Part shown: piece by piece, positions 1-64,000 of the stretch
Layout of the letters: every line of letters begins with the position of its first letter
Position numbering within the stretch: position 1 is the first letter of the stretch
NCBI GenBank assembly: GCA_027604505.1
Contig: JADIIX010000117.1
Span: 1-64,000 of the forward strand
Length of the DNA stretch: 64,000 nucleotides
Direction: 5' to 3'
Source: Gonapodya sp. JEL0774
Taxonomy: Eukaryota
Notes under the pieces: model-generated
Databases searched by the model: none
What the model was told of the DNA's origin: nothing
Seen by the model: the letters and a program-made list of their open reading frames with translations, nothing else
Translations under genes and position numbers: made by a program

Positions 1-529
1 GAAATCCCCACAGCCCCAAACGACTATGGATCCTTGGGCTGCGGCCCTACACCTCGACAATCGGCATCTTTTTGACGCAGCAGTTTATACTTTAGTCAGG
101 GCTCAAGCTGTGAACCTCGAGGAAGATGAACTTGGAATATGGGGTTTGATGAGTTTGAGACGGCGGAGGATTCTACCCCGGATGTTAAGAAGGAGGGCAC
201 CAATAATGACACGGAACACGGTGATGATAATGACACGGAAAGAGGAACTGGATAGCGACTGGTTTTACAAAGAGATGGTTGGATTCGTTTGGTGCCCCAC
301 AAGTGTCTTGCATCGCCGGCGACTGGAAGGAAACGGTGGATTTTCGGGGAAAGGGCGGACCACACAGAGTTTTTCGAGGAGAATCATCTGTTGAGTGGGA
401 GATGGGGCCAAGTGAGGGACGCGGGCGTCGACAGTTCTGCACCACTTATTTTTCAGGCGATTGTACCTATAATCGTTTACAACTGAGAGCTGAGCAAATG
501 TTGTAAATTGATATCGATGTTGATGGTTC

Positions 530-2136
530 GTGTTGTGGTGTGACCCTGTGTGTGTGGGTCTGCGCAGCGAGCATGCATGTCCGTCCGAACTGGTTGTCTC
601 AATGTCATCAAACCAGATGTTATCTGAACGACCGGCGCCGACGCCTTCACACCATCAAACGCAACCGATTCGAGGAAGGCCGACGCTGCCCCCACTTCCC
701 CATCAACTGACTCCGACGCTCCAGGTAAGTGGGTTGCCGGGTTTTGGCGCACGCCGGCCACCTACATCAGTCCCGGCCGCACACCAGTCTTCCGATACAA
801 TGACGAACATCTATATCTGTGATGACTCGGAGTCTGCATCCAGGCCGACGTCAACCTCCCTATGCAACGCCACCAAGCCGGCGGGAACTGCTGCACAGTG
901 TTTACCCCATAAAGACTCGTCTTCAGCGAAACGTCTAACCGTCACGACTCTCGATGTGTCTGCTGGCACTGCTTCCGTGTCGTCTGCCTCCAAGCAGGTG
1001 CAGGAACAGCAGCTGCCTGGGCCACGAAAGGAGCTTGTTGTCGGGAGTGCGCGAGCAGTCGATAGTCCTCTGGGACCTTTTCCCCGTTTACTGAATGGTG
1101 ATTTATTGCTGATGGATCCGGGTGCCAACTCTGGGTCAGGACGGGCGTATCGGGACGGTGGTGAGTGCGGCGATACCGAAATTCGAGTAGGGCTACTGGA
1201 AATCATACGCAAACCGAAGGCATGGTCGCTACTCTGCAATCCGTGAGCGGAAATTCTTCTCCGGCATCCAGGCCCCCGGAACCAAGTCCACCAACTGCAT
1301 ACTTGACTACACCTCCGGCTGGTTTTACAAACCCACCGGGGCTGACAGCCACTTTATCGTTAACGCCCTCAGATACAAGTCCATTCCTCCTCCACCCATA
1401 CACTTCCCAGTATTTTACTAACGGCGGGTCTTTTAACGGGCCAGCGCCGGGACCGGGAAATGGTATCATCCGCACGCACAATCTGGCAGGCATCGGGAAA
1501 CCATCGAAGAAGGCTCTTCGCAAGGCCGCATTATGGGGGGCCTTTAAAATTGGAATTCGTGGTTCCCTGGACCAATTCTGTTTGACCACCACGTCCATAA
1601 TCTACTGCAGTGGGACCCCAAACGAGTTCCTGGTTGCATTTCCGCTTCCAGCCGTACTTTCTTCCGCCTCACCAAACTCATTGGTAGCGGTCCCAACTAC
1701 CTTGAACGTACGGAGCGGACAGATGGTTGTTTCGATTGTTCCCGAAATTACTTGTACAAAGGAAGTTGTGGGGATGGTCACAAGCTCTGCCACAGTGGAG
1801 CAAAACAGGCCAGCCACAGTGGGAAGGAGTGCCAATTCTGACCCCATTGACGTGGATGGGGTTTTCAGCTCCAGTGAAAATGCGTTAGAGGAGTCCGAAT
1901 CCAGATGCGCGAGGTTGTGCCCCAAGATGACTAAGGAGCAAACGGGAACATCTACCCCACACCTAGACCTGATAGGCACAACCCGAGGCGAAATCAGTGA
2001 GAATGTTGAACCGAAAACCGGGGGTGAGATATGCCAGGAGAAACCACAGGAAGAAACAAAAAAGAAGAGGAACCTCGATGAGCAGGCTTCAACAAGTGTG
2101 CAAGTTCCTATGGCAGGAAAGAAAAGGAAGCTGTAA
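530..2136 (+). CDS. hypothetical low-complexity (S/T/P-rich) protein, probably spliced, with a C-terminal NLS-like tail
   Basis: Overlapping ORFs 530-1246 and 1165-2136 with GTGAG donors at 1161 and 1243; ends KKKRN...KKRKL. No domain recognised and exon structure unresolved. Confidence 0.3.
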
Positions 2137-2897
2137 TGACGAAAGGAACCGGGGTACAAGTGATTATAATAAGGGTCAGCTAAAGTTACATAATTGATTG
2201 GAGGGAGAGACTCGTCGTCCACCAAGAATACAAACAACATTTTTTTCCGTGACTTCACGTCGTTTTAGTCCGTAATACAGTACTCGCGGACCACTATACA
2301 GTGTCCACACGCTGCTTTATCTTTTTCGATACACTTTGTTGTGGTGGATCAAACCCATATAAACCCAATGTTATTGTAATCGCTTCGCAAACGTCACTTT
2401 CGGAAAGCAAACCATTTGGTTGAGTGAATCCCACAGCAGTATGACGGCCTGGAGGGATAGAAATTTCACTTTTCCAATTTACGACTTGTGACTCCCAAAC
2501 CCCAGCCGACTTGAATGCTCAGCAGATCCTGGAATTTCACGCCATAGTGCTACCTACGATTTTTTCTCTGCATAAGCCCTCAGTTCTCCTTTGTGATAGC
2601 GCGTTCACCTGGATAATAATGTATTGACGGATATGGCACCTGACACTACACAACAATGTCCCCGTTCACCGTTTCCTGCTCAGCACCGTGCCCAATGCTG
2701 TCCTCCTGTCAGTAGTTGTCTACGTCTCCACGTACTCAACACACCCCTACCCCCAGCACGTGCCACTCGACCACTCATTGCGTGCATACTTTTCCCCCAC
2801 AGACTACTGACACTAAAGGAAGACATCTGTCACCGAGTATATAGCTGACTTGACTTCCGATCAGATTCTGTAGAAATCAGGTTGTCACCTTCTTCTG

Positions 2898-3601
2898 TCA
2901 AGCTGAACACCTGGAGAGGACACGAATTTTCTGAATGAATTCGCCGGGTTCCGAAATCAATCCATTACAAAAAGAAACTATGTATGTATGAACTGCGCAG
3001 TCATTATCTCTACAAGGAATTGTGCTTGGAGCTACAAGAAAATCTACAGCGGAGACATTTGGGTGTCTCCGGTCTGTTGCCAGTGAGGTGATGAGTGCAC
3101 TTACCGGCGGAGGTAGCCAAAGAGGACTTCCACGAGGATCCCGGCCCCGGCGTGCCAAGTTGAGTGCGTCGACATCTCTTGAGGAAAGGCCACCGCCCAA
3201 CTTCTTAGGTACCCATCTGTTTCCACGTCTCTCCCTTTCCACGTCCACAAAAAGTATCCAACCATCCAAGCGGATTCCATTTGCGCCATAAAACGCCGCC
3301 TCGAAGTCCCCTCTCCGCTGATACTCCACAAATGCACAGTCTCGTGAATGACCATTGCGATCACGAGAAAATGACCACTTTATTCATATCTCCGAAACAC
3401 TCAAAGTGGTTTCGCAGAGTCTCTTCTGTGAGTAGTGGCGGAGCATTGGCGTATGTCTCCTGTGTTTTAGAACGCGAGGACGCCTTCTGCGCTCCACGAA
3501 CTCCAACACATATTTGTGCAGGCTGCCACTCGATTCTGGCTCAGCCGGTCCAGAGAGTACTTGGAAATCCTCGTGGAAAGCTCCAGCCTACTTGTGATCA
3601 T
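2898..3601 (-). pseudogene. U1-70K / U11-U12-35K-like RRM snRNP protein, frameshifted
   Basis: TEETLRNHFECFGDMNKVVIF [+1 nt at ~3367] RDRNGHSRDCAFVEY...LFVDVERERRGNRWVPKKLGGGL. The VDVER..W.P..LGGGL tail is the U1-70K/SNRNP35 signature; RNP1 is degenerate (SRDCAFVEY). Ends approximate. Confidence 0.6.
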
Positions 3602-4159
3602 GGAATCCGCAAGTTGCTTCCGTTAGACACGATTCCACCCATTATTTCTATTCGTCGCTTGAGGGGTGTTGAGCAAACTGCTACAGAGTGATGATGATGT
3701 TACCATAAATCTCCATTTATTCCCAGATTGAAACTGATTTGCTTGCCTGCAGAGAGTTCAGTTAGCCGGATTTTCCCAAGAGGGCCAGACGGACGTTGTC
3801 CATCAATCCGTCTCGCCCCATCAGCGTCCCATCAACTGAATATTGAACCGCATTGGTGAACCACAGTTCCCTCTGGTCCGTGGCTGGTTTGGTCGTTAAG
3901 GTGTTTTGGTGCCACAACCCCCACTGCCCCGACATGAAACATCGTTTGAATGAATACACGAAATCCCCAAACTTTAATATTCCAGCAATCTCCCATCATG
4001 AGTTGGCGCTCGCGTTTTCCCTGTCTTTCTCATTCTCCGAGCCTTCAATCGCATTCCAAACGAATGGGGACTCCAAACTCATGGGGTCCCAAACTACCCA
4101 AGTCACCTTTACCTGAATTTATACACCAGTCACACTCTGGATCGCGATGCTTGTTTTCA

Positions 4160-5719
4160 ATGCCCCGTGTGCCTACTCCTCCTCTCGCGTCCGAGACTCG
4201 CCAGATTCTCTCGGAAATACGGTTCCCGATCGTGGACTCCCATCATCATATGTGGACCCACGATTCGATACCAGGCCACACTACTGATGTATGTAGTTAA
4301 CAGCACGGAATACTCATGGCTTGCGATTGGTGACTCTAGTCTTTTGTGTTGTCATCTCGAGAGGCCGCTAGTCGAGTTGACGTCGTGCACACGTACACGC
4401 ACAAGGATCTGATTCGTGACGTTGAGGAGACCGGAGTGAGGATTGTGGGCTCCGTCTTCATCGAGTTAGTGCTTTTCTCGATGGATTGTCCTGCTCAAAG
4501 AATTATTTGAGCATCAACTCTCCCTTCGTGTTCAATCACACTCACAGAGCAAGCTGGACGGATTACTCCAAGTTTGGATTGGCTAGTGAGACTGCGTGGG
4601 TTCAGGACGTTGCAGACCAGACTTGTAACCAGGTTGGAACAGGTTGGCACCTTTCCTCAACACTCCATGACAAGTGTCCAAACTTACACTGCCTACTCAT
4701 TGTTGCCTGCAGGCATCCAAAGCAACATCGACATGCGTCAACCCCGCACCTCCTTTGAAACGGAGCTCCGGGCCCACAAAGCTTATCCCAACTTCCGCGG
4801 CATCAGGCGACGAATGACAGCGCGCGGTGTTGATGGGAGTTACCCTCCTGGGATCGACGCAGACCCCACCGTCTTGGACCTCCCAAACGTGCGGGCAAAT
4901 TTTGAAGTGTTGAACAATCACGGGATGTGTTATGATCTCTGGTATCGTATGAGTGAGCATTCGTGCTTTGATGTTTGTTCATGTTTTGTTGCTCTGCATT
5001 CTTGCCAGCTCACAGTTTTCGACTTTGTGTGTCGCGATTTCCCTCAGAACCCGCTACCATGCAAACCACTGCGACCAAGTTCTTCTCCATTATTCGCGAC
5101 AATCCCGAAATCAAGTTTGTAATTAACCATTTTCTGGAGCCCGAGAACGTGTTTTCGGATGAGGTGATGTTCCGCAGGTGGAAGGAGATCATGCTGGACT
5201 ACGCAAAGTGAGCATCCGGAGATTTTACATTCCATAATGTCACTGGAAGACCATCGAGTGGAACAGTCAACCCCTGTATTTCGTCCCAGGTTTCCCAACG
5301 TGTTCGCTAAGCTCTCGGGGCTCATGAAGGGGCTTGGTGGTGGATTTGAGAAGTGGCCGGATCCGCGGAAGCCCTTTGCGCGAGAACTCGCCAGTAGTAG
5401 ATTCGGGGACCTTGTAGGGTTCACAGTGGACAAATTTGGCTCGGAACGGTGAGTCGGAGTCACATTGTGAGATCTTTGGGCAGTGTTCACGTTCCGACTT
5501 GCTGAAAGATGACCACGCTCTCTTCACCATTGTATAAACGTCAGATGCATGTTCGGCTCCAACTTCCCAGTCGACCGATTATCAGCCACATATGGGGAAC
5601 TCCTCGCGTGCTACTGGATCGTATGCAAGAGAAGAGGGTTGTCGGACGTCGCAATGCGCAATGTTTTTGCAGAGACGTGCAGGACCGTGTATAAGCTTCC
5701 AAATCCAGCAACATCATAA
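4160..5719 (+). CDS. amidohydrolase_2 family TIM-barrel hydrolase (L-fucono/rhamnono-lactonase-like, COG3618 type), 7 exons
   Basis: Six GT-AG introns splice in frame. Motifs IVDSHHHMW, GSVFIE, FRGIR, FVINH, PNVFAKLSGL, FGSERCMFGSNFPVD; stop TAA 5717-5719. Confidence 0.85.
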
Positions 5720-6392
5720 ATCGAACATCCGTCCGCCGAGTTTTGTCGCGTGTTGGACAAAGACAGTTATTTCGAGTATCAAGGCGATGATGGGCTACCG
5801 CAAACAACGTGAAGGGAAGGAACCGACATGATAATATCGTCGGACAACCGTTCGGTTGAGATATTTCAAAAGGTGCAGGGGAGTTGGATGGCCCGAATTG
5901 CTGGGATGAGGTATCAAGAATGGGCTCACCTCTGAATGCGCCAGAAGTTCGTTGGCAAAGCAGGGCGAGTGCCAGTAGTATCAAGCTTATTGCCTTGTGT
6001 ATTTTGATCTCGAATCTGCTTACAAAGCCGTTGGAGCTCGCGGTGTCATCTCGCACTGCAATGAAATGTCTAAACCGTATGCGAAATGTAAATCTTAAGC
6101 TGTGACTTTTTCCTGGCGTCTCGTTTGATTGAGCTTTCTGGTAGTGTGTTCGTGCATTAACCATTATATTCAACCGTACAGGTCCACCAAACAGTCTAGT
6201 ATATGCGTAATTGTTGATGTCCGACCTACCGCAAGGATCTATTTAACGTGTGTTGGACAAATCCTTGATGAGTCTTACTGTCATTTGCAACACACAGTAC
6301 AACTACCCGTCGATATGCTGGCTACATCTCTCTTATGAAACAACGGTGATAGTTCGTTAAAGGCTCCCTTCGAAATGAATTATGGTGCCCTT

Positions 6393-7732
6393 TCATGCAA
6401 GCTCGACGACAGTTGCCTCTGGGTAGCCGCAGCTCAAGAGCATCTCGCTCACGGTACTCTTGAACCTTTTGGTGCCACAAATGAAAATCCGAGTCCCTTC
6501 AATTTGGGCAGTTGCACTTTTGAGAGAACCGGCACTGAAACGCGGGGCAGACTGTGAGCTGGGGTTCAGATTCGACATTTGCCTTGATAGGGGACGTGTC
6601 GTTATCTGCTCGGGTGGTGGGGGCATAGCTGAGCACAGAATCTCTTCGTTGAGATGACCCCGAAGACCAGTCCACTTTGGCAAAGTTGGAGCGGTTGTCA
6701 CGAACAACGAAACGAGAAGTATGATGATTGAGCGCTGACCTCTGGAGATGGAGCGATTGCCAGCGTGGTAACTTTCAGAGCACCATTGAGCTCGTTCACT
6801 AAAGTATCAAGAAAGGTACGACCATAACTTGGTCAAAGTCGAGTGTCAGGGCTGCTGTTGTGTGCTTCACTCGATAAACTCACATCTCATAGTCAGATTC
6901 AACAACATCAAGCAAGCGTATTGTAAACAGAGGCGATCCAGGCTCTCCTGGCTTGAGAGTGGGCGATCTTAATCCGCAACGGGCGTACCTAATGTCTGAG
7001 GTGAGTGATCGCTGCAACAGCGACTCCAAATTCTCTCACCATTCAATGATATTGATAAAAGGAGCAAGTCCAGTCCCGTGACACACCAATCCGATCGAGG
7101 AGAAGCACTTGGATTCGTGTTTTGAATTCCGCATTCTGTCGATCGGGTCTTCGGAGCGCGTGCGTGAATATACTCAGTGTAGGTTTGCAGCATTTGAATC
7201 ACCCACGGGACGATGAGGTCAACTCACTGAGACAAGCATCCTTACGGTTTACCATTATCCGCACCTGATGTCCGATCTCCAGTGCTTGCAGTAGTTGAGA
7301 CATTTTCCCCTCGGGGTGAATTTTGATGAGAAAGTCTATTGAATTCTTGCATTCGATCGATATTGGAGTGTACGAACGCGTGGCCAGCTCGTTTGTTGTT
7401 GAGTTGACGATTTGAAGAGTACAATGTTCGCCGGGTCGGAAAATGACGGGGCTTTTCGGATGGTTCCCATTGGCGTCTCGTATTTCAAACGAAAAGAGCA
7501 GGACTTTCTTTCGTGCCTTTGGTTCGGACATGGATGTTTTCATTATCAGTTTGAAGTAATGAAAGACTCTGGAGCTGAGGATGGAATCCATGGCAAGTTG
7601 ACCTTCTTGAATAGTTGCTATACTCGATGGGCCTTCAACCTCCGGGCCCTTGGGCACCAACTCAAGGATGGTAGATTTCATTATTTGACCAGATGTGGGC
7701 GCTTGTGCAATTCTGGCTACTTTCATAGTTCG
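6393..7732 (-). CDS. cytochrome b5 reductase-like FAD- and NAD(P)-binding domains (module of fusion)
   Basis: RPGEH, TRSYTPIS, FLIKIHPEGKMSQLL; IGLVCHGTGLAPFINII; WTGLRGHLNEEIL; IFICG; stop at 6393-6395. Confidence 0.85.
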
Positions 7733-7796
7733 CTGGAGATGGAGAGCGAACTATTGTTAAATTGATCACGATGAAGGAACCGGGGAAATGCTCACC

Positions 7797-8170
7797 AGTT
7801 GCAAAAGCGCAACACGTGAGTGCTCGTGAGAGACCATTCTAGTTTTCCCTTTTGATACTTCCAGGGATAGAGCATCCACACCGGAAAAGTACCGTGAAAT
7901 ATCCTGTAGCATGGCAGAACCAATATGTGATGAAAGTCAAGGATCCGTTGTCCATCTCTCTACTCACCATCCCAACCACGTGCAGTATTGGCGCGGCTCC
8001 TCCCGGATGCGATCGACAGTAATCACTCAGATCGTACACAATACCATCCACGATAACGAGTTTAGCACCATTAATGGTGCGATCGTTAATTGTGATGCGA
8101 ATGGGGTAGGGTTGAATGGTGCTCCCAGTTGAAAGTGTGGACAGTCACTGTACATTCTTTCCAGGTGATG
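7797..8170 (-). CDS. cytochrome b5 heme-binding domain (module of fusion)
   Basis: ITWKE..LVIVDGIVYDLSDYCRSHPGG..VGMDISRYF...HSRVALLQL. Confidence 0.85.
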
Positions 8171-8269
8171 GCCATAAGTCCTGTGTTGGTGTCCTTGCCA
8201 GATTCCAATTCGTCACCAATTGCGTGGGATCCCGACCAATCTCGACCAGTTATCTTCTGAAAGATATTT

Positions 8270-8915
8270 TGCCATTCGTGGAAAGTGATGAGAACCAAAT
8301 TCCACGAAATCACCACCACAACAAAAGTGACTTGAAACACCATGAGGTTGGGATTCTCTCTCAAGAATATCGACATTCCGCTGAATAGTGAGAGCAAGCG
8401 CAATTAGCAGGCAACTCCCGGAGATTGTAGAGATAGCGTACAGAAACGCATTGACCATATAGTCGTCGTCATGAGATACCCCAAAACACGATGAAACGCT
8501 TGTGTCTGAATCAGACGATGCCGAATGAAATTGCCAGCTGCGCCCATTTTCGACAGATAAACTGATGCTGTTGGACATGAGAGAAATCCAAGCAACACCT
8601 GTGTGATCATCAACCCGAGTAATATCTTGCCAAGGATAACATGAGCACTGTTGCCACTCAGCGTCATTATAATGCTCAGCAATACATTCACAACTGTCTC
8701 TGTAACAAGAATGCTCCTTTTTGAACAAAAATTGAATGTGTTCGGAACAAGGGAAGAGTTTAGTGCGCCCGCACTCACATAATCTCTCGGTGCCACGCCA
8801 GATAGTTCGCGTAGCGACTCGAGTAATGAACAATTACAATGGCCATCGGAGCGACAATGGAAAAAGAGACGAAAAGCAGTATGCCATGGAATATTTTGCG
8901 AACATTTCTTTGCCG
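8270..8915 (-). CDS. cytochrome b561 transmembrane domain (module of fusion)
   Basis: Four heme His in hydrophobic helices: IFHGIL, AWHREIM, SAHVILG, AFHRVLG; then VNAFLGM and a final TM helix; 1-nt frameshift at ~8459. Confidence 0.8.
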
Positions 8916-8959
8916 TGCGGGATCTTGAGAGTTGTCGGATACTGGCGAACCACTCAACA

Positions 8960-9611
8960 GGTTGAGCGTCGTTGTTCCGACATTGTCTCCACTGATCAAA
9001 ACCGGAAAGATCAGTAAGATCACCCGGTCGTCGGGCTATGGGAAATTAATATCTCACTGGAAAGCGAACGTTTCCAAATTAGACCAGGAAAAATGTAACA
9101 ACAATGGACTTTCGAGCATTAATACGCGATCTTTGTTTGGTACCGCCTGTTGAGAGTTGCCTCGAGAAAGCAACTGCCTTGATGAAGCCAGGAAACTCTG
9201 GCGTAGCATCCTCAATGTCTGCGAGATTTTGAACGGCATCGAATTGCGGGAGTTGATATCCACTTGAATGCCTGAAAATTACCAAGAATGAATCGTATGC
9301 ACTTAGTACGCGATGAAACATCAATTGAGTCCTTCTTACAGATCCTGGACTGTGTTTGATGTCTTGATGTACGCGACAATATCCATATCTATCATGCTTT
9401 CACCAAATCCGATGGCAAACCATCCAGTGTATCGACATGCGACCTTGAAGTCAACGAATCCGTCGGATAACCGAATTTGCCAGCTGAGCTGCATCGATGT
9501 CCCCAGTGAGATGGTACTCCAGCTAGGTCCAAGTTCCACTGACACATCTGTTGCGCCATCGGACGGATCAGTGGAGACAGGTAGCGTGGTCAGATTGACC
9601 GACGAATACCC
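8960..9611 (-). CDS. DOMON heme-binding domain (module of fusion)
   Basis: LSWQI...GWFAIGFGESMIDMDIV (Met ligand) ...FSRQLSTG...LHFSWS...FAFHGDNVG (His ligand); 1-nt frameshift at ~9143. Confidence 0.8.
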
Positions 9612-9679
9612 TGAAATCATGTTTCAAGTATCATTAGCCGGCAAATGCGTCCGATGACAGACAAAGTGAGGTGACTCAC

Positions 9680-11172
9680 CGAGATCCATGAGCTTTTGCC
9701 AAGAACTGGCAAATTTCTCATAAACGATTGTGGAGTTTGCGGCATACCTTAATTGAAAAGGGAATCGCGCCATTGTTTCAACACCCCTTCTCTCTCATTC
9801 AATCACTACACTCACTGGAAAACGTAGTAGCGAAAAGTGTTGCTTTGCACGAGAGCGATATCTGATGGAAGCATCATAGTCTTTCCATCCCTGGAAAAAA
9901 ACTGTAAGTAACCGTTGGTGGCGGTGATATTCTTGAAAAACCTGGGCATGAAGAGGAATTGACACCAAGTGGCACTGAAAGAAAACATGAACCGCGGATT
10001 ACACCTTAAGTCAGTAAGGATTCCAAAATATGAATTCGAGAATCTAAGTGGGCGCCTTGTCCATGGTCCTACGTAACCGGAGCGATCGGCGTGAGGTTTG
10101 CACATTACAATAAGGAGTCCGCAGGAACAAGTGAACGCGACCCGCATGCATCACAAACCTCTACCCAAGCAATGTGCTCCAATTAGCGCAACGAGTTCTG
10201 CGTCGTTAAACCCCATGTTGGTCTGGAAAACGGAACGGAAATGGTCCTCGCCACCGGAAGGATCCGGGAGCCGGCTTGGTGTCACACCAGTACCAACAGC
10301 GAAATCAATGCGGCCGCAGCGAAAATTTACTTTGCAAGGCAAATTGCGGACAGAACAATGGTGTTGATCTGGTCACCTTGCAGGAAGTCTACAGGAGTTG
10401 ACACTCACGTAATGGACCACCGCTTGCGGTGATGGCAACAGAACCCGCAAAGGCCCAAATATCCGCGACTTGAGATGAGAGGATAAACAGGCGGAATTTA
10501 CACCCTGTATCGAATGAAGAACTAATGCGACGTCATACTTGCGACGTTCGGGTACCTAATCGAGATATCCGCGAGCATCCCGCGAGCAAGAGCAAGACCT
10601 GCGTTTTCAGCTGCAGGGCAAAACATTATCAAAACAAGCATCAAACTCGTTGTTGCAATGTGTCATGTGAGCACGTTTTCATGACTCACCCATGTCTGAC
10701 ATAGGCGAGAAACGCATAGTGGCGTGTATTCCACCTGTGTTGTCTGGTATATACACCATCAACAAACGTTAATGAAAGGTCAAGTGTGGCACAATACTTT
10801 GAGTGCGGACTTGCTTGTCATCAAAGAACGATGTCAGCGTGCACCCACTCAGCTTGGAATATGTTCCGGCGTCTTGAAACGCCAGTCGAACAAGGAGTGG
10901 CCCTATCCGACGGTCATAGTGAACGGTGTGGTTTCAGGCAATGAGAACAGAATCACTAAAGGTCATCTCTTCGCTCCAACATGACAATGAAACACACCAT
11001 GACCAGCTTGCACAAGGTTGTAAATGGTACTCCGAATGTCTAGCCACCCAGTGATCGTGGTTCCACAATATATTGAAGTATCGTTCTGAACTCCATTGGA
11101 GAAACCGAAGAGGATCGTTACAAAGTATGCAATCAGAATCAGAGTGTTTCGAAGAGAGCGTGTCATTTTCAT
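9680..11172 (-). CDS. N-terminal module of fusion: signal peptide/anchor + ascorbate/cytochrome c peroxidase-like (class I) domain
   Basis: MKMTRSLRNTLILIAYFVTILFGFSNG; GPLLVRLAFQDAGTYSK; ENAGL; IADIWAFAG; GRIDF..RLPDP; ELVALIGAHCLGR (proximal His); HADRSGYVGPWT; MMLPSDIAL; KLMDLG. Confidence 0.85.
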
Positions 11173-11595
11173 TGACGTTCCCACGGCAAGTGCATGTATG
11201 GTGCTCGTTTGGGTGTTGTGTGACGGGACCAGTCACCAGTGCTCAGTCGTTACCGAAGTCTTTGGCGATTCCTCTGGGCTTCCGTCAGCGTCCAAGCCCA
11301 AATTGATCTCTTTTGAAGTTTGGGAAGCGCTGGGATCATCGATCGCTCCAACAGTCATCCCTGAATTCGAAGTTGCGATTGTGCGTCATTCGCCCACGCA
11401 CAGACTTTTATGTACGTCGGGAGTAGATCCGCCGTGCTAGACTGAAAATGGGAATCTCCGAGTTCAGAAATTTGTTTCGGAGGAATCGTGACTTGCATCC
11501 ATTTGTGAATGATATGAGGATCACCAGGAACGATACAAAGACATGACTACATCGCAAAACTGTCTGTTCCACATTCGTATCCGTTGCCAATAAAT

Positions 11596-12996
11596 TCACT
11601 TGCCATATCTTTGCTCACTCCCCGCGAACTTTTCCATCACCTCCCCAACAGCCCTCGCCGAGACACCCTCCAGAGTCACCGTGGTAGACCACATCCATGC
11701 AATACGTTTACGTGGTGTAGACATTGCCGCCTGTGGTGGTGACGCGACAAAGCGTACTATCCGAGAGGCAATCTCCGAGGATAAGGGTATCGAGTACAAT
11801 TGTGTTGTCCGGAGAAGGTGAGGAGGGAAGCCGTCTAGGATGACCGCAGACGAGGGAAGAGACGTAGGTGGGCGAAGCAGGTCTATAACTGGATTCAACA
11901 GAGGGTGTTTTGTGGTTTGTGCGCTACGGTACGGATTGCTGGTGACAGTAACATCAGCCGTGTGAGAAGGAAAGACAAGGACAACGCAAGGATCGGGAAT
12001 CGAGCGAGAGTTGAAATAACGGGCGAGAAGCTCGGGAGTGAAGAGGGCCGGCGGCCGTGCTGACGTTGCAGTATCTCTCCTTTCCGACACTGCTGGGGTC
12101 TTTGCCGGCTCCTTGTCCCGCACGGTTGTCACAATTGGCGACACACGTATTTCTGCCACTGTCCGGGCAATGAACGGCTTCGAGTCTGTCTCGTAACTCA
12201 TGAGATGGACGCGAAGAACTTTGGGATGGTGAGAAAGGCCCGGCCGTCTCGATGTGCCTGCTGTTGCCACTGTCAATCCCCCGAGTCCTACAAACAGCTC
12301 AATCCATGTGTAGCCGAGAGAATCGGTAAACAAGGATTCGTTTTCCGAGATGACGTCGTACATTCGCAGCACAAGGGTCTCCAGAATGGATCCGTGCCAA
12401 ACGTTATCGCGAACGTATATGGAGAGATCGGTAGACCGGCACTCTAGCGCACAGCGTAAGAGCAGTGTGAACGAATCGGCGAGGGTGGAGTTGGTGCCGT
12501 CTTGTGGGCGAAGAACTGCAGAAAAGTGGCGGGGGTACTTGATCAGTCCTCGAGGTAGTGATACCAGCTGCTCCCCATCATCGTCTTTATCCTTGTGACC
12601 CCGCTCTGGCACTGCGAGACTCCAGCTGATGGCCCTATACACGACGGATGCGCACCAGCGGGCGCAGACCCACACCCCAAAGAGCCAGTGGAACGCGAGT
12701 AGCATTATGACCAAAAGCGGCTGCAGGATCGGCGCTGAGAGGAGTGCATCGAATTTGTACTTCGTGGTGAGAGTAGCGTGGGTTCGAGATGAGGGATTGG
12801 ATGGCGGTTTCGCGGGGCGCGCGGGGAAGGACGAGGAGGGAGGCGACTTGTGTTTCCGTTCATCATCGAGCGGGGCGAGGCGGCGCCGCGGGATTCGTGC
12901 TATTGGAGTCAAATCCTCTAGTTTAAATGGTGCCGTGTTCTTGCTGCTCGATTGCCAGAGATCCAACTCCGATGCACCCCGTGTTCGAAAGAGCAT
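11596..12996 (-). CDS. NUS1: cis-prenyltransferase subunit Nus1 / Nogo-B receptor homolog
   Basis: Intronless ORF with N-terminal TM, KYPRHFSAVL, LSIY, IPDPCVVLVF, LDGFPPHLLRTTQL and the C-terminal EQRYGK (RxG) motif. First ATG at 12996. Confidence 0.8.
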   Translation of the reverse strand: MLFRTRGASELDLWQSSSKNTAPFKLEDLTPIARIPRRRLAPLDDERKHKSPPSSSFPARPAKPPSNPSSRTHATLTTKYKFDALLSAPILQPLLVIMLLAFHWLFGVWVCARWCASVVYRAISWSLAVPERGHKDKDDDGEQLVSLPRGLIKYPRHFSAVLRPQDGTNSTLADSFTLLLRCALECRSTDLSIYVRDNVWHGSILETLVLRMYDVISENESLFTDSLGYTWIELFVGLGGLTVATAGTSRRPGLSHHPKVLRVHLMSYETDSKPFIARTVAEIRVSPIVTTVRDKEPAKTPAVSERRDTATSARPPALFTPELLARYFNSRSIPDPCVVLVFPSHTADVTVTSNPYRSAQTTKHPLLNPVIDLLRPPTSLPSSAVILDGFPPHLLRTTQLYSIPLSSEIASRIVRFVASPPQAAMSTPRKRIAWMWSTTVTLEGVSARAVGEVMEKFAGSEQRYGK

Positions 12997-13764
12997 TGCC
13001 AGCGCTGTCGGCTGGCTTCTCAGTTCTGGAAGCCAGCTTCCTATTCTAAACTCCAAATTTGAAGTTTTCGGTCAGAAGAGCTGGCTGCTCTCTCTCAATT
13101 CCGAAAATACCGCGGTGTTATTGCGTTGCTGTCGAATCCCTCGAAACCCCCTCACATAAGCCGGGGCACCAATGGATCACAGATAATATCCCAATTTTCA
13201 CGGGAATACATTTATATTACGTCAGGAGTGGCGACTTGACAAATAATCGACGATTGCTGATAAGGAGCCCTTACAGTTAAAAGTGACTCGATCTCCCAAA
13301 GGCTCCAGTGGGACGGCGAGGAAAGTAGAAAACAGGCAGAAACTAGCTTGTGAATATTTACATAATAACTCTGCCCACTGTCGGCATGTAATTAAGCATT
13401 AAGCTCGCACCAGTTTGGGTTGTGACTAATCTCACGTTTCATCCCAATATGGCGAAGACTGTGTCCCCAAATATATTTGTTTTTTGAGGGGTATGCCTCC
13501 GGTTGCCAGCCAGAAAACCCCCCCTCAGAATCCAGAACGCCTTGTTGGTGACACCGTGGCAATCGCAAAGAGAGCCAGGAGGATCTCAAACGTGGGTTTC
13601 ACATTGCCTACTTCCACGGACGGGGGGGGATAATAAAGCTGCATAAAGTCAGTTCCAGACCAACAGCGAGCAACCACCCCCAAACAACACTTTTCGCTCA
13701 TTCCATTGCTACCCCAGCCAGGAACGCTTACAATTCATCTTGCAGTCTCCGCATCGTATCCGTA

Positions 13765-14192
13765 ATGTCTCCCAACAGTGGAGTTGTGGGTTCCGACTCC
13801 CGCCACCAGACAAGACGAGTGGAGGCTCTCACGCCACGCTCCGCAGTCGAATCTCTTGCATCGGATGTGAGGCTTGCGTATGCAATTTTCTCCGTCTCTA
13901 AGCCAACTCTTTGCGCGTTTGTCACACCGCAGATCAAAAGGATCATCGATGAGTCCCCTGCTTCCGAAAGGCAGAAGGCGGATTGGCATTGCGAAGTGAA
14001 GGCGATTGAGGAGAGCATAAACAAAGCGACGGATGAGGAAGCAGGACAGCTCAAAACTTACATCACCCTCGCTGGAATCACAGGATCAGGTTCGCCTTTA
14101 CGGTCTCACCTACAAAGTGCCGTTATCTCATCTTTCTGTGTAGGAAAATCGACGTTAATCAATGTTCTTCTCGGAGCTGATATCGTTCCAAC
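13765..14192 (+). pseudogene. truncated dynamin-like (Dynamin_N type) P-loop GTPase fragment
   Basis: ITLAGITGSG |GT-AG intron| KSTLINVLLGADIVPT; no further GTPase exons are visible before it meets the SEL1 array on the opposite strand. Confidence 0.55.
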
Positions 14193-14269
14193 AGTGAGAA
14201 CGGTCGTAACGGGGTATTCCGGCTGCTCGTCCTCACCTCCTTTTTTTTGTTTTTTTCTTGCGGATCCTG

Positions 14270-16900
14270 TCAGAATGACGCAAAATCGTTGGTGTAGCAG
14301 ACACCGAGGTGGAACTGCGCCTCTTTCATTCCCTCGTCGGCGGCCTTCCTGTACCACGCGGCCGCCTCTCGCAGGTCCTTCTCCACGCCTTGCCTGTAGA
14401 GGTAGTAGTTACCGAGGCCGTACTGCGCAGTTGCGTCTACCCGGTCCGCGGCCTTCCTGTACCACGTCACCGCCTCAACCTGGTCTTTCTCCACGCCCCG
14501 CCCGTTGTAGTAGCAGTTACCGAGATTGAACTGCGCGCTGGCGTAGCCCTGGTCCGCGGCCTTCCTGTACCACTTCACCACCTCAACCTGGTCTTTCTCC
14601 ACGCCCTGCCCGTTCGCGTAGCACCAATCGAGGCTGGCCTGCGCACCCGCGTTGCCCTGGTCCGCGGCCTTCCCGTACCACGCGACTGCCGTTCTCTCGT
14701 CCTTCTCCACGCCCTGCCCGTTGAGGAAGCAGAAACCGAGACCGTACTGCGCATGCGCAGAGCCCTGGTCCGCGGCCTTCCTGTACCACGCAACTGCCGT
14801 CTCTCGTCCTTCTCCACGCCCTGCCCGTTCGCGTAGTAGACACCAAGGTTGTACTGCGCGTTGGCATAGCCCTGGTCCGCGGCCTTCCTGTACCACGCGA
14901 CTGCTGTCCTCTCGTCTTTCTCCACGCCCCGCCCGTTCTCGTAGCAGACACCGAGGTTGTACTGCGCGTTGGCATAGCCCTGGTCCGCGGCCTTCCTGTA
15001 CCACGCGACCGCCGTTCTCTCGTCCTTCTCCACGCCTAACCCCCTCTTGTAGCAGAAACCGAGGTTGTACTGCGCCATCGCAAAGTCCTGGTCCGCGGCC
15101 CTCCTGTACCACTTCACCGCCTCAACCTCGTCCTTCTCCACGCCTTGTCCAAAATAGTAGGAGTCCCCCACTTCGTGATGTGCGGCAGCGACCCCCTCTT
15201 CGCCTGCACCAAGACACCACTGAAATGCAGCTTCAAGATCCTTATCCAGTACTCCAAGTCCATTCTCGCAGAAGAAATGGAGCTGATTTTGAGCTTCCGC
15301 ATGGCCGAATTCAGCTGCTTGCAGGTACACCTGCGATGCCTTCTCGAGATCCTGCACGTAACCGTCACCACCATGGTGGACAGATCTGGCTATCGAGAAC
15401 AATGCGGCTGAGTCTTCCATCAGATTTTCTGGAATTTCCACCTCGGGGTGGTGGTCGGATTCTCGTTCAGGACTGCATTTGAGGAATGGAGGTGAGACGA
15501 TGTGGTATCTAACAGCGTACTCCAACTTACGTGATCTGCAGAAGAGTGGCTGTGATCGATGTGAAAGGTGGGCGATTAGCCGGGATCGCGTCCCAGCACT
15601 TCCTCATCAGTTGTTCGAGGTCCCGTGCCATATCGGCGTCGGGCGGCAGTTCGGGGCGGCGATGTGGATGATTGCACACTGATCCAAGAATGGCATAGAA
15701 TTGCATTTTTTGAGTTCACCAAACGGCTCCTTCTTTGTCCAGAGCTGTGTCCCATCCATCAATAGTTAACGGCATGGGCAGGTCGCAAAGTACATAAGCA
15801 CTTCACTCACCGCATATATGACCATGGCAAACGCATAAATATCGTCTGCTTTTTCAGTACCTTCACACTGTAATCGTTCAAGGGACATGTATCTGACGGA
15901 GCCAATCCTGTCGCCCGTTGTCTCATTCGAGGATGCCAGGACTTTTGAAGACCCAAAATCTGTTTTAATGCCGCGCTTCCGTTTGTTCACCAGCACATTG
16001 TCCGGCTTCAAATCTGCGTGAACTATTTCGTGGTCGTGGAGGTAGGTCATCCCTAGCGAAATATCAAGAAGCTGTGAGAAACCTCTATGAAGAAACGAGA
16101 TAATCAAGCACATAAAACAACACTACGAACTCACAAGGTACAGCACTTCACGGCGGCGTTGTGATTCATCTGACCAAACTCTGGTCAGATAGTCTTTCAA
16201 ACTCCCGTACTCAAGAATTGGAGAGACCAATGCAAACATGGATCCTCACTTTACGATACCGTACAAGGGTAGTATATGTGGAGAGGTCATGTTGTACCAC
16301 AACATTGCCTCATGCTCGAAAGACTGCAAGAAAAGTTTGACCATAGACCTCAAGACACATGTCACCTTTCATACTTTTTCGTCTCACCCATTCCGAAAAC
16401 GTATCATCTTTACAGCAACGTCGATGGACCCCAGCCATCTCCCGCGAAATACAGGCCGTATCCTCCACCCCCAAGCCGGTCATGGGATATTTGGAGGTCG
16501 GATTCCTTCATATTCCAGACTTCGGGAATCTTGGCAAGCTCCGTCCTCATCGATGATGGTACTCTCATTGTCATGGAAGGGGGTGTAGCAGGGACGTTGT
16601 TCATACGAGGAACCGCGGCTGTGTACCAGTCGTCGGGGACAGCCGCGGGGCCGCCTTCCCGGGCAGGAGCAGCGCCATCAGACACGCTTGCGTCAACGAT
16701 AAGTGGGAGGACTGCAGTGTGCCAGGTCTCGGGAGGCGGCACGCGTGTTGTCCTTCCTCCACGCGCCAGGAAAGGCCGCTGTTAGCTCAGGGATGTCATC
16801 AGACGATGGATCGTTCACATCGGGGGCGATTTTCTCGTGAGCCAAGTCGGCGACTTGAAAAAGTCTGCGAGAGCGAGCATCGGTCCGCTGTTCGGTGTTG
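14270..16900 (-). pseudogene. protein kinase (TKL-like) + SEL1-repeat gene, copy 2, inactivated
   Basis: GGGGYG [frameshift ~16454] VFRGRWLG..VAVK; in-frame TGA 16246-16248 (GIVK*GSMF); HADLKPDN, DFG, YMSLE; frameshift in A-run ~15710; 1-nt deletion in a SEL1 unit ~14800; array truncated at the 3' end. 5' end approximate. Confidence 0.85.
14300..15140 (-). repeat. ~8 near-identical 108-bp SEL1-coding tandem repeats
   Basis: CCTGGTCCGCGGCCTTCCTGTACCAC recurs at 108-bp spacing (e.g. 14871, 14979). Confidence 0.9.
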
Positions 16901-17210
16901 AGGGAACTACTCCCAGATGTTGGGATGAAGACAACAATTCTACGGTCATTCGTCTGGAGCAGTTTCCAGCCACTGTACAATAATAATACCACGAATTAAT
17001 TCGATAATATTACTTTGGCATTCAATCGTGCCACTGCCTACTGAGACTCCCATGAGTCCGCCAATGTGTACAACTCGATCGCCTTTGGACAGGTCCATGT
17101 CCCACCCAGGCCAAGCTCGTGCGTCCGGCCCAGTACTGCCTGCCCGACTTGGTCTTCAATCTCCTCCGCAGAATGCCTGTAGAGTTACGCCACCTTCACC
17201 AAATGACACT

Positions 17211-20200
17211 CTAGGATGGGCAGGTCGACGGGATCCGGTCGACTATCAGACCTCGCCGTTGCAATGCATGAAATGCAAAGTCGTGGCCCTGACCCGCGGC
17301 CTTCCTGTACCACCCAACCGCCGTTCTCTCGTCTTTTTCCACGCCGTTCCCATTCTCGTAGCAGACACCGAGGTTGTACTGCGCGCTGGCATAGCCCTGG
17401 TCCGCGGCCTTCCTGTACCACGCGACTGCCGTTCGCTCGTCTTTCTCCACGCCCCGCCCGTTGGCGTAGCAGACGCCGAGGTTCGTCTGCGCATTGGCAT
17501 AGCCCTGGTCCGCGGCCTTCCTGTACCACGCGACCGCCTCTCCCAGGTCCTTCTCCACGCCTTGCCCGTTCTCGTAGCAGTATCCGAGGCCGTACTGCGC
17601 ACCTGCGTCCCCCTGGTCCGCTGCCTTCCTATACCACTTCAATGCCTCTTCCTCGTCCTTCTTCACTCCGTCCCCGTAAAAGAGCAAACTACCCAAAGAA
17701 AACTGCCCTTTGGAGTTGCCCTGCTTCGCGGCTTTGCTAAGCCACCTTACTGCATCCTGATGGTTCTTTTTCACGCCATCTCCGCTTATGTACCTCAATC
17801 CAAGACAGAGTTGTCCTTCAGCGTTACCCTTCTCCGCAGCCCTGCGGTACCAGTACACCGCTTGTTCGTCATCTTTTTGGACACCCTGTCCGTTGGCGTA
17901 GCACTGACCAAGATTGAGTTGGGCCTCAACGTTTCTTTGTTCCGCGGCCTTCCTAAACCACTTTATCGCTTCTTCCTCGTCCTTCCTCACTCCCTCTCCT
18001 TTGTAGTAGCTCAACCCGAGCCGGAACTGTCCTTCGGCATTGCTATTCTCGGCTGCTCTCTTATACCAGTTCACCGCTTCTACTTTGTCTTCCTCCACGC
18101 CCTGTCCATTCATGTAGCAGCCTCCAAGAAATACCTGACCAGACGTGTCATCCTGTACGGCGGCCTTCCTATACCAGGTCACCGCTTCTAGTTCGTCCTT
18201 CTCCACGCCATGCCCGTTAGCGTAGCATCCTCCGAGCGCTACCTGGGCCGGCGCCTTGCCCTGTTCCGCGGCTTGTCGGTAGCAATTCACTGCTTGGGCC
18301 TCATCTTTCTCTACACCCTCCCCGTTCATGTAGCAACGACCGAGCTTGTACAGTCCACTTGCATCGCCCTGCTCCGCAGCTCTGCGGTAAAGAGCTGCTG
18401 CTTTTTGCTTGCTTTGCCCCCAAGTCATGTCTCCAAGGCGGACATCCTCGGACGGAGTAAAGACCATTGCTTCAGGTGACTGAACCTGATACTGTCTGGG
18501 ATCGATAACTATCCATTCTCCCATGTCTGGATCTGAATCGAATTGAGCCCCTAGGTGCTTCCAAGCATCTTGAGCAGGCTTGTAGTTGTAACGTGCCGCA
18601 TAGTGGTAGTGCCAGGCTGCCGTTATCTTCAAATTATCAGCGTTATCCTCATCATCCTCGTCATACTCGTCATCTTCTCCATCTTCGTCATCCTCGTCAT
18701 CCGCGTCAGTCTCGCCATCTTCTCCATCTTCGTCATCCTCGTCATCCGCGTCAGTCTCGCCATCTTCTCCATCTTCGTCATCCTCGTCATCCGCGTCACT
18801 CTTGGCATCCTCGCCTTCCTTGTCTCTCTTGCCATCGACGTCACTCTTGTCATATTCATCATCCACGTCTTCGCATTTCTGGAGTTCACTTAATCCCTCA
18901 TAGTAACACCCCATTATAAAGTTTGCTTCTGGGATATCTCCTACAGCCGCCTCCCTGAAATGTACCAAGGCTTCGCTAAACTGCCCTTTGATATCTCTCA
19001 GATAGAGTCCGAGCTCGTAATGAGCCCGGGCCTGTCCTTTCTCGGCAGCTTTGGTCATCCAATCCTCGGCAGCTGGGTTACTCTGCGGCAGTCCTTCCCA
19101 CCCATGCAAGTAACACATCCCAACCTTGAGCTGCATGTCAGCATCAATACCGGCCTCTAACAGTCTGTTGGACCACTCGCTGACTTTGGCCTGATCTCTC
19201 AGAATAGAATTTGTCCCGTGCTCAAAGATCTGGATTAGGTTCAGCATCGCTTGGGGGTATCCTTGATTAGCTGCTTTCTCGAATAACACTTCGGCTGTGT
19301 ATTCATCCCTTGTGAGTCCTGCAATGCCGTTCAAGTAACATACAGCGAGACTGTTTTGCGCGACACCGTCTCCCTGTTCTGCAGCAGCGGAGAGAAGTTT
19401 CACCACTTCTTCACTGCCATCCATCGATTTGTCACGCATCAAAAAAACGCCAAGCTTTGCCTTTGCGCATATGACACCTTGGTCGGCTGCCTTACGGAAC
19501 CACCGAGCTGCCAGCTTCGCGTCTTGTGCTACACCTCGACCTTCCTCATAACATATCGCTATCATTGCTTGTGCGTCAGAGTGCCCTTGTTCTGCCGCCT
19601 TACGTAACCAACAACATGCCTCCACTGGGTCTGCTTTCACACCATAGCCATTCTGATAGCACACTCCCAGTCTGAATTTTGCTGCAGCATGCCTTTCGAT
19701 TGCAGCCTTCATGTACCATTCCACTGCCATGGAATAATCTTGGGCAACACCTTTGCCCTGCTCAAAACTGACACCTAGACTGTATTGCGAATCGACGTGC
19801 CCTTGTTCAGAAGCCTTGAGGAACAACTGAAACGACTTAAGATACCACTTGGCAGGCTCTGCAGAGTCACTGTTCCAATAGTGCTGCGCCAAGTCATACT
19901 GCGCTTCAGGAATACCACCTTTGACTGCCATGCGATATCCCATATTCTTTACGGGTCTCCCGCTATAGCGTGGATCTGATTCCCATAAATGGCCCAACTC
20001 ATAATACGCCCGAGCATACCCACAATCCGCTGCCCGCTTCCACCACCACTCTGCCAGGGCGGAATCCTGTGGAAGTCCCATCCAGCCACGCTTGTAGCAA
20101 GTCCCGACACTGAACATCTGCTGGCTGTCTTGGGAGTCCTGTGCCCGTTTGCGCCATCCTTCAGCCACATCAACATCTTTGGCAACAGTCCCGATGCCTA

Positions 20201-23053
20201 TCTCGAAGATTCGTGAAAGGTTCAACTGCGCTACTAGGCATCCCTGTTCAGCAGCTTTCACAAAGTAATCAGTTGCCAATTTTACGTCTGTGGAACGACA
20301 ATTTCCATCCAAGTAGCAGACTCCTAGACCACACAATGCTGTGATGTTGCCTTCTTTTGCTGATTCTCGGAAGAGCTCAAACGGATCAAACGATTCATCT
20401 TCCTCCTGATCCCCACCAACACCATGGATTAGAAGCACACCGAGATTTGCACAAGCGTCAATATATCCTTTTATTGCGAGCTTGTGGAACTCCAAGATTA
20501 ACTCAGTGTACTCCTTTTCAAGGCCATAGTTTTCAGCATGGAAACTGAAAAAGTTGAACCACCCTTTCTGCTGATTGTCTTCTCGTATCGATATGGCTTC
20601 GCGATATAACCGAGCAGCAGCTGAATAGTCCTGAGGAACTCCTTCACCTGTGAAATAGCAGTGTCCGAGCAAGTACTTCGCGAGCAGGAAGTCCCGGGCA
20701 GCAGCCTCGCGATACAAACTTGCTGCATTAGCCTTAGCAATGTCCTTAGGTAACCCAGGCCTATTTTTGATGAGAAACCCGAGCTTGTAGTATGATATGG
20801 CCACTATTCCGTTGTGACTACCTTTTTCGACAGAGTTTCGGAACCACCTGGCAGCCTTTGCGGTGTCTTCCTTGAATCCAGCCCAACCGTATTCGTAGCA
20901 GAGTGCCAAAATAAACTGTGCCTCCTCGTTGCCTTGAAGAGCCTCCATTCGCCACCACTCAGTACGATTACTCTCAGGGTGACCCAACCATATCAATTTG
21001 TGCCTTGATTTGGAATGCCCACTTTCAGCGGCTTTGCGCAACCAGTATTCAGCATCCTCTGAACGGCCGTAGTCCATGTAACTGAGTGCAAGTTCATACT
21101 GGGCATCGCGGTGCCCTTTCTTTGCAGCCAATTCCAAAAACCGTATAGACTCCTCTGGGTCTTTTGCGACGCCACCATTACCCCATTTGAGATAGATGAT
21201 TGCATAATCGTACTGGGCCGCTGAATCCCCTTGTTTGGCGGCAAGATGTAACCATTTTCCACTTTTGACAAGGTTTCTGGAAACACCAAAACCATCCCAG
21301 TAACAATGTCCAACACGTAATTGCGCCCTTGTAACTCCATGCTTGGCTGCCTTAAGGTAGCATGAAAATGCCTTTGTATAATCCTGGTCAATGCCCTCAC
21401 CCCGAAAATAGCAATTTCCAAGGTGGAATTGGGCTTCTGGGACTGGGTCCTGCCGATTTGCAGCCTTGGAGTACCACAAGACAGATTTCTTGTAGCTCTG
21501 CTCGACACCAAGGCCCCAGTAGTAGAGCAAACCGAGGTCGTATTGAGCCAGTGCAACACCTTGTTTGGCAGCCTTAAGGTACCACTTTGCTGCCTGTTCA
21601 TAGTCTCTGCCAAAAAGTCCCAGTCCAGTGCGATAGAGTAAACCCATCTTGTACATGGCATCAAAATCGCCATCCATGGCTGCACGCTCATACAAGTATG
21701 ATGCCCTGTCAATATCACCAAATTTGCGACATTGTTCAGCCTCTGCATACAAAGCCTCCCGGTCAATCGAGAGGTCTTTAGCTATGGGTGACAGGCCAAT
21801 TGGACCTATCCCTTGAGGTCTAGCAAAAGAAGAGTTAAATAGTGGCACCGTTTTCGGAGGATCAAACACATTGCCTCACACAATATGCTCTAACCTTTCC
21901 ACAATGTCCTTGAATGTGGGCCGGCAATGGGAGACATGCGTCCAGCACTGCTCCATGAGTTCTTGGAGGGCGGGAGGCATTTCAGTATCTGACGGGAGAA
22001 CAGGCCGACGAGAGTTGTAGCATATCTCCTCGAGATCAAACGCTGAAGGGGATGTATATGCGCCTCTACGTGTCCAGAGCTGGCAAGTGACGACAGCTTC
22101 GAGCCACTTCACGTTTCCAGTTGGGATATCTTACACACCTCAAACAGTGTCACTCCAAAAGCATAAACATCATCCTGTTTGGTGGTCCCCTTTTTCAGGA
22201 GGCGCTCTGGGGACATGTACTGACGTGTCCCCATTCTGTACCCTGTCTTGTACTTGTACGCTCCTGCTTCCACCTCATCAGCTTCTTCATCAATGGTAAG
22301 CACCTTGAGCTTGTTATCGACATTGTCAACGTCAAGCTCCCTCAGCTTGTTATCAGTTTCGTCGATGTCAAGGTCAAGAAGGAAACGGAGCCTTCCTAAT
22401 TCCTTTGCTGATCCAAAATCACTGACAAGAGCCTGTCCGGAGCTGCTTATCAAAACATTTGTTGGCTTGAGATCTGCGTGGATAATGCCGCGTTTATGGA
22501 GGTACTCCATGCCACGGGCGATGCCCAAAATCTGGATAAACAATCCAGCTGAAGCTCGCAAGTCCATATCATCAGCAAAAAGACACATACGATAAAATAT
22601 GCTCTCTCTTGGAATGTGTCATGTGGAAGTTTCTCGAGGTATTTTGCAGCATTTTCGTTTTTCATGAAGGGGGTGATGAACTCCAGACTGTCGCCTTCGT
22701 CGTGTATACCGCACAGAGGAGCCACATTTGGTGATTCTAAGCTGTACCAGATCCTAGCTTCCTTCTTGAGCTCCTGCATGGGATATTTTGGCATCACATA
22801 GTGGTAGCAAAAGGAAATGCAAGTAACACACTTCACGATTATCATAGCTTTTATCATGGGGGGTTTTGATGGCAACTGGAAAGCCGCGCCATGTACCTTT
22901 AGTCACGGTGCCGAACCCTCCGTCAGCGATACCACGTTCTGATTTGTGAAGGTCTGCCGAGGAAATGTTCCAAACGGAAGGAGGTTCCGGAATGCCGATG
23001 GGCTTGACGGACAACAGGTCATCATTCAATGGATCAATGACACGTTGCTCCAT
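17211..23053 (-). CDS. protein kinase (TKL-like, non-RD) fused to a long SEL1-repeat array, copy 1
   Basis: IADGGFGTV, VAIK, HADLKPTN, DFG, YMSPE, DVYAFG, CW..RPTF across four exons, spliced in frame (HIV|PQG) to a ~1530-aa exon with >25 SEL1 repeats. Extra 5' exons possible. Confidence 0.88.
18671..18798. repeat. 45-bp coding tandem repeat x2.8 (DADDEDDEDGEDGET)
   Basis: catcttctccatcttcgtcatcctcgtcatccgcgtcagtctcgc starts at 18671, 18716 and 18761. Confidence 0.9.
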
Positions 23054-23662
23054 TGATGTGTAGGTGAAAGGTTGAAGGCTGGTGTCGAAAGGCGCCTTTG
23101 CTGCGCAGAAGATGTGCCGCAATACCAGGGAGTTCGACGGTGATGTTGGAGGGTGGGTACGAAGGATGGCTAGAGTGTTTAAGGCACCACAAGGCGGCAG
23201 ATGCCGATCGGATTGAGAGGGGAGTTGAGGGATGGGGTCGGATAAGGATCGCAGGGGGCCCTATCGAAAGAGTAAGAGACGGCAGAGGTGGGCTGGTGGG
23301 GAGTGCGGGAGACAATGTGAGCAAAACTTGGTTCCTGAACGCTCTCTAGATCCCTCTTGATCATCTGACTTGTATCTGGATCACACGTTCGAAAACCTGT
23401 TGATCCTATCTTGCCGATTTCTCGTAACTCTGCGCTCTACAACTGTTCCATCGCAGACGACCCTAGCGTCTTCCAAGTCGTTTTCCTCATCCACCACGGG
23501 AATCACTGCGCGCGACGGTTCCACGAGCCAAGCACCTACAATCCCGATCTACGAGCCGTATGTACGGCCTCTCTTTACCAGTGGGTTGGGATGCTGTTAT
23601 TTATCTTATTGGGGACTTGGGGTCATGTCTTCGGGCAAACACTGGCTGGCAAAGATCAATCA

Positions 23663-24242
23663 ATGTCAAACCCACCCCGTCCAGCAAACCCCATCCCACC
23701 ACCAGTGCCTTTTCAATCAAATTCCATGTCGGAAACTCTTATAGGCCCGCCACGACCACCTGCTCGCACGAAAACCAGCTCTGCTCGAACCCACCGTGCC
23801 CTCACAGATCCCACCATGCCAGAGTGGGAGGGCAACCCGAAAACCAAGATGCACCACCAAAACCTAGCAGTGGGATCTCGGATGACTGCGTGAGTTCATG
23901 TTTTCTTTTCCACTGACTCTGGTGATTCTTTGATTCAATCAAACGGACTTTCCGACCCGCAACAAACAGTTAATTTGCTATGACCAACCAAAGGACTGCG
24001 TCCTTGCGCCACGGTGAGATCTTGTTTGCAGGCATGGCGTGCTGATGGGAGACGCTCACAACTCAACGCTCTTCGTGGAACTGCCCCACCGAATTTCATG
24101 GAACACCTTTGTCAGTGGGCATATCGCAATGTGCATGGCGTGCACTCCTGCGGTGAGAGAGCAAGGAAACGGGTGCCCCGTGTTTCGTACCCGAATTACA
24201 CAGGTGGTGAGTAAAGTGGTTATGAAAAAGGATCGTTTCTAG
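23663..24242 (+). pseudogene. small Pro-rich gene ending in a degenerate C3HC4 RING finger
   Basis: SGHIAMCMAC...GCPVFRTRITQVV resembles CGH..C..C...CPxCR..I with Cys losses; upstream exon structure uncertain. Confidence 0.35.
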
Positions 24243-24520
24243 ATCAAACTTGAACTTGACAACCACCGTGTCCCGGTAAAGGTAAAGATATTCGGTACAT
24301 AGTTTGTTTATGGATTTGTATTGTTCAAATGTTTTTGTATTCGAAATCGCCGCCCGTACTGCACTCATCAGAAAGAATTTGAGATTTTGACCTCACGAAT
24401 CAACCATGAGAGCGCTGACTGCAACGTGCTCATAATAGATTTCGCTATGTACAGAATTATGGAGAGGTATGGCCCTTTGCACAATGGAATAAAGTCTCGT
24501 AAAATCGAATAAGGTTAAGT

Positions 24521-27500
24521 TTAGTATTCCAGATCGGAATCGTCCAAGTCATTGAAATCAACACCTTCCAGCAAGCGGTCGATTGATTGATAATCGGCTG
24601 TGGTATTTTTGGTAACAGCGGGGACGGAAAAGGGCGCTTTCCTTGCCGTGACGATGTGCGGAGGAGTTGGGGGTACCAAAATTTCAAAGTCGTCTCTGTC
24701 CTCTTTATCGCCGCCTTCTTCATTATCCGGTCGCGCAATCGACAGGGCATCACGCATAGAATCCATCTTCAACAGGTCAGAATCCATTTCTCCTTCTGTC
24801 TCATCAGTATGGTCAGAGTCGCCAGAATCCTCGTCGTACTGACCGTTCTCAAGTCCCTGCGAATCATCCTCTGCATCGTCTCTGGCATCACCACCCGAGC
24901 TTTCGGGGGTCCTCAGGGCCCATGCCATTCGAAACTTGCCACCCAGCCCACCGAGCTGGTTCGGCAAGGTTCCAAACTTGTCGTGAACTCTCGAGTGAAC
25001 ACCATGATGTCGTGCAACATTCGGTGTCAGAAGGGATTGTCGGTAGAAGTCCCGCATCGAAATGTGACCACCACTGGCCTCACTACGGTCCCCATCTTCC
25101 AACTCGCTCGTAATGATAGCCTGAGAGTCTGCGTAGTCGTCTGCGACAATAAATCCGTCAAGATCTTGATCCAAATCCTGGCCGTCCGGATCGTCCGAAG
25201 ATGCTTGACTATTATCCGATTCTTCAGCTTCAACGTCGAAGATCGGGTTTAAGTGCATAGGGAGCTTCTCTCTCCGGATGCGAACTCGATCTGCCGATGC
25301 GGTCGCTGCGTCTGCATCAGCACGTTCTTGCTGCTCGTTCGCGGAGCCAAGGCGTACCTAATCAACAATAAAATTTTGTTGTGAGGAACGGCGACGTTCA
25401 GATTTCGTTGACGATGGATGACATACCAGTCGTCGCCGTCTTGGCTCACAGGCTGCTTCAGCATCGCCAATTTTGGCATCAACATCAATCGCATCCTCAG
25501 TTAGTGGATCTTGCTTCGGTGATCGTCGTCCAAGTTTACGTTTGCGTTTAGCAATCGGCATTTGGCTGGGAGCGTCCTCAGAAAGAACAACAGGTGTTGG
25601 CTTTGCAGAGGCCTGGCCCAGCCCACGGGCTAAGATTGGAGATGTAAGCACCTCCTTTCTGGTATGGACGCCAGAAGACTGAAGAGGCAGTTGTGGATTA
25701 GTAGTGGACGATAGCAAACAAAACGCTGATGTTGATGAATCACGGAGGACATCTCTAGTGTCCGATGAGGGTACCAATTTCCTATGCAAACAATCCTGGG
25801 CGCTGTTCATAACGCTAACCGGTAGTGGAGCTGGTGAGACAAGATCCTTCGATCTAGCAGATATGATTGGTTGGTCTTTTGCGTGAGCTGGCGAGCTCTT
25901 TGGCGGATTGTTGGTGGACACAATATTCGCTCTCTGTGCTTCCAAATAGTGCCACAGCTGTCTACCCGGTGGTGGCCCGAGATAGTCCTCCTCTCCAAGA
26001 GGGTCCCGACATGCCACTTCCAACTGTTGCAACAATATGCGCCTTTGCTCTTCACGCTCTTTTCGACGGCGCGCTACACGCAGTAGTGGAGCAGGAGCTT
26101 CGCAACCCGGGAGAACGATGGCTTCCCCTTGCCTTCGAACTCGAGGTAGCTCGTCAATGAATCGTTTCCACTGCTCCACCGCAACAGTTGAGACCTGACC
26201 ACTGATAGCCAACGGCGGAGTCTGTTGGAGGGCGTGTGATCTGTCTACACCAGCACGAATATTCCTTTCCAGTGTCCGCTCCTTTTCGTGGACGCCCACC
26301 TTTACCGAAGTCGAAGGCGGTTTATCTACGGCAATTTTCCCATCAATAGCGTGATTTGTCCGAACGGAAACATTGACTGGAACCCGCGTAGCTTCAAATT
26401 TGAGTGATTCAAGTGGTCGGGGGTTCCCCTTGTCGGCATTCGAAATATTGGTCTTCACACTTCCTCGCAAGAGTTGACTCGGTGCTTCGATCTCATCATC
26501 ACTGTCTTCAATCTCCAATAGTCTTAGTGAAACAGGGGGGTTCGCTTTCGTGACAGCTGATCGCTTGTGTGCTGACTCTGGTGGAGAGAGCAAACTCGCG
26601 AGAGGGTCCACTCCAGCTTCTTCGATCACCTTGATAGGATCTAATGCAGGGGCAATTTCCCAATCAAAGTCCAGCCCAGGAGAGAATTCCATTCCGGGAT
26701 CCATAGGCGAAAGTGGTCGGTTCTCCTCTATCTCCGTAGGGGGCGGTGGGCAGCCAGACTCCGCACGCAAGTCACACTCTTCACTCGCTGGGCGCTTTAG
26801 CCGTCTCCGCTTTTGTCCTTTTCCGTAGCCATCTTCATTCTCTCCTGCCCTGCGCTCGGTACGAAAGTCATCATCGTCAGACTCGTCAAGGTGTGTGGAG
26901 GTTTTGCGTTTCCTGGCAGTCGCTCTTCCATCCAATTCACCTTTAGCATCCCAAGAAAAAGAATCAACTCCGAGAAGAACATCCCCCATTTCGAGGAAAC
27001 GTTCCAACCTCGCTGCGTACGACCCCACCTTCCGATTTGCGATGTCGAGACCTCGTTCTTCTGCTTCCTCTTCTAAAAATCCCTGTACCCGATCCACGAG
27101 ATTCACAAAAGAGAGGCATCTTGAGCTATGTCCGAGCAAATGCGTTCCGGTTGGGCGCCCTTGCAGGTGCAAGTACCTGAGCTTCGCGGCACTGGTCCAC
27201 TCGTACTTCCTGACACCATGGTGGAGGGAGTTCATCCGCTGAAATTCAAGAAGCTCCTCTTTCGTCAAAAAAGCCTTGGATGAAACGTCGGAGCGAGCGG
27301 CAGATTTGGCTCCCGCCACCGCGAGGGCCTTCGCCGCAGCTTCTATTGCGTCATCTGCATCAGAAGGAATCTCGACAATTTGCTTTACAAGTTGGGGCCC
27401 AGAGCCACCATTAATGTCGGGTGGGAGGAGTTGGTTGGGAGGGTAGAACTTGAATCTAGAATAAATGCGGTATCGTTTGCGACAGGCAACAAACGTGGGA

Positions 27501-30500
27501 TGTTGATGAAAGTAACGTTTTGTACGCAAGAAACACACCTCTTTTCCTGCATAGCTATAGCTCGCTGCATATTCCTGTACTTCTGCAGGCTCTCGTGATA
27601 AGATCTCTCCTCCTTCCCCTCCTGCAACAATAGAACTACCCTTCCCTCTCGTTTTCGACCTGTGCGCCCCATACGCTGAATCATGCGAGTCGGACTCGCC
27701 TGAGAGTCGTAGCACACAATCAGATCAACCTCGCCGATGTCGAGACCTTCTTCGCCGATTGAGGTCGCGACAAGTACATTGTGTGTGCCACTGAGAAAGC
27801 GTTGGAGGACCTTCATTGGTGGGTTTCAAAAAATGATGGAGATGCGACTCTGCTCAGTCAGAATGCAATCTCAGTCTTTCACAGCAAGGAACATACCGCT
27901 GATTGTTCTTTTTGCGACATTCCCCCTTTTCCTCGCCCTGAAGACCCACTCGCGCCACCTCTGCCCCGTCCCCGTGTTCCTCCACCTCGGCCGCTTGTAC
28001 TTCCACCACTCTGTCCAACAAAGACAGCCACTCGAACGACTGGTGCTTGCCTTGATAAGACCTCCACGATCTCCTCGACAGACTCCCGAAGACTGGAAAA
28101 CACCATGCACCGTGTGTCTCTGCCTTCAGCTCTCGCGCGACCAAAATGTTCGCGGACAACTTCGGCGAGTTTCCGTAGCTTGGGGTGACCGAAAAATTCG
28201 GGCTGAGTGACCAGCGACTCGATGTTGTCCAGCAGCTGTGAGTACTCCCTCGAAGTAACAATATTCCGGCGCGTTTGGGAAACGTGCCCCTCCGCACTCA
28301 GGGTAGATGTTTTATAATTCACCAAATCCTTACGTGCCGTACGGATCCCAAACTGCACAAGGTTGTTCATTGCCTTGACGAGAGAAATGGCTGCTCCAAA
28401 ATCAGCCTCTACAGCGTGAGCTTGAGCTGGAGGTAGTGTGATCTTGGTTTCTCTTCGCCACTTGTCCCTTTGCGTCATAATCCCGTATGAGCTGATGGCA
28501 TCGGCTCTTTGTAAAAGTCAGAGAATAGACGGCCCGGAATGTGGATGATACTTTGAGAACACCGCGTTCCTTCACAAGAAGCAGCCAGTGACTCACTTAT
28601 TTGTCCAAATGGCCTTGTTCCCCATCAACCTACTCAACACAGGATTCACTATTCTGTCCAACGCCCCTTTGCATGCTAGTCCCGTTGCGTCTTCCTTCAG
28701 CACAACGAGCTCACTCTTCCTCTCGTGTACATACGGTGCCACATCCGGATGATCGTCCGCTCGAATCTCAATGGCCGAGATCAAGAGGTTGGAGAGGACG
28801 GACTGAACGGCATTGGTATCGGAACCTGGTGTGGCAGTCAAGGCGAGAACGCGGAAGTGTGGGTTGCGGCGGAGTAGCAGTTTTATGCACTAATTCGGAG
28901 ATAGAGGGAATAGCAGGGAGTGTGAAAACTGAGAGTGTGTCACTTGCATACACGCGAACCGTTCGCCGGCCACGAAGTCCTCCCCCGAGGTTTCTAAACG
29001 ACGTTTTGGTCCCAAGGCATGGTGTTCCTCTCATTGTGAAAATGCTCACCATGCAATACGAGTGATTCCCCTGAGCCCTATGGGCTTCGTCCACAACAAG
29101 CAAGGAGAAAGTCTCTGCGGGGACGGCCCGCTCATCGAGGTCGTTTTGGAGCACTTGCGCGGTACAAAAGAGACTGATGCAGATACATATGGGGAGAATT
29201 TGATGGAGGAAAGAATAGAATGCCGGAATGGGGGAAGGGTCAGTGTTCGGAGGATTTCAGACCATCAAGAGTACGGAAAACATGATCGTGGGATAGACCA
29301 CGTCTTGAGACAAAGCTTAAAGCTTGAGTCGAGTTCATTTCGAACCAATCCATCCGCAGAAAGAGCATTTCCAAGGTAATTGCTTCCGTGGTCCATGATA
29401 TCCGTTCCAATCCAAAGCGGCCGAGATTACTCTCAGTTTCTTCAACCATACTCACAGCCGTTTCGCGGTCCACGTCAAGATTCTAGACCCCTGCATGACT
29501 TCTCCTGTCATCTCTCCGCACCATTCAACTGGGATACCGACACTCTTCCAACATGCTTCCATCTGTTGCGTGACGAGAGCCTTGGTCGGTGCGATAAACA
29601 CAACACGGGACTTTGGAAACCATCTGAGATGGTTGAGAATAACTACTGCGGCGATGAACGTTTTGCCAAGACCGGTGGGGAGGGACACGAGGGTGTTTTG
29701 GAAGAGAGAGCGGCGGACAATGTCGATCTGGTAGCTCCGCACCGGCATGTTTGTAGGGTATATCCAGGAGAGGATAGCGGTGGGGTCGTGTGGGTGAGGG
29801 GACATATTTGGTGGGGGATTGGGGAGTCCGGCTGGAATTACGTATTGCGGACCAGAGCCTGAGCCAGAGCCTGAGCCTGTATTATTGACACGGCTTGTGA
29901 CGCCGGAATTATTGTTTGGTCGACCGGGGCCAAAGTTGGCGTTGGCTGTGTGTCCAAATGTGGTGTGCCCTGCTCCAGGTCCCCCCGACGTGCTTGGGCG
30001 GGCAAAGGAAGCAGACAGGCCCGCACCGTCATTCCCAGCCGCAAACGTGGTGGCCGTCTCGGCAACTGCCCTGTAAGAGCCCTTTGATTGGGCAGCCTGC
30101 ACTGCCGGTGGCCCACCCTGCATTCCGAATGCGTGGAGGGTCACCTGTTTCGTCGGTTTGGCAAAGTCCGGAGGGGGGTTGCGCATCGGGCGCTTGAAAG
30201 GCGCCAATAGCGTTTGTTGCAGGCGAGGAGTTTGGTTCGTTTGGTTCTGAAACGAGGAGAGTATGCAGGTCACGCATCAAGTCCCATCAAGAGGGACAGC
30301 GGGATGAAATTACCGACACCTTAAGCCTGCAGAAAGTACTTTGCACTGCACTCACATTCACGCGGCCCGTGACTGCCGCCGTGCCCCCCACGCCGTCCGT
30401 CCCAAAACTACCGCCCATTCCGACCGTGCTGTTCCCTCGGACCCCATTCGATCCACCGTTTGCCAGGCCTGCATTGACGGCTTCGAGGGCTGCTAAAAAA

Positions 30501-30529
30501 ACGTCGTCGTCATCGTCATCGAACTCCAT
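24521..30529 (-). CDS. MPH1: FANCM/Mph1 ATP-dependent DNA helicase
   Basis: [82 protein letters not shown]; introns checked splice in frame; long acidic C-terminus; no ERCC4 domain seen. Confidence 0.93.
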
Positions 30530-32456
30530 CCTTTGGGGGACGAGTTCGGTTCATTCAAGGCAGCTTCTGCTGGTGCCGGGTCCGCCGGCAGAGGACTTCG
30601 CATTGACCCGACAGCAAAGGAATGAATGAACATTACACACATGAAACCCCAAATCTTCCGAGAATTCTCCTCCAACGACCCCCGCCACTGCTGCCGCTGT
30701 TTCGATATTTTTCCTTATTAATTCTCAATAATTGTCAAGGGGTAACCCTTGACGAAAAACGCCCAGGGACATCCACAATGCGCGGAAATTGTATAGGGTG
30801 ATCGGATTTCAAACATTGTATGCTTTCTCGATATGTTTCTGGGGAAAATTTTTGTTCATGGCAAGCCTGTGATCGGCTGGGATTCTGCAGGTCATCCGAA
30901 GTTGTACATAACGTCCAACCTCGCCCTTGTGAGCTGCGAAGAATCCCGAAAGCCTTTCCTGTACTCTTACTGATTGCGCGTCTCCTGTTTCCGTTCAGGA
31001 TTCCCGCGTGCTGTCTTTGCTTACTCCACCATGCAGCGTGAGTTTACACTCTCACGCGTCATAATGCGGGTACAATGTGGGGCCATGTGTAATCGTGGTA
31101 CCGTGCATAAGAAGGAACGTGTTTCGAGCAATGCGACGTGGTTAATCTTTGTATGATGTAAGGAGTTGTCGTACCTCGATATCATTTGGCGAGTGGATTT
31201 ATGGGGCTATACAGCGAATAGAGATATGAAATGTTGCGCGAGTAAATCGTTGTATACTAGTAGTCATAGTCCAAGCAATTCGTCATGCAAACAGTTGTTG
31301 GGAAACGAGTCCGAGGGTGTCTGTGTGCCACGCTGCAGACGGTGTTTGGTTCATATCACAGAGAACATTATATCTTCGACTAGGCAGAGCTCTTTAAGTG
31401 TTTGTATTTAATCCCATATTTGAATATTTGGGTAACGAGCCGTAACCATTAATTCACCTAGTGTTGTTCGGGCTGTTCCTGGCAATTCATCTCTTACAAT
31501 GTCACCAATCGGAGCTATTGTACTTCAAAAGAACGCTCGACAAACCTCCTTTGCCCTCTGTTGGCCCATATGTATGTACACACTCGAATCTCGATCGTCA
31601 GAACTGTGCGAATCGTTCTCTTGATTGGTGGGACGAGTTGCACTCCCCATCTCTCAAACACAATCCAGAACATGGCTTGATGCTTTGGTACTGGAATGAG
31701 TAGCAAATCGTGCCGCTAACTAACAGGTGTTGTGAAACATACGTACTCGAAAATATACGACACAGCCCACTGCAGACAACGACGCAAGCGACAAAGCACT
31801 CGAGAGGAGATCACCGTCGACATTTCACAATCGAACTACATAACTTATTTCCCGTGACAACAATTTGGCTTATCGGGTCATTACTAAGCTTGTTTTGTGG
31901 AGGCGGAATCTTATTATCAAGCCTGTCTCCTCTCTCGTTCAGGTACCGGCCACAGGTGCAATCAGATGGATATCTCCAAAGAGAGAGAACGATAGGTCGA
32001 GGTCTGCAAAGAAGATTACGTCGAGCTCCACGGTATACAACGCAGAAGTGTCGTTCTACAGGTTGTGGAATATACACGGCGAGTAACCACCTTCGATCGC
32101 TCGACCTCTCACTGCAAAGTGACGTCACGATGAATTAATTTGCAAAGCTTGAACTGAGTGATTCCCGATCATTCGAATCGGGACAACTTCTTGAGAGACT
32201 TGTTGCACCAGATCCACACTGGATGTTTGAGTCTCTTGTCGATGTATTATAGTAATCCACCATTTGCTGTTTGAACTACCTGTGAAACAATTACGAGTGC
32301 TCTCACGCAAAAAAATGAATTCGCAGAGAGGAAGGCGGAACACCGCCAGAACTGCAAAGTGCTGTTTCAATCGTCTGATCTCAGCAATAGAATGGATGCG
32401 GCTAATCTAGCCCAGCAAAAGTGCCGGGTGATGCATCCAGGTAGTGGAGCAGTCGA

Positions 32457-33171
32457 GATAAGATAACGGGAAGGGCAAAGGGGCATCTGCAACAAATCAC
32501 CATCGAATGCGGGAGCTCTTATTTGATGGAATTCGAATCGCTGTACTCATCGCTTTCACAGGAGGCTGGAACAAATATAACCGGGAATGCGCATGATGCA
32601 GAATAAAGCGGGCCGTATTTATCATGAAGAGTCCCCCATTCACAACCCTTTCCGAGAATAAATGTAACGATTTCGACGAGGGGACCAGATAAGATGGGAA
32701 GAATAAGCTTACTCATTATTTAGTAACTCAATGACGCGAGAGGGGCAGATTGTTCAGGCGCTGCCTCTTGGTCATATACGGGTTTGTTGTTGCTATGGGA
32801 GATTGAGACTCGAAATTATCGTACAACCACTGGGGAGCTCAAGAAGAGATTCCATCAAAAATATTCACGCAATGCGCTTTATCTTTGACCACAGTTTGGG
32901 CAGTGAATATGTCTATCGGGCAGGAACAACATTTTGATAAGTTGCTTCCGATCAGGAATTTGACCTCGGGATGGGAAGAGCCGCAAACCTTTGGAACCCG
33001 AGACCTCCAGGACGGCGTTTATAAACCAAGACGATTTCCTGCTGTTTTCGCAATCTCCAAAGTTGCAAAGTTGGAAACTCGGCAACTTTGAAAGCATCGT
33101 GGAATCGCAATCATTTACCTTCAGGTGAGGACAAAGTCGCTGCCTGGTTCTACAGCACCCTGATCGTTATC
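32457..33171. promoter_or_regulatory. cluster of GATA-factor (GATAA/TTATC) sites upstream of the NCS1 permease
   Basis: Eight sites in ~715 bp (32457, 32462, 32619, 32688, 32816, 32879, 32936, 33167), three of them GATAAG. Confidence 0.55.
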
Positions 33172-33252
33172 TCTCCGCTCCTTTTTAAAACAAAAAAGAG
33201 CCATCGCTTTTTCGCACTGTTTTCCGTACTCTTGGCGATTCGATTCCCTGCG

Positions 33253-35610
33253 ATGAAGTTCAGTCTGCGTGTCCAAGGGTCGTCAAACTGGCTCACCAAC
33301 TACGAGCTCTTGCCTCTGGCTCCGGAGCGTCGAACGTGGGGATGGACCTCCTACGTGTCCTTCTGGATCTCCGATGCCGTGAACCTTTCTTCTGCCGTCA
33401 TTGTTGCCAGTGCGGTATGTTGCTGTTTTTACATTGGTTTCCTTGTGGTCGAGATGACCGCGCGTGTTGTTTGGGAAGAGAACAAATCACGAACCCACCT
33501 GATCGTCATTACTCTGCTTGTCGATCTCCATTCAAAACAGGTTGTTTCCGGCCTGAACTGGTGGCAAGCGTGGATTTCCACTCTTCTCGCTTACACCATC
33601 GCCTCGTGGGGTATCGTTTTGATGAGTAAGGCCGGTGCGACATATCACGTCGGATTTCCTCCAATTGCAAGAGTTGCTTTCGGAGTTTTCGGTGGTATGT
33701 GGCCCGTCTTCAACCGTGTAGTAACTTCAACTCTCTGGGTGTGTGTTTGAGTCCTCCTTTGCCCGCATTTCGACGCGTTTGAAACCTCTTCATGCGCTAA
33801 CTCTCCTCATTCTCTCGCATCTTTCGCTCTGCTCCCTCTCATTTGCTCTCTCTAGTTCGCTTTCCAAAGTGCTCTCGGTGGTGGATGCGCAACCCTCGTC
33901 CTTCGCGCTCTCATCCCCCAGTACAATGATATCCCCAACACCCTCTCGGAATCCGCTGGAATCACTTCCAGGGATCTCCTTTCCTTGATTATTTTCTGGC
34001 TCACTTGGTATGTGTTGCAGAAAACTCCCTGAATTTCGACTTTTGCATTACACACGTAAAAGTCCGACTGGATTCTCACACCATTCACACCACATTCCAC
34101 AGCATCCCCGGCGTCCTCACCCGCCCCGAAAAACTCAAGTACCTTTTCATGGCCAAATCGATCCTCACTCCGATCGGCTTTTTCGCCCTGCTCGGCTGGT
34201 CCGTCAGCCAAGCCGGTGGCCTGGGCCCCATCGTCTCTGTCCCGGCTAAACTCGAAGGCTCCGCTCTCGGATGGGCATTTGTGGCCGCGATTACGAGTCA
34301 GCTGAGTAACATGGTGGTGAGTGGTAATTTTTATCTCTCGAATCGATATCCGGTTTCAAAGTGCGTGGTTGGGATCTCACTGTGTACTCAAACGTCTCCA
34401 ATTGTTTGTACCTCGTTCTCACAGACGCTTCTGGTAAACTGTGCAGACTTTGCCCGTCTCGCAAAGAAGCAATCCGATGTCGTCGCTCCTCAACTTATTG
34501 CCATGCCTGGTTCGTTCGCACTCACCTCCCTCATCGTGAGTTCTCATCAAGAGCTGTGTACCTTCACCTTCATCTCGCTCACCAACTCCGCTGCTTTCAG
34601 GGTTTGTGGATCGCCTCCTCGTCCCAAGTTATCTTCAACACCGAAGTTTTCAACCCGCTCGACATCCTGGTCCTCCGCTTAAACCAGGACCCGTTCAACG
34701 CCACCACCCGTGTGGGATGTTTCTTTATCGGAGCATGCTTTTGGGTACGTATTTGGAAGAAACATCGTCACGTTGCCCCAAATGATTATCAGTGCAGTCG
34801 TGCAGACTTTCTGATGTGCTCTCTCCATCCACGACACCACAGATCGGGCAAATCGGTACAAACATCGCCGCAAACTCCCTCTCCGCCGGTAGCGATGGCG
34901 CAGCCCTCCTTCCCCGCTACATTGACATTCGTCGTGGCGGGTTTATCTGTGCCTGCTTGGCCCTCATTGTCCAACCGTGGAGGCTCGTGCAGTCCGACAG
35001 CTTCGCTACGTACTTGGGATCCTACTCGGTCCTGCTGTCGCCCTTCTTGGGTATCATGTTGTCCGACTATTACGTCATTCGAAGGGGATTGCTGAACGTT
35101 CCCCACATGTACACAACTGAGCGCGGTAGGTTGATTGATAAACGCACATTTAGTCTCCTTGTAATGTTCCTTACTCTTTATCGCCGCCGCGTTACAGGTA
35201 CTGATTATATGTACGGCAGTTACGGCGTCAACTGGCGCTCTGTCGTGGCATACATTTGCGGTCTCGCAATCAATATGCCAGGTGAGAAAAACAACTCCCT
35301 GGACAGGACACTACTTGAAATCTCGCTGAATATCTGTTTTCGCCCCTGTATAGGCTTCATTGGTGCCGGTACCGGCTCGTTTGCTAATGAAGGTGTCCAG
35401 CACATCTTCCAGCTAGCCTTCTTCGTCGGTCTCGGTGTCTCATCCTTCGTCTACCTCCTTTGCTGCTGGGTTTCGCTCCCTCAGGGCGGAGTGCCCTTTG
35501 GAGAGAAGGGGTGGTACGAACCCAAGGGTGGATTCGAGGATCCCAAGTGGCTCGCGTCCATTCCCATCGACACCAAGGAGGAGTCCGAGGCTGTGGGTGA
35601 GAAGATCTGA
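33253..35610 (+). CDS. NCS1 nucleobase:cation symporter (Fur4/Dal4 uracil/allantoin permease family)
   Basis: RRTW..YVSFWISD, GLNWWQAW, YHVGFP..ARVAFGVFG.WPVFNR, LLVNCADFAR, IGTNIAANSLSAGSD..LLPRYIDIRRG, QPW, DYYVIRRG, GVNWR. Confidence 0.93.
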
Positions 35611-35936
35611 TCGCGTTTATGGTCCAGCCCGTCAGGGGATGTAGTCTTGATTCATGGAAGCGTAATTCTTGTTGAAATGTGGTAATACCACGTTTTGTAG
35701 TAATGTCTATACGACTGTGAATAATACGTTGAGAGTTTGAAGAAAATGGAGTGGCATCGCCATATCTATTTTAAGATTCCAAGAGTGCTCATCGGAGTAG
35801 TGAAACTAATTCGAACTCAAGTAGACTAATCCACTCCACAGCACTGTCTCCACATAGCAACAATATTCTTGCTGATACTAGGAAACAACAAGAGAATTGG
35901 AGATCTGTTTAAACTGATAAGCGAAGTGTCATTGTT

Positions 35937-37078
35937 TTACCTTGTGCATCGCTTTTCCGTCACATGAATCCACTTGCCCTCCACCCAGTACAGTGTTGCA
36001 GATCCATCCGACTTCACAATTTTCGCACATGGGCTGCCGAAACTCCCCGCAACGTTCCAAGAGTCTGATACGGAAGACACACGTTGCGTTGCATTTCGCT
36101 CGTTGTTCAGAGCCGGGTAGCGGAACCAGTGTGCGTCACACCATGGTCGAACACCGCATTCATAGCAGAAACGGCTCTCTTGGCAGGGCACGCAGTAAAC
36201 CTGATCACAACTTGGCATACTGCAATTCGTCCAGCTTGAAACACAGTCTTTGCACAATTTGAAAGCTTTCAGGCATGCTTTGTACTTCATCTCGGAAAGT
36301 GAGCCACTGTTCTCCGGCAGGGAAGTGCTCGAGACATGACCACACATTTTGCACGTTGCCGTGGCGAGGCAGGGTCTGCAAAGAGATTGGGCGGCGGGCC
36401 AGCGTGCAATGTCCCTTCCCAGCTTTCTGGTAGTGTCCACTCTGTCGGCCAAAACAACGTTCCGCTTGCATGCGACGCAGAGTGAAGGACGAAAACGAGC
36501 TTTTTTTGAAAGTACCGTGGCCATGGCGTCCTTCAGTACCTGGAAATCCACTCGCTCAGCCCCGGGGTCCTTCGTCCAACTGCCATCTCGAACATCCACA
36601 ATCTGGATCTGAGGTGCGGAAGCAGCTGAGGAGGCCGAGCGCATTGATTGCAAATTATCTGTGATAAGTGGGATCAGAGATTTTAAGTGGAGATCGGGCT
36701 AATCGCGCAGCGAGAGGAGGATGAGCGAAGGCAGTTGGAGAGTCCTTGCGACCGTCCAAATGGTGATGGCAGTCCTGTCAAGAATAACTTTTTGGATTTT
36801 ATCCGTAAAAGGTACTCGTGCTCGCGTTTCGGTTACTCCAGGTGTTTCTAGCGCTATCCAGCTTGCGATTTGCTGGATGACCTTCTTGTACTCATCGTCA
36901 CACATCTTTGGCCCCACATAGGAAATGTCCAACGTGTGCCAAGCCAAAGGTTCGGCGAAAATTCGACCGGACGCGGTGCAGGAAGCTGTCACCCGAGGCG
37001 AACGGAGACCGGGAGAGGGTCGAAGATTGATATGAGTACTTCCACGGGAAAATTCACGAGGTGTTCGTGGATCAGCAT
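35937..37078 (-). pseudogene. F-box protein with Cys-rich C-terminus, inactivated
   Basis: F-box LVNFPVEVLISIFDPLPVSVRL [frameshift ~36993] VTASC..AWHTLDIS; in-frame TAG 36699-36701 (SLRD*PDL); many CxxC pairs downstream. 3' end approximate. Confidence 0.7.
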
Positions 37079-37353
37079 TCTAGAGAATTTCTGGTGATCT
37101 GTTTGCGTCGACAAGGTCCGTATTAGAGATGACGTGATGACTTGGTGTTTGCCTCCACCCCGTGTTAGTTGAATATAATACAATGGGATTGGCCAACAAC
37201 TTCAAGAGTTCCGCTTCCCTTCGCTTTCTTTACTATTTGTTCGCTGTCTGATAATAATAAAACGAAGATATATGTGTAGTTATTGCATTTTTATCCACAA
37301 TGGTCACGAGAATTCTACTCACGAAATTTGTCCATGCAGTCACCGGTGAAAAT

Positions 37354-38210
37354 ATGCTTTCTACTTCCACTCCCCGACGAATCCTGATCATAAACCCGAA
37401 CTCGACGTGCGCAATGACGGACGGACTGAAACCGCTGGTCGATCGTCTTGGTTTCACAGATGTAGGTTGAGAACGTGGGGAAAGGTTATCCGGATGATCG
37501 AATCCAGCAGCTCGATTTAAACGATTGCACGGTTTATCTCCGTCCTTGTCCATCAGACCATCTTCAGCTACTTTACCGCTCCGTCTGGTCCTCTTTCGAT
37601 CAACAACGATGCTGACGGAGCTGCTTCGGCGACTCACTGTCTTCCTGTCCTCCGACCCATCCTCGCCGACCACGATGCCTTCCTCGTAGCGTGCTACTCT
37701 GCACATCCTCTCGTACCACTTCTTCAGAGGGAGCCTGTGGTGCTTGATGGGAAGAAACCAGTCACAGGGATCATGGAGGCGTCCGTAGACGCGAGCTTGA
37801 TGTCTCTCGGGCCAGGGGAGGCGTTCGGGGTGGTCAGCACTGGAAGGATCTGGGAGGAGCTGCTCGCCAAGGGCATCGCTGAGCACTTGGGTGTCAGCAG
37901 GGACTCCTCGGGAGTTGCATCGTCCCGCTTCGCAGGTGTGGAGACGACAGGTTTGAACGCAAATGAGCTCCACGACGCACCTGCCGAGCTTGTACGGAAA
38001 CGGATGAAGGAGGCAACCGCCAGGCTGTTGCGCAGAGGGAAAGTTGGAGCCGTTTGTCTGGGGTGCGCCGGGATGGCGGGATTGGACGATCTCGTGAGGG
38101 AGGCGTGTGTAGAGGAGATGGGCGAGGAAGCTGGGAAGCGAGTCAAGATTGTTGATGGTGTGCAGGCTGGAGTTTCATTGCTTGAAATGGCGTTGCGAGC
38201 GCGGTGGTGA
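37354..38210 (+). CDS. DCG1: Asp/Glu/hydantoin racemase family protein (Dcg1-like)
   Basis: RILIINPNST..MT, one intron, FTAPSGPLSIN, AFLVACYSAHPLV, GIMEAS, FGVVSTG, VCLGCAGMAGL, VDGV; both catalytic Cys present. Confidence 0.9.
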
Positions 38211-38870
38211 CATTAAGCTTACGGAAGGTCTGCGTATACATCCCGTATCGTTTATTCTCTGACCTCAAAGCATCTTCAAGGACGTTTTTATTGACATTCG
38301 AAAGCACGGATGAGGGCCGTGTGAAGGTCTTTTGCATGACACTCCATTCCCACTCCCATGGACTTACTGAACACTTACTTCGTAGAGTGACTTGTTGTGC
38401 AAGTATCTGCATTAGAGAATCTTGAAATGAAAAATTGCAAACTCTTTTGTTCCCTGTCTGAATGTTTGACTGCCGTCGTCCTGGCTGTGGGGCAAAAGGC
38501 CATCGCACCCCCGACGAGATACAGCGTGCCACCCATTGATGGGTGCAGACCGGGAAGATAACTCTGAGCGTGCGTTGCTTCTCTTTGGGAGACGCGTGAA
38601 GATAGCAGACGAGTCGAGTGATGGTCATCAGCTTTGGCGCCACGGATGGAACAAAGGTCGCACTGGACCTGTGGACTCGTAAATGTTTCGATTATGATCC
38701 TAGATACTTTGTGCTGATTCTTGCTCTTTCTCTTAACACTCGGTGGCATCCGCATCACGTCCTCGTGTGTACATACATTTACATTAGAACCCGACCTGTC
38801 ACCGTTCAACTACAATCCACCGAACATCATCCCCCCCGGCCCTGAGCTCGGCGCAATCGGGGAGCAACTT

Positions 38871-40873
38871 ATGCAGAAGCATCATTCGCTTCCCTCTCCA
38901 ATCTCGTCACCTGCACTTCAACAGCCCCTCAGCTCGTCCTCAACTTTTCTCGGGATGCAGCTCAAATGGATATCCTTGTTGATTCTCGTCGTACAAAACT
39001 CGATGCTGGTCATTGTCATGAAGTACGCGAGAATGCAGCCGGGTCAGAAATTCCTCTCTTCCACTGCCGTAGGTCCGTGTCACCATTGGCATTCCCTAGT
39101 TGATACAGAAGGCGTTGGATACTGGAAATGAAATATGGTCGGCATTCCAGCCATCAACTGTTCTGAGACTGGGCGTGGGGAATGTGGACAAGCAATTGCA
39201 AGGGGGGGTGGCAGGAACGGCCATGTCCTCGATGGTCGCACGTCAGACAGCTCGTGATTCTAGCAAAGAGATTTGCGCAAGAGCAGTGGAACACGGCATC
39301 AATCATGGACTCGAGCACTATGGCTCTAACGCGAATGGAAATGTCGATTGATTTTGGAGTCCGATTTTCTCCGGAAAAGAACTACCAGAACGTCACATCT
39401 ACATTTGCTCGGATTTTTGAGTCGTTCGAAACTGAGCAAGGAGAAACATGGGAACTGTCAGAGGAATCTGTTAAACCACAAGCAAACCAGCACCAATTGC
39501 ATTGCGCTGTCCTCGTAACACATGGTGGATATCTCGATGTGGTTGGCGGCTGATATGAGTTTGCTCTTTAAACTTGAAGATAACAGAGAAAATGGCTGTG
39601 ACGAGATGGGCGTCCAAGCATGCTGACCCTCCCGCTCATTCTGTCTCCCTCCTCCCCGCTGTCAGTCATGTCTGAGGTATTCAAACTCCTCGTCTCTACC
39701 ATCATCTACTACAATGATGAGCAGTCGGCCCGCAATGCCCACACCCCAATCCGCGCGCACCCGCTCGGATTTCCTCCGGGTTTCAGTCTGCGGAAATTCT
39801 GGCACGACCTATTTGGCTCCGAAAGTCAGTGGTATAAGCTGACGGTGCCCGCCGTGCTCTATTTTGTTCAGAATAATCTTCAGTATGTGGCAGTGGGTGC
39901 GTTGGACGCTGCCACGTTTCAGGTCACCTATCAAATGAAGGTGAGCATTCAATGCGGAAGACGTATGGGGATGGGCTTCCCATGGTGCTTCCGTTTTGGA
40001 GCAAGTACGGGCTCGCGAATAACCCCGTGGATAGAAATTGATCCATCTTTGAAACCGAATTTTCTTCGCATGTATTCCGTGACTGATGTCTCCAAGGTGA
40101 AACTAACGCCGTTTTCCTGCCCAAAGATTCTCACTACCGCACTCTGCTCCGTCCTCATGCTCAACCGCTCCCTCTCCAACCTCAAATGGGTCTCCTTGTT
40201 TCTCTTGACAGCTGGCATCGCTCTTGTCCAGCTCCCGCCCGACACCTTCTCGTCCACAGCTACCAAGCACCACTCCTCTTCTTCCGATCCCGTCAAGGGT
40301 CTTGTTGCTGTCACCGTTGCCTGCATTCTATCTGGTCTCGCGGGAGTCTACTTTGAGAAAATTCTCAAGGGGTCCACGGCGAGTCTTTGGGTCCGCAACG
40401 TCCAGCTCTCCCTGTTCACCATCATCCCCGGCTATTTCTTTGGTGTGCTCGTGGTGGACGGGCAACAGCTGAGAGTGGGTGGAGGATTCTTCCAAGGCTA
40501 CACCGCATGGACATGGGGAGCAATCGCGACACAGGCGTTTGGTGGTCTTGTGGTGGCCGTCGTAGTAAAATACGCAGGTCAGTTTAGGTTCTTGCCACTG
40601 CAAAAACGTCTCCGCAAAATCTCATCCTGATAACACCACAAACCTCGCTCTTGCTTGCATGATTGTCCACCTTCAGACAATATCCTTAAAGGGTTTGCCA
40701 CATCCATCTCAATTATCCTTTCATCGCTCGCGTCCGTGTACCTTTTCACCTTCCAGGTCACAGGCCAGTTCTTTGCCGGTGCAGGCCTGGTCATTTACGC
40801 CACATATTTATATGGCCAACCTGACGATCCAAAGGCTGGTTACGTTAAATTGGCGGGGACGGAAAAGCGGTAG
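38871..40873 (+). CDS. Golgi UDP-galactose / nucleotide-sugar transporter (SLC35A2/Gms1-like)
   Basis: [84 protein letters not shown]. Confidence 0.93.
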
Positions 40874-41201
40874 CGAGAACGGTTGCACTTGACTGTAGTT
40901 TGCGATCAGGTCCACCGGGAGAACAAGTCGACACTTTCACCAAACAGAAGCCTTTATATGTATACATGACTCCAAGATACCCTAGAATATCGTGTTATGT
41001 GCTTGAACGTGTTCCCCATTTTGCAATCTCCGTCGAATACAACCATTTTCAGTCGGATTCAGATGTGCGTTCCGGATTTCGCAACAGCAAGATCTTCCAA
41101 ATGCTAAGCTCAAATACAAAATTGCTGGAACCAGATCACCACTCATATGCCATCTTGCTCCTACATTCAAAGAACTTTGGGACACACACTCGCAGATGAA
41201 A

Positions 41202-44200
41202 TCACAAAGTTCGTACTTTCCTCTCCATGTCTTTCACCATATTCTCCAATCTCGTCAAATCGGTTGTCACCAACTTCAAGTCACCGAGAATTCTGGCCAC
41301 CTGTGCTTTTATATTTTGTTCTGGTGTAGCAGGTGTGGTGAGTGTAGTCACGTCAGGACTTGTCGACGCCGCCACGGACGCACGTAGCGTGTCAGGTTCA
41401 GATATCGACACGGACTCCACCCGGTCTATCGTTGGTAATTGTAGAGCAGCAGATCTCAGTTTTTTGGAATACAACTCCCTGATGCACGACTTTTCCTCAT
41501 TGCGTAACAATGTGGGAGGTTCTGTTTCATCTTGACACATGGTTGAGGTTGAGCCATCCAACACGTCCATAGCAGAATCAGCTCCAAAAGCGGCTCGCTG
41601 CCGAGCAGTCGCTCGAGAGGAACCGCTCCCATCACGTACAACGTTATTGTTTACCTCCTGGACCTCCACAGGGACCGGAACCAACCGGAGCTTCGCACTA
41701 GCCCGTGCTGCCTCCCTGTTGCACCACGATAAGGAAGGTGCAGCCTGTGGAGAGCGCGAATGGACATTTGGCGCATCTTGTGCACCAATTTCGATCTGTT
41801 CCGACGACCAGAGCATGTGGTGCTGGCTAAATTGAGCGTCGGAATCCAACTCCTCCGGGGCAAGGTTTAGGAAATGTCTTTGTCTCTTGTGCACGATGGA
41901 TCCCGCCTCCTCCTCGGTGTCACAGTCTCGCCCATTGGGGACCCGCTTGCGCCTTTTCTGCACCAACAACGCGCCGCCACCGCCCGTCACACCGTCCGCT
42001 TCCTCACCAGCCTCATCCGCCGGTTCCTTCGGTACCGCACTGCTCACAACTCCGATTTGTGCGATGGCTTCGTGCAAGACGGTCGAGTCGTCTTCGTCCA
42101 GCACGTCCATGAGTTCTTCATAAATTACCTCACTGTCATCCGAAAAGGCAAACCCATTACCGGGCACCCCGGACCCGGGAACTGGACCGGTACTGTTGCC
42201 GTTCAGCTTTATTCCAGCGAGCTCTGAACCGACACCAATGCTGCTGTCTACGTTTCCTTGCATGCCAGGTAAGGTCTGGTGGACTGATTCCCTGTTCCCG
42301 CCCCCGCCATCACCGTCGCGGTTTCCTTCCCTCTTGCCTTCCCCTGCGTCATTCTCCCTTTCTTCGTCCGCATCGCCCACATTCCTCTTGCGGGATCTCC
42401 CACGTGCCGTCCGAGTCCACCCGTTCCCACGCGGTCGCTTTCTATTGTGGCTCTGACGAGCCTCGGGTTCCTGTTCTGACTGCGATTGCGGAAGCGACCC
42501 CGACAGGGACGGCGGCCGAGACGATAGCGGGAGAAACAGACCAGAATCGACCGTGGGGCACGTTTCTGTGGACCAGATAACGGTGGGAATGGCGGGCGGG
42601 GCGGGATCGGGAGGTGGAGGCGTGGGTAGAGGCGTGGGTAGAGGCGTGGAATGCGACGAGGTGGAGATCGATCGCGAGACCGACGCTCGCGGTCGCGGTT
42701 GGCCTCGGCCTCTGCCTCGCCCCCGCACTCCTTCTCGTTGTTGGGTTTTCGCGCGAGAGCTGGAGCGGTACTCGGTGTCTTCTTCGTCGTCACTTGCAGA
42801 GTCCTCACTTGAGCTGTGTGAGCGGCTACGACCGGCGGCAGATGTGTCGCAAGACACCATCGGAGAATCGGTTCTGACGGGAAATGTGTAGCGAGATAGC
42901 ACCGGTGAGTCAATCCTGGCGGTAGGTGTGTCGCGAGACAGCACTGGGGAGTCGGTGCTGACGCCAGGTGTGTCACGAGACAGCACCGAGGAGTCGGTTC
43001 GGTCTACTTCCTGGGTAGATAGGACCTGTTCGGATTTGGTGTCCACATGTTCTACGGACGACGACTCGTCGTCCTCGCCCTGGTCGATCTCGCTCAGGGC
43101 AGAGGACGACGTCACCTCTTCGAGCGTCCAAAATTTGGATTGCCCGCCGTTACTACTACCACCGCTCCGCCTGTGTCCCCGGGAACGAGCGGTAGGGTTG
43201 CCTGCGTTCCCTCGGGCAGATGCAGGACCGGCTCCCCGCCCTCGAATAGATCCGCCTCCACCTCCACCTCTGGACCGACCACGGCGGCGACGAGAGTGGG
43301 AGAGGGTTGCGGGTTTCGAGTGCGATGATGACAAGGGGTTGGCCCTGGACCCCCCCGCCCGCTTGGAGTCACCCGCCGCGGTGGAAGGAGCGGCCAGTAG
43401 CCCCATGACCCTACACCACGCGTCTGCATCCGCGATAGACGAGTTCCGCTGCTTGAGCATGGTGGCTCTGCGGTCGAGTCTGGGGTCGAGGTCGAGGTCG
43501 AGGTCGAGGGCGGCGTCGAGGGCGCGGGCAAGGACGAGGGCAGGGGAGGACGGGGATTTGGGAAGGAGGGAGGCGAAGGAGGATTTGCGTTTGATGGGGG
43601 TCGCGGAGGTGGGGAGGGGGTAGGGGTAGAGTTCGTGGAGAGGGGCCCAGCCACTTGTGGTGGGAATGGTGGACGGGGGCCGATGGCGAACAGAATGGTA
43701 TGAAAGAGTCAAAAAAGCATGGAAAAGGAGGGGTCATCGGAGAAAACCCGGGCAGATATAGGAAGTGTGAGTGTGAAAAGAACGTTGAGCAGAATTGATT
43801 GCGCAGTTTCCGTACAAGAAGCTGGAGGCCCAAACTCACAATTTTTCCTCTCCAACGTCAAAGAACATGACCGGGTAGAGCTCTTCGTCGGTATCGTCGT
43901 CTGCACAGTCAGCATCACCCGCACCAACCCCGTCACCTCGACCACCACCACCGCCATTGTGATTGTCCTCCTGTGCCTCAGCAAAGAGCGCTTTCTGCTC
44001 GTCGTCGAGGGCGTTGACGTCGAGCGATCTGGCTGGCCAGGTAGGCCATTGCCCGCCCCAGGTTCGACAGAGTAAAGGGGTGTCTGGCAATGGGGGCAGT
44101 TCGAGGGGTGGAGGAAGGGGCGGAGCGTCGAGGAGGGCCGTGTACGCGCGGAGTTTGCGACGTTTCTTGTCGCGTGCGGCCTTTGCTTCTGCTCGCCGCC

Positions 44201-44519
44201 GCTTTCGCGCGTCCTCGTCCTCGTCCTCGTCCTCCTCGGCATCGCTGCTCCTGCTGCTGCTGCCGCTTCTCTGGCTGTTGCGCGCCGACCTCACGTCCTC
44301 CTTCTTCGTGTGCGCGGCTCCGCACACGCCATTGCTGTCGGCTGGATTAAGCTCACTGCCCGCGTTGTCCCCGTCCTCGTCCAAGTCACCTTTGTCCCCG
44401 TCGAGGCTCACACCGCGACAGGAGCTCAACTCGGATCCATCGTCGTCCCACTCCAACGCCGATTTCACTTCTGGTCTTCGCTGGTCTGGTTCTGGCGAGG
44501 ACTCGGGCTCGATTTTCAT
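41202..44519 (-). CDS. PWWP-like domain protein with long disordered R/G/S-rich region and C-terminal coiled coil
   Basis: Two exons (intron 43654-43839): CRTWGGQWPTWPAR...YPVMFFDVGEEKF|GWAPLHELYPY...LARALDAA. Confidence 0.65.
42843..43000. repeat. 42-bp degenerate coding repeat x4 (DS[SP]VLSRDT...)
   Basis: Units start at 42843, 42885, 42927 and 42969 (tgtgtc.cgagacagcac..gagtc). Confidence 0.8.
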
Positions 44520-44891
44520 CGGTCAGTTGAAAGCAAACCGCAGGTGGAAGTGAAACCCAAACCCCAAACGAATTGATTTGATTTAACGCGAAACACGAAG
44601 ACGCTCAACAGAGATTCAGCTGCATTTATTAGAGGCATTCTTCTACTCTGTCGGCCAGCGGCGGCAGCGTGGGCATTTTTAAAGGCATTCAAATAAAATA
44701 GAGCTTGATAAAGGACGGACAACACATTCAACTATATGAGTCGTTAATTAAACTTTTCTGTTTCTAGAAGTTCCAATTGGCTTTGGACTGCTGTCAGTGA
44801 GGTCGCTGGTCAGCTTCACTTTTTTGTTCTTTCAGTTGTATGTTCTTCACACCAAAATTCCGGAACCGAACGACTTGAAAAGAATTGGAAA

Positions 44892-47572
44892 ATGCCACCA
44901 GCGAAGACGGCGCGCGCTCAATCGGCGGAGGAAATGATCGACGGTGCGGCCGTCGCGTCGCTGATCCCCAGCTTTCTCTTTTGAATGCGTGATTTCACAG
45001 ACTCTTATCGACGCTGCCCCCACGGGCCATTTTCTCCATCTTTTTTGCCGCATTTCAATGAAAATATGCTCTACTTAATTACGTGAAATCGCAGACGCGG
45101 CTAAACAGGAAGACAAGGCGGCGTCGTTCGGTTTCTCCGGCGAAAAGGGCCTCCGTGCTCTCCACCGCGCCGCCGACCTCTACTTGCACAGCTTTCGCGC
45201 TGCAGAGGAGCGAGCCGCCCAGCTCGGCGGGGACAGGCCCAAAAATGATGACCCTCGGGCCGCCGCGGAATGGTCGTTGAACGTCCATGCGGCGGTGGAG
45301 AGCTTGATTGGCATGTGAGTCGGGCATCTCGAGCCTTTGAGGGATTCGAACGTGTGGTTGAACGGGGAGAGTGGTTGCCGGCCGGGGCTGGGGTTCGTTG
45401 GGAGGGTTGGTCGGCGGTTCGTGCGCGGTGGGAACACACAGATGTCAGAGTTCAAACGACAACGTGGAAGTCGCTTCCTCCTAGCTCTGATACGTGGAAT
45501 CAAAAGTGTGTTTACGAAACGTGCCAGTCACAGAGACCCGGTGTGCAGTGGTGTATGCTGCCTTTTGGTATCCCCGCTCGAAAGAACTTGTTGTCAAAGG
45601 AATCTCCTCGTGCGCACCTGCTCAAATCACTCGTGCTGCTTTCGACCACTCCCTTTGAACATGAATCGGGTTTTGGCGGTTGGCGGTGCCGCGGTGCCCC
45701 TCCCGTTTTTTTCTCCAACCCGTTCTCCGCCTCCCAGCGCTCGCACCGCCCACCGACTCTCATCCCACCCGAACCCACCGACACCGCCCTCGCTGTCCCT
45801 CCACCTTCTCCTCCTCGCCACCCACGCCTCCCGCCTCGCCCTCTCCTCCGCATCCCACCACAACGCCCTCCTCCCTCCCTCCTCTGCCCGCCCCATCCCC
45901 ACCACCGACGCCTCATTCAACCTCGCACAGCAACTCCGCGACCTTGCCGATACCATCGCCGACCGCGACGTCGTCCACGTTCACGTCCACGACTATCCAG
46001 GCCCGGCACCCACAGGGGACGTGCCCACGACCACGACCGCCACTGTCCTGTCACCCCTCCCCGACCCGGGAACCCTCCCTGACCCACCGTACCTCGCCAG
46101 AGAAGCCGCTGAGCTGCTGGGGCACGTGTATGTCGAGCAGGTCCGTGCGGCGAGAGAGCAAGAGTGGATGGGGTGGACGTTTCACGCCGAGGTGGACCGA
46201 GAGGGGTCAGGTGCGAGTGCTGGTGAGTGTTGCCGGTGCTGGTCTGAGCGTCGAGGCGCCAATAAACTCCTCCCACCCAGGCACAACCAACCACACCGTC
46301 GATGTCGATGCCAATGCAATGGACACCTCGGGGACCCACTCCGACCACGACCACACGCTCGACAGTGACGCGGACCCCGTCACCCCGCTCGCCCTTCACG
46401 ATACATTGCTGGCCCTTGCGGGAGCCTTGGGCGACCTGCTACAATTCGCAGCTGAATCCGACGCGGCAGTCGCCGGTGCATCACCCTCCGCGGCCCTCGC
46501 CTCGGTCACCGTGTCCATCCCGGATGCCCTCCTGGGTTCGGCGGCGACCACCGACTCAGCCGCCACCCCGCCGTTCGACGACACATCTCTCGTCTCTGTT
46601 CCGCTCACTGCGCTGGCATTCGCGGCCCTCCGCGCACCGGGCATGGCCCTCCGTCTCGTACCGGGCTCTCCCGAGGCCCTCCACACCCGCGCATCCCTGG
46701 CCGCCGAACTTGCCAACGCAACGCACGACGTTCACTCCCTCGAGCAGGCGGCAGCAGAGTTGGAGACCGTAGCACGGAGTGCAGAGGCGGCAGTGGCGGC
46801 CTTGGCGGGCGGGAGCCCGGCAGAGGGCAGAATGGGTGTGCTGGAGCTGAGAGCCATGACGGGCGAAGCCCTCTCGGAGCGAGGTGATGCGTTGCTGGCC
46901 CTCGCACGCCTCGCGCACGCCTCGGCATCCTCCACATCCTCGGCCGCCCCTTCTCGTCTCCGCCCCAACCTCGCCGCCTCCCTTCAATCCTACTCCCGCG
47001 CGCTAACGTTCACCCTCCCTCCCCCTAGCCCGTTCACTCAGCCCGTGCCTCTCTCGTGCTTTCCGCTCCTCCTCCGCCTCGCCGACCTGGAACTCCTTCG
47101 CGCCGCGTCTGGTACCTACTCAGCGACCGAGGTGGCAACGTTGGTGAAGAACGCCGAGTCGTACGCAGGAAGGGCAGAGAAGTGCGCCAAAGAAGCCACA
47201 CTGCCCTGGCGAGTACAACGCCCCGGGGGCCCTCTGGCACGCCCTGCGGACCCGCTCGCCGTGCCCTCGATACTTTCCGGAGGATTCACGGCAGAGTCTG
47301 ACGCGATGCTCGCGCGATGTACCTTTGTTCTGCTTCGTTGCTGCTCGTTCCGCAGCGTATTAGCTTCGTCTCCGCCGGAAGCACTGCGCGAGGCTGCCGT
47401 ACCGCTCGTCAAAACGTTGCTGGGGCAGGTTGTGGTCGGTGAGACGTGGGAAGCGGTGTGCGAGAGAGTGGGACCGGAAGAGGACGTTGCGTGGTGTGGT
47501 GTGTGGGCGAAGATGGGCGATGCGGACGCGGGTCCTGTACTCGAGGCCATGTGGAAGCAAGTAGGGGTTTGA
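44892..47572 (+). CDS. alpha-helical TPR-like conserved fungal hypothetical protein
   Basis: Ala/Leu-rich helices DASFNLAQQLRDLAD, EAAELLGHVYVEQ, PVTPLALHDTLLALA, ERGDALLALA, QSYSRAL; 5' exons (ATG 44892) uncertain. Confidence 0.55.
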
Positions 47573-47947
47573 GGAGTTTGAAAGACTTAGTCTGAACACT
47601 AGATTGTACTTTCTGTTCTCGTCAAAGTTTTGAATCTCTCGTAGCATTAGTGAACAACATTGCGCATGTCATGGTGCATATATTGTCTGCCTTCCCTTGC
47701 AGGGAGGGAAAAATTCCCCCTTTACTCCTTTGCGTGTGACTGCAGCTAAGCTATCTTGAGTTTGTATTGAGGTTCATAATGTACTAGTTTCACTAGATCG
47801 CATGATTCGGAAATTGGTACCCTCGTGTGACATTTTTTGCCCCTGCAAGAACTCATAAAGGAGAACTTAAAGCCGGCTTACAGTTGAAACGATTACTAAA
47901 CTTAGTTATATCCTTTGTTTCCAATTTGGTCTCACAGCGTATGGTTC

Positions 47948-50475
47948 CTACGAGGCAGACCGACGCCGGCGCTTTTCTTTCTTCAGGGACCCTTGTAGAA
48001 ACCGTGTCCCGCCTGCACCGATCAGATCTGCCAGGGCGCTCAGTACAACGCCGACAAGCGCAACTTGGAACAGAGAATAGTAGGTCCTTCGTGGACCGTT
48101 GGTCGGTGTCGGTGAGTGATGATCTTAAGCGCAGGCCGTCTCACCAGAACTCCCAGCAGCCAGGTGAGTTAGGAACTAGATCACCAAACCCAATGGTCGT
48201 GAGTGTCTTGATTCAAAAGCAATGTCTCGAGGATCGATGAGATTGATTTCCAGACGTTCCACGCATGCTCACCACGTATGTGAAGTAGACGGAATCGAGA
48301 TAGCTCCACTGATCTTCCAAAATATAAAATACCGCAGCACCCACCAACCAGAATACCACACTCCAGAACCCTACCCTAACAGCCGCCCCCTGCTCCGTTC
48401 TATCTCGCAGGTTCCGCTCGGCTTTGACTTCTGCGGGATCTCTTGGTGGTGGATGTTTATACGGGGGACTGCTTTGTCCCTCAACTCCAGTATCGGCCTC
48501 GTGCTGCTCTTCTTCCGCCACTGCCTCTTCGTTGGAGTCATCAACTGAGGAAATGTCGTCCAAAATGGATTCAATGCGTGAGTCCACCGTCACATGTCGA
48601 GAAAACGACACCCCAAGTTGAGATCCAGGTCTGTATGTATCCTCAGTGGGTCTCAAGCGAGCAGGAGATGATGTGGCATAACTATCTATAGCAAAGTGTG
48701 CTTGCGGAGAATTAGAATTGTGTGGACCGCGAATCCCCACTATCGTCGACGATGGGGAAGAATTTGCGTACGAGTCCACGTCGACGAAGACGGCCGTTGA
48801 GCTGCGAGGGCTTGTTATCTCCACATTATCGTCATTCGAGTGATCATCTAGATTGAGAGCTGTGTCACCAATCGCCACGAGGTTGGATTTTACAAAACCA
48901 AGCTGTTCTTCTGGTCTCTTGGAGCCAGAATCGCCGTTCTGCTCGTCCACACTCTCATTCTCCTCTCTTGCGATCTCGTCCCTTGACCCGTCCACTTCCC
49001 ATTCCTCCTCGCTCCACATCTTGATCTTTCCCAACATCCTCCCTAAGACCACCCATAATACCTCAGAATCTTTCTTCTCGGAAGTGCGAGCCTGAACCTT
49101 ACGCTCCGCGTGTTCACGAAGATCTCTGAGTGCCAGGATTCGACGTCCGATCGAGCGTCGTGAAGAACGGCGAAAAACAGTTTGGAGCGAGAGAAGGTAA
49201 ACCCCGACGGCGGAAAGACCAATGAGGCTTTGTGGAAACAAAAGGTGCGTGGGTACAGTATCATGCAAAGTGTGTCCTTTAGGAAGGCAGTTAGTGGCTT
49301 ACCCGTAGATCATAAAAACAATGCGAGACGCGTTCGATTTGGGAGTAAGATTCCCGTACCCTGTTAGCAAATGATCCACGTTAATACAATTATTGATGCC
49401 GTTAGCAAAAAATTGTCAGTGTTAGTGTTCGTTGCTAAATCATCGTATCCACAGCCCAAGCATTGAACGATTCATACATACCAATCGTCAGAAATGAAGT
49501 GACACAAAAGACAAATGCCTGCGAGTATGTCCAGGAAGTATCGAGTCCTCAGAATTTCGCAGCACCGATCAAAAACACAAAGTACACAACAAATGTCGCG
49601 ACCACAAGCTTCTTCTCGCCCGGTTTCAAACAATGCGTCGGCGCCCCAAGCGCGAACAGGTCATACGCCATGAAAGCGAGGGTAATAACGTTGTAAGCGA
49701 TAGTAAGACAACCACTTAAGAAGGCTTGCGTAACCCAGCTCCTTGTATGTCCGATTGTCACTCCTGACGCTCCGAGCTCCCCAGAATGTGATTTAAGATA
49801 TCGAACCAGTGCAGCGAGAGCGAAAGCACATTGACCAAGAATGAGGGAGCAGTAGATGCGAGAACAGAGGAGAACGTGGCGCTCAGCAGTGCGAAGGAGA
49901 ATGAAGATGCAGGTTGCCCTCGCGGCAGACAACACAAAAGGGGGTTGGCTGACGGAGAAACACAATGGATCTTCAAACGCATGTTCGACCTCTTACATTC
50001 CCATCCCTGCAGCGATCCACAGTAGGATGGTTTCTATATTTTCCTTGAAGCGGTCGGGAAACTCCATTGGTTGCTCACACACGGGAACTCAGCATCACCG
50101 GTCACCACTCACAGTTTTCCCAAGCGGGACCGCATCAGGTTGTCCAACATATGCCACATGATATTTCAGAGAATCCGCTGCCGTACGAATTATGGCGACG
50201 AGGGCCAGGAAATGTATCTGGTGTTGAAGTAGATGACGTTGCCTTCCACTATACAAGGCTTTCCCTCCCGATCGGCGAGGAGGCCCCTTCATGGCATTCT
50301 ATTCAAAATTTACCATTGCTCCCATGACAAGCGGGCCTGATTTCCCAGCCGCCGGATTTGGGACGGTGAAGATCGCGATTAGAACGTGGAAGGTCTCATG
50401 TACCACCTTGGCAAGTATGCGTCGGAGGCGGAACATGGACTGTGAGGGGCGGGACGGCTGGCGCTTTGAGACCAT
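47948..50475 (-). CDS. TOK1: TOK-type two-pore-domain K+ channel (extra N-terminal TMs) with an in-frame TGA
   Basis: Pore 1 WTYSQAFVFCVTSFLTIG|YGNLTP; pore 2 WSYLDSVYFTYV|TLTTIGFGDLVP; additional N-terminal hydrophobic helices; TGA at 49549-49551 just before pore 1. Confidence 0.8.
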
Positions 50476-50916
50476 TGTCGATATGCTGAGGCGCTCTTGT
50501 ATGAAAAGCAAGGAGCTGCTCTGGGCTTCATGTTGACCCACTTTTCAACAGAAGCATGAATTTCGACCCCAAGAATATCCTCTTCTGAGGAATCTATTTA
50601 CTTATTCAGAGGCATGCGGTTGTGACTAATACGTAATTTTATCGACAGTGATCTCTTGGAGCGAACAGACGACCACGTGGGAAGTGACTGCTGGTCAGTT
50701 ATAAGAAGTCAAGTCCCTTGATTTGTTATTAAGCATGTCTGTTCTTGCATCATGCATAGTCTCCCTCCTCTGACGTGCTGTCAGTAACCTGCTTTGTAAG
50801 GCGTGGTGTGCGGAGCGGGAGCACGTTGTTACAGCTCACTTCTATTGGAAGGACTTCATCAATTCTAAAAGCGGAGCTTACAGATCTCCACCGAAGGTGA
50901 ATCCATCCCTGGTCCC

Positions 50917-51866
50917 ATGAACAACCTACGCCATTGTGTCAGGACCCCGCGACGCAGTATCTTCGATTTGTGCATTTCAAGCTTCGTTTTGTGGAAAGGT
51001 TTGGTCATGTTTATGCCTCAGCTAACTTTCTTTGCGCGCTTCGAAGCAACATTGCTAAGGTCAACGTATTCGGTGAGGTTGTCGGGGTTGGAACGGCTCT
51101 GTCCCACCGAGACCATATGCTTCAGAATGTGGAACGTCTTCTGGGGCTTTGTCCGAAGACCAGCTCAAGAACAACTTGCTCAAAAGATGGCACGGCGATA
51201 GAGCTGATCGAGAGAATCGCCCGAAACGAGAATAGTTTGAGTCTTCATGATGATTTGATGCATTTTCGAGCAATAGGTCACCTCCGCGAAAGCGCTCGAA
51301 ATGCGCACTTGATCCAAGTCTCATCTCCAAGCGACTTACCAAACATGATTCAACGAGAAGTGTGTGGGTTCAGGAGTTTCTCGCTAACAAACCCAGTCCC
51401 TTCATGTCTCCAACTTGGTTTTCCCGACTTCACCAAGCTTCCCGACACAAAAGACACAGGATTCACGAATACTGTTGTAGAGTATGATCTTGAAGAGCCG
51501 CAAATTCGGGAAAATACCCTACCTGCAGAGCTCCGTGGTCGGCATCTCGCTGTCGTATGTAATCCGGCCTACTGCAAAGGAGACATCCTGAAATTTATAG
51601 ATATCCTGATGCATTTCAGATTCCCTTATCAACCGGTTTGCACTGTCCAAATATTCTGAAGGGGGGAAACGGAACGTGGAGGCAGCCCCATGAAGTCCGC
51701 CGACAGCCACCCACACAAACCAAAAAATAATCCAGACATTCAGATTCCCAAACAGCGACCGGTCCCTGCAACATCTGACTGTTCCAAGTAGTGCAAGAAG
51801 ATTTTTGGACTTTCATCGACAGGAACAGGTTGGGAAGACGGGACAGTTGGTGCACCCGGGTAAATC
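50917..51866 (+). CDS. hypothetical spliced ORF(s), possibly 5' exons of the downstream gene
   Basis: 241-aa ORF 50934-51659 with several splice-like signals; no domain recognised. Confidence 0.25.
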
Positions 51867-52003
51867 TGTGACCCTTTTGTTTCGTGTCAGCAAAGGGCAA
51901 AGAAAAGCATCGGTAAGAACCCCCGTTCAAAATGCAGAAATAAATCCCCTATTCCTGATTGCTGTTTCAATTTGACTGCTTAGACTCTGTGCGCCTTCAG
52001 GAT

Positions 52004-55000
52004 ATGGACACTGACCGGATTTTTTCCAACGGGGTTCAGACTGTCAAACTCGAACATCAAGTTTCACAGAAATCCGCAAGCCCGGGAAATGCTCTAGTTT
52101 CTGGCAACTCTTCAGTTTCCGCGAATGGTCAAGGCGCTCCCGGTCTTATTCTGAAGCTGAAGCAAGGGGGGCCAACCCAATCCCTGCCACAAAACGCGCC
52201 GACACAACATCCAAAACAAGATCAACACACTACAGGAGTTCTTTTGCCCAACTCGTACCCGAAGCCAGCAACGGTCCCCGTGTCCGTTTCCCAACCCCCT
52301 TTTGCACCTCCGCCACACTCTGTGCCACAGCGGTCAGGTCCGACTCCATTCCCCACACCCGCTCCCGTCCCAAAACAACCGAAACCGCCACCACCTGAGC
52401 CCGTGCAATGGCTTCGGCTGCCACCAGCAAATTCAACTCCACCACTGGCCACCCACCCAACTTACTATGCGGGTGACGTCATTTGGCTTGTAGATCCCAC
52501 TGTGGGACAGGTGTTCTGGCCCGTCAGAGTGAGTTCACCGCGGATTCAAAGAAATACCATGCGTGTGGGGCCCGGATATATTACCCTGCTTCTCGGGTGT
52601 TGCGACTGACCACCAACCCTGCCTCATTATCTACGGTTCTTCAAATGCGTCAGGTTGCAGCCCCAGAGGAACTTCAGGGCTCCAACAACTGGCCTTGCAT
52701 ATCACACGAAGATCCACAGTGTACCCGCTGCATTCTCGTGAGGAGGTTCTCGGACGGCAACTGGTGAGGGGATTTGCCACTCACAAATCGGATACACACT
52801 CTTCACTCGTGTCTGTTCATTCACAGGTGCAAGCTCCCGCCGTCCATCGCTCCTCAACCTCTTCTTCTCCCTCCTCCTACTGCCTCCCACCGCCCATCTA
52901 TGCCACATCCTCCAGAACGCGACGATATCCGTATATTTCGAAATTTCCCGACCATGAAAAAGCTCCGCGACGGTGCCGTAAAAACGGCACGGAAATTCTG
53001 CGAGTTCCGGCTCAAGAAGCTCGCTCACGGGACCAGTGACGTTCAGTTCGACCCTAGGCAACCCTGGCGTGCGCCTGGTGCGGACGACAGTGGGTTTCCT
53101 TGGCCAAATTCGCCTGCCTTGGATGGTACACCAGCAATCACGTCAGTTGACTACGCCACGTCGGCCCCCCCCTCGACTGCGGGGTCGCCCACACCGTCCA
53201 GCGGTGCCGGGACACCTGCAGCGTCACCAAAGATGGCCGTGGCGCAGGGTGGAGTGAGGGGTCCGGGAATCTCTTCGCAGACATCGGTGCCGAAGAATAC
53301 TGGAGGAGGCTCGGTGAGCCAATCCTACAACCCGAATCCTCCCACAGTACCAAAGCCACCTGGGGCTTCGCCGTATTCAATGGAGAATCCCGCCACTCGA
53401 GTACCACCTGCGAATGTGGTGTGGCAGCACCTCCAGGAGAACCAATCATCTTTGCCACAGAATCAACAGATTCAAATTTCCTCCTCTGCTACCGCTCCGA
53501 CGAACCCACTCGCCTCTCTTCAACCTCCAATTTCCTCCTCCGTATTTGGTCAGGGCGAGGATTCTGATATAATTGTGCAAGAGCGTCCCACCACTCCCAT
53601 GCGTTCGATTTCCCTTGCGGCTGCTAACCTCGTCGCTCCACTGCCCGGGTCCTCCAATTCCGGCGAAACGTACCCGCAAGGGATGCCGTCCCCTGAGGTA
53701 ATAGCAAGCGGCATGACAGTGCCTGCTACGAAACGCGGACGTGGCAGGCCCAGAGGAAGCAGAGGCCGAGGAGCTGGTGCTACCAGGGTGGACTCACAGG
53801 GTGGAGCATTATCGGGCGTCCACCCGATGGCATCGGTCAACGGCGGCCCAAGGAAACGCGGACGACCGTTTGGTTCAGGACGAGGTGGGCGGAAGAAGCG
53901 AGTAAGTTTGAGGAAAAAAATCGTGGTATCTCTGTCCTTTGACGCAGCTGCCTGAATTACCCGGACGTGTGCTGTATAGGACTCGGAGGAGTCCCTTGTC
54001 TCCGAAGGTGACCTCACACCATCCTCTGAGGGTTCCGTTTCTGCTGTTGAATCCGACAATGAGTACACACCACGCGCCCCGGGCGACACTGATTCTGTTA
54101 ACGGAGAGCCGTACGCAGGTTCGTTTGGCGCTCTTCGAGAAGAGAATGGACTGTTCGTAGAAGACCAGCCTGTACGCTCAAGAAGAGGCAGGCCACGGAT
54201 GAGGGGACGGGGTGGTGGGCGTGGGATCGGTCGTGGAAGAGGAAGCTATCATGTAAGGTTGAGCCTCGTACTCTTTCCACATCTTGTCTTTTCATGAGCT
54301 TCATATCAGGTCCCTTCCTCCTCGTATTCCTCCAATGGCCCTTATATTTCACCCTACCCTCAAGACTCCCCGTCGCGGTTTGACATGTCCAATGGTTCGA
54401 TGGGTTTTAGCGCGAACGGGCATTATGGGACATCAGGGTTTGGCTTTAATCCCTATGGATGGGGATTCCCACCGAACCCCTACATGCCTCAATTTCCCTT
54501 GGCGGGGAGGGGTGATGCAACTGGACCAGAGTGGCATGCAGCGGTGGACACCTTCTTGGGGGCGGCAGGATCAGCCAACGCAACTGGGTTTGGACGTACG
54601 ACAGGACAAAGTTCGGGAGCGAAAGAAGTCCCAGCCAGAAAAGGGAGTCTGCCGAAAGAAAAAGGCGAGGGCGAGACAGAGGGAGCAGCTTCTGCAGAAC
54701 CGAAGGGTCAAGGAACTGATGCAGATGTGGATGTGGCTATGGAAGATGTCGAACGCGATACCGCCGCGCATGCCGAACAGATTCCTGGGGTACAAGAGGT
54801 CGTCGTAGGAGGGGCAGTCTCCGTGGCCGAACAGAATGCCGGTGCTGGAGGGCTTGAAGGTGTTGCACCTCCGGATTCGGGTGGTACCGCATTGGGAGTC
54901 CACTCCGAGTACGCTCCGCAAGCGCATTGGGGTGTCGGCTACACCGGGGCGTATGGAGCAGGGTTCAATAATCAGTCTAACGGTGCCTTCCCAATGATGC

Positions 55001-55872
55001 CACCCGTACTACCCCGGGGAGTCAACTTATTCTCCCCGAACGATCCCCCCAACGACGACCCATCGTATGAGAACCCTACTACTGCGCACTTATCCAATCT
55101 GTCGGGTGTAATGGCGACCTTACATTCAACTTACCAGCGAATGGCGTTCCTCGAGTCGTTGGGTGCACACGCACGCACGGCTCTCCAGGGTCTCTCCAAA
55201 CTTAGGGATGAATTGGATATTTCGGAAAGACAGAACGAAACACTACGGGTAGAACGGGGGGAGTATCAGCGAAGGGTCTTCGAGCTTGAAGCGGAACTGG
55301 AGAAATTGAAGGAGGCAGCTCGTGCGAAGGGAACTTTCCAGGACGCTGACGCTGTGGAAGAGGAAGTGGGAAGTGTCCAGCCAGAGGCAACCATGGACGC
55401 CGCCTCGACTCTAGCGGGCTTGGTGGGCACAGAGCGACTTGTTAACCAAGAAGTGGACGGGGAGGGGGAGGAAGAGGACTATGACGGGAGCTATTCCGAA
55501 GGCACTTATGGTCAAAGTGACTGGCGAGGCGAATTTAGAGAAACCGCGTCTCCAGAGGTCCATGTCGCACCGCCCATGCCCCAGGTGTTGGGAAACGGTG
55601 GTGTTTCAGCATTCCGACAGGTCATCGTGCAAGCAACTCCCACCGCAGTCTCACTGCCTGCACGACAATTAACTCCACAAAGTCCAGTTACTGTTGTGAA
55701 ATCTGAGGTGCTTCCTGACACAAACACACTGCCCAATGGGTCAGCTCTTGGACCCGCCAGACCACCATCTTTAGGTGGCACGGATGCAATTATGGACGAA
55801 AGAGACGGGGTCAAAGAGGAAAAGGATCCCGCAGCGGAGTGGTGGGAATCAGTCATTGGTGTAGAGGGATGA
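52004..55872 (+). CDS. PWWP-like + AT-hook chromatin protein with C-terminal coiled coil
   Basis: YYAGDVIW..VFWPVR|VAAPEE..ILVRRFSDGNW|CKL..LRDGAVKTARKF; AT-hooks KRGRGRPRGS and RKRGRPFGS; coiled coil LRDELDISERQNETLRVER..; start may lie further upstream. Confidence 0.65.
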
Positions 55873-56250
55873 GGGTGGTAATCTATTCCTGGCTCAGCAA
55901 TTCTGACTAGAGTGGAGAAGTGGATTCGCAGCGACTCATCGGTCAATACTTTCATACCTATCCAACTGAATTGTAATATATCAACGGAATCTTGTTTGGG
56001 TCTTAAGAGCTTTTTGTGAGCGATTTGACTACTTTGTCCAGTAGTCCAAAGGTATCATGTATAGTACGTTGATTGTTTTTCAAGTACACATATGCACATT
56101 ATTTTCTGAGCGAAGAGGACGTGCTCCTCTTCATGCCAAATTCTACATGCAAAGGTAACCATTGTTCACTCGCACAAACCATGTCCCACACCATTTGGCG
56201 GCATGCGGTAGCCCACAGACAAAGCAACGTACGTTAGTTCGTAATGTCCA

Positions 56251-59200
56251 TCAATAGTCCCTTCTCGTCCTTTCAACTTCCCCCGACTTTCGACTTTGGC
56301 GGTGTCCTCCTCCTCCTTCGCCGTCGTATCTGGATGATCGTTTTTCCGATCGCGGATCCGTCGATTTGCTTCGGGGCTTTTTCTTTTTTTCCTTCTCCAC
56401 TGGCGAAGAGGACACTATGGGGGATGACGCGGGAGAGTACTCATCAATCCCGGGCACGGGTACTGGAAGTGCTCGGGAACTGCGTCCTTGTCCAGTTGCG
56501 GCCTTACGCTGGCGAGGCGGAGGCACGGGCGATGGGGAACCGGCGGGATAAGACTTACTGGCGGAAGTGCTGATGGGTGGTGGGAAGAAGGGGGATGAGC
56601 CAACGGGTGAGGGGAGTGGCGAGGGTTGCTGAGTGGTGATGTCCAAATGGTCGCCGAGGACAGCGGACTGGAACGACATTGGTGAGGGGCTCACACCGGC
56701 AAACACGCCGGTCCGAAATATATAGAAAGCTCACCTCCAACCCCCGCAGCACTCTCACAACATCTGGCGTCGGAGGTGGTTCATCAGGGTACCCATCACC
56801 CGCTCCCGGCACTGACAAACCACTATTATTTCCGTTCGGAAGCCCATTGGGACGTGATGACTGCGTGTAAGAAGATGGCGGTTGCTGCTTGTACGAGGCC
56901 TGTTGAGTGTACGGTGACTGTTGCATGTAAGGCGACTGAGTTTGATACGGTTGTTGTTGAGGTTGTTGCTGTTGCTGACTCCTTCCCTGTCCGGATTGCT
57001 GCTGCTGCTGCTGTTGTTGCTGTTGATGGTGTGGCGCTCCTTGACCACCGTACCCGTTTCGAGAACTCTTCTCCTCATAACCCATATCGTGCTGCTCGCC
57101 CCCCCACATCTCCTCCCTAACCTTTTCCCTGTATTCTGCCACAGGAACCGGATCAGGAAAACGACCGTTGACGGGGCTGGATACGATGGAGAAGGAGAGG
57201 GAAGGACGGCCTGGTTGGTCAATTGAGGGGCGGTTAGGATGATCGAATGAGTCTGACGGCGAATTTTGTATCGGCGGAGATGCAGGTGGGTATCGGAATT
57301 GGGGGGCAGCTGAGTGGCGAGAAGGCTCAGTTAGACTTTGGGAATAGTGCTTGTTTAAACCATCCTGGCTCATGTTGTGCGGGAGGCAATCCGGTGCTCC
57401 CCATGCAACCACAACAACATAGAAACTAACCCGCATCTGCGTTTCTCTCCTGGACAATTCTCTTAAGATCCGCAATCTCCTCCCTCTGCGCCTTGACCTT
57501 TTTCTCCATATCTTGGGATTTGGCCTCCACTGACCGCTCCTTCTCCTCGAGTGAAGCCGTCTCCTTCTCCGCCGCTGCCAGACGCGCGTGGAGATTTTCC
57601 ATACGTGCACGTCGATCATCTGGTGGCGATGTGGGAGCACTGGAATGCGACGCGGCAGACCAGGACGGAGAGATGTTGTCCGGAGTACCGTTCCCATTGA
57701 TGAGTGTCAAGGCCGATGATGACGCTGTGAGGGAGCGTGGGTGAATTGGGTTCGGCGAAGAAGATGCAGAGTTGTAATTGGAAGTGCTGGGCGTGATGGC
57801 GCCCACTGTGCGGGAGCGGCGTGATGGCGGAAACATGTGGGACATGGAGGCTGCGGTTGTGGGAGTGAGGTACCCATTTGCGCCACTGGGGTTTGGTGCT
57901 GCGTACGATGATATAGGACCTGGAGATTCAGAGCGATTGCGGGCAGGGCTGGGGCTGACAGAGCGGGAGAAGGCACCACTGTTTGGTCGCATGTTGTTGG
58001 AGGAGGCAGATGTTCGGGTGGGAGAGAAGGAGTTGCGAGTCGGAGAGAATGAAGTGCGTGTTGGGGAGAAAGAAGAAAAGGAATTTCGGGAAGTGCGATT
58101 GTTGGAGGGTGCGGGCATGGAGCGGTACGTTTCGAGAAGGTTGATGAAGTCCTCTGGTGCGGATTGTCGGCCGCTGAGACTCCCACCCGTGTTGGTGCGC
58201 GGCAGCGATCGAGGTTTGGGGCTTTCCATGGACCTATCGCGCTGATCGCTTGCGAATTTGTGGGCGGCGTCGAGTGACGAGTCGAGAACCGCCGCGCCGT
58301 GTTTGAGTAAAGTCGCCACGACCTCCAGCGAGGGCTGTAGGGTCACTTCCATGTGGGTATCAATGTCGCGTTCGGGGCTGATGAGGGATACGCGAGATCC
58401 GTGCGGGTTGAAAGGGAGCGTGCCGGAGAAGAGGGCGAGGTCGAGAGCCGAAGGGAACGAGGGGTTGTGGGACCAGCGGCGGTCCCAGTCTTCTTCACGC
58501 CAGCTTGGAGAGGCATGAGATATTTTCCAGTCGATGGGTAGGTTTGGGTCAGCGCCTTTTTGGAAAGGGAGGAGGGTTGGTTGAGACGACGTGAAAGTGT
58601 TGATCCCAGTGGAAACAACGACAGAAACATTAACGGAGGAAAACACGACATTGTAAAAGTTATTAAAGAACCCAGCACTTCATTGTGTAGACGGTGAACT
58701 CGATCACACCTCGGAACCATCGAAAAGATCAGGTAAGATCGCGTGGTGATGATGTGCGTATGGACACAGGAGACACACAGAGAATCAAGAGTCACAAGCT
58801 CCAGAGAGTTACTACACACGGACACAGTTCTTGGCTTCACTGAGGGCGCGCGGGGCTATCTCTGTGCTTCTTCCCGTCTTCTCTCAAGCCAAGGTCAGAT
58901 ATATCTCAATCCTGGGGAAAACTCCTTATTCTTCCTTCCAGCCGCCATAATCCCACCAAATTGAAGCGGCATAATGCATCGTAGCTTGCACCAGAGGCTA
59001 CTTGTTATAGCAAAGGAAATTCGGTCTGCAAGAAGCTGCAGCTCACCTGCCTCAAGGAGAAACCCGACAAGATCAGGTTTTCCCTCGCGGATTGCGATTG
59101 CCAGCGCAGACTCGGCCCAGATGACCTCCTTCTTCCTGCCAAACATGCCCAGTTTCACCTGGAGCGTCACTCTTTTTCTCGCCTGTGGGTCTGCACCGTC

Positions 59201-59284
59201 CTTGATTGCAAGCTGCATCAATCGCAAAGACTGCTCCTCCGTTCCCTGGATCAGCCGGCGACTTGCTTCCTCCACGGCGCTCAT
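56251..59284 (-). CDS. ankyrin-like N-terminal domain protein with Ser-rich region, coiled coil and polyQ tract
   Basis: AIKDGADPQA..ESALAIAIREGKPDLVGFLLEA|GADPNLP..SALDLAL..VVATLLKHGA; coiled coil ENLHARLAAAEKE..; four exons. Confidence 0.7.
56945..57025. repeat. CAG/CAA trinucleotide tract encoding polyQ
   Basis: (gtt/gct)n on the + strand; HHQQQQQQQQQQSGQGRSQQQQQPQQQ. Confidence 0.85.
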
Positions 59285-60448
59285 TTTTCAAGTGGTATCG
59301 GCGCTCAATCCTCGAAACGCAAAGTTATATTTTTATGGTTTGAACTTTCAGGGGGGATAACAGCAGTACAAGTGAACTCAAGGGGCCGCCCCACCCCAAC
59401 AACATATCCGCCTTTTCACCCACCTTTCACCTGCCTCCAAAAAGCTGTCGCCCTGTCACCAAACCGCCGCTGCGCATTCGCTTTTTCGGACGAGCTCGCG
59501 AAATCGATGGTGGAATTTTCTGATCTTTTATTATTATATGTTTCCCTTCAGTTGCAATAATGAGCGCCTCACAGCGGGCCTCGGAGAAAGTTCCCATTCC
59601 CAATCTGTTCTCGTGAGGCCACGCCCCCACTCTCATGGCTGGTGAAAAGTACATTCTCAAATGTTTCCTGCTTGTCATATTCTCACGAGAAAGCGAGCAG
59701 ACTGTTTCGTAGAGGTGTTTGACTTCCCGTTCCCTTCTCCTCCCCCTTTCCCTTATCTTTCCAGGAATAAGTTCATACTCTTACTCGCATACAGAACCGC
59801 TTTGGTGTTACCCCGCTCAAGGATCAGGAATGTTTTGGGTTGGGTGACTGGGCTCTGTCCGTGACTGCCCCCCTCAAACAATTCCGATCGGCGATTTAAT
59901 AAAGAGACACCTCCAACAACAAGGAAACATATTCCAAACCGTCTAAATATAAGTCCGTGCATTTTACAAGTAGGTCATAGCAATGCATCTCTCTTTAGGA
60001 GAATCATGCCCCCCAATGCTGAGTGTGGGGGGAGCATTATTATGTCGCAGAGGCATGAAACGTTCTTCCAATAACTAATTTGATGTTATTTTGAGGGTTA
60101 TATGATTCGGATGTTGTTGTGAATCAATAGTGGGGCCTCGAAAATGTGAGGGCCGAGGGGCCGTGCGCTGAGTCCACGTATGATATCACATCAGAGTAGT
60201 CTGGTGCGGCAGATCTGTACGAGTGCTAGGAAGATAACTTTTTGATATTGGGTTGTCGTATCTTGCACTGTACGCCGGTCTCTGCACCTGGAGCGTGAGT
60301 GCTGCCGAACGAGCCTAACATCAGAGGGAAACTACAGAAAACGACTCTGTCAAATTGTGACAAGCATAGGTATACAAGATATTTGCTCCTCCTTGTCAGT
60401 CGTGCTGACTTAAGTAATTGTCCTTTCTCAAAGAACCTGCCATGCGAG

Positions 60449-62355
60449 TCAAACAAAGTAACTACTTGATCTGTTTATGCAAAAGCATTGTTCTTTCCTT
60501 CGTGGTTTGATTGTGTTCAGGGAAGCCCTCGACGTTTTCGGAGCCCATATGTCCTGGCGACACCGACAGAGCATCTGCCTACGTATAGCTTGCGGAAAAC
60601 CGACCCGCCTTCGTTCGATTGTGGTTTCCACTATTTGCAGAGTCGTAAATCGACATGTCTTCATTGAATAAAGTGCTGGTGCCCTTTGTATCATCGTGGG
60701 CAGTGGCAAGTCGCACGGCACACAACCGTCGAGGGCAAGTTCGAGAGCATCCAATGGCTTTGGCGGAATTTTGCGAAAAGGGTCATGAGCGTGGAAGTAG
60801 ATCAAGAACGGGATGAGTTGGTTCTCGACTCTGCGAATCAGCAGTCTCGGTTTTGATTTTGCAGTACCATAGACTTTGAGTGACTCCAAACTCACATCCA
60901 ACCCAAAAAGTGCGCTCTTCTTCTCCTAAGTCACACTTGTTTCCCCTCATATGTGTATTTTTTTCACCCAGAAGAAGAACACCTTGTCATGACCAGACAT
61001 TACAATTGTGCCTCAACCGTGCGGATATGTGGAAGTGGAACTCACCGCACGCACCAGCTCTCGTAACGGCTGGTTTCACTCAACTATCGAAAGCGGGCGG
61101 GGTTGCAACGAAGGAGGAAAATCATAGATCGTTGAACTTGTAGTAAACATTTGTCACAGAGCAGCGAGGCTCACCTTGGCCCAGCCAACTCATTTTCTAG
61201 CAGAGCACAGACTCCAAATCTCCGCGCTCTCGAACCACGGAACAAGATTTCATTCTCCACCCGGCGTGCTTCCCCAGATCCAGTCGAGGTTGAGGACTGT
61301 GCCCAACTGCACAAACCAAGCTGCGGCTTCTCTTCATCAACGCCTCGGAATACCAAAGCTATTTCAGCCCGATGACAGCCCGAGCTCCCGCTCGTGGGTA
61401 CGAATTCAAAACTCACGACCTCGAAGTTGCTTTCCGTGTGAATGTCGCTGGAGGGATCGAGTGGCTTTTTCATTTCGATCGGTTCGAAGAATATCGGGGA
61501 ACGAGCGGAAAATGTGCGAGTTACAGGACATACAGAGCTACCAAGGGGCAGGAGAGGGCCGTTCCATTCCTTGTAGTTATCCCTATCCATGACTACCAAG
61601 GGGCAGGAGAGGGCCGCTCCATTCCTAGTAGTTATCCCACCAAGGGGGCAGGATACGGCCACTCCATTCCTGGAAGTTCTGAAAAGCACTGAATAAGAAG
61701 AAAGTCGACCGCATTCTGAACGTTGCCACTGCGGGCCGTGAAAGCGACATTTGGATGATGCATTTCTCCACAAAGCAGATTGCGCTGGAAACGGCAGTAA
61801 AGGTGAACCCAAAACGGATGACTGCCGGCTGCGAATATCCGTCCGCGTCCGGAACATAGAATTGGGAGTGAAATGATACGAAATTGTAAGAGGTAGACAA
61901 AAGAAGGTCTTTGTAGTTGTTGCGATTGTAAGCTTCGTACTTAAGCGCCAATGGTCATCACGGAAGTGCGTGATCCGTCCATTCCCTGAGAACGAGTTCG
62001 TGCGCTCAACCTCCCTGACGGACACCTTTGTCCAGTTGTTCAAGAGTCGGAGCCCCGGAGTTCCAACGTCGATTTTACGAGAGCCACCTCCATGGCTGTA
62101 CTTGAGAGATTCGCGCGTTCTTGAGAGATTGATGCGTTCCTTCTTTGATTCTTCATATTTCATCCATTCATTTTCCTCCCTCGTTCTTCTTTGGACTCGA
62201 GATGAAAGCTTCGTTCTTTTGGTCCGTGATCTGTCTTCTTGGGTCGACTTCATCCCTACAGTCCGGTGTTGTACGCCGTACGGTTTGTAGTGTGCCCTCA
62301 GTATCTTGTACAACTTGCGTGTCCATTTGCCCGCTGTTCGACGCGGTGCAGCCAT
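60449..62355 (-). other. possible decayed or unannotatable gene region (394-aa and 150-aa ORFs)
   Basis: Long ORF 61171-62355 ends at a GTGAG donor; no domain recognised. Confidence 0.2.
61538..61676. repeat. three degenerate ~46-bp direct repeats
   Basis: ctaccaaggggcaggagagggccg[t/c]tccattcct[t/a]gtagttatccc at 61538 and 61593; degenerate third copy at 61639. Confidence 0.85.
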
Positions 62356-63035
62356 TCCCTTACATCCGGATGCAAGGAGCCTATTTCATCACGAAGATCC
62401 CGAAACTCGAAGTTAATTTCGACACGGAATAGGCGGGTGGGCTACTCCGACTCCCACCAAATGCGGTGGCTGGAAATGGTGATGCTCATTGCGGGGAGGG
62501 CATGGTAATAAGAGGTGTTTTCGTCGATTGAGGTGGGAATGTGGAGAGGGATACGGTGACGATGGGTGGTGTATCCTCCGACTTTGGTGTCGGAATCGAA
62601 GCGGTAGTGTAGGAGTCCCGCCCCCCCCTTTTAGTGCGCCCTCACCCCCCCTCCTGCTATGAGCGGACCACCCCAACAAAATGCACAGTACTAAACAAGT
62701 TGCACCAAAATCAAGTATGCGTTGGTTGCCCAAACCAACTCACTCTTCATTTGGGTGCAACTTGTGTAGACCTCTCCTTGCTGCTGTAGCTCTTCCCTGT
62801 TCGATTCCCCCTTCTCGTTACGATGCAAATCTTCCGCAGCACTACGCGCGATGGATTCGTCGTCCTTGAGGAAACCGAATTTTCTGATTGATAATTACGG
62901 CATTCCCTTCTCCCCTCCCTTCTCATTCAAAACGAATACACGATAGTTGGAGCATCTCGGTCAATACATTTCACTCAAAAGCACGGAATGATGTTCCGCA
63001 TTCCCAGAATCAGAAATTCAATATCATTTCCACTG

Positions 63036-64000
63036 TCAACTCGTCCCAATACCCAGTCCAGAGGTGATATCTCCCGTTCTCCTTCTCCGTCCCTCTATCC
63101 TTTCCCTCCTTGCAGCGTCTCTGTCCCGATCGTTTCTTCCCATACTCTCCACAATGGAAGCCATCGCGTCCCTTTCTCGTCTCAATCCTTCAATCTCCCC
63201 ACGCTGAAGTTTGACCAGTGTCTCCAAGTCCTCCTTCTCCCGCTTTAACTGCTCAATCTCCGCCTTGTGAGCCGAAACAGCATGCTCCAGCATCAAGTGC
63301 GCTGCAGACGGATTCCCAGACGTCACACTGCTCGCCCCGTTCACAGATCCCGTTGTGGCTGCTGCATGCTGCGGTGTACTTGCAGTGCCGGTCGCGGAAC
63401 CTCCTGCCACTGACCCGACAGCACCTGCAACGGCCCACATCGCTTGCGTTACTGCAGACACTTTTCTCGTCGGTGTAGTACTGGCGGCTGACGACGGCAC
63501 AACCGAACTTTCATTGCCTTTGCCCATCTGTCCACGACCTCCGGAACTCTGCTGAGACGCAGAGACACGCCTTGGCGTTTTTTCGCTTGCTTCTGCCGCC
63601 TTTTGCGATCTTGGTTGCGTCTTGCCTGCTTTCCACGACTCCACGACCTGCCCAACCTCCTTCTCGCCGCAACGATCCCTGTAGCTCTCCGCCAGCTGAA
63701 GCACCGATAAGCAGCTTGCTTCATCTCGGCACACATTTCCCCCCCTCATGGCGTCCAGAATTCTTTCTGTATCTTGCGTCACGACCACAAACGCCGCCGC
63801 TTGCTGCATTACCGCACAACTGATGCGTACCAGAACAGGCAGAGGGTGGTACTTTGTAGGTCGGTCGGGATCGTCAGTCCCGAGCACGAGAAGGTCCCAC
63901 ACCCGCTCTACGAACCCACGAGGGAACGACGAGGCGAACAATGTGAGTGCCCACTGGGCGGCATACGATGCGGGCGCGATGCCGACGTTGTCGAGGTGGT
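63036..64000 (-). CDS. TBC-domain Rab GTPase-activating protein, C-terminal part (5' end outside window)
   Basis: HLDNVGIAPASYAAQWALTLFASSFPRGFVERVWDLLVLG..VLVRISCAVM, then a C-terminal coiled coil. Confidence 0.85.
   Translation of the reverse strand, partial: HLDNVGIAPASYAAQWALTLFASSFPRGFVERVWDLLVLGTDDPDRPTKYHPLPVLVRISCAVMQQAAAFVVVTQDTERILDAMRGGNVCRDEASCLSVLQLAESYRDRCGEKEVGQVVESWKAGKTQPRSQKAAEASEKTPRRVSASQQSSGGRGQMGKGNESSVVPSSAASTTPTRKVSAVTQAMWAVAGAVGSVAGGSATGTASTPQHAAATTGSVNGASSVTSGNPSAAHLMLEHAVSAHKAEIEQLKREKEDLETLVKLQRGEIEGLRRERDAMASIVESMGRNDRDRDAARRERIEGRRRRTGDITSGLGIGTS

What the first reader, a model, noticed from the sequence alone, without database searches (positions are those of the whole stretch)
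6393..11172. Single-gene trans-membrane electron wire: peroxidase-DOMON-cyt b561-cyt b5-NAD(P)H reductase fusion
Seen: ORF fragments that look unrelated in the ORF track splice into one polypeptide. Order is signal peptide, class I (APX/CcP-like) heme peroxidase, Met/His DOMON, four-His cytochrome b561, cytochrome b5 (HPGG), FAD-binding (RSYTP) and NAD-binding (GTGLAPF) domains, with no intergenic space. Established: DOMON+b561 (CYBDOM) proteins move electrons across membranes, and b5+b5-reductase modules draw electrons from NAD(P)H. Inference: this is a self-contained path NAD(P)H -> FAD -> b5 -> two b561 hemes -> DOMON heme -> extracellular peroxidase-fold heme (1 FAD + 5 hemes). It could allow surface peroxide reduction or redox chemistry without a diffusible donor. 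I know of no described protein with a peroxidase at the end of such a chain.
Basis: partly seen in the sequence, partly recalled or inferred. Interest (0 to 1): 0.95.

Follow-up and report, generated by a model that had tools for sequence, protein, structure and literature searches.

The report
Peroxidase-capped membrane electron wire, broken copy
A gene of an aquatic fungus joins a peroxidase-type haem domain, a chain of membrane cytochromes and an NAD(P)H reductase in one protein that likely pipes electrons out of the cell to destroy peroxide at its surface; this copy has four frame or splice breaks, but whole copies are annotated in the same and a related fungus, and other chytrid fungi carry the same chain under a completely unrelated peroxidase.

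Summary
Real, with a correction. The minus strand (6393-11172) holds a 21-exon Gonapodya gene: signal peptide, class I (APX/CcP-like) peroxidase, Met/His DOMON, four-His cytochrome b561, cytochrome b5, b5-reductase. All haem ligands are present. As assembled it cannot make the protein: two frameshifts (~9141, ~8454), two non-AG acceptors (10096, 8090), and the catalytic distal His reads Gln. The architecture is annotated whole in two paralogues and in G. prolifera KXS20078, which keeps all catalytic residues. The same five-module chain occurs in ten chytrid genera capped by an unrelated animal-type haem peroxidase, so two peroxidase superfamilies were placed on one chain. Distal His is lost in 8 of 12 DOMON/b561-linked class I domains but kept in nearly all stand-alone ones. 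Best reading (inferred): cytosolic NAD(P)H drives surface H2O2 reduction, the DOMON haem acting as a tethered cytochrome c; His-less caps may do other chemistry. It is DUOX-like in design but not a DUOX. I found no paper on it. The scan noted the chain three times before on other DNA, once with a peroxidase cap.

The parts
6393..11172 (-). 21-exon fusion gene, 1124 residues when read through with X at two frameshifts; likely decaying copy
11092..11172 (-). predicted signal peptide (hydrophobic stretch, residues about 6-27; no dedicated predictor available)
9680..11055 (-). class I haem peroxidase domain (exons 1-9): distal Arg64, Gln68 in place of distal His, proximal His191-Trp207-Asp253
10874..10876 (-). 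codon at the distal-His position, reads Gln (motif RLAFQD)
10096..10158 (-). intron 6, acceptor reads AC instead of AG (break 1); nearest AG would delete 9 residues of the proximal loop
9611..9679 (-). canonical in-frame intron joining peroxidase to DOMON (GTGAGT, GCTAAT, TTTCAG); also used by the NCBI model
8954..9509 (-). DOMON domain, haem ligands Met363 and His453 (His codon split by intron 9057-8992)
9139..9143 (-). frameshift inside DOMON (break 2), no canonical splice path round it
8278..8903 (-). cytochrome b561 core plus fifth helix; His488, His520, His549, His599
8452..8456 (-). frameshift in the fourth b561 helix (break 3)
8090..8153 (-). intron 14, acceptor reads AA instead of AG (break 4), no canonical path to the b5 haem ligand
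7712..8172 (-). cytochrome b5 domain, His719 (HPGG) and His760
7146..7579 (-). FAD-binding domain of b5-reductase type (RSYTP)
6393..7110 (-). NAD(P)H-binding domain (HGTGLAPF, terminal ICG)

Best explanation
This is a single fusion gene with four frame or splice breaks, likely a decaying copy of a family whose whole members are predicted to carry electrons from cytosolic NAD(P)H through FAD, cytochrome b5, two b561 haems and a DOMON haem to an outward-facing peroxidase haem that would reduce H2O2 to water. Shown: domain order, ligands, breaks, whole annotated homologues, two unrelated peroxidase caps on the same chain. Predicted: five membrane helices, cap outside and reductase inside. Inferred: the DOMON haem replaces cytochrome c of cytochrome c peroxidase and re-reduces compound I/II through the conserved proximal Trp; members that lost the distal His (this copy included) would be slow peroxidases and may use the terminal haem otherwise.
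For: Whole annotated class I-capped members P0005, P0023 (same strain label) and P0142 (G. prolifera KXS20078) align to the model over more than 1000 residues at 28-30% identity. P0142 keeps distal Arg/His and proximal His-Trp-Asp. Ligand columns are conserved across the chassis alignment of 17 rows. Model of P0005: five long membrane helices; reductase matches cytochrome b5 reductase, Z 27.2, rmsd 2.2, 243 aligned; a family DOMON-b561 piece matches Dcytb and plant b561, Z 14.2, rmsd 3.5-3.6, 162-164 aligned, and DOMON haem domains. N-glycosylation sequons: 90 in 7724 N-side residues against 42 in 6843 C-side residues over 13 proteins. 12 of the 17 stored proteins with all five chain modules carry an animal-type peroxidase cap, 3 a class I cap, 2 no cap: independent recruitment of two peroxidase folds points to peroxide chemistry at the end of the chain. 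CYBDOM transfer across three haems is measured in HYP1 (PMC10784544, passages); CcP takes electrons from cytochrome c via Trp191 (PMC8317151, passages). Thermodynamics (recalled): DOMON/b561 haems can reduce compound I/II but hardly the ferric class I haem.
Against: No activity, expression or haem-distance data. The fold model has pTM 0.38, so the docking of peroxidase on DOMON is unresolved. Distal His is missing in 8 of 12 fused class I domains and the distal motif in 6 of 10 animal-type caps where it can be read, which fits poorly with peroxide reduction as the one family function. Cap-less versions exist (P0114, P0149; an Atlas cluster rich in ciliates, score 0.83, a lead only), so the chain works without a cap. 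Evidence for decay beyond the four breaks is weak: 15 of 65 conserved columns deviate against 0-5 of about 60 in 10 homologues, but two deep-branching homologues deviate at 11 and 14 of 65.
Confidence: 0.5

Rival explanations
1. DUOX-like oxidase/peroxidase: the chain reduces O2 at or near the outer haems to superoxide/H2O2 (or forms a ferrous-oxy terminal haem), and the cap uses or channels it for wall cross-linking or oxidation of outside substrates; His-less caps are O2-binding or scaffold haem domains.
For: Same layout as DUOX (extracellular peroxidase-like domain on an NAD(P)H-fed transmembrane haem chain; PMC3591440, passages). Repeated loss of distal catalytic residues with the proximal His kept in both cap types. 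A CcP H52Q mutant is reported to oxidise rather than reduce H2O2 (title only, seen in the reference list of PMC9125774).
Against: The membrane core is b561-like, not NOX-like; b561/CYBDOM proteins are described as reductases of Fe(III)/Cu(II), and 'superoxide' does not occur in the HYP1 paper. Reducing a ferric class I haem from a DOMON haem is uphill (recalled potentials).
Confidence: 0.22
2. Self-powered surface reductase (Fe(III), Cu(II), quinones) of CYBDOM type; the cap is an accessory domain that removes Fenton peroxide or acts on diffusible donors and is not wired to the chain.
For: Measured function of CYBDOM proteins; cap-less chains exist; the linker of about 30 residues before DOMON is modelled as disordered; the window's domain keeps the APX-type Arg at proximal His+9 (role recalled).
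Against: Does not explain why 15 of 17 complete chains found carry a peroxidase from either of two superfamilies (the query contained peroxidase sequence, so the sample is biased towards caps).
Confidence: 0.2
3. The copy in the window is functional: the four breaks are assembly errors, one allele of a diploid, or are repaired by unusual splicing.
For: No in-frame stop in 1102 full codons, and all 9 haem-ligand positions kept.
Against: Four independent breaks in 4.8 kb, while the same window holds unbroken ORFs of 1554, 843 and 788 codons; no canonical splice path across two breaks. Two splice-site hits with no nonsense hit are compatible with recent decay (chance 0.16 from target sizes).
Confidence: 0.2

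Closest known systems
CYBDOM proteins (Arabidopsis HYP1, CRR)
   Same: Met/His DOMON in front of a four-His b561 core; three-haem path out of the cell (PMC10784544, passages).
   Different: CYBDOMs take electrons from ascorbate; this family has its own b5 and b5-reductase inside and a peroxidase domain outside.
Dual oxidase (DUOX)
   Same: Signal peptide, extracellular peroxidase-like domain, transmembrane haem chain, cytosolic FAD/NAD(P)H domains in one chain (PMC3591440, passages); caps often lose catalytic residues.
   Different: No part is of the same family here: class I (PF00141) not PF03098 cap, b561 not ferric-reductase core, b5 plus FAD_binding_6, an extra DOMON haem, no EF-hand hit. 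The chytrid relatives do share the PF03098 cap.
Cytochrome c peroxidase / ascorbate peroxidase (class I)
   Same: Distal Arg, proximal His-Trp-Asp; closest solved sequences are ascorbate peroxidases and CcP.
   Different: Secreted side, tethered to a putative donor haem; distal His is Gln in this copy.
Cytochrome b5 / b5-reductase module (nitrate reductase, NCB5OR, Cbr1)
   Same: Fold match Z 27.2 to yeast Cbr1; HPGG, RxY(T/S)P, G-loop and terminal CG motifs.
   Different: Feeds a membrane b561 rather than a molybdenum domain or a desaturase; NADH versus NADPH unresolved.
Fungal hybrid B peroxidases fused to WSC domains
   Same: Secreted PF00141 domain in a fusion protein, chytrid members known (PMC4232752, PMC5571214, passages).
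   Different: Partner is a carbohydrate-binding domain, not a redox chain; DOMON and cytochrome b do not occur in the main text searched.
Bacterial quinol-fed periplasmic peroxidase (E. coli YhjA; recalled, no call)
   Same: Membrane electrons used to reduce H2O2 outside the cytoplasm.
   Different: Di-haem c fold, quinol donor, not one chain from NAD(P)H.

Membership tests
Class I haem peroxidase (PF00141) | Profile match above the gathering score | tested here: met
   Exon 6, 36.8 bits against 27
Class I haem peroxidase (PF00141) | Distal Arg and proximal His-Trp-Asp | tested here: met
   Arg64, His191, Trp207, Asp253
Class I haem peroxidase (PF00141) | Catalytic distal His (PMC4232752) | tested here: not met
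   Gln68 in this copy; present in P0142 and P0005
Class I haem peroxidase (PF00141) | Compound I formation with H2O2 | not testable with these tools
   needs protein
CYBDOM | DOMON with Met/His haem pair | tested here: met
   Met363, His453, conserved columns; family fold matches DOMON haem domains
CYBDOM | Four-His cytochrome b561 core | tested here: met
   His488/520/549/599; family model matches Dcytb and plant b561 at Z 14.2; Pfam passes for P0129 (26.2 bits) but not for window exons
CYBDOM | Only DOMON plus b561, ascorbate as donor | tested here: not met
   extra peroxidase, b5 and reductase domains; ascorbate site not examined
Cytochrome b5 plus b5-reductase module | Bis-His b5, FAD- and NAD(P)H-binding domains | tested here: met
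Cytochrome b5 plus b5-reductase module | NADH-selecting acidic residue or NADPH-selecting Ser/Arg (recalled) | tested here: inconclusive
   the segment is not conserved across 14 rows with sequence
DUOX | Animal-type peroxidase domain (PF03098) | tested here: not met
   window and Gonapodya homologues match PF00141; met in the chytrid relatives
DUOX | Ferric-reductase (NOX) transmembrane domain | tested here: inconclusive
   no Ferric_reduct hit in chain members; fold ranks b561 Z 14.2 above NOX5 Z 12.0, both helical bundles
DUOX | EF-hands; no b5 or DOMON | tested here: not met
   no EF-hand hit; b5 and DOMON present in P0005, P0023, P0142
Functional protein-coding gene (this copy) | Open frame by canonical splicing | tested here: not met
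   no path across 2 of 14 anchor intervals

The most novel reading that the evidence does not exclude
Zoosporic fungi own an undescribed class of NAD(P)H-powered surface haem enzymes: one six-cofactor wire onto which peroxidase folds of two unrelated superfamilies were grafted, and whose terminal haem has repeatedly been rebuilt (distal His to Gln, Ala, Lys, Arg, Leu, Thr) from a wire-fed peroxide reductase into a different catalyst, such as an O2-activating or radical-generating centre. It would be a second, independent invention of the DUOX design.
Probability: 0.3. Interest if true: 0.85.

Novelty: new variant of a known kind. Interest (0 to 1): 0.66.

Why it matters
If the wiring holds, a eukaryote can spend cytosolic NAD(P)H directly on a surface haem enzyme with one polypeptide, with no ascorbate, quinone or cytochrome c. 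Two unrelated peroxidase folds on the same chain give a natural experiment on what the chain is for, and an intact, catalytically complete member (G. prolifera KXS20078) makes it testable. The window's own copy matters less: it is probably dying.

Tried and rejected
No whole genome was held, so paralogues could not be searched as DNA. No sequencing run was listed for the region, which is no evidence either way. Word-based protein searches with single exons found only the locus's own model or nothing. The 80 metagenome loci held stand-alone peroxidases; none had a DOMON, b561, b5 or reductase hit in the DNA held. Atlas search of P0142 residues 40-680 without PF03098 clusters gave no usable hit. 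Complex prediction of peroxidase with DOMON-b561 was not available, so docking stays open. Trees could not order the cap swap: one clade of class I-capped Gonapodya chains is not rejected (AU p 0.39), nor one clade of fungal animal-type-capped chains (p 0.27). Rejected: two adjacent separate genes (no stop-start gap, canonical in-frame intron, whole homologues); membership in DUOX; reading Gln68 as certainly post-decay (Gln recurs in Prymnesium-type domains, a separate 100/100 clade). Iyer et al. 2007 on DOMON architectures and PMC3086972 were not held.
Full report
1. The gene. Three-frame reading of the minus strand gives a 21-exon model from ATG 11172 to TGA 6393-6395 with 20 introns of 51-105 nt. 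It uses 12 of the 14 GTRAG donor sites among 290 GT dinucleotides in the region. Of 19 exon pieces scanned, four hit Pfam peroxidase, DOMON, Cyt-b5 and FAD_binding_6 in the order claimed; the b561 and NAD pieces did not hit. One exon matches at 100% a protein that the source labels Gonapodya sp. JEL0774; that 221-residue model starts in the peroxidase tail and runs into DOMON over intron 9611-9679. Ligands in the read-through model: proximal His191, Trp207, Asp253; DOMON Met363/His453; b561 His488/520/549/599; b5 His719/760; RSYTP and HGTGLAPF.

2. The copy is broken. Read-through needs two frameshifts (~9141 in DOMON, ~8454 in b561 helix 4) and two acceptors reading AC (10096) and AA (8090). 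Homologue spacing fixes the second frameshift: the NAFLG stretch sits exactly where relatives have NGFLG/NGYLG. Enumerating GT/GC-AG introns of 40-400 nt between 15 anchor codons found no open path over 2 of 14 intervals, and only deleting paths over the other two breaks (some expected distances there were off by 1-2 residues, which does not affect this). There is no in-frame stop in 1102 codons; two splice hits without a nonsense hit have a chance of 0.16, so recent decay fits. The model departs from 15 of 65 conserved columns against 0-5 of about 60 in ten homologues, but two deep homologues depart at 11 and 14 of 65, so this adds little. Assembly error or a second allele is not excluded; no reads could be examined.

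3. The architecture is real elsewhere. A full HMMER search with P0001 returned 132 proteins; 71 of them and 5 others were scanned with Pfam, and all 152 stored proteins with profiles built from the chain alignment (circular for the seed rows). Seventeen hold all five chain modules (two with a truncated b561). Three carry a class I cap: P0005 and P0023 (same strain label) and P0142 (G. prolifera KXS20078, 1215 residues), 28-30% identical to the model over more than 1000 residues. Twelve carry an animal-type haem peroxidase (PF03098) instead, from ten named chytrid genera (Thoreauomyces, Phlyctochytrium, Cladochytrium, Polychytrium, Entophlyctis, Chytriomyces, Physocladia, Borealophlyctis, Lobulomyces, Clydaea) and one unnamed record. 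Two unnamed ones have a second DOMON and no cap. These are gene predictions, not shown transcripts. The Atlas gave, as leads under 0.9, a 54-member cap-less cluster rich in ciliates and a 179-member PF03098-capped cluster. The scan had noted the chain in two chytrid windows and a peroxidase-capped form in Basidiobolus (unchecked AI notes; I did not see those sequences).

4. Trees. In a 20-row chain tree the window's gene lies in a 95/94 clade with all named fungal members of both cap types, but not with the other three Gonapodya proteins (100/100). Neither one class I-capped clade (AU p 0.39) nor one fungal animal-type clade (p 0.27) is rejected on 14 rows (six rows left out), so the order of the swap is open. 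In a 31-row peroxidase tree the window's domain groups 100/99 with two partial G. prolifera peroxidases (63% and 54% identical; the second has the distal His, the first lacks that segment).

5. Distal pocket. The window has RLAFQD. Among class I domains linked to DOMON or b561, 8 of 12 lack the distal His (Gln, Ala, Lys, Arg) after merging near-copies; left out were two domains with no N-terminus and P0121, whose DOMON hit is weak and which has His (8 of 13 with it). Stand-alone domains keep it: 17 of 17 real motifs in stored proteins and, in 74 of 80 metagenome loci with the segment, all 46 distinct motifs read, plus one His and one aberrant Gln among two that the pattern missed. The rows are related, so the Fisher value is not a probability; the tree shows at least four separate fused lineages, two of them wholly His-less where readable. 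Animal-type caps behave alike: of 14 aligned, all keep the proximal His motif; of the 10 with the distal segment, 4 are intact and 6 have lost it (residue roles recalled from myeloperoxidase).

6. Structure and topology. An AlphaFold2 model of P0005 (26-row alignment, mean pLDDT 72, pTM 0.38) has five long membrane helices between DOMON and b5, an odd number that puts the ends on opposite sides; relative domain positions are not reliable. Its C-terminal part matches cytochrome b5 reductases (Z 27.2). A model of the family's DOMON-b561 piece P0024 matches Dcytb and plant b561 (Z 14.2, only modestly above generic helical bundles at 12.9) and DOMON haem domains. Sequons are about twice as dense before the membrane core as after it, partly from composition.

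7. Mechanism. Shown: parts, order, ligands. Established for the parts: CYBDOM three-haem transfer (PMC10784544, passages), CcP reduction by cytochrome c via Trp191 with His52 as proton donor (PMC8317151, passages), distal His as a general feature of studied PF00141 enzymes (PMC4232752, passages). Inferred: NAD(P)H to FAD to b5 to two b561 haems to DOMON haem to compound I/II of the cap, a surface NAD(P)H peroxidase (0.5). Recalled redox potentials favour reduction of compound I/II over reduction of the ferric haem. Rivals: DUOX-like oxidase chemistry (0.22), which better explains His-less caps, and a ferric reductase with an unwired cap (0.2).

8. Literature. Six full-text searches for the architecture listed no paper describing it; passages read in PMC4232752, PMC3591440, PMC6937255, bioRxiv 10.1101/851881, PMC6690862 and PMC5571214 mention Gonapodya peroxidases (8 CcP counted in G. 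prolifera), WSC fusions and DOMON-ferric reductases, not this fusion. The H52Q result is known to me only as a title. Subscription journals are largely missing and no supplements were opened; the 2007 DOMON architecture paper was not held and may list the cap-less chain.

9. Verdict. A genuine, apparently unstudied multi-haem fusion family; the window holds a probably decaying class I-capped copy. New here: the class I cap, the exchange of caps between two peroxidase superfamilies on one chain, and the repeated loss of the distal His. Novelty: new variant of known kinds (CYBDOM, DUOX-like design). Interest 0.66.

Noticed in passing
P0065 (Artemidia motanka, labelled as a Trinity transcript, 2198 aa): Four class I peroxidase domains (three readable distal motifs, all His), a DOMON-like stretch seen by eye, b561 and b5, then a C-terminal region that by eye resembles a nucleotide cyclase (no Pfam hit at 1e-3): possibly a peroxide-sensing version of the chain.
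   Followed up: partly
P0037 (Prymnesium parvum, 2731 aa) and P0039 cluster (JGI/IMG): Multicopper oxidase, b561, three class I domains (RLAFRD, RLAWQD, RLAWQD) and DOMON domains in one predicted chain; same His-to-Gln change as the window, in a separate clade.
   Followed up: partly
   Followed up: no
P0005, P0023: The public models look mis-spliced inside the peroxidase domain compared with P0142.
   Followed up: no
P0146: 2Fe-2S ferredoxin, nucleotide cyclase and class I peroxidase in one 539-residue protein.
   Followed up: no
window 13552-23260: Sel1-repeat ORFs (342 and 1554 codons, 22 repeats), a kinase ORF just upstream of the long one, and a weak dynamin-like P-loop hit.
   Followed up: no
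window 33025-38210: NCS1-type permease next to an Asp/Glu/hydantoin racemase, possibly an allantoin-use pair (role inferred).
   Followed up: no
window 11596-13071 (-): 491-codon ORF directly upstream of the fusion gene, no Pfam hit; by recall it resembles Nus1-type cis-prenyltransferase subunits.
   Followed up: no
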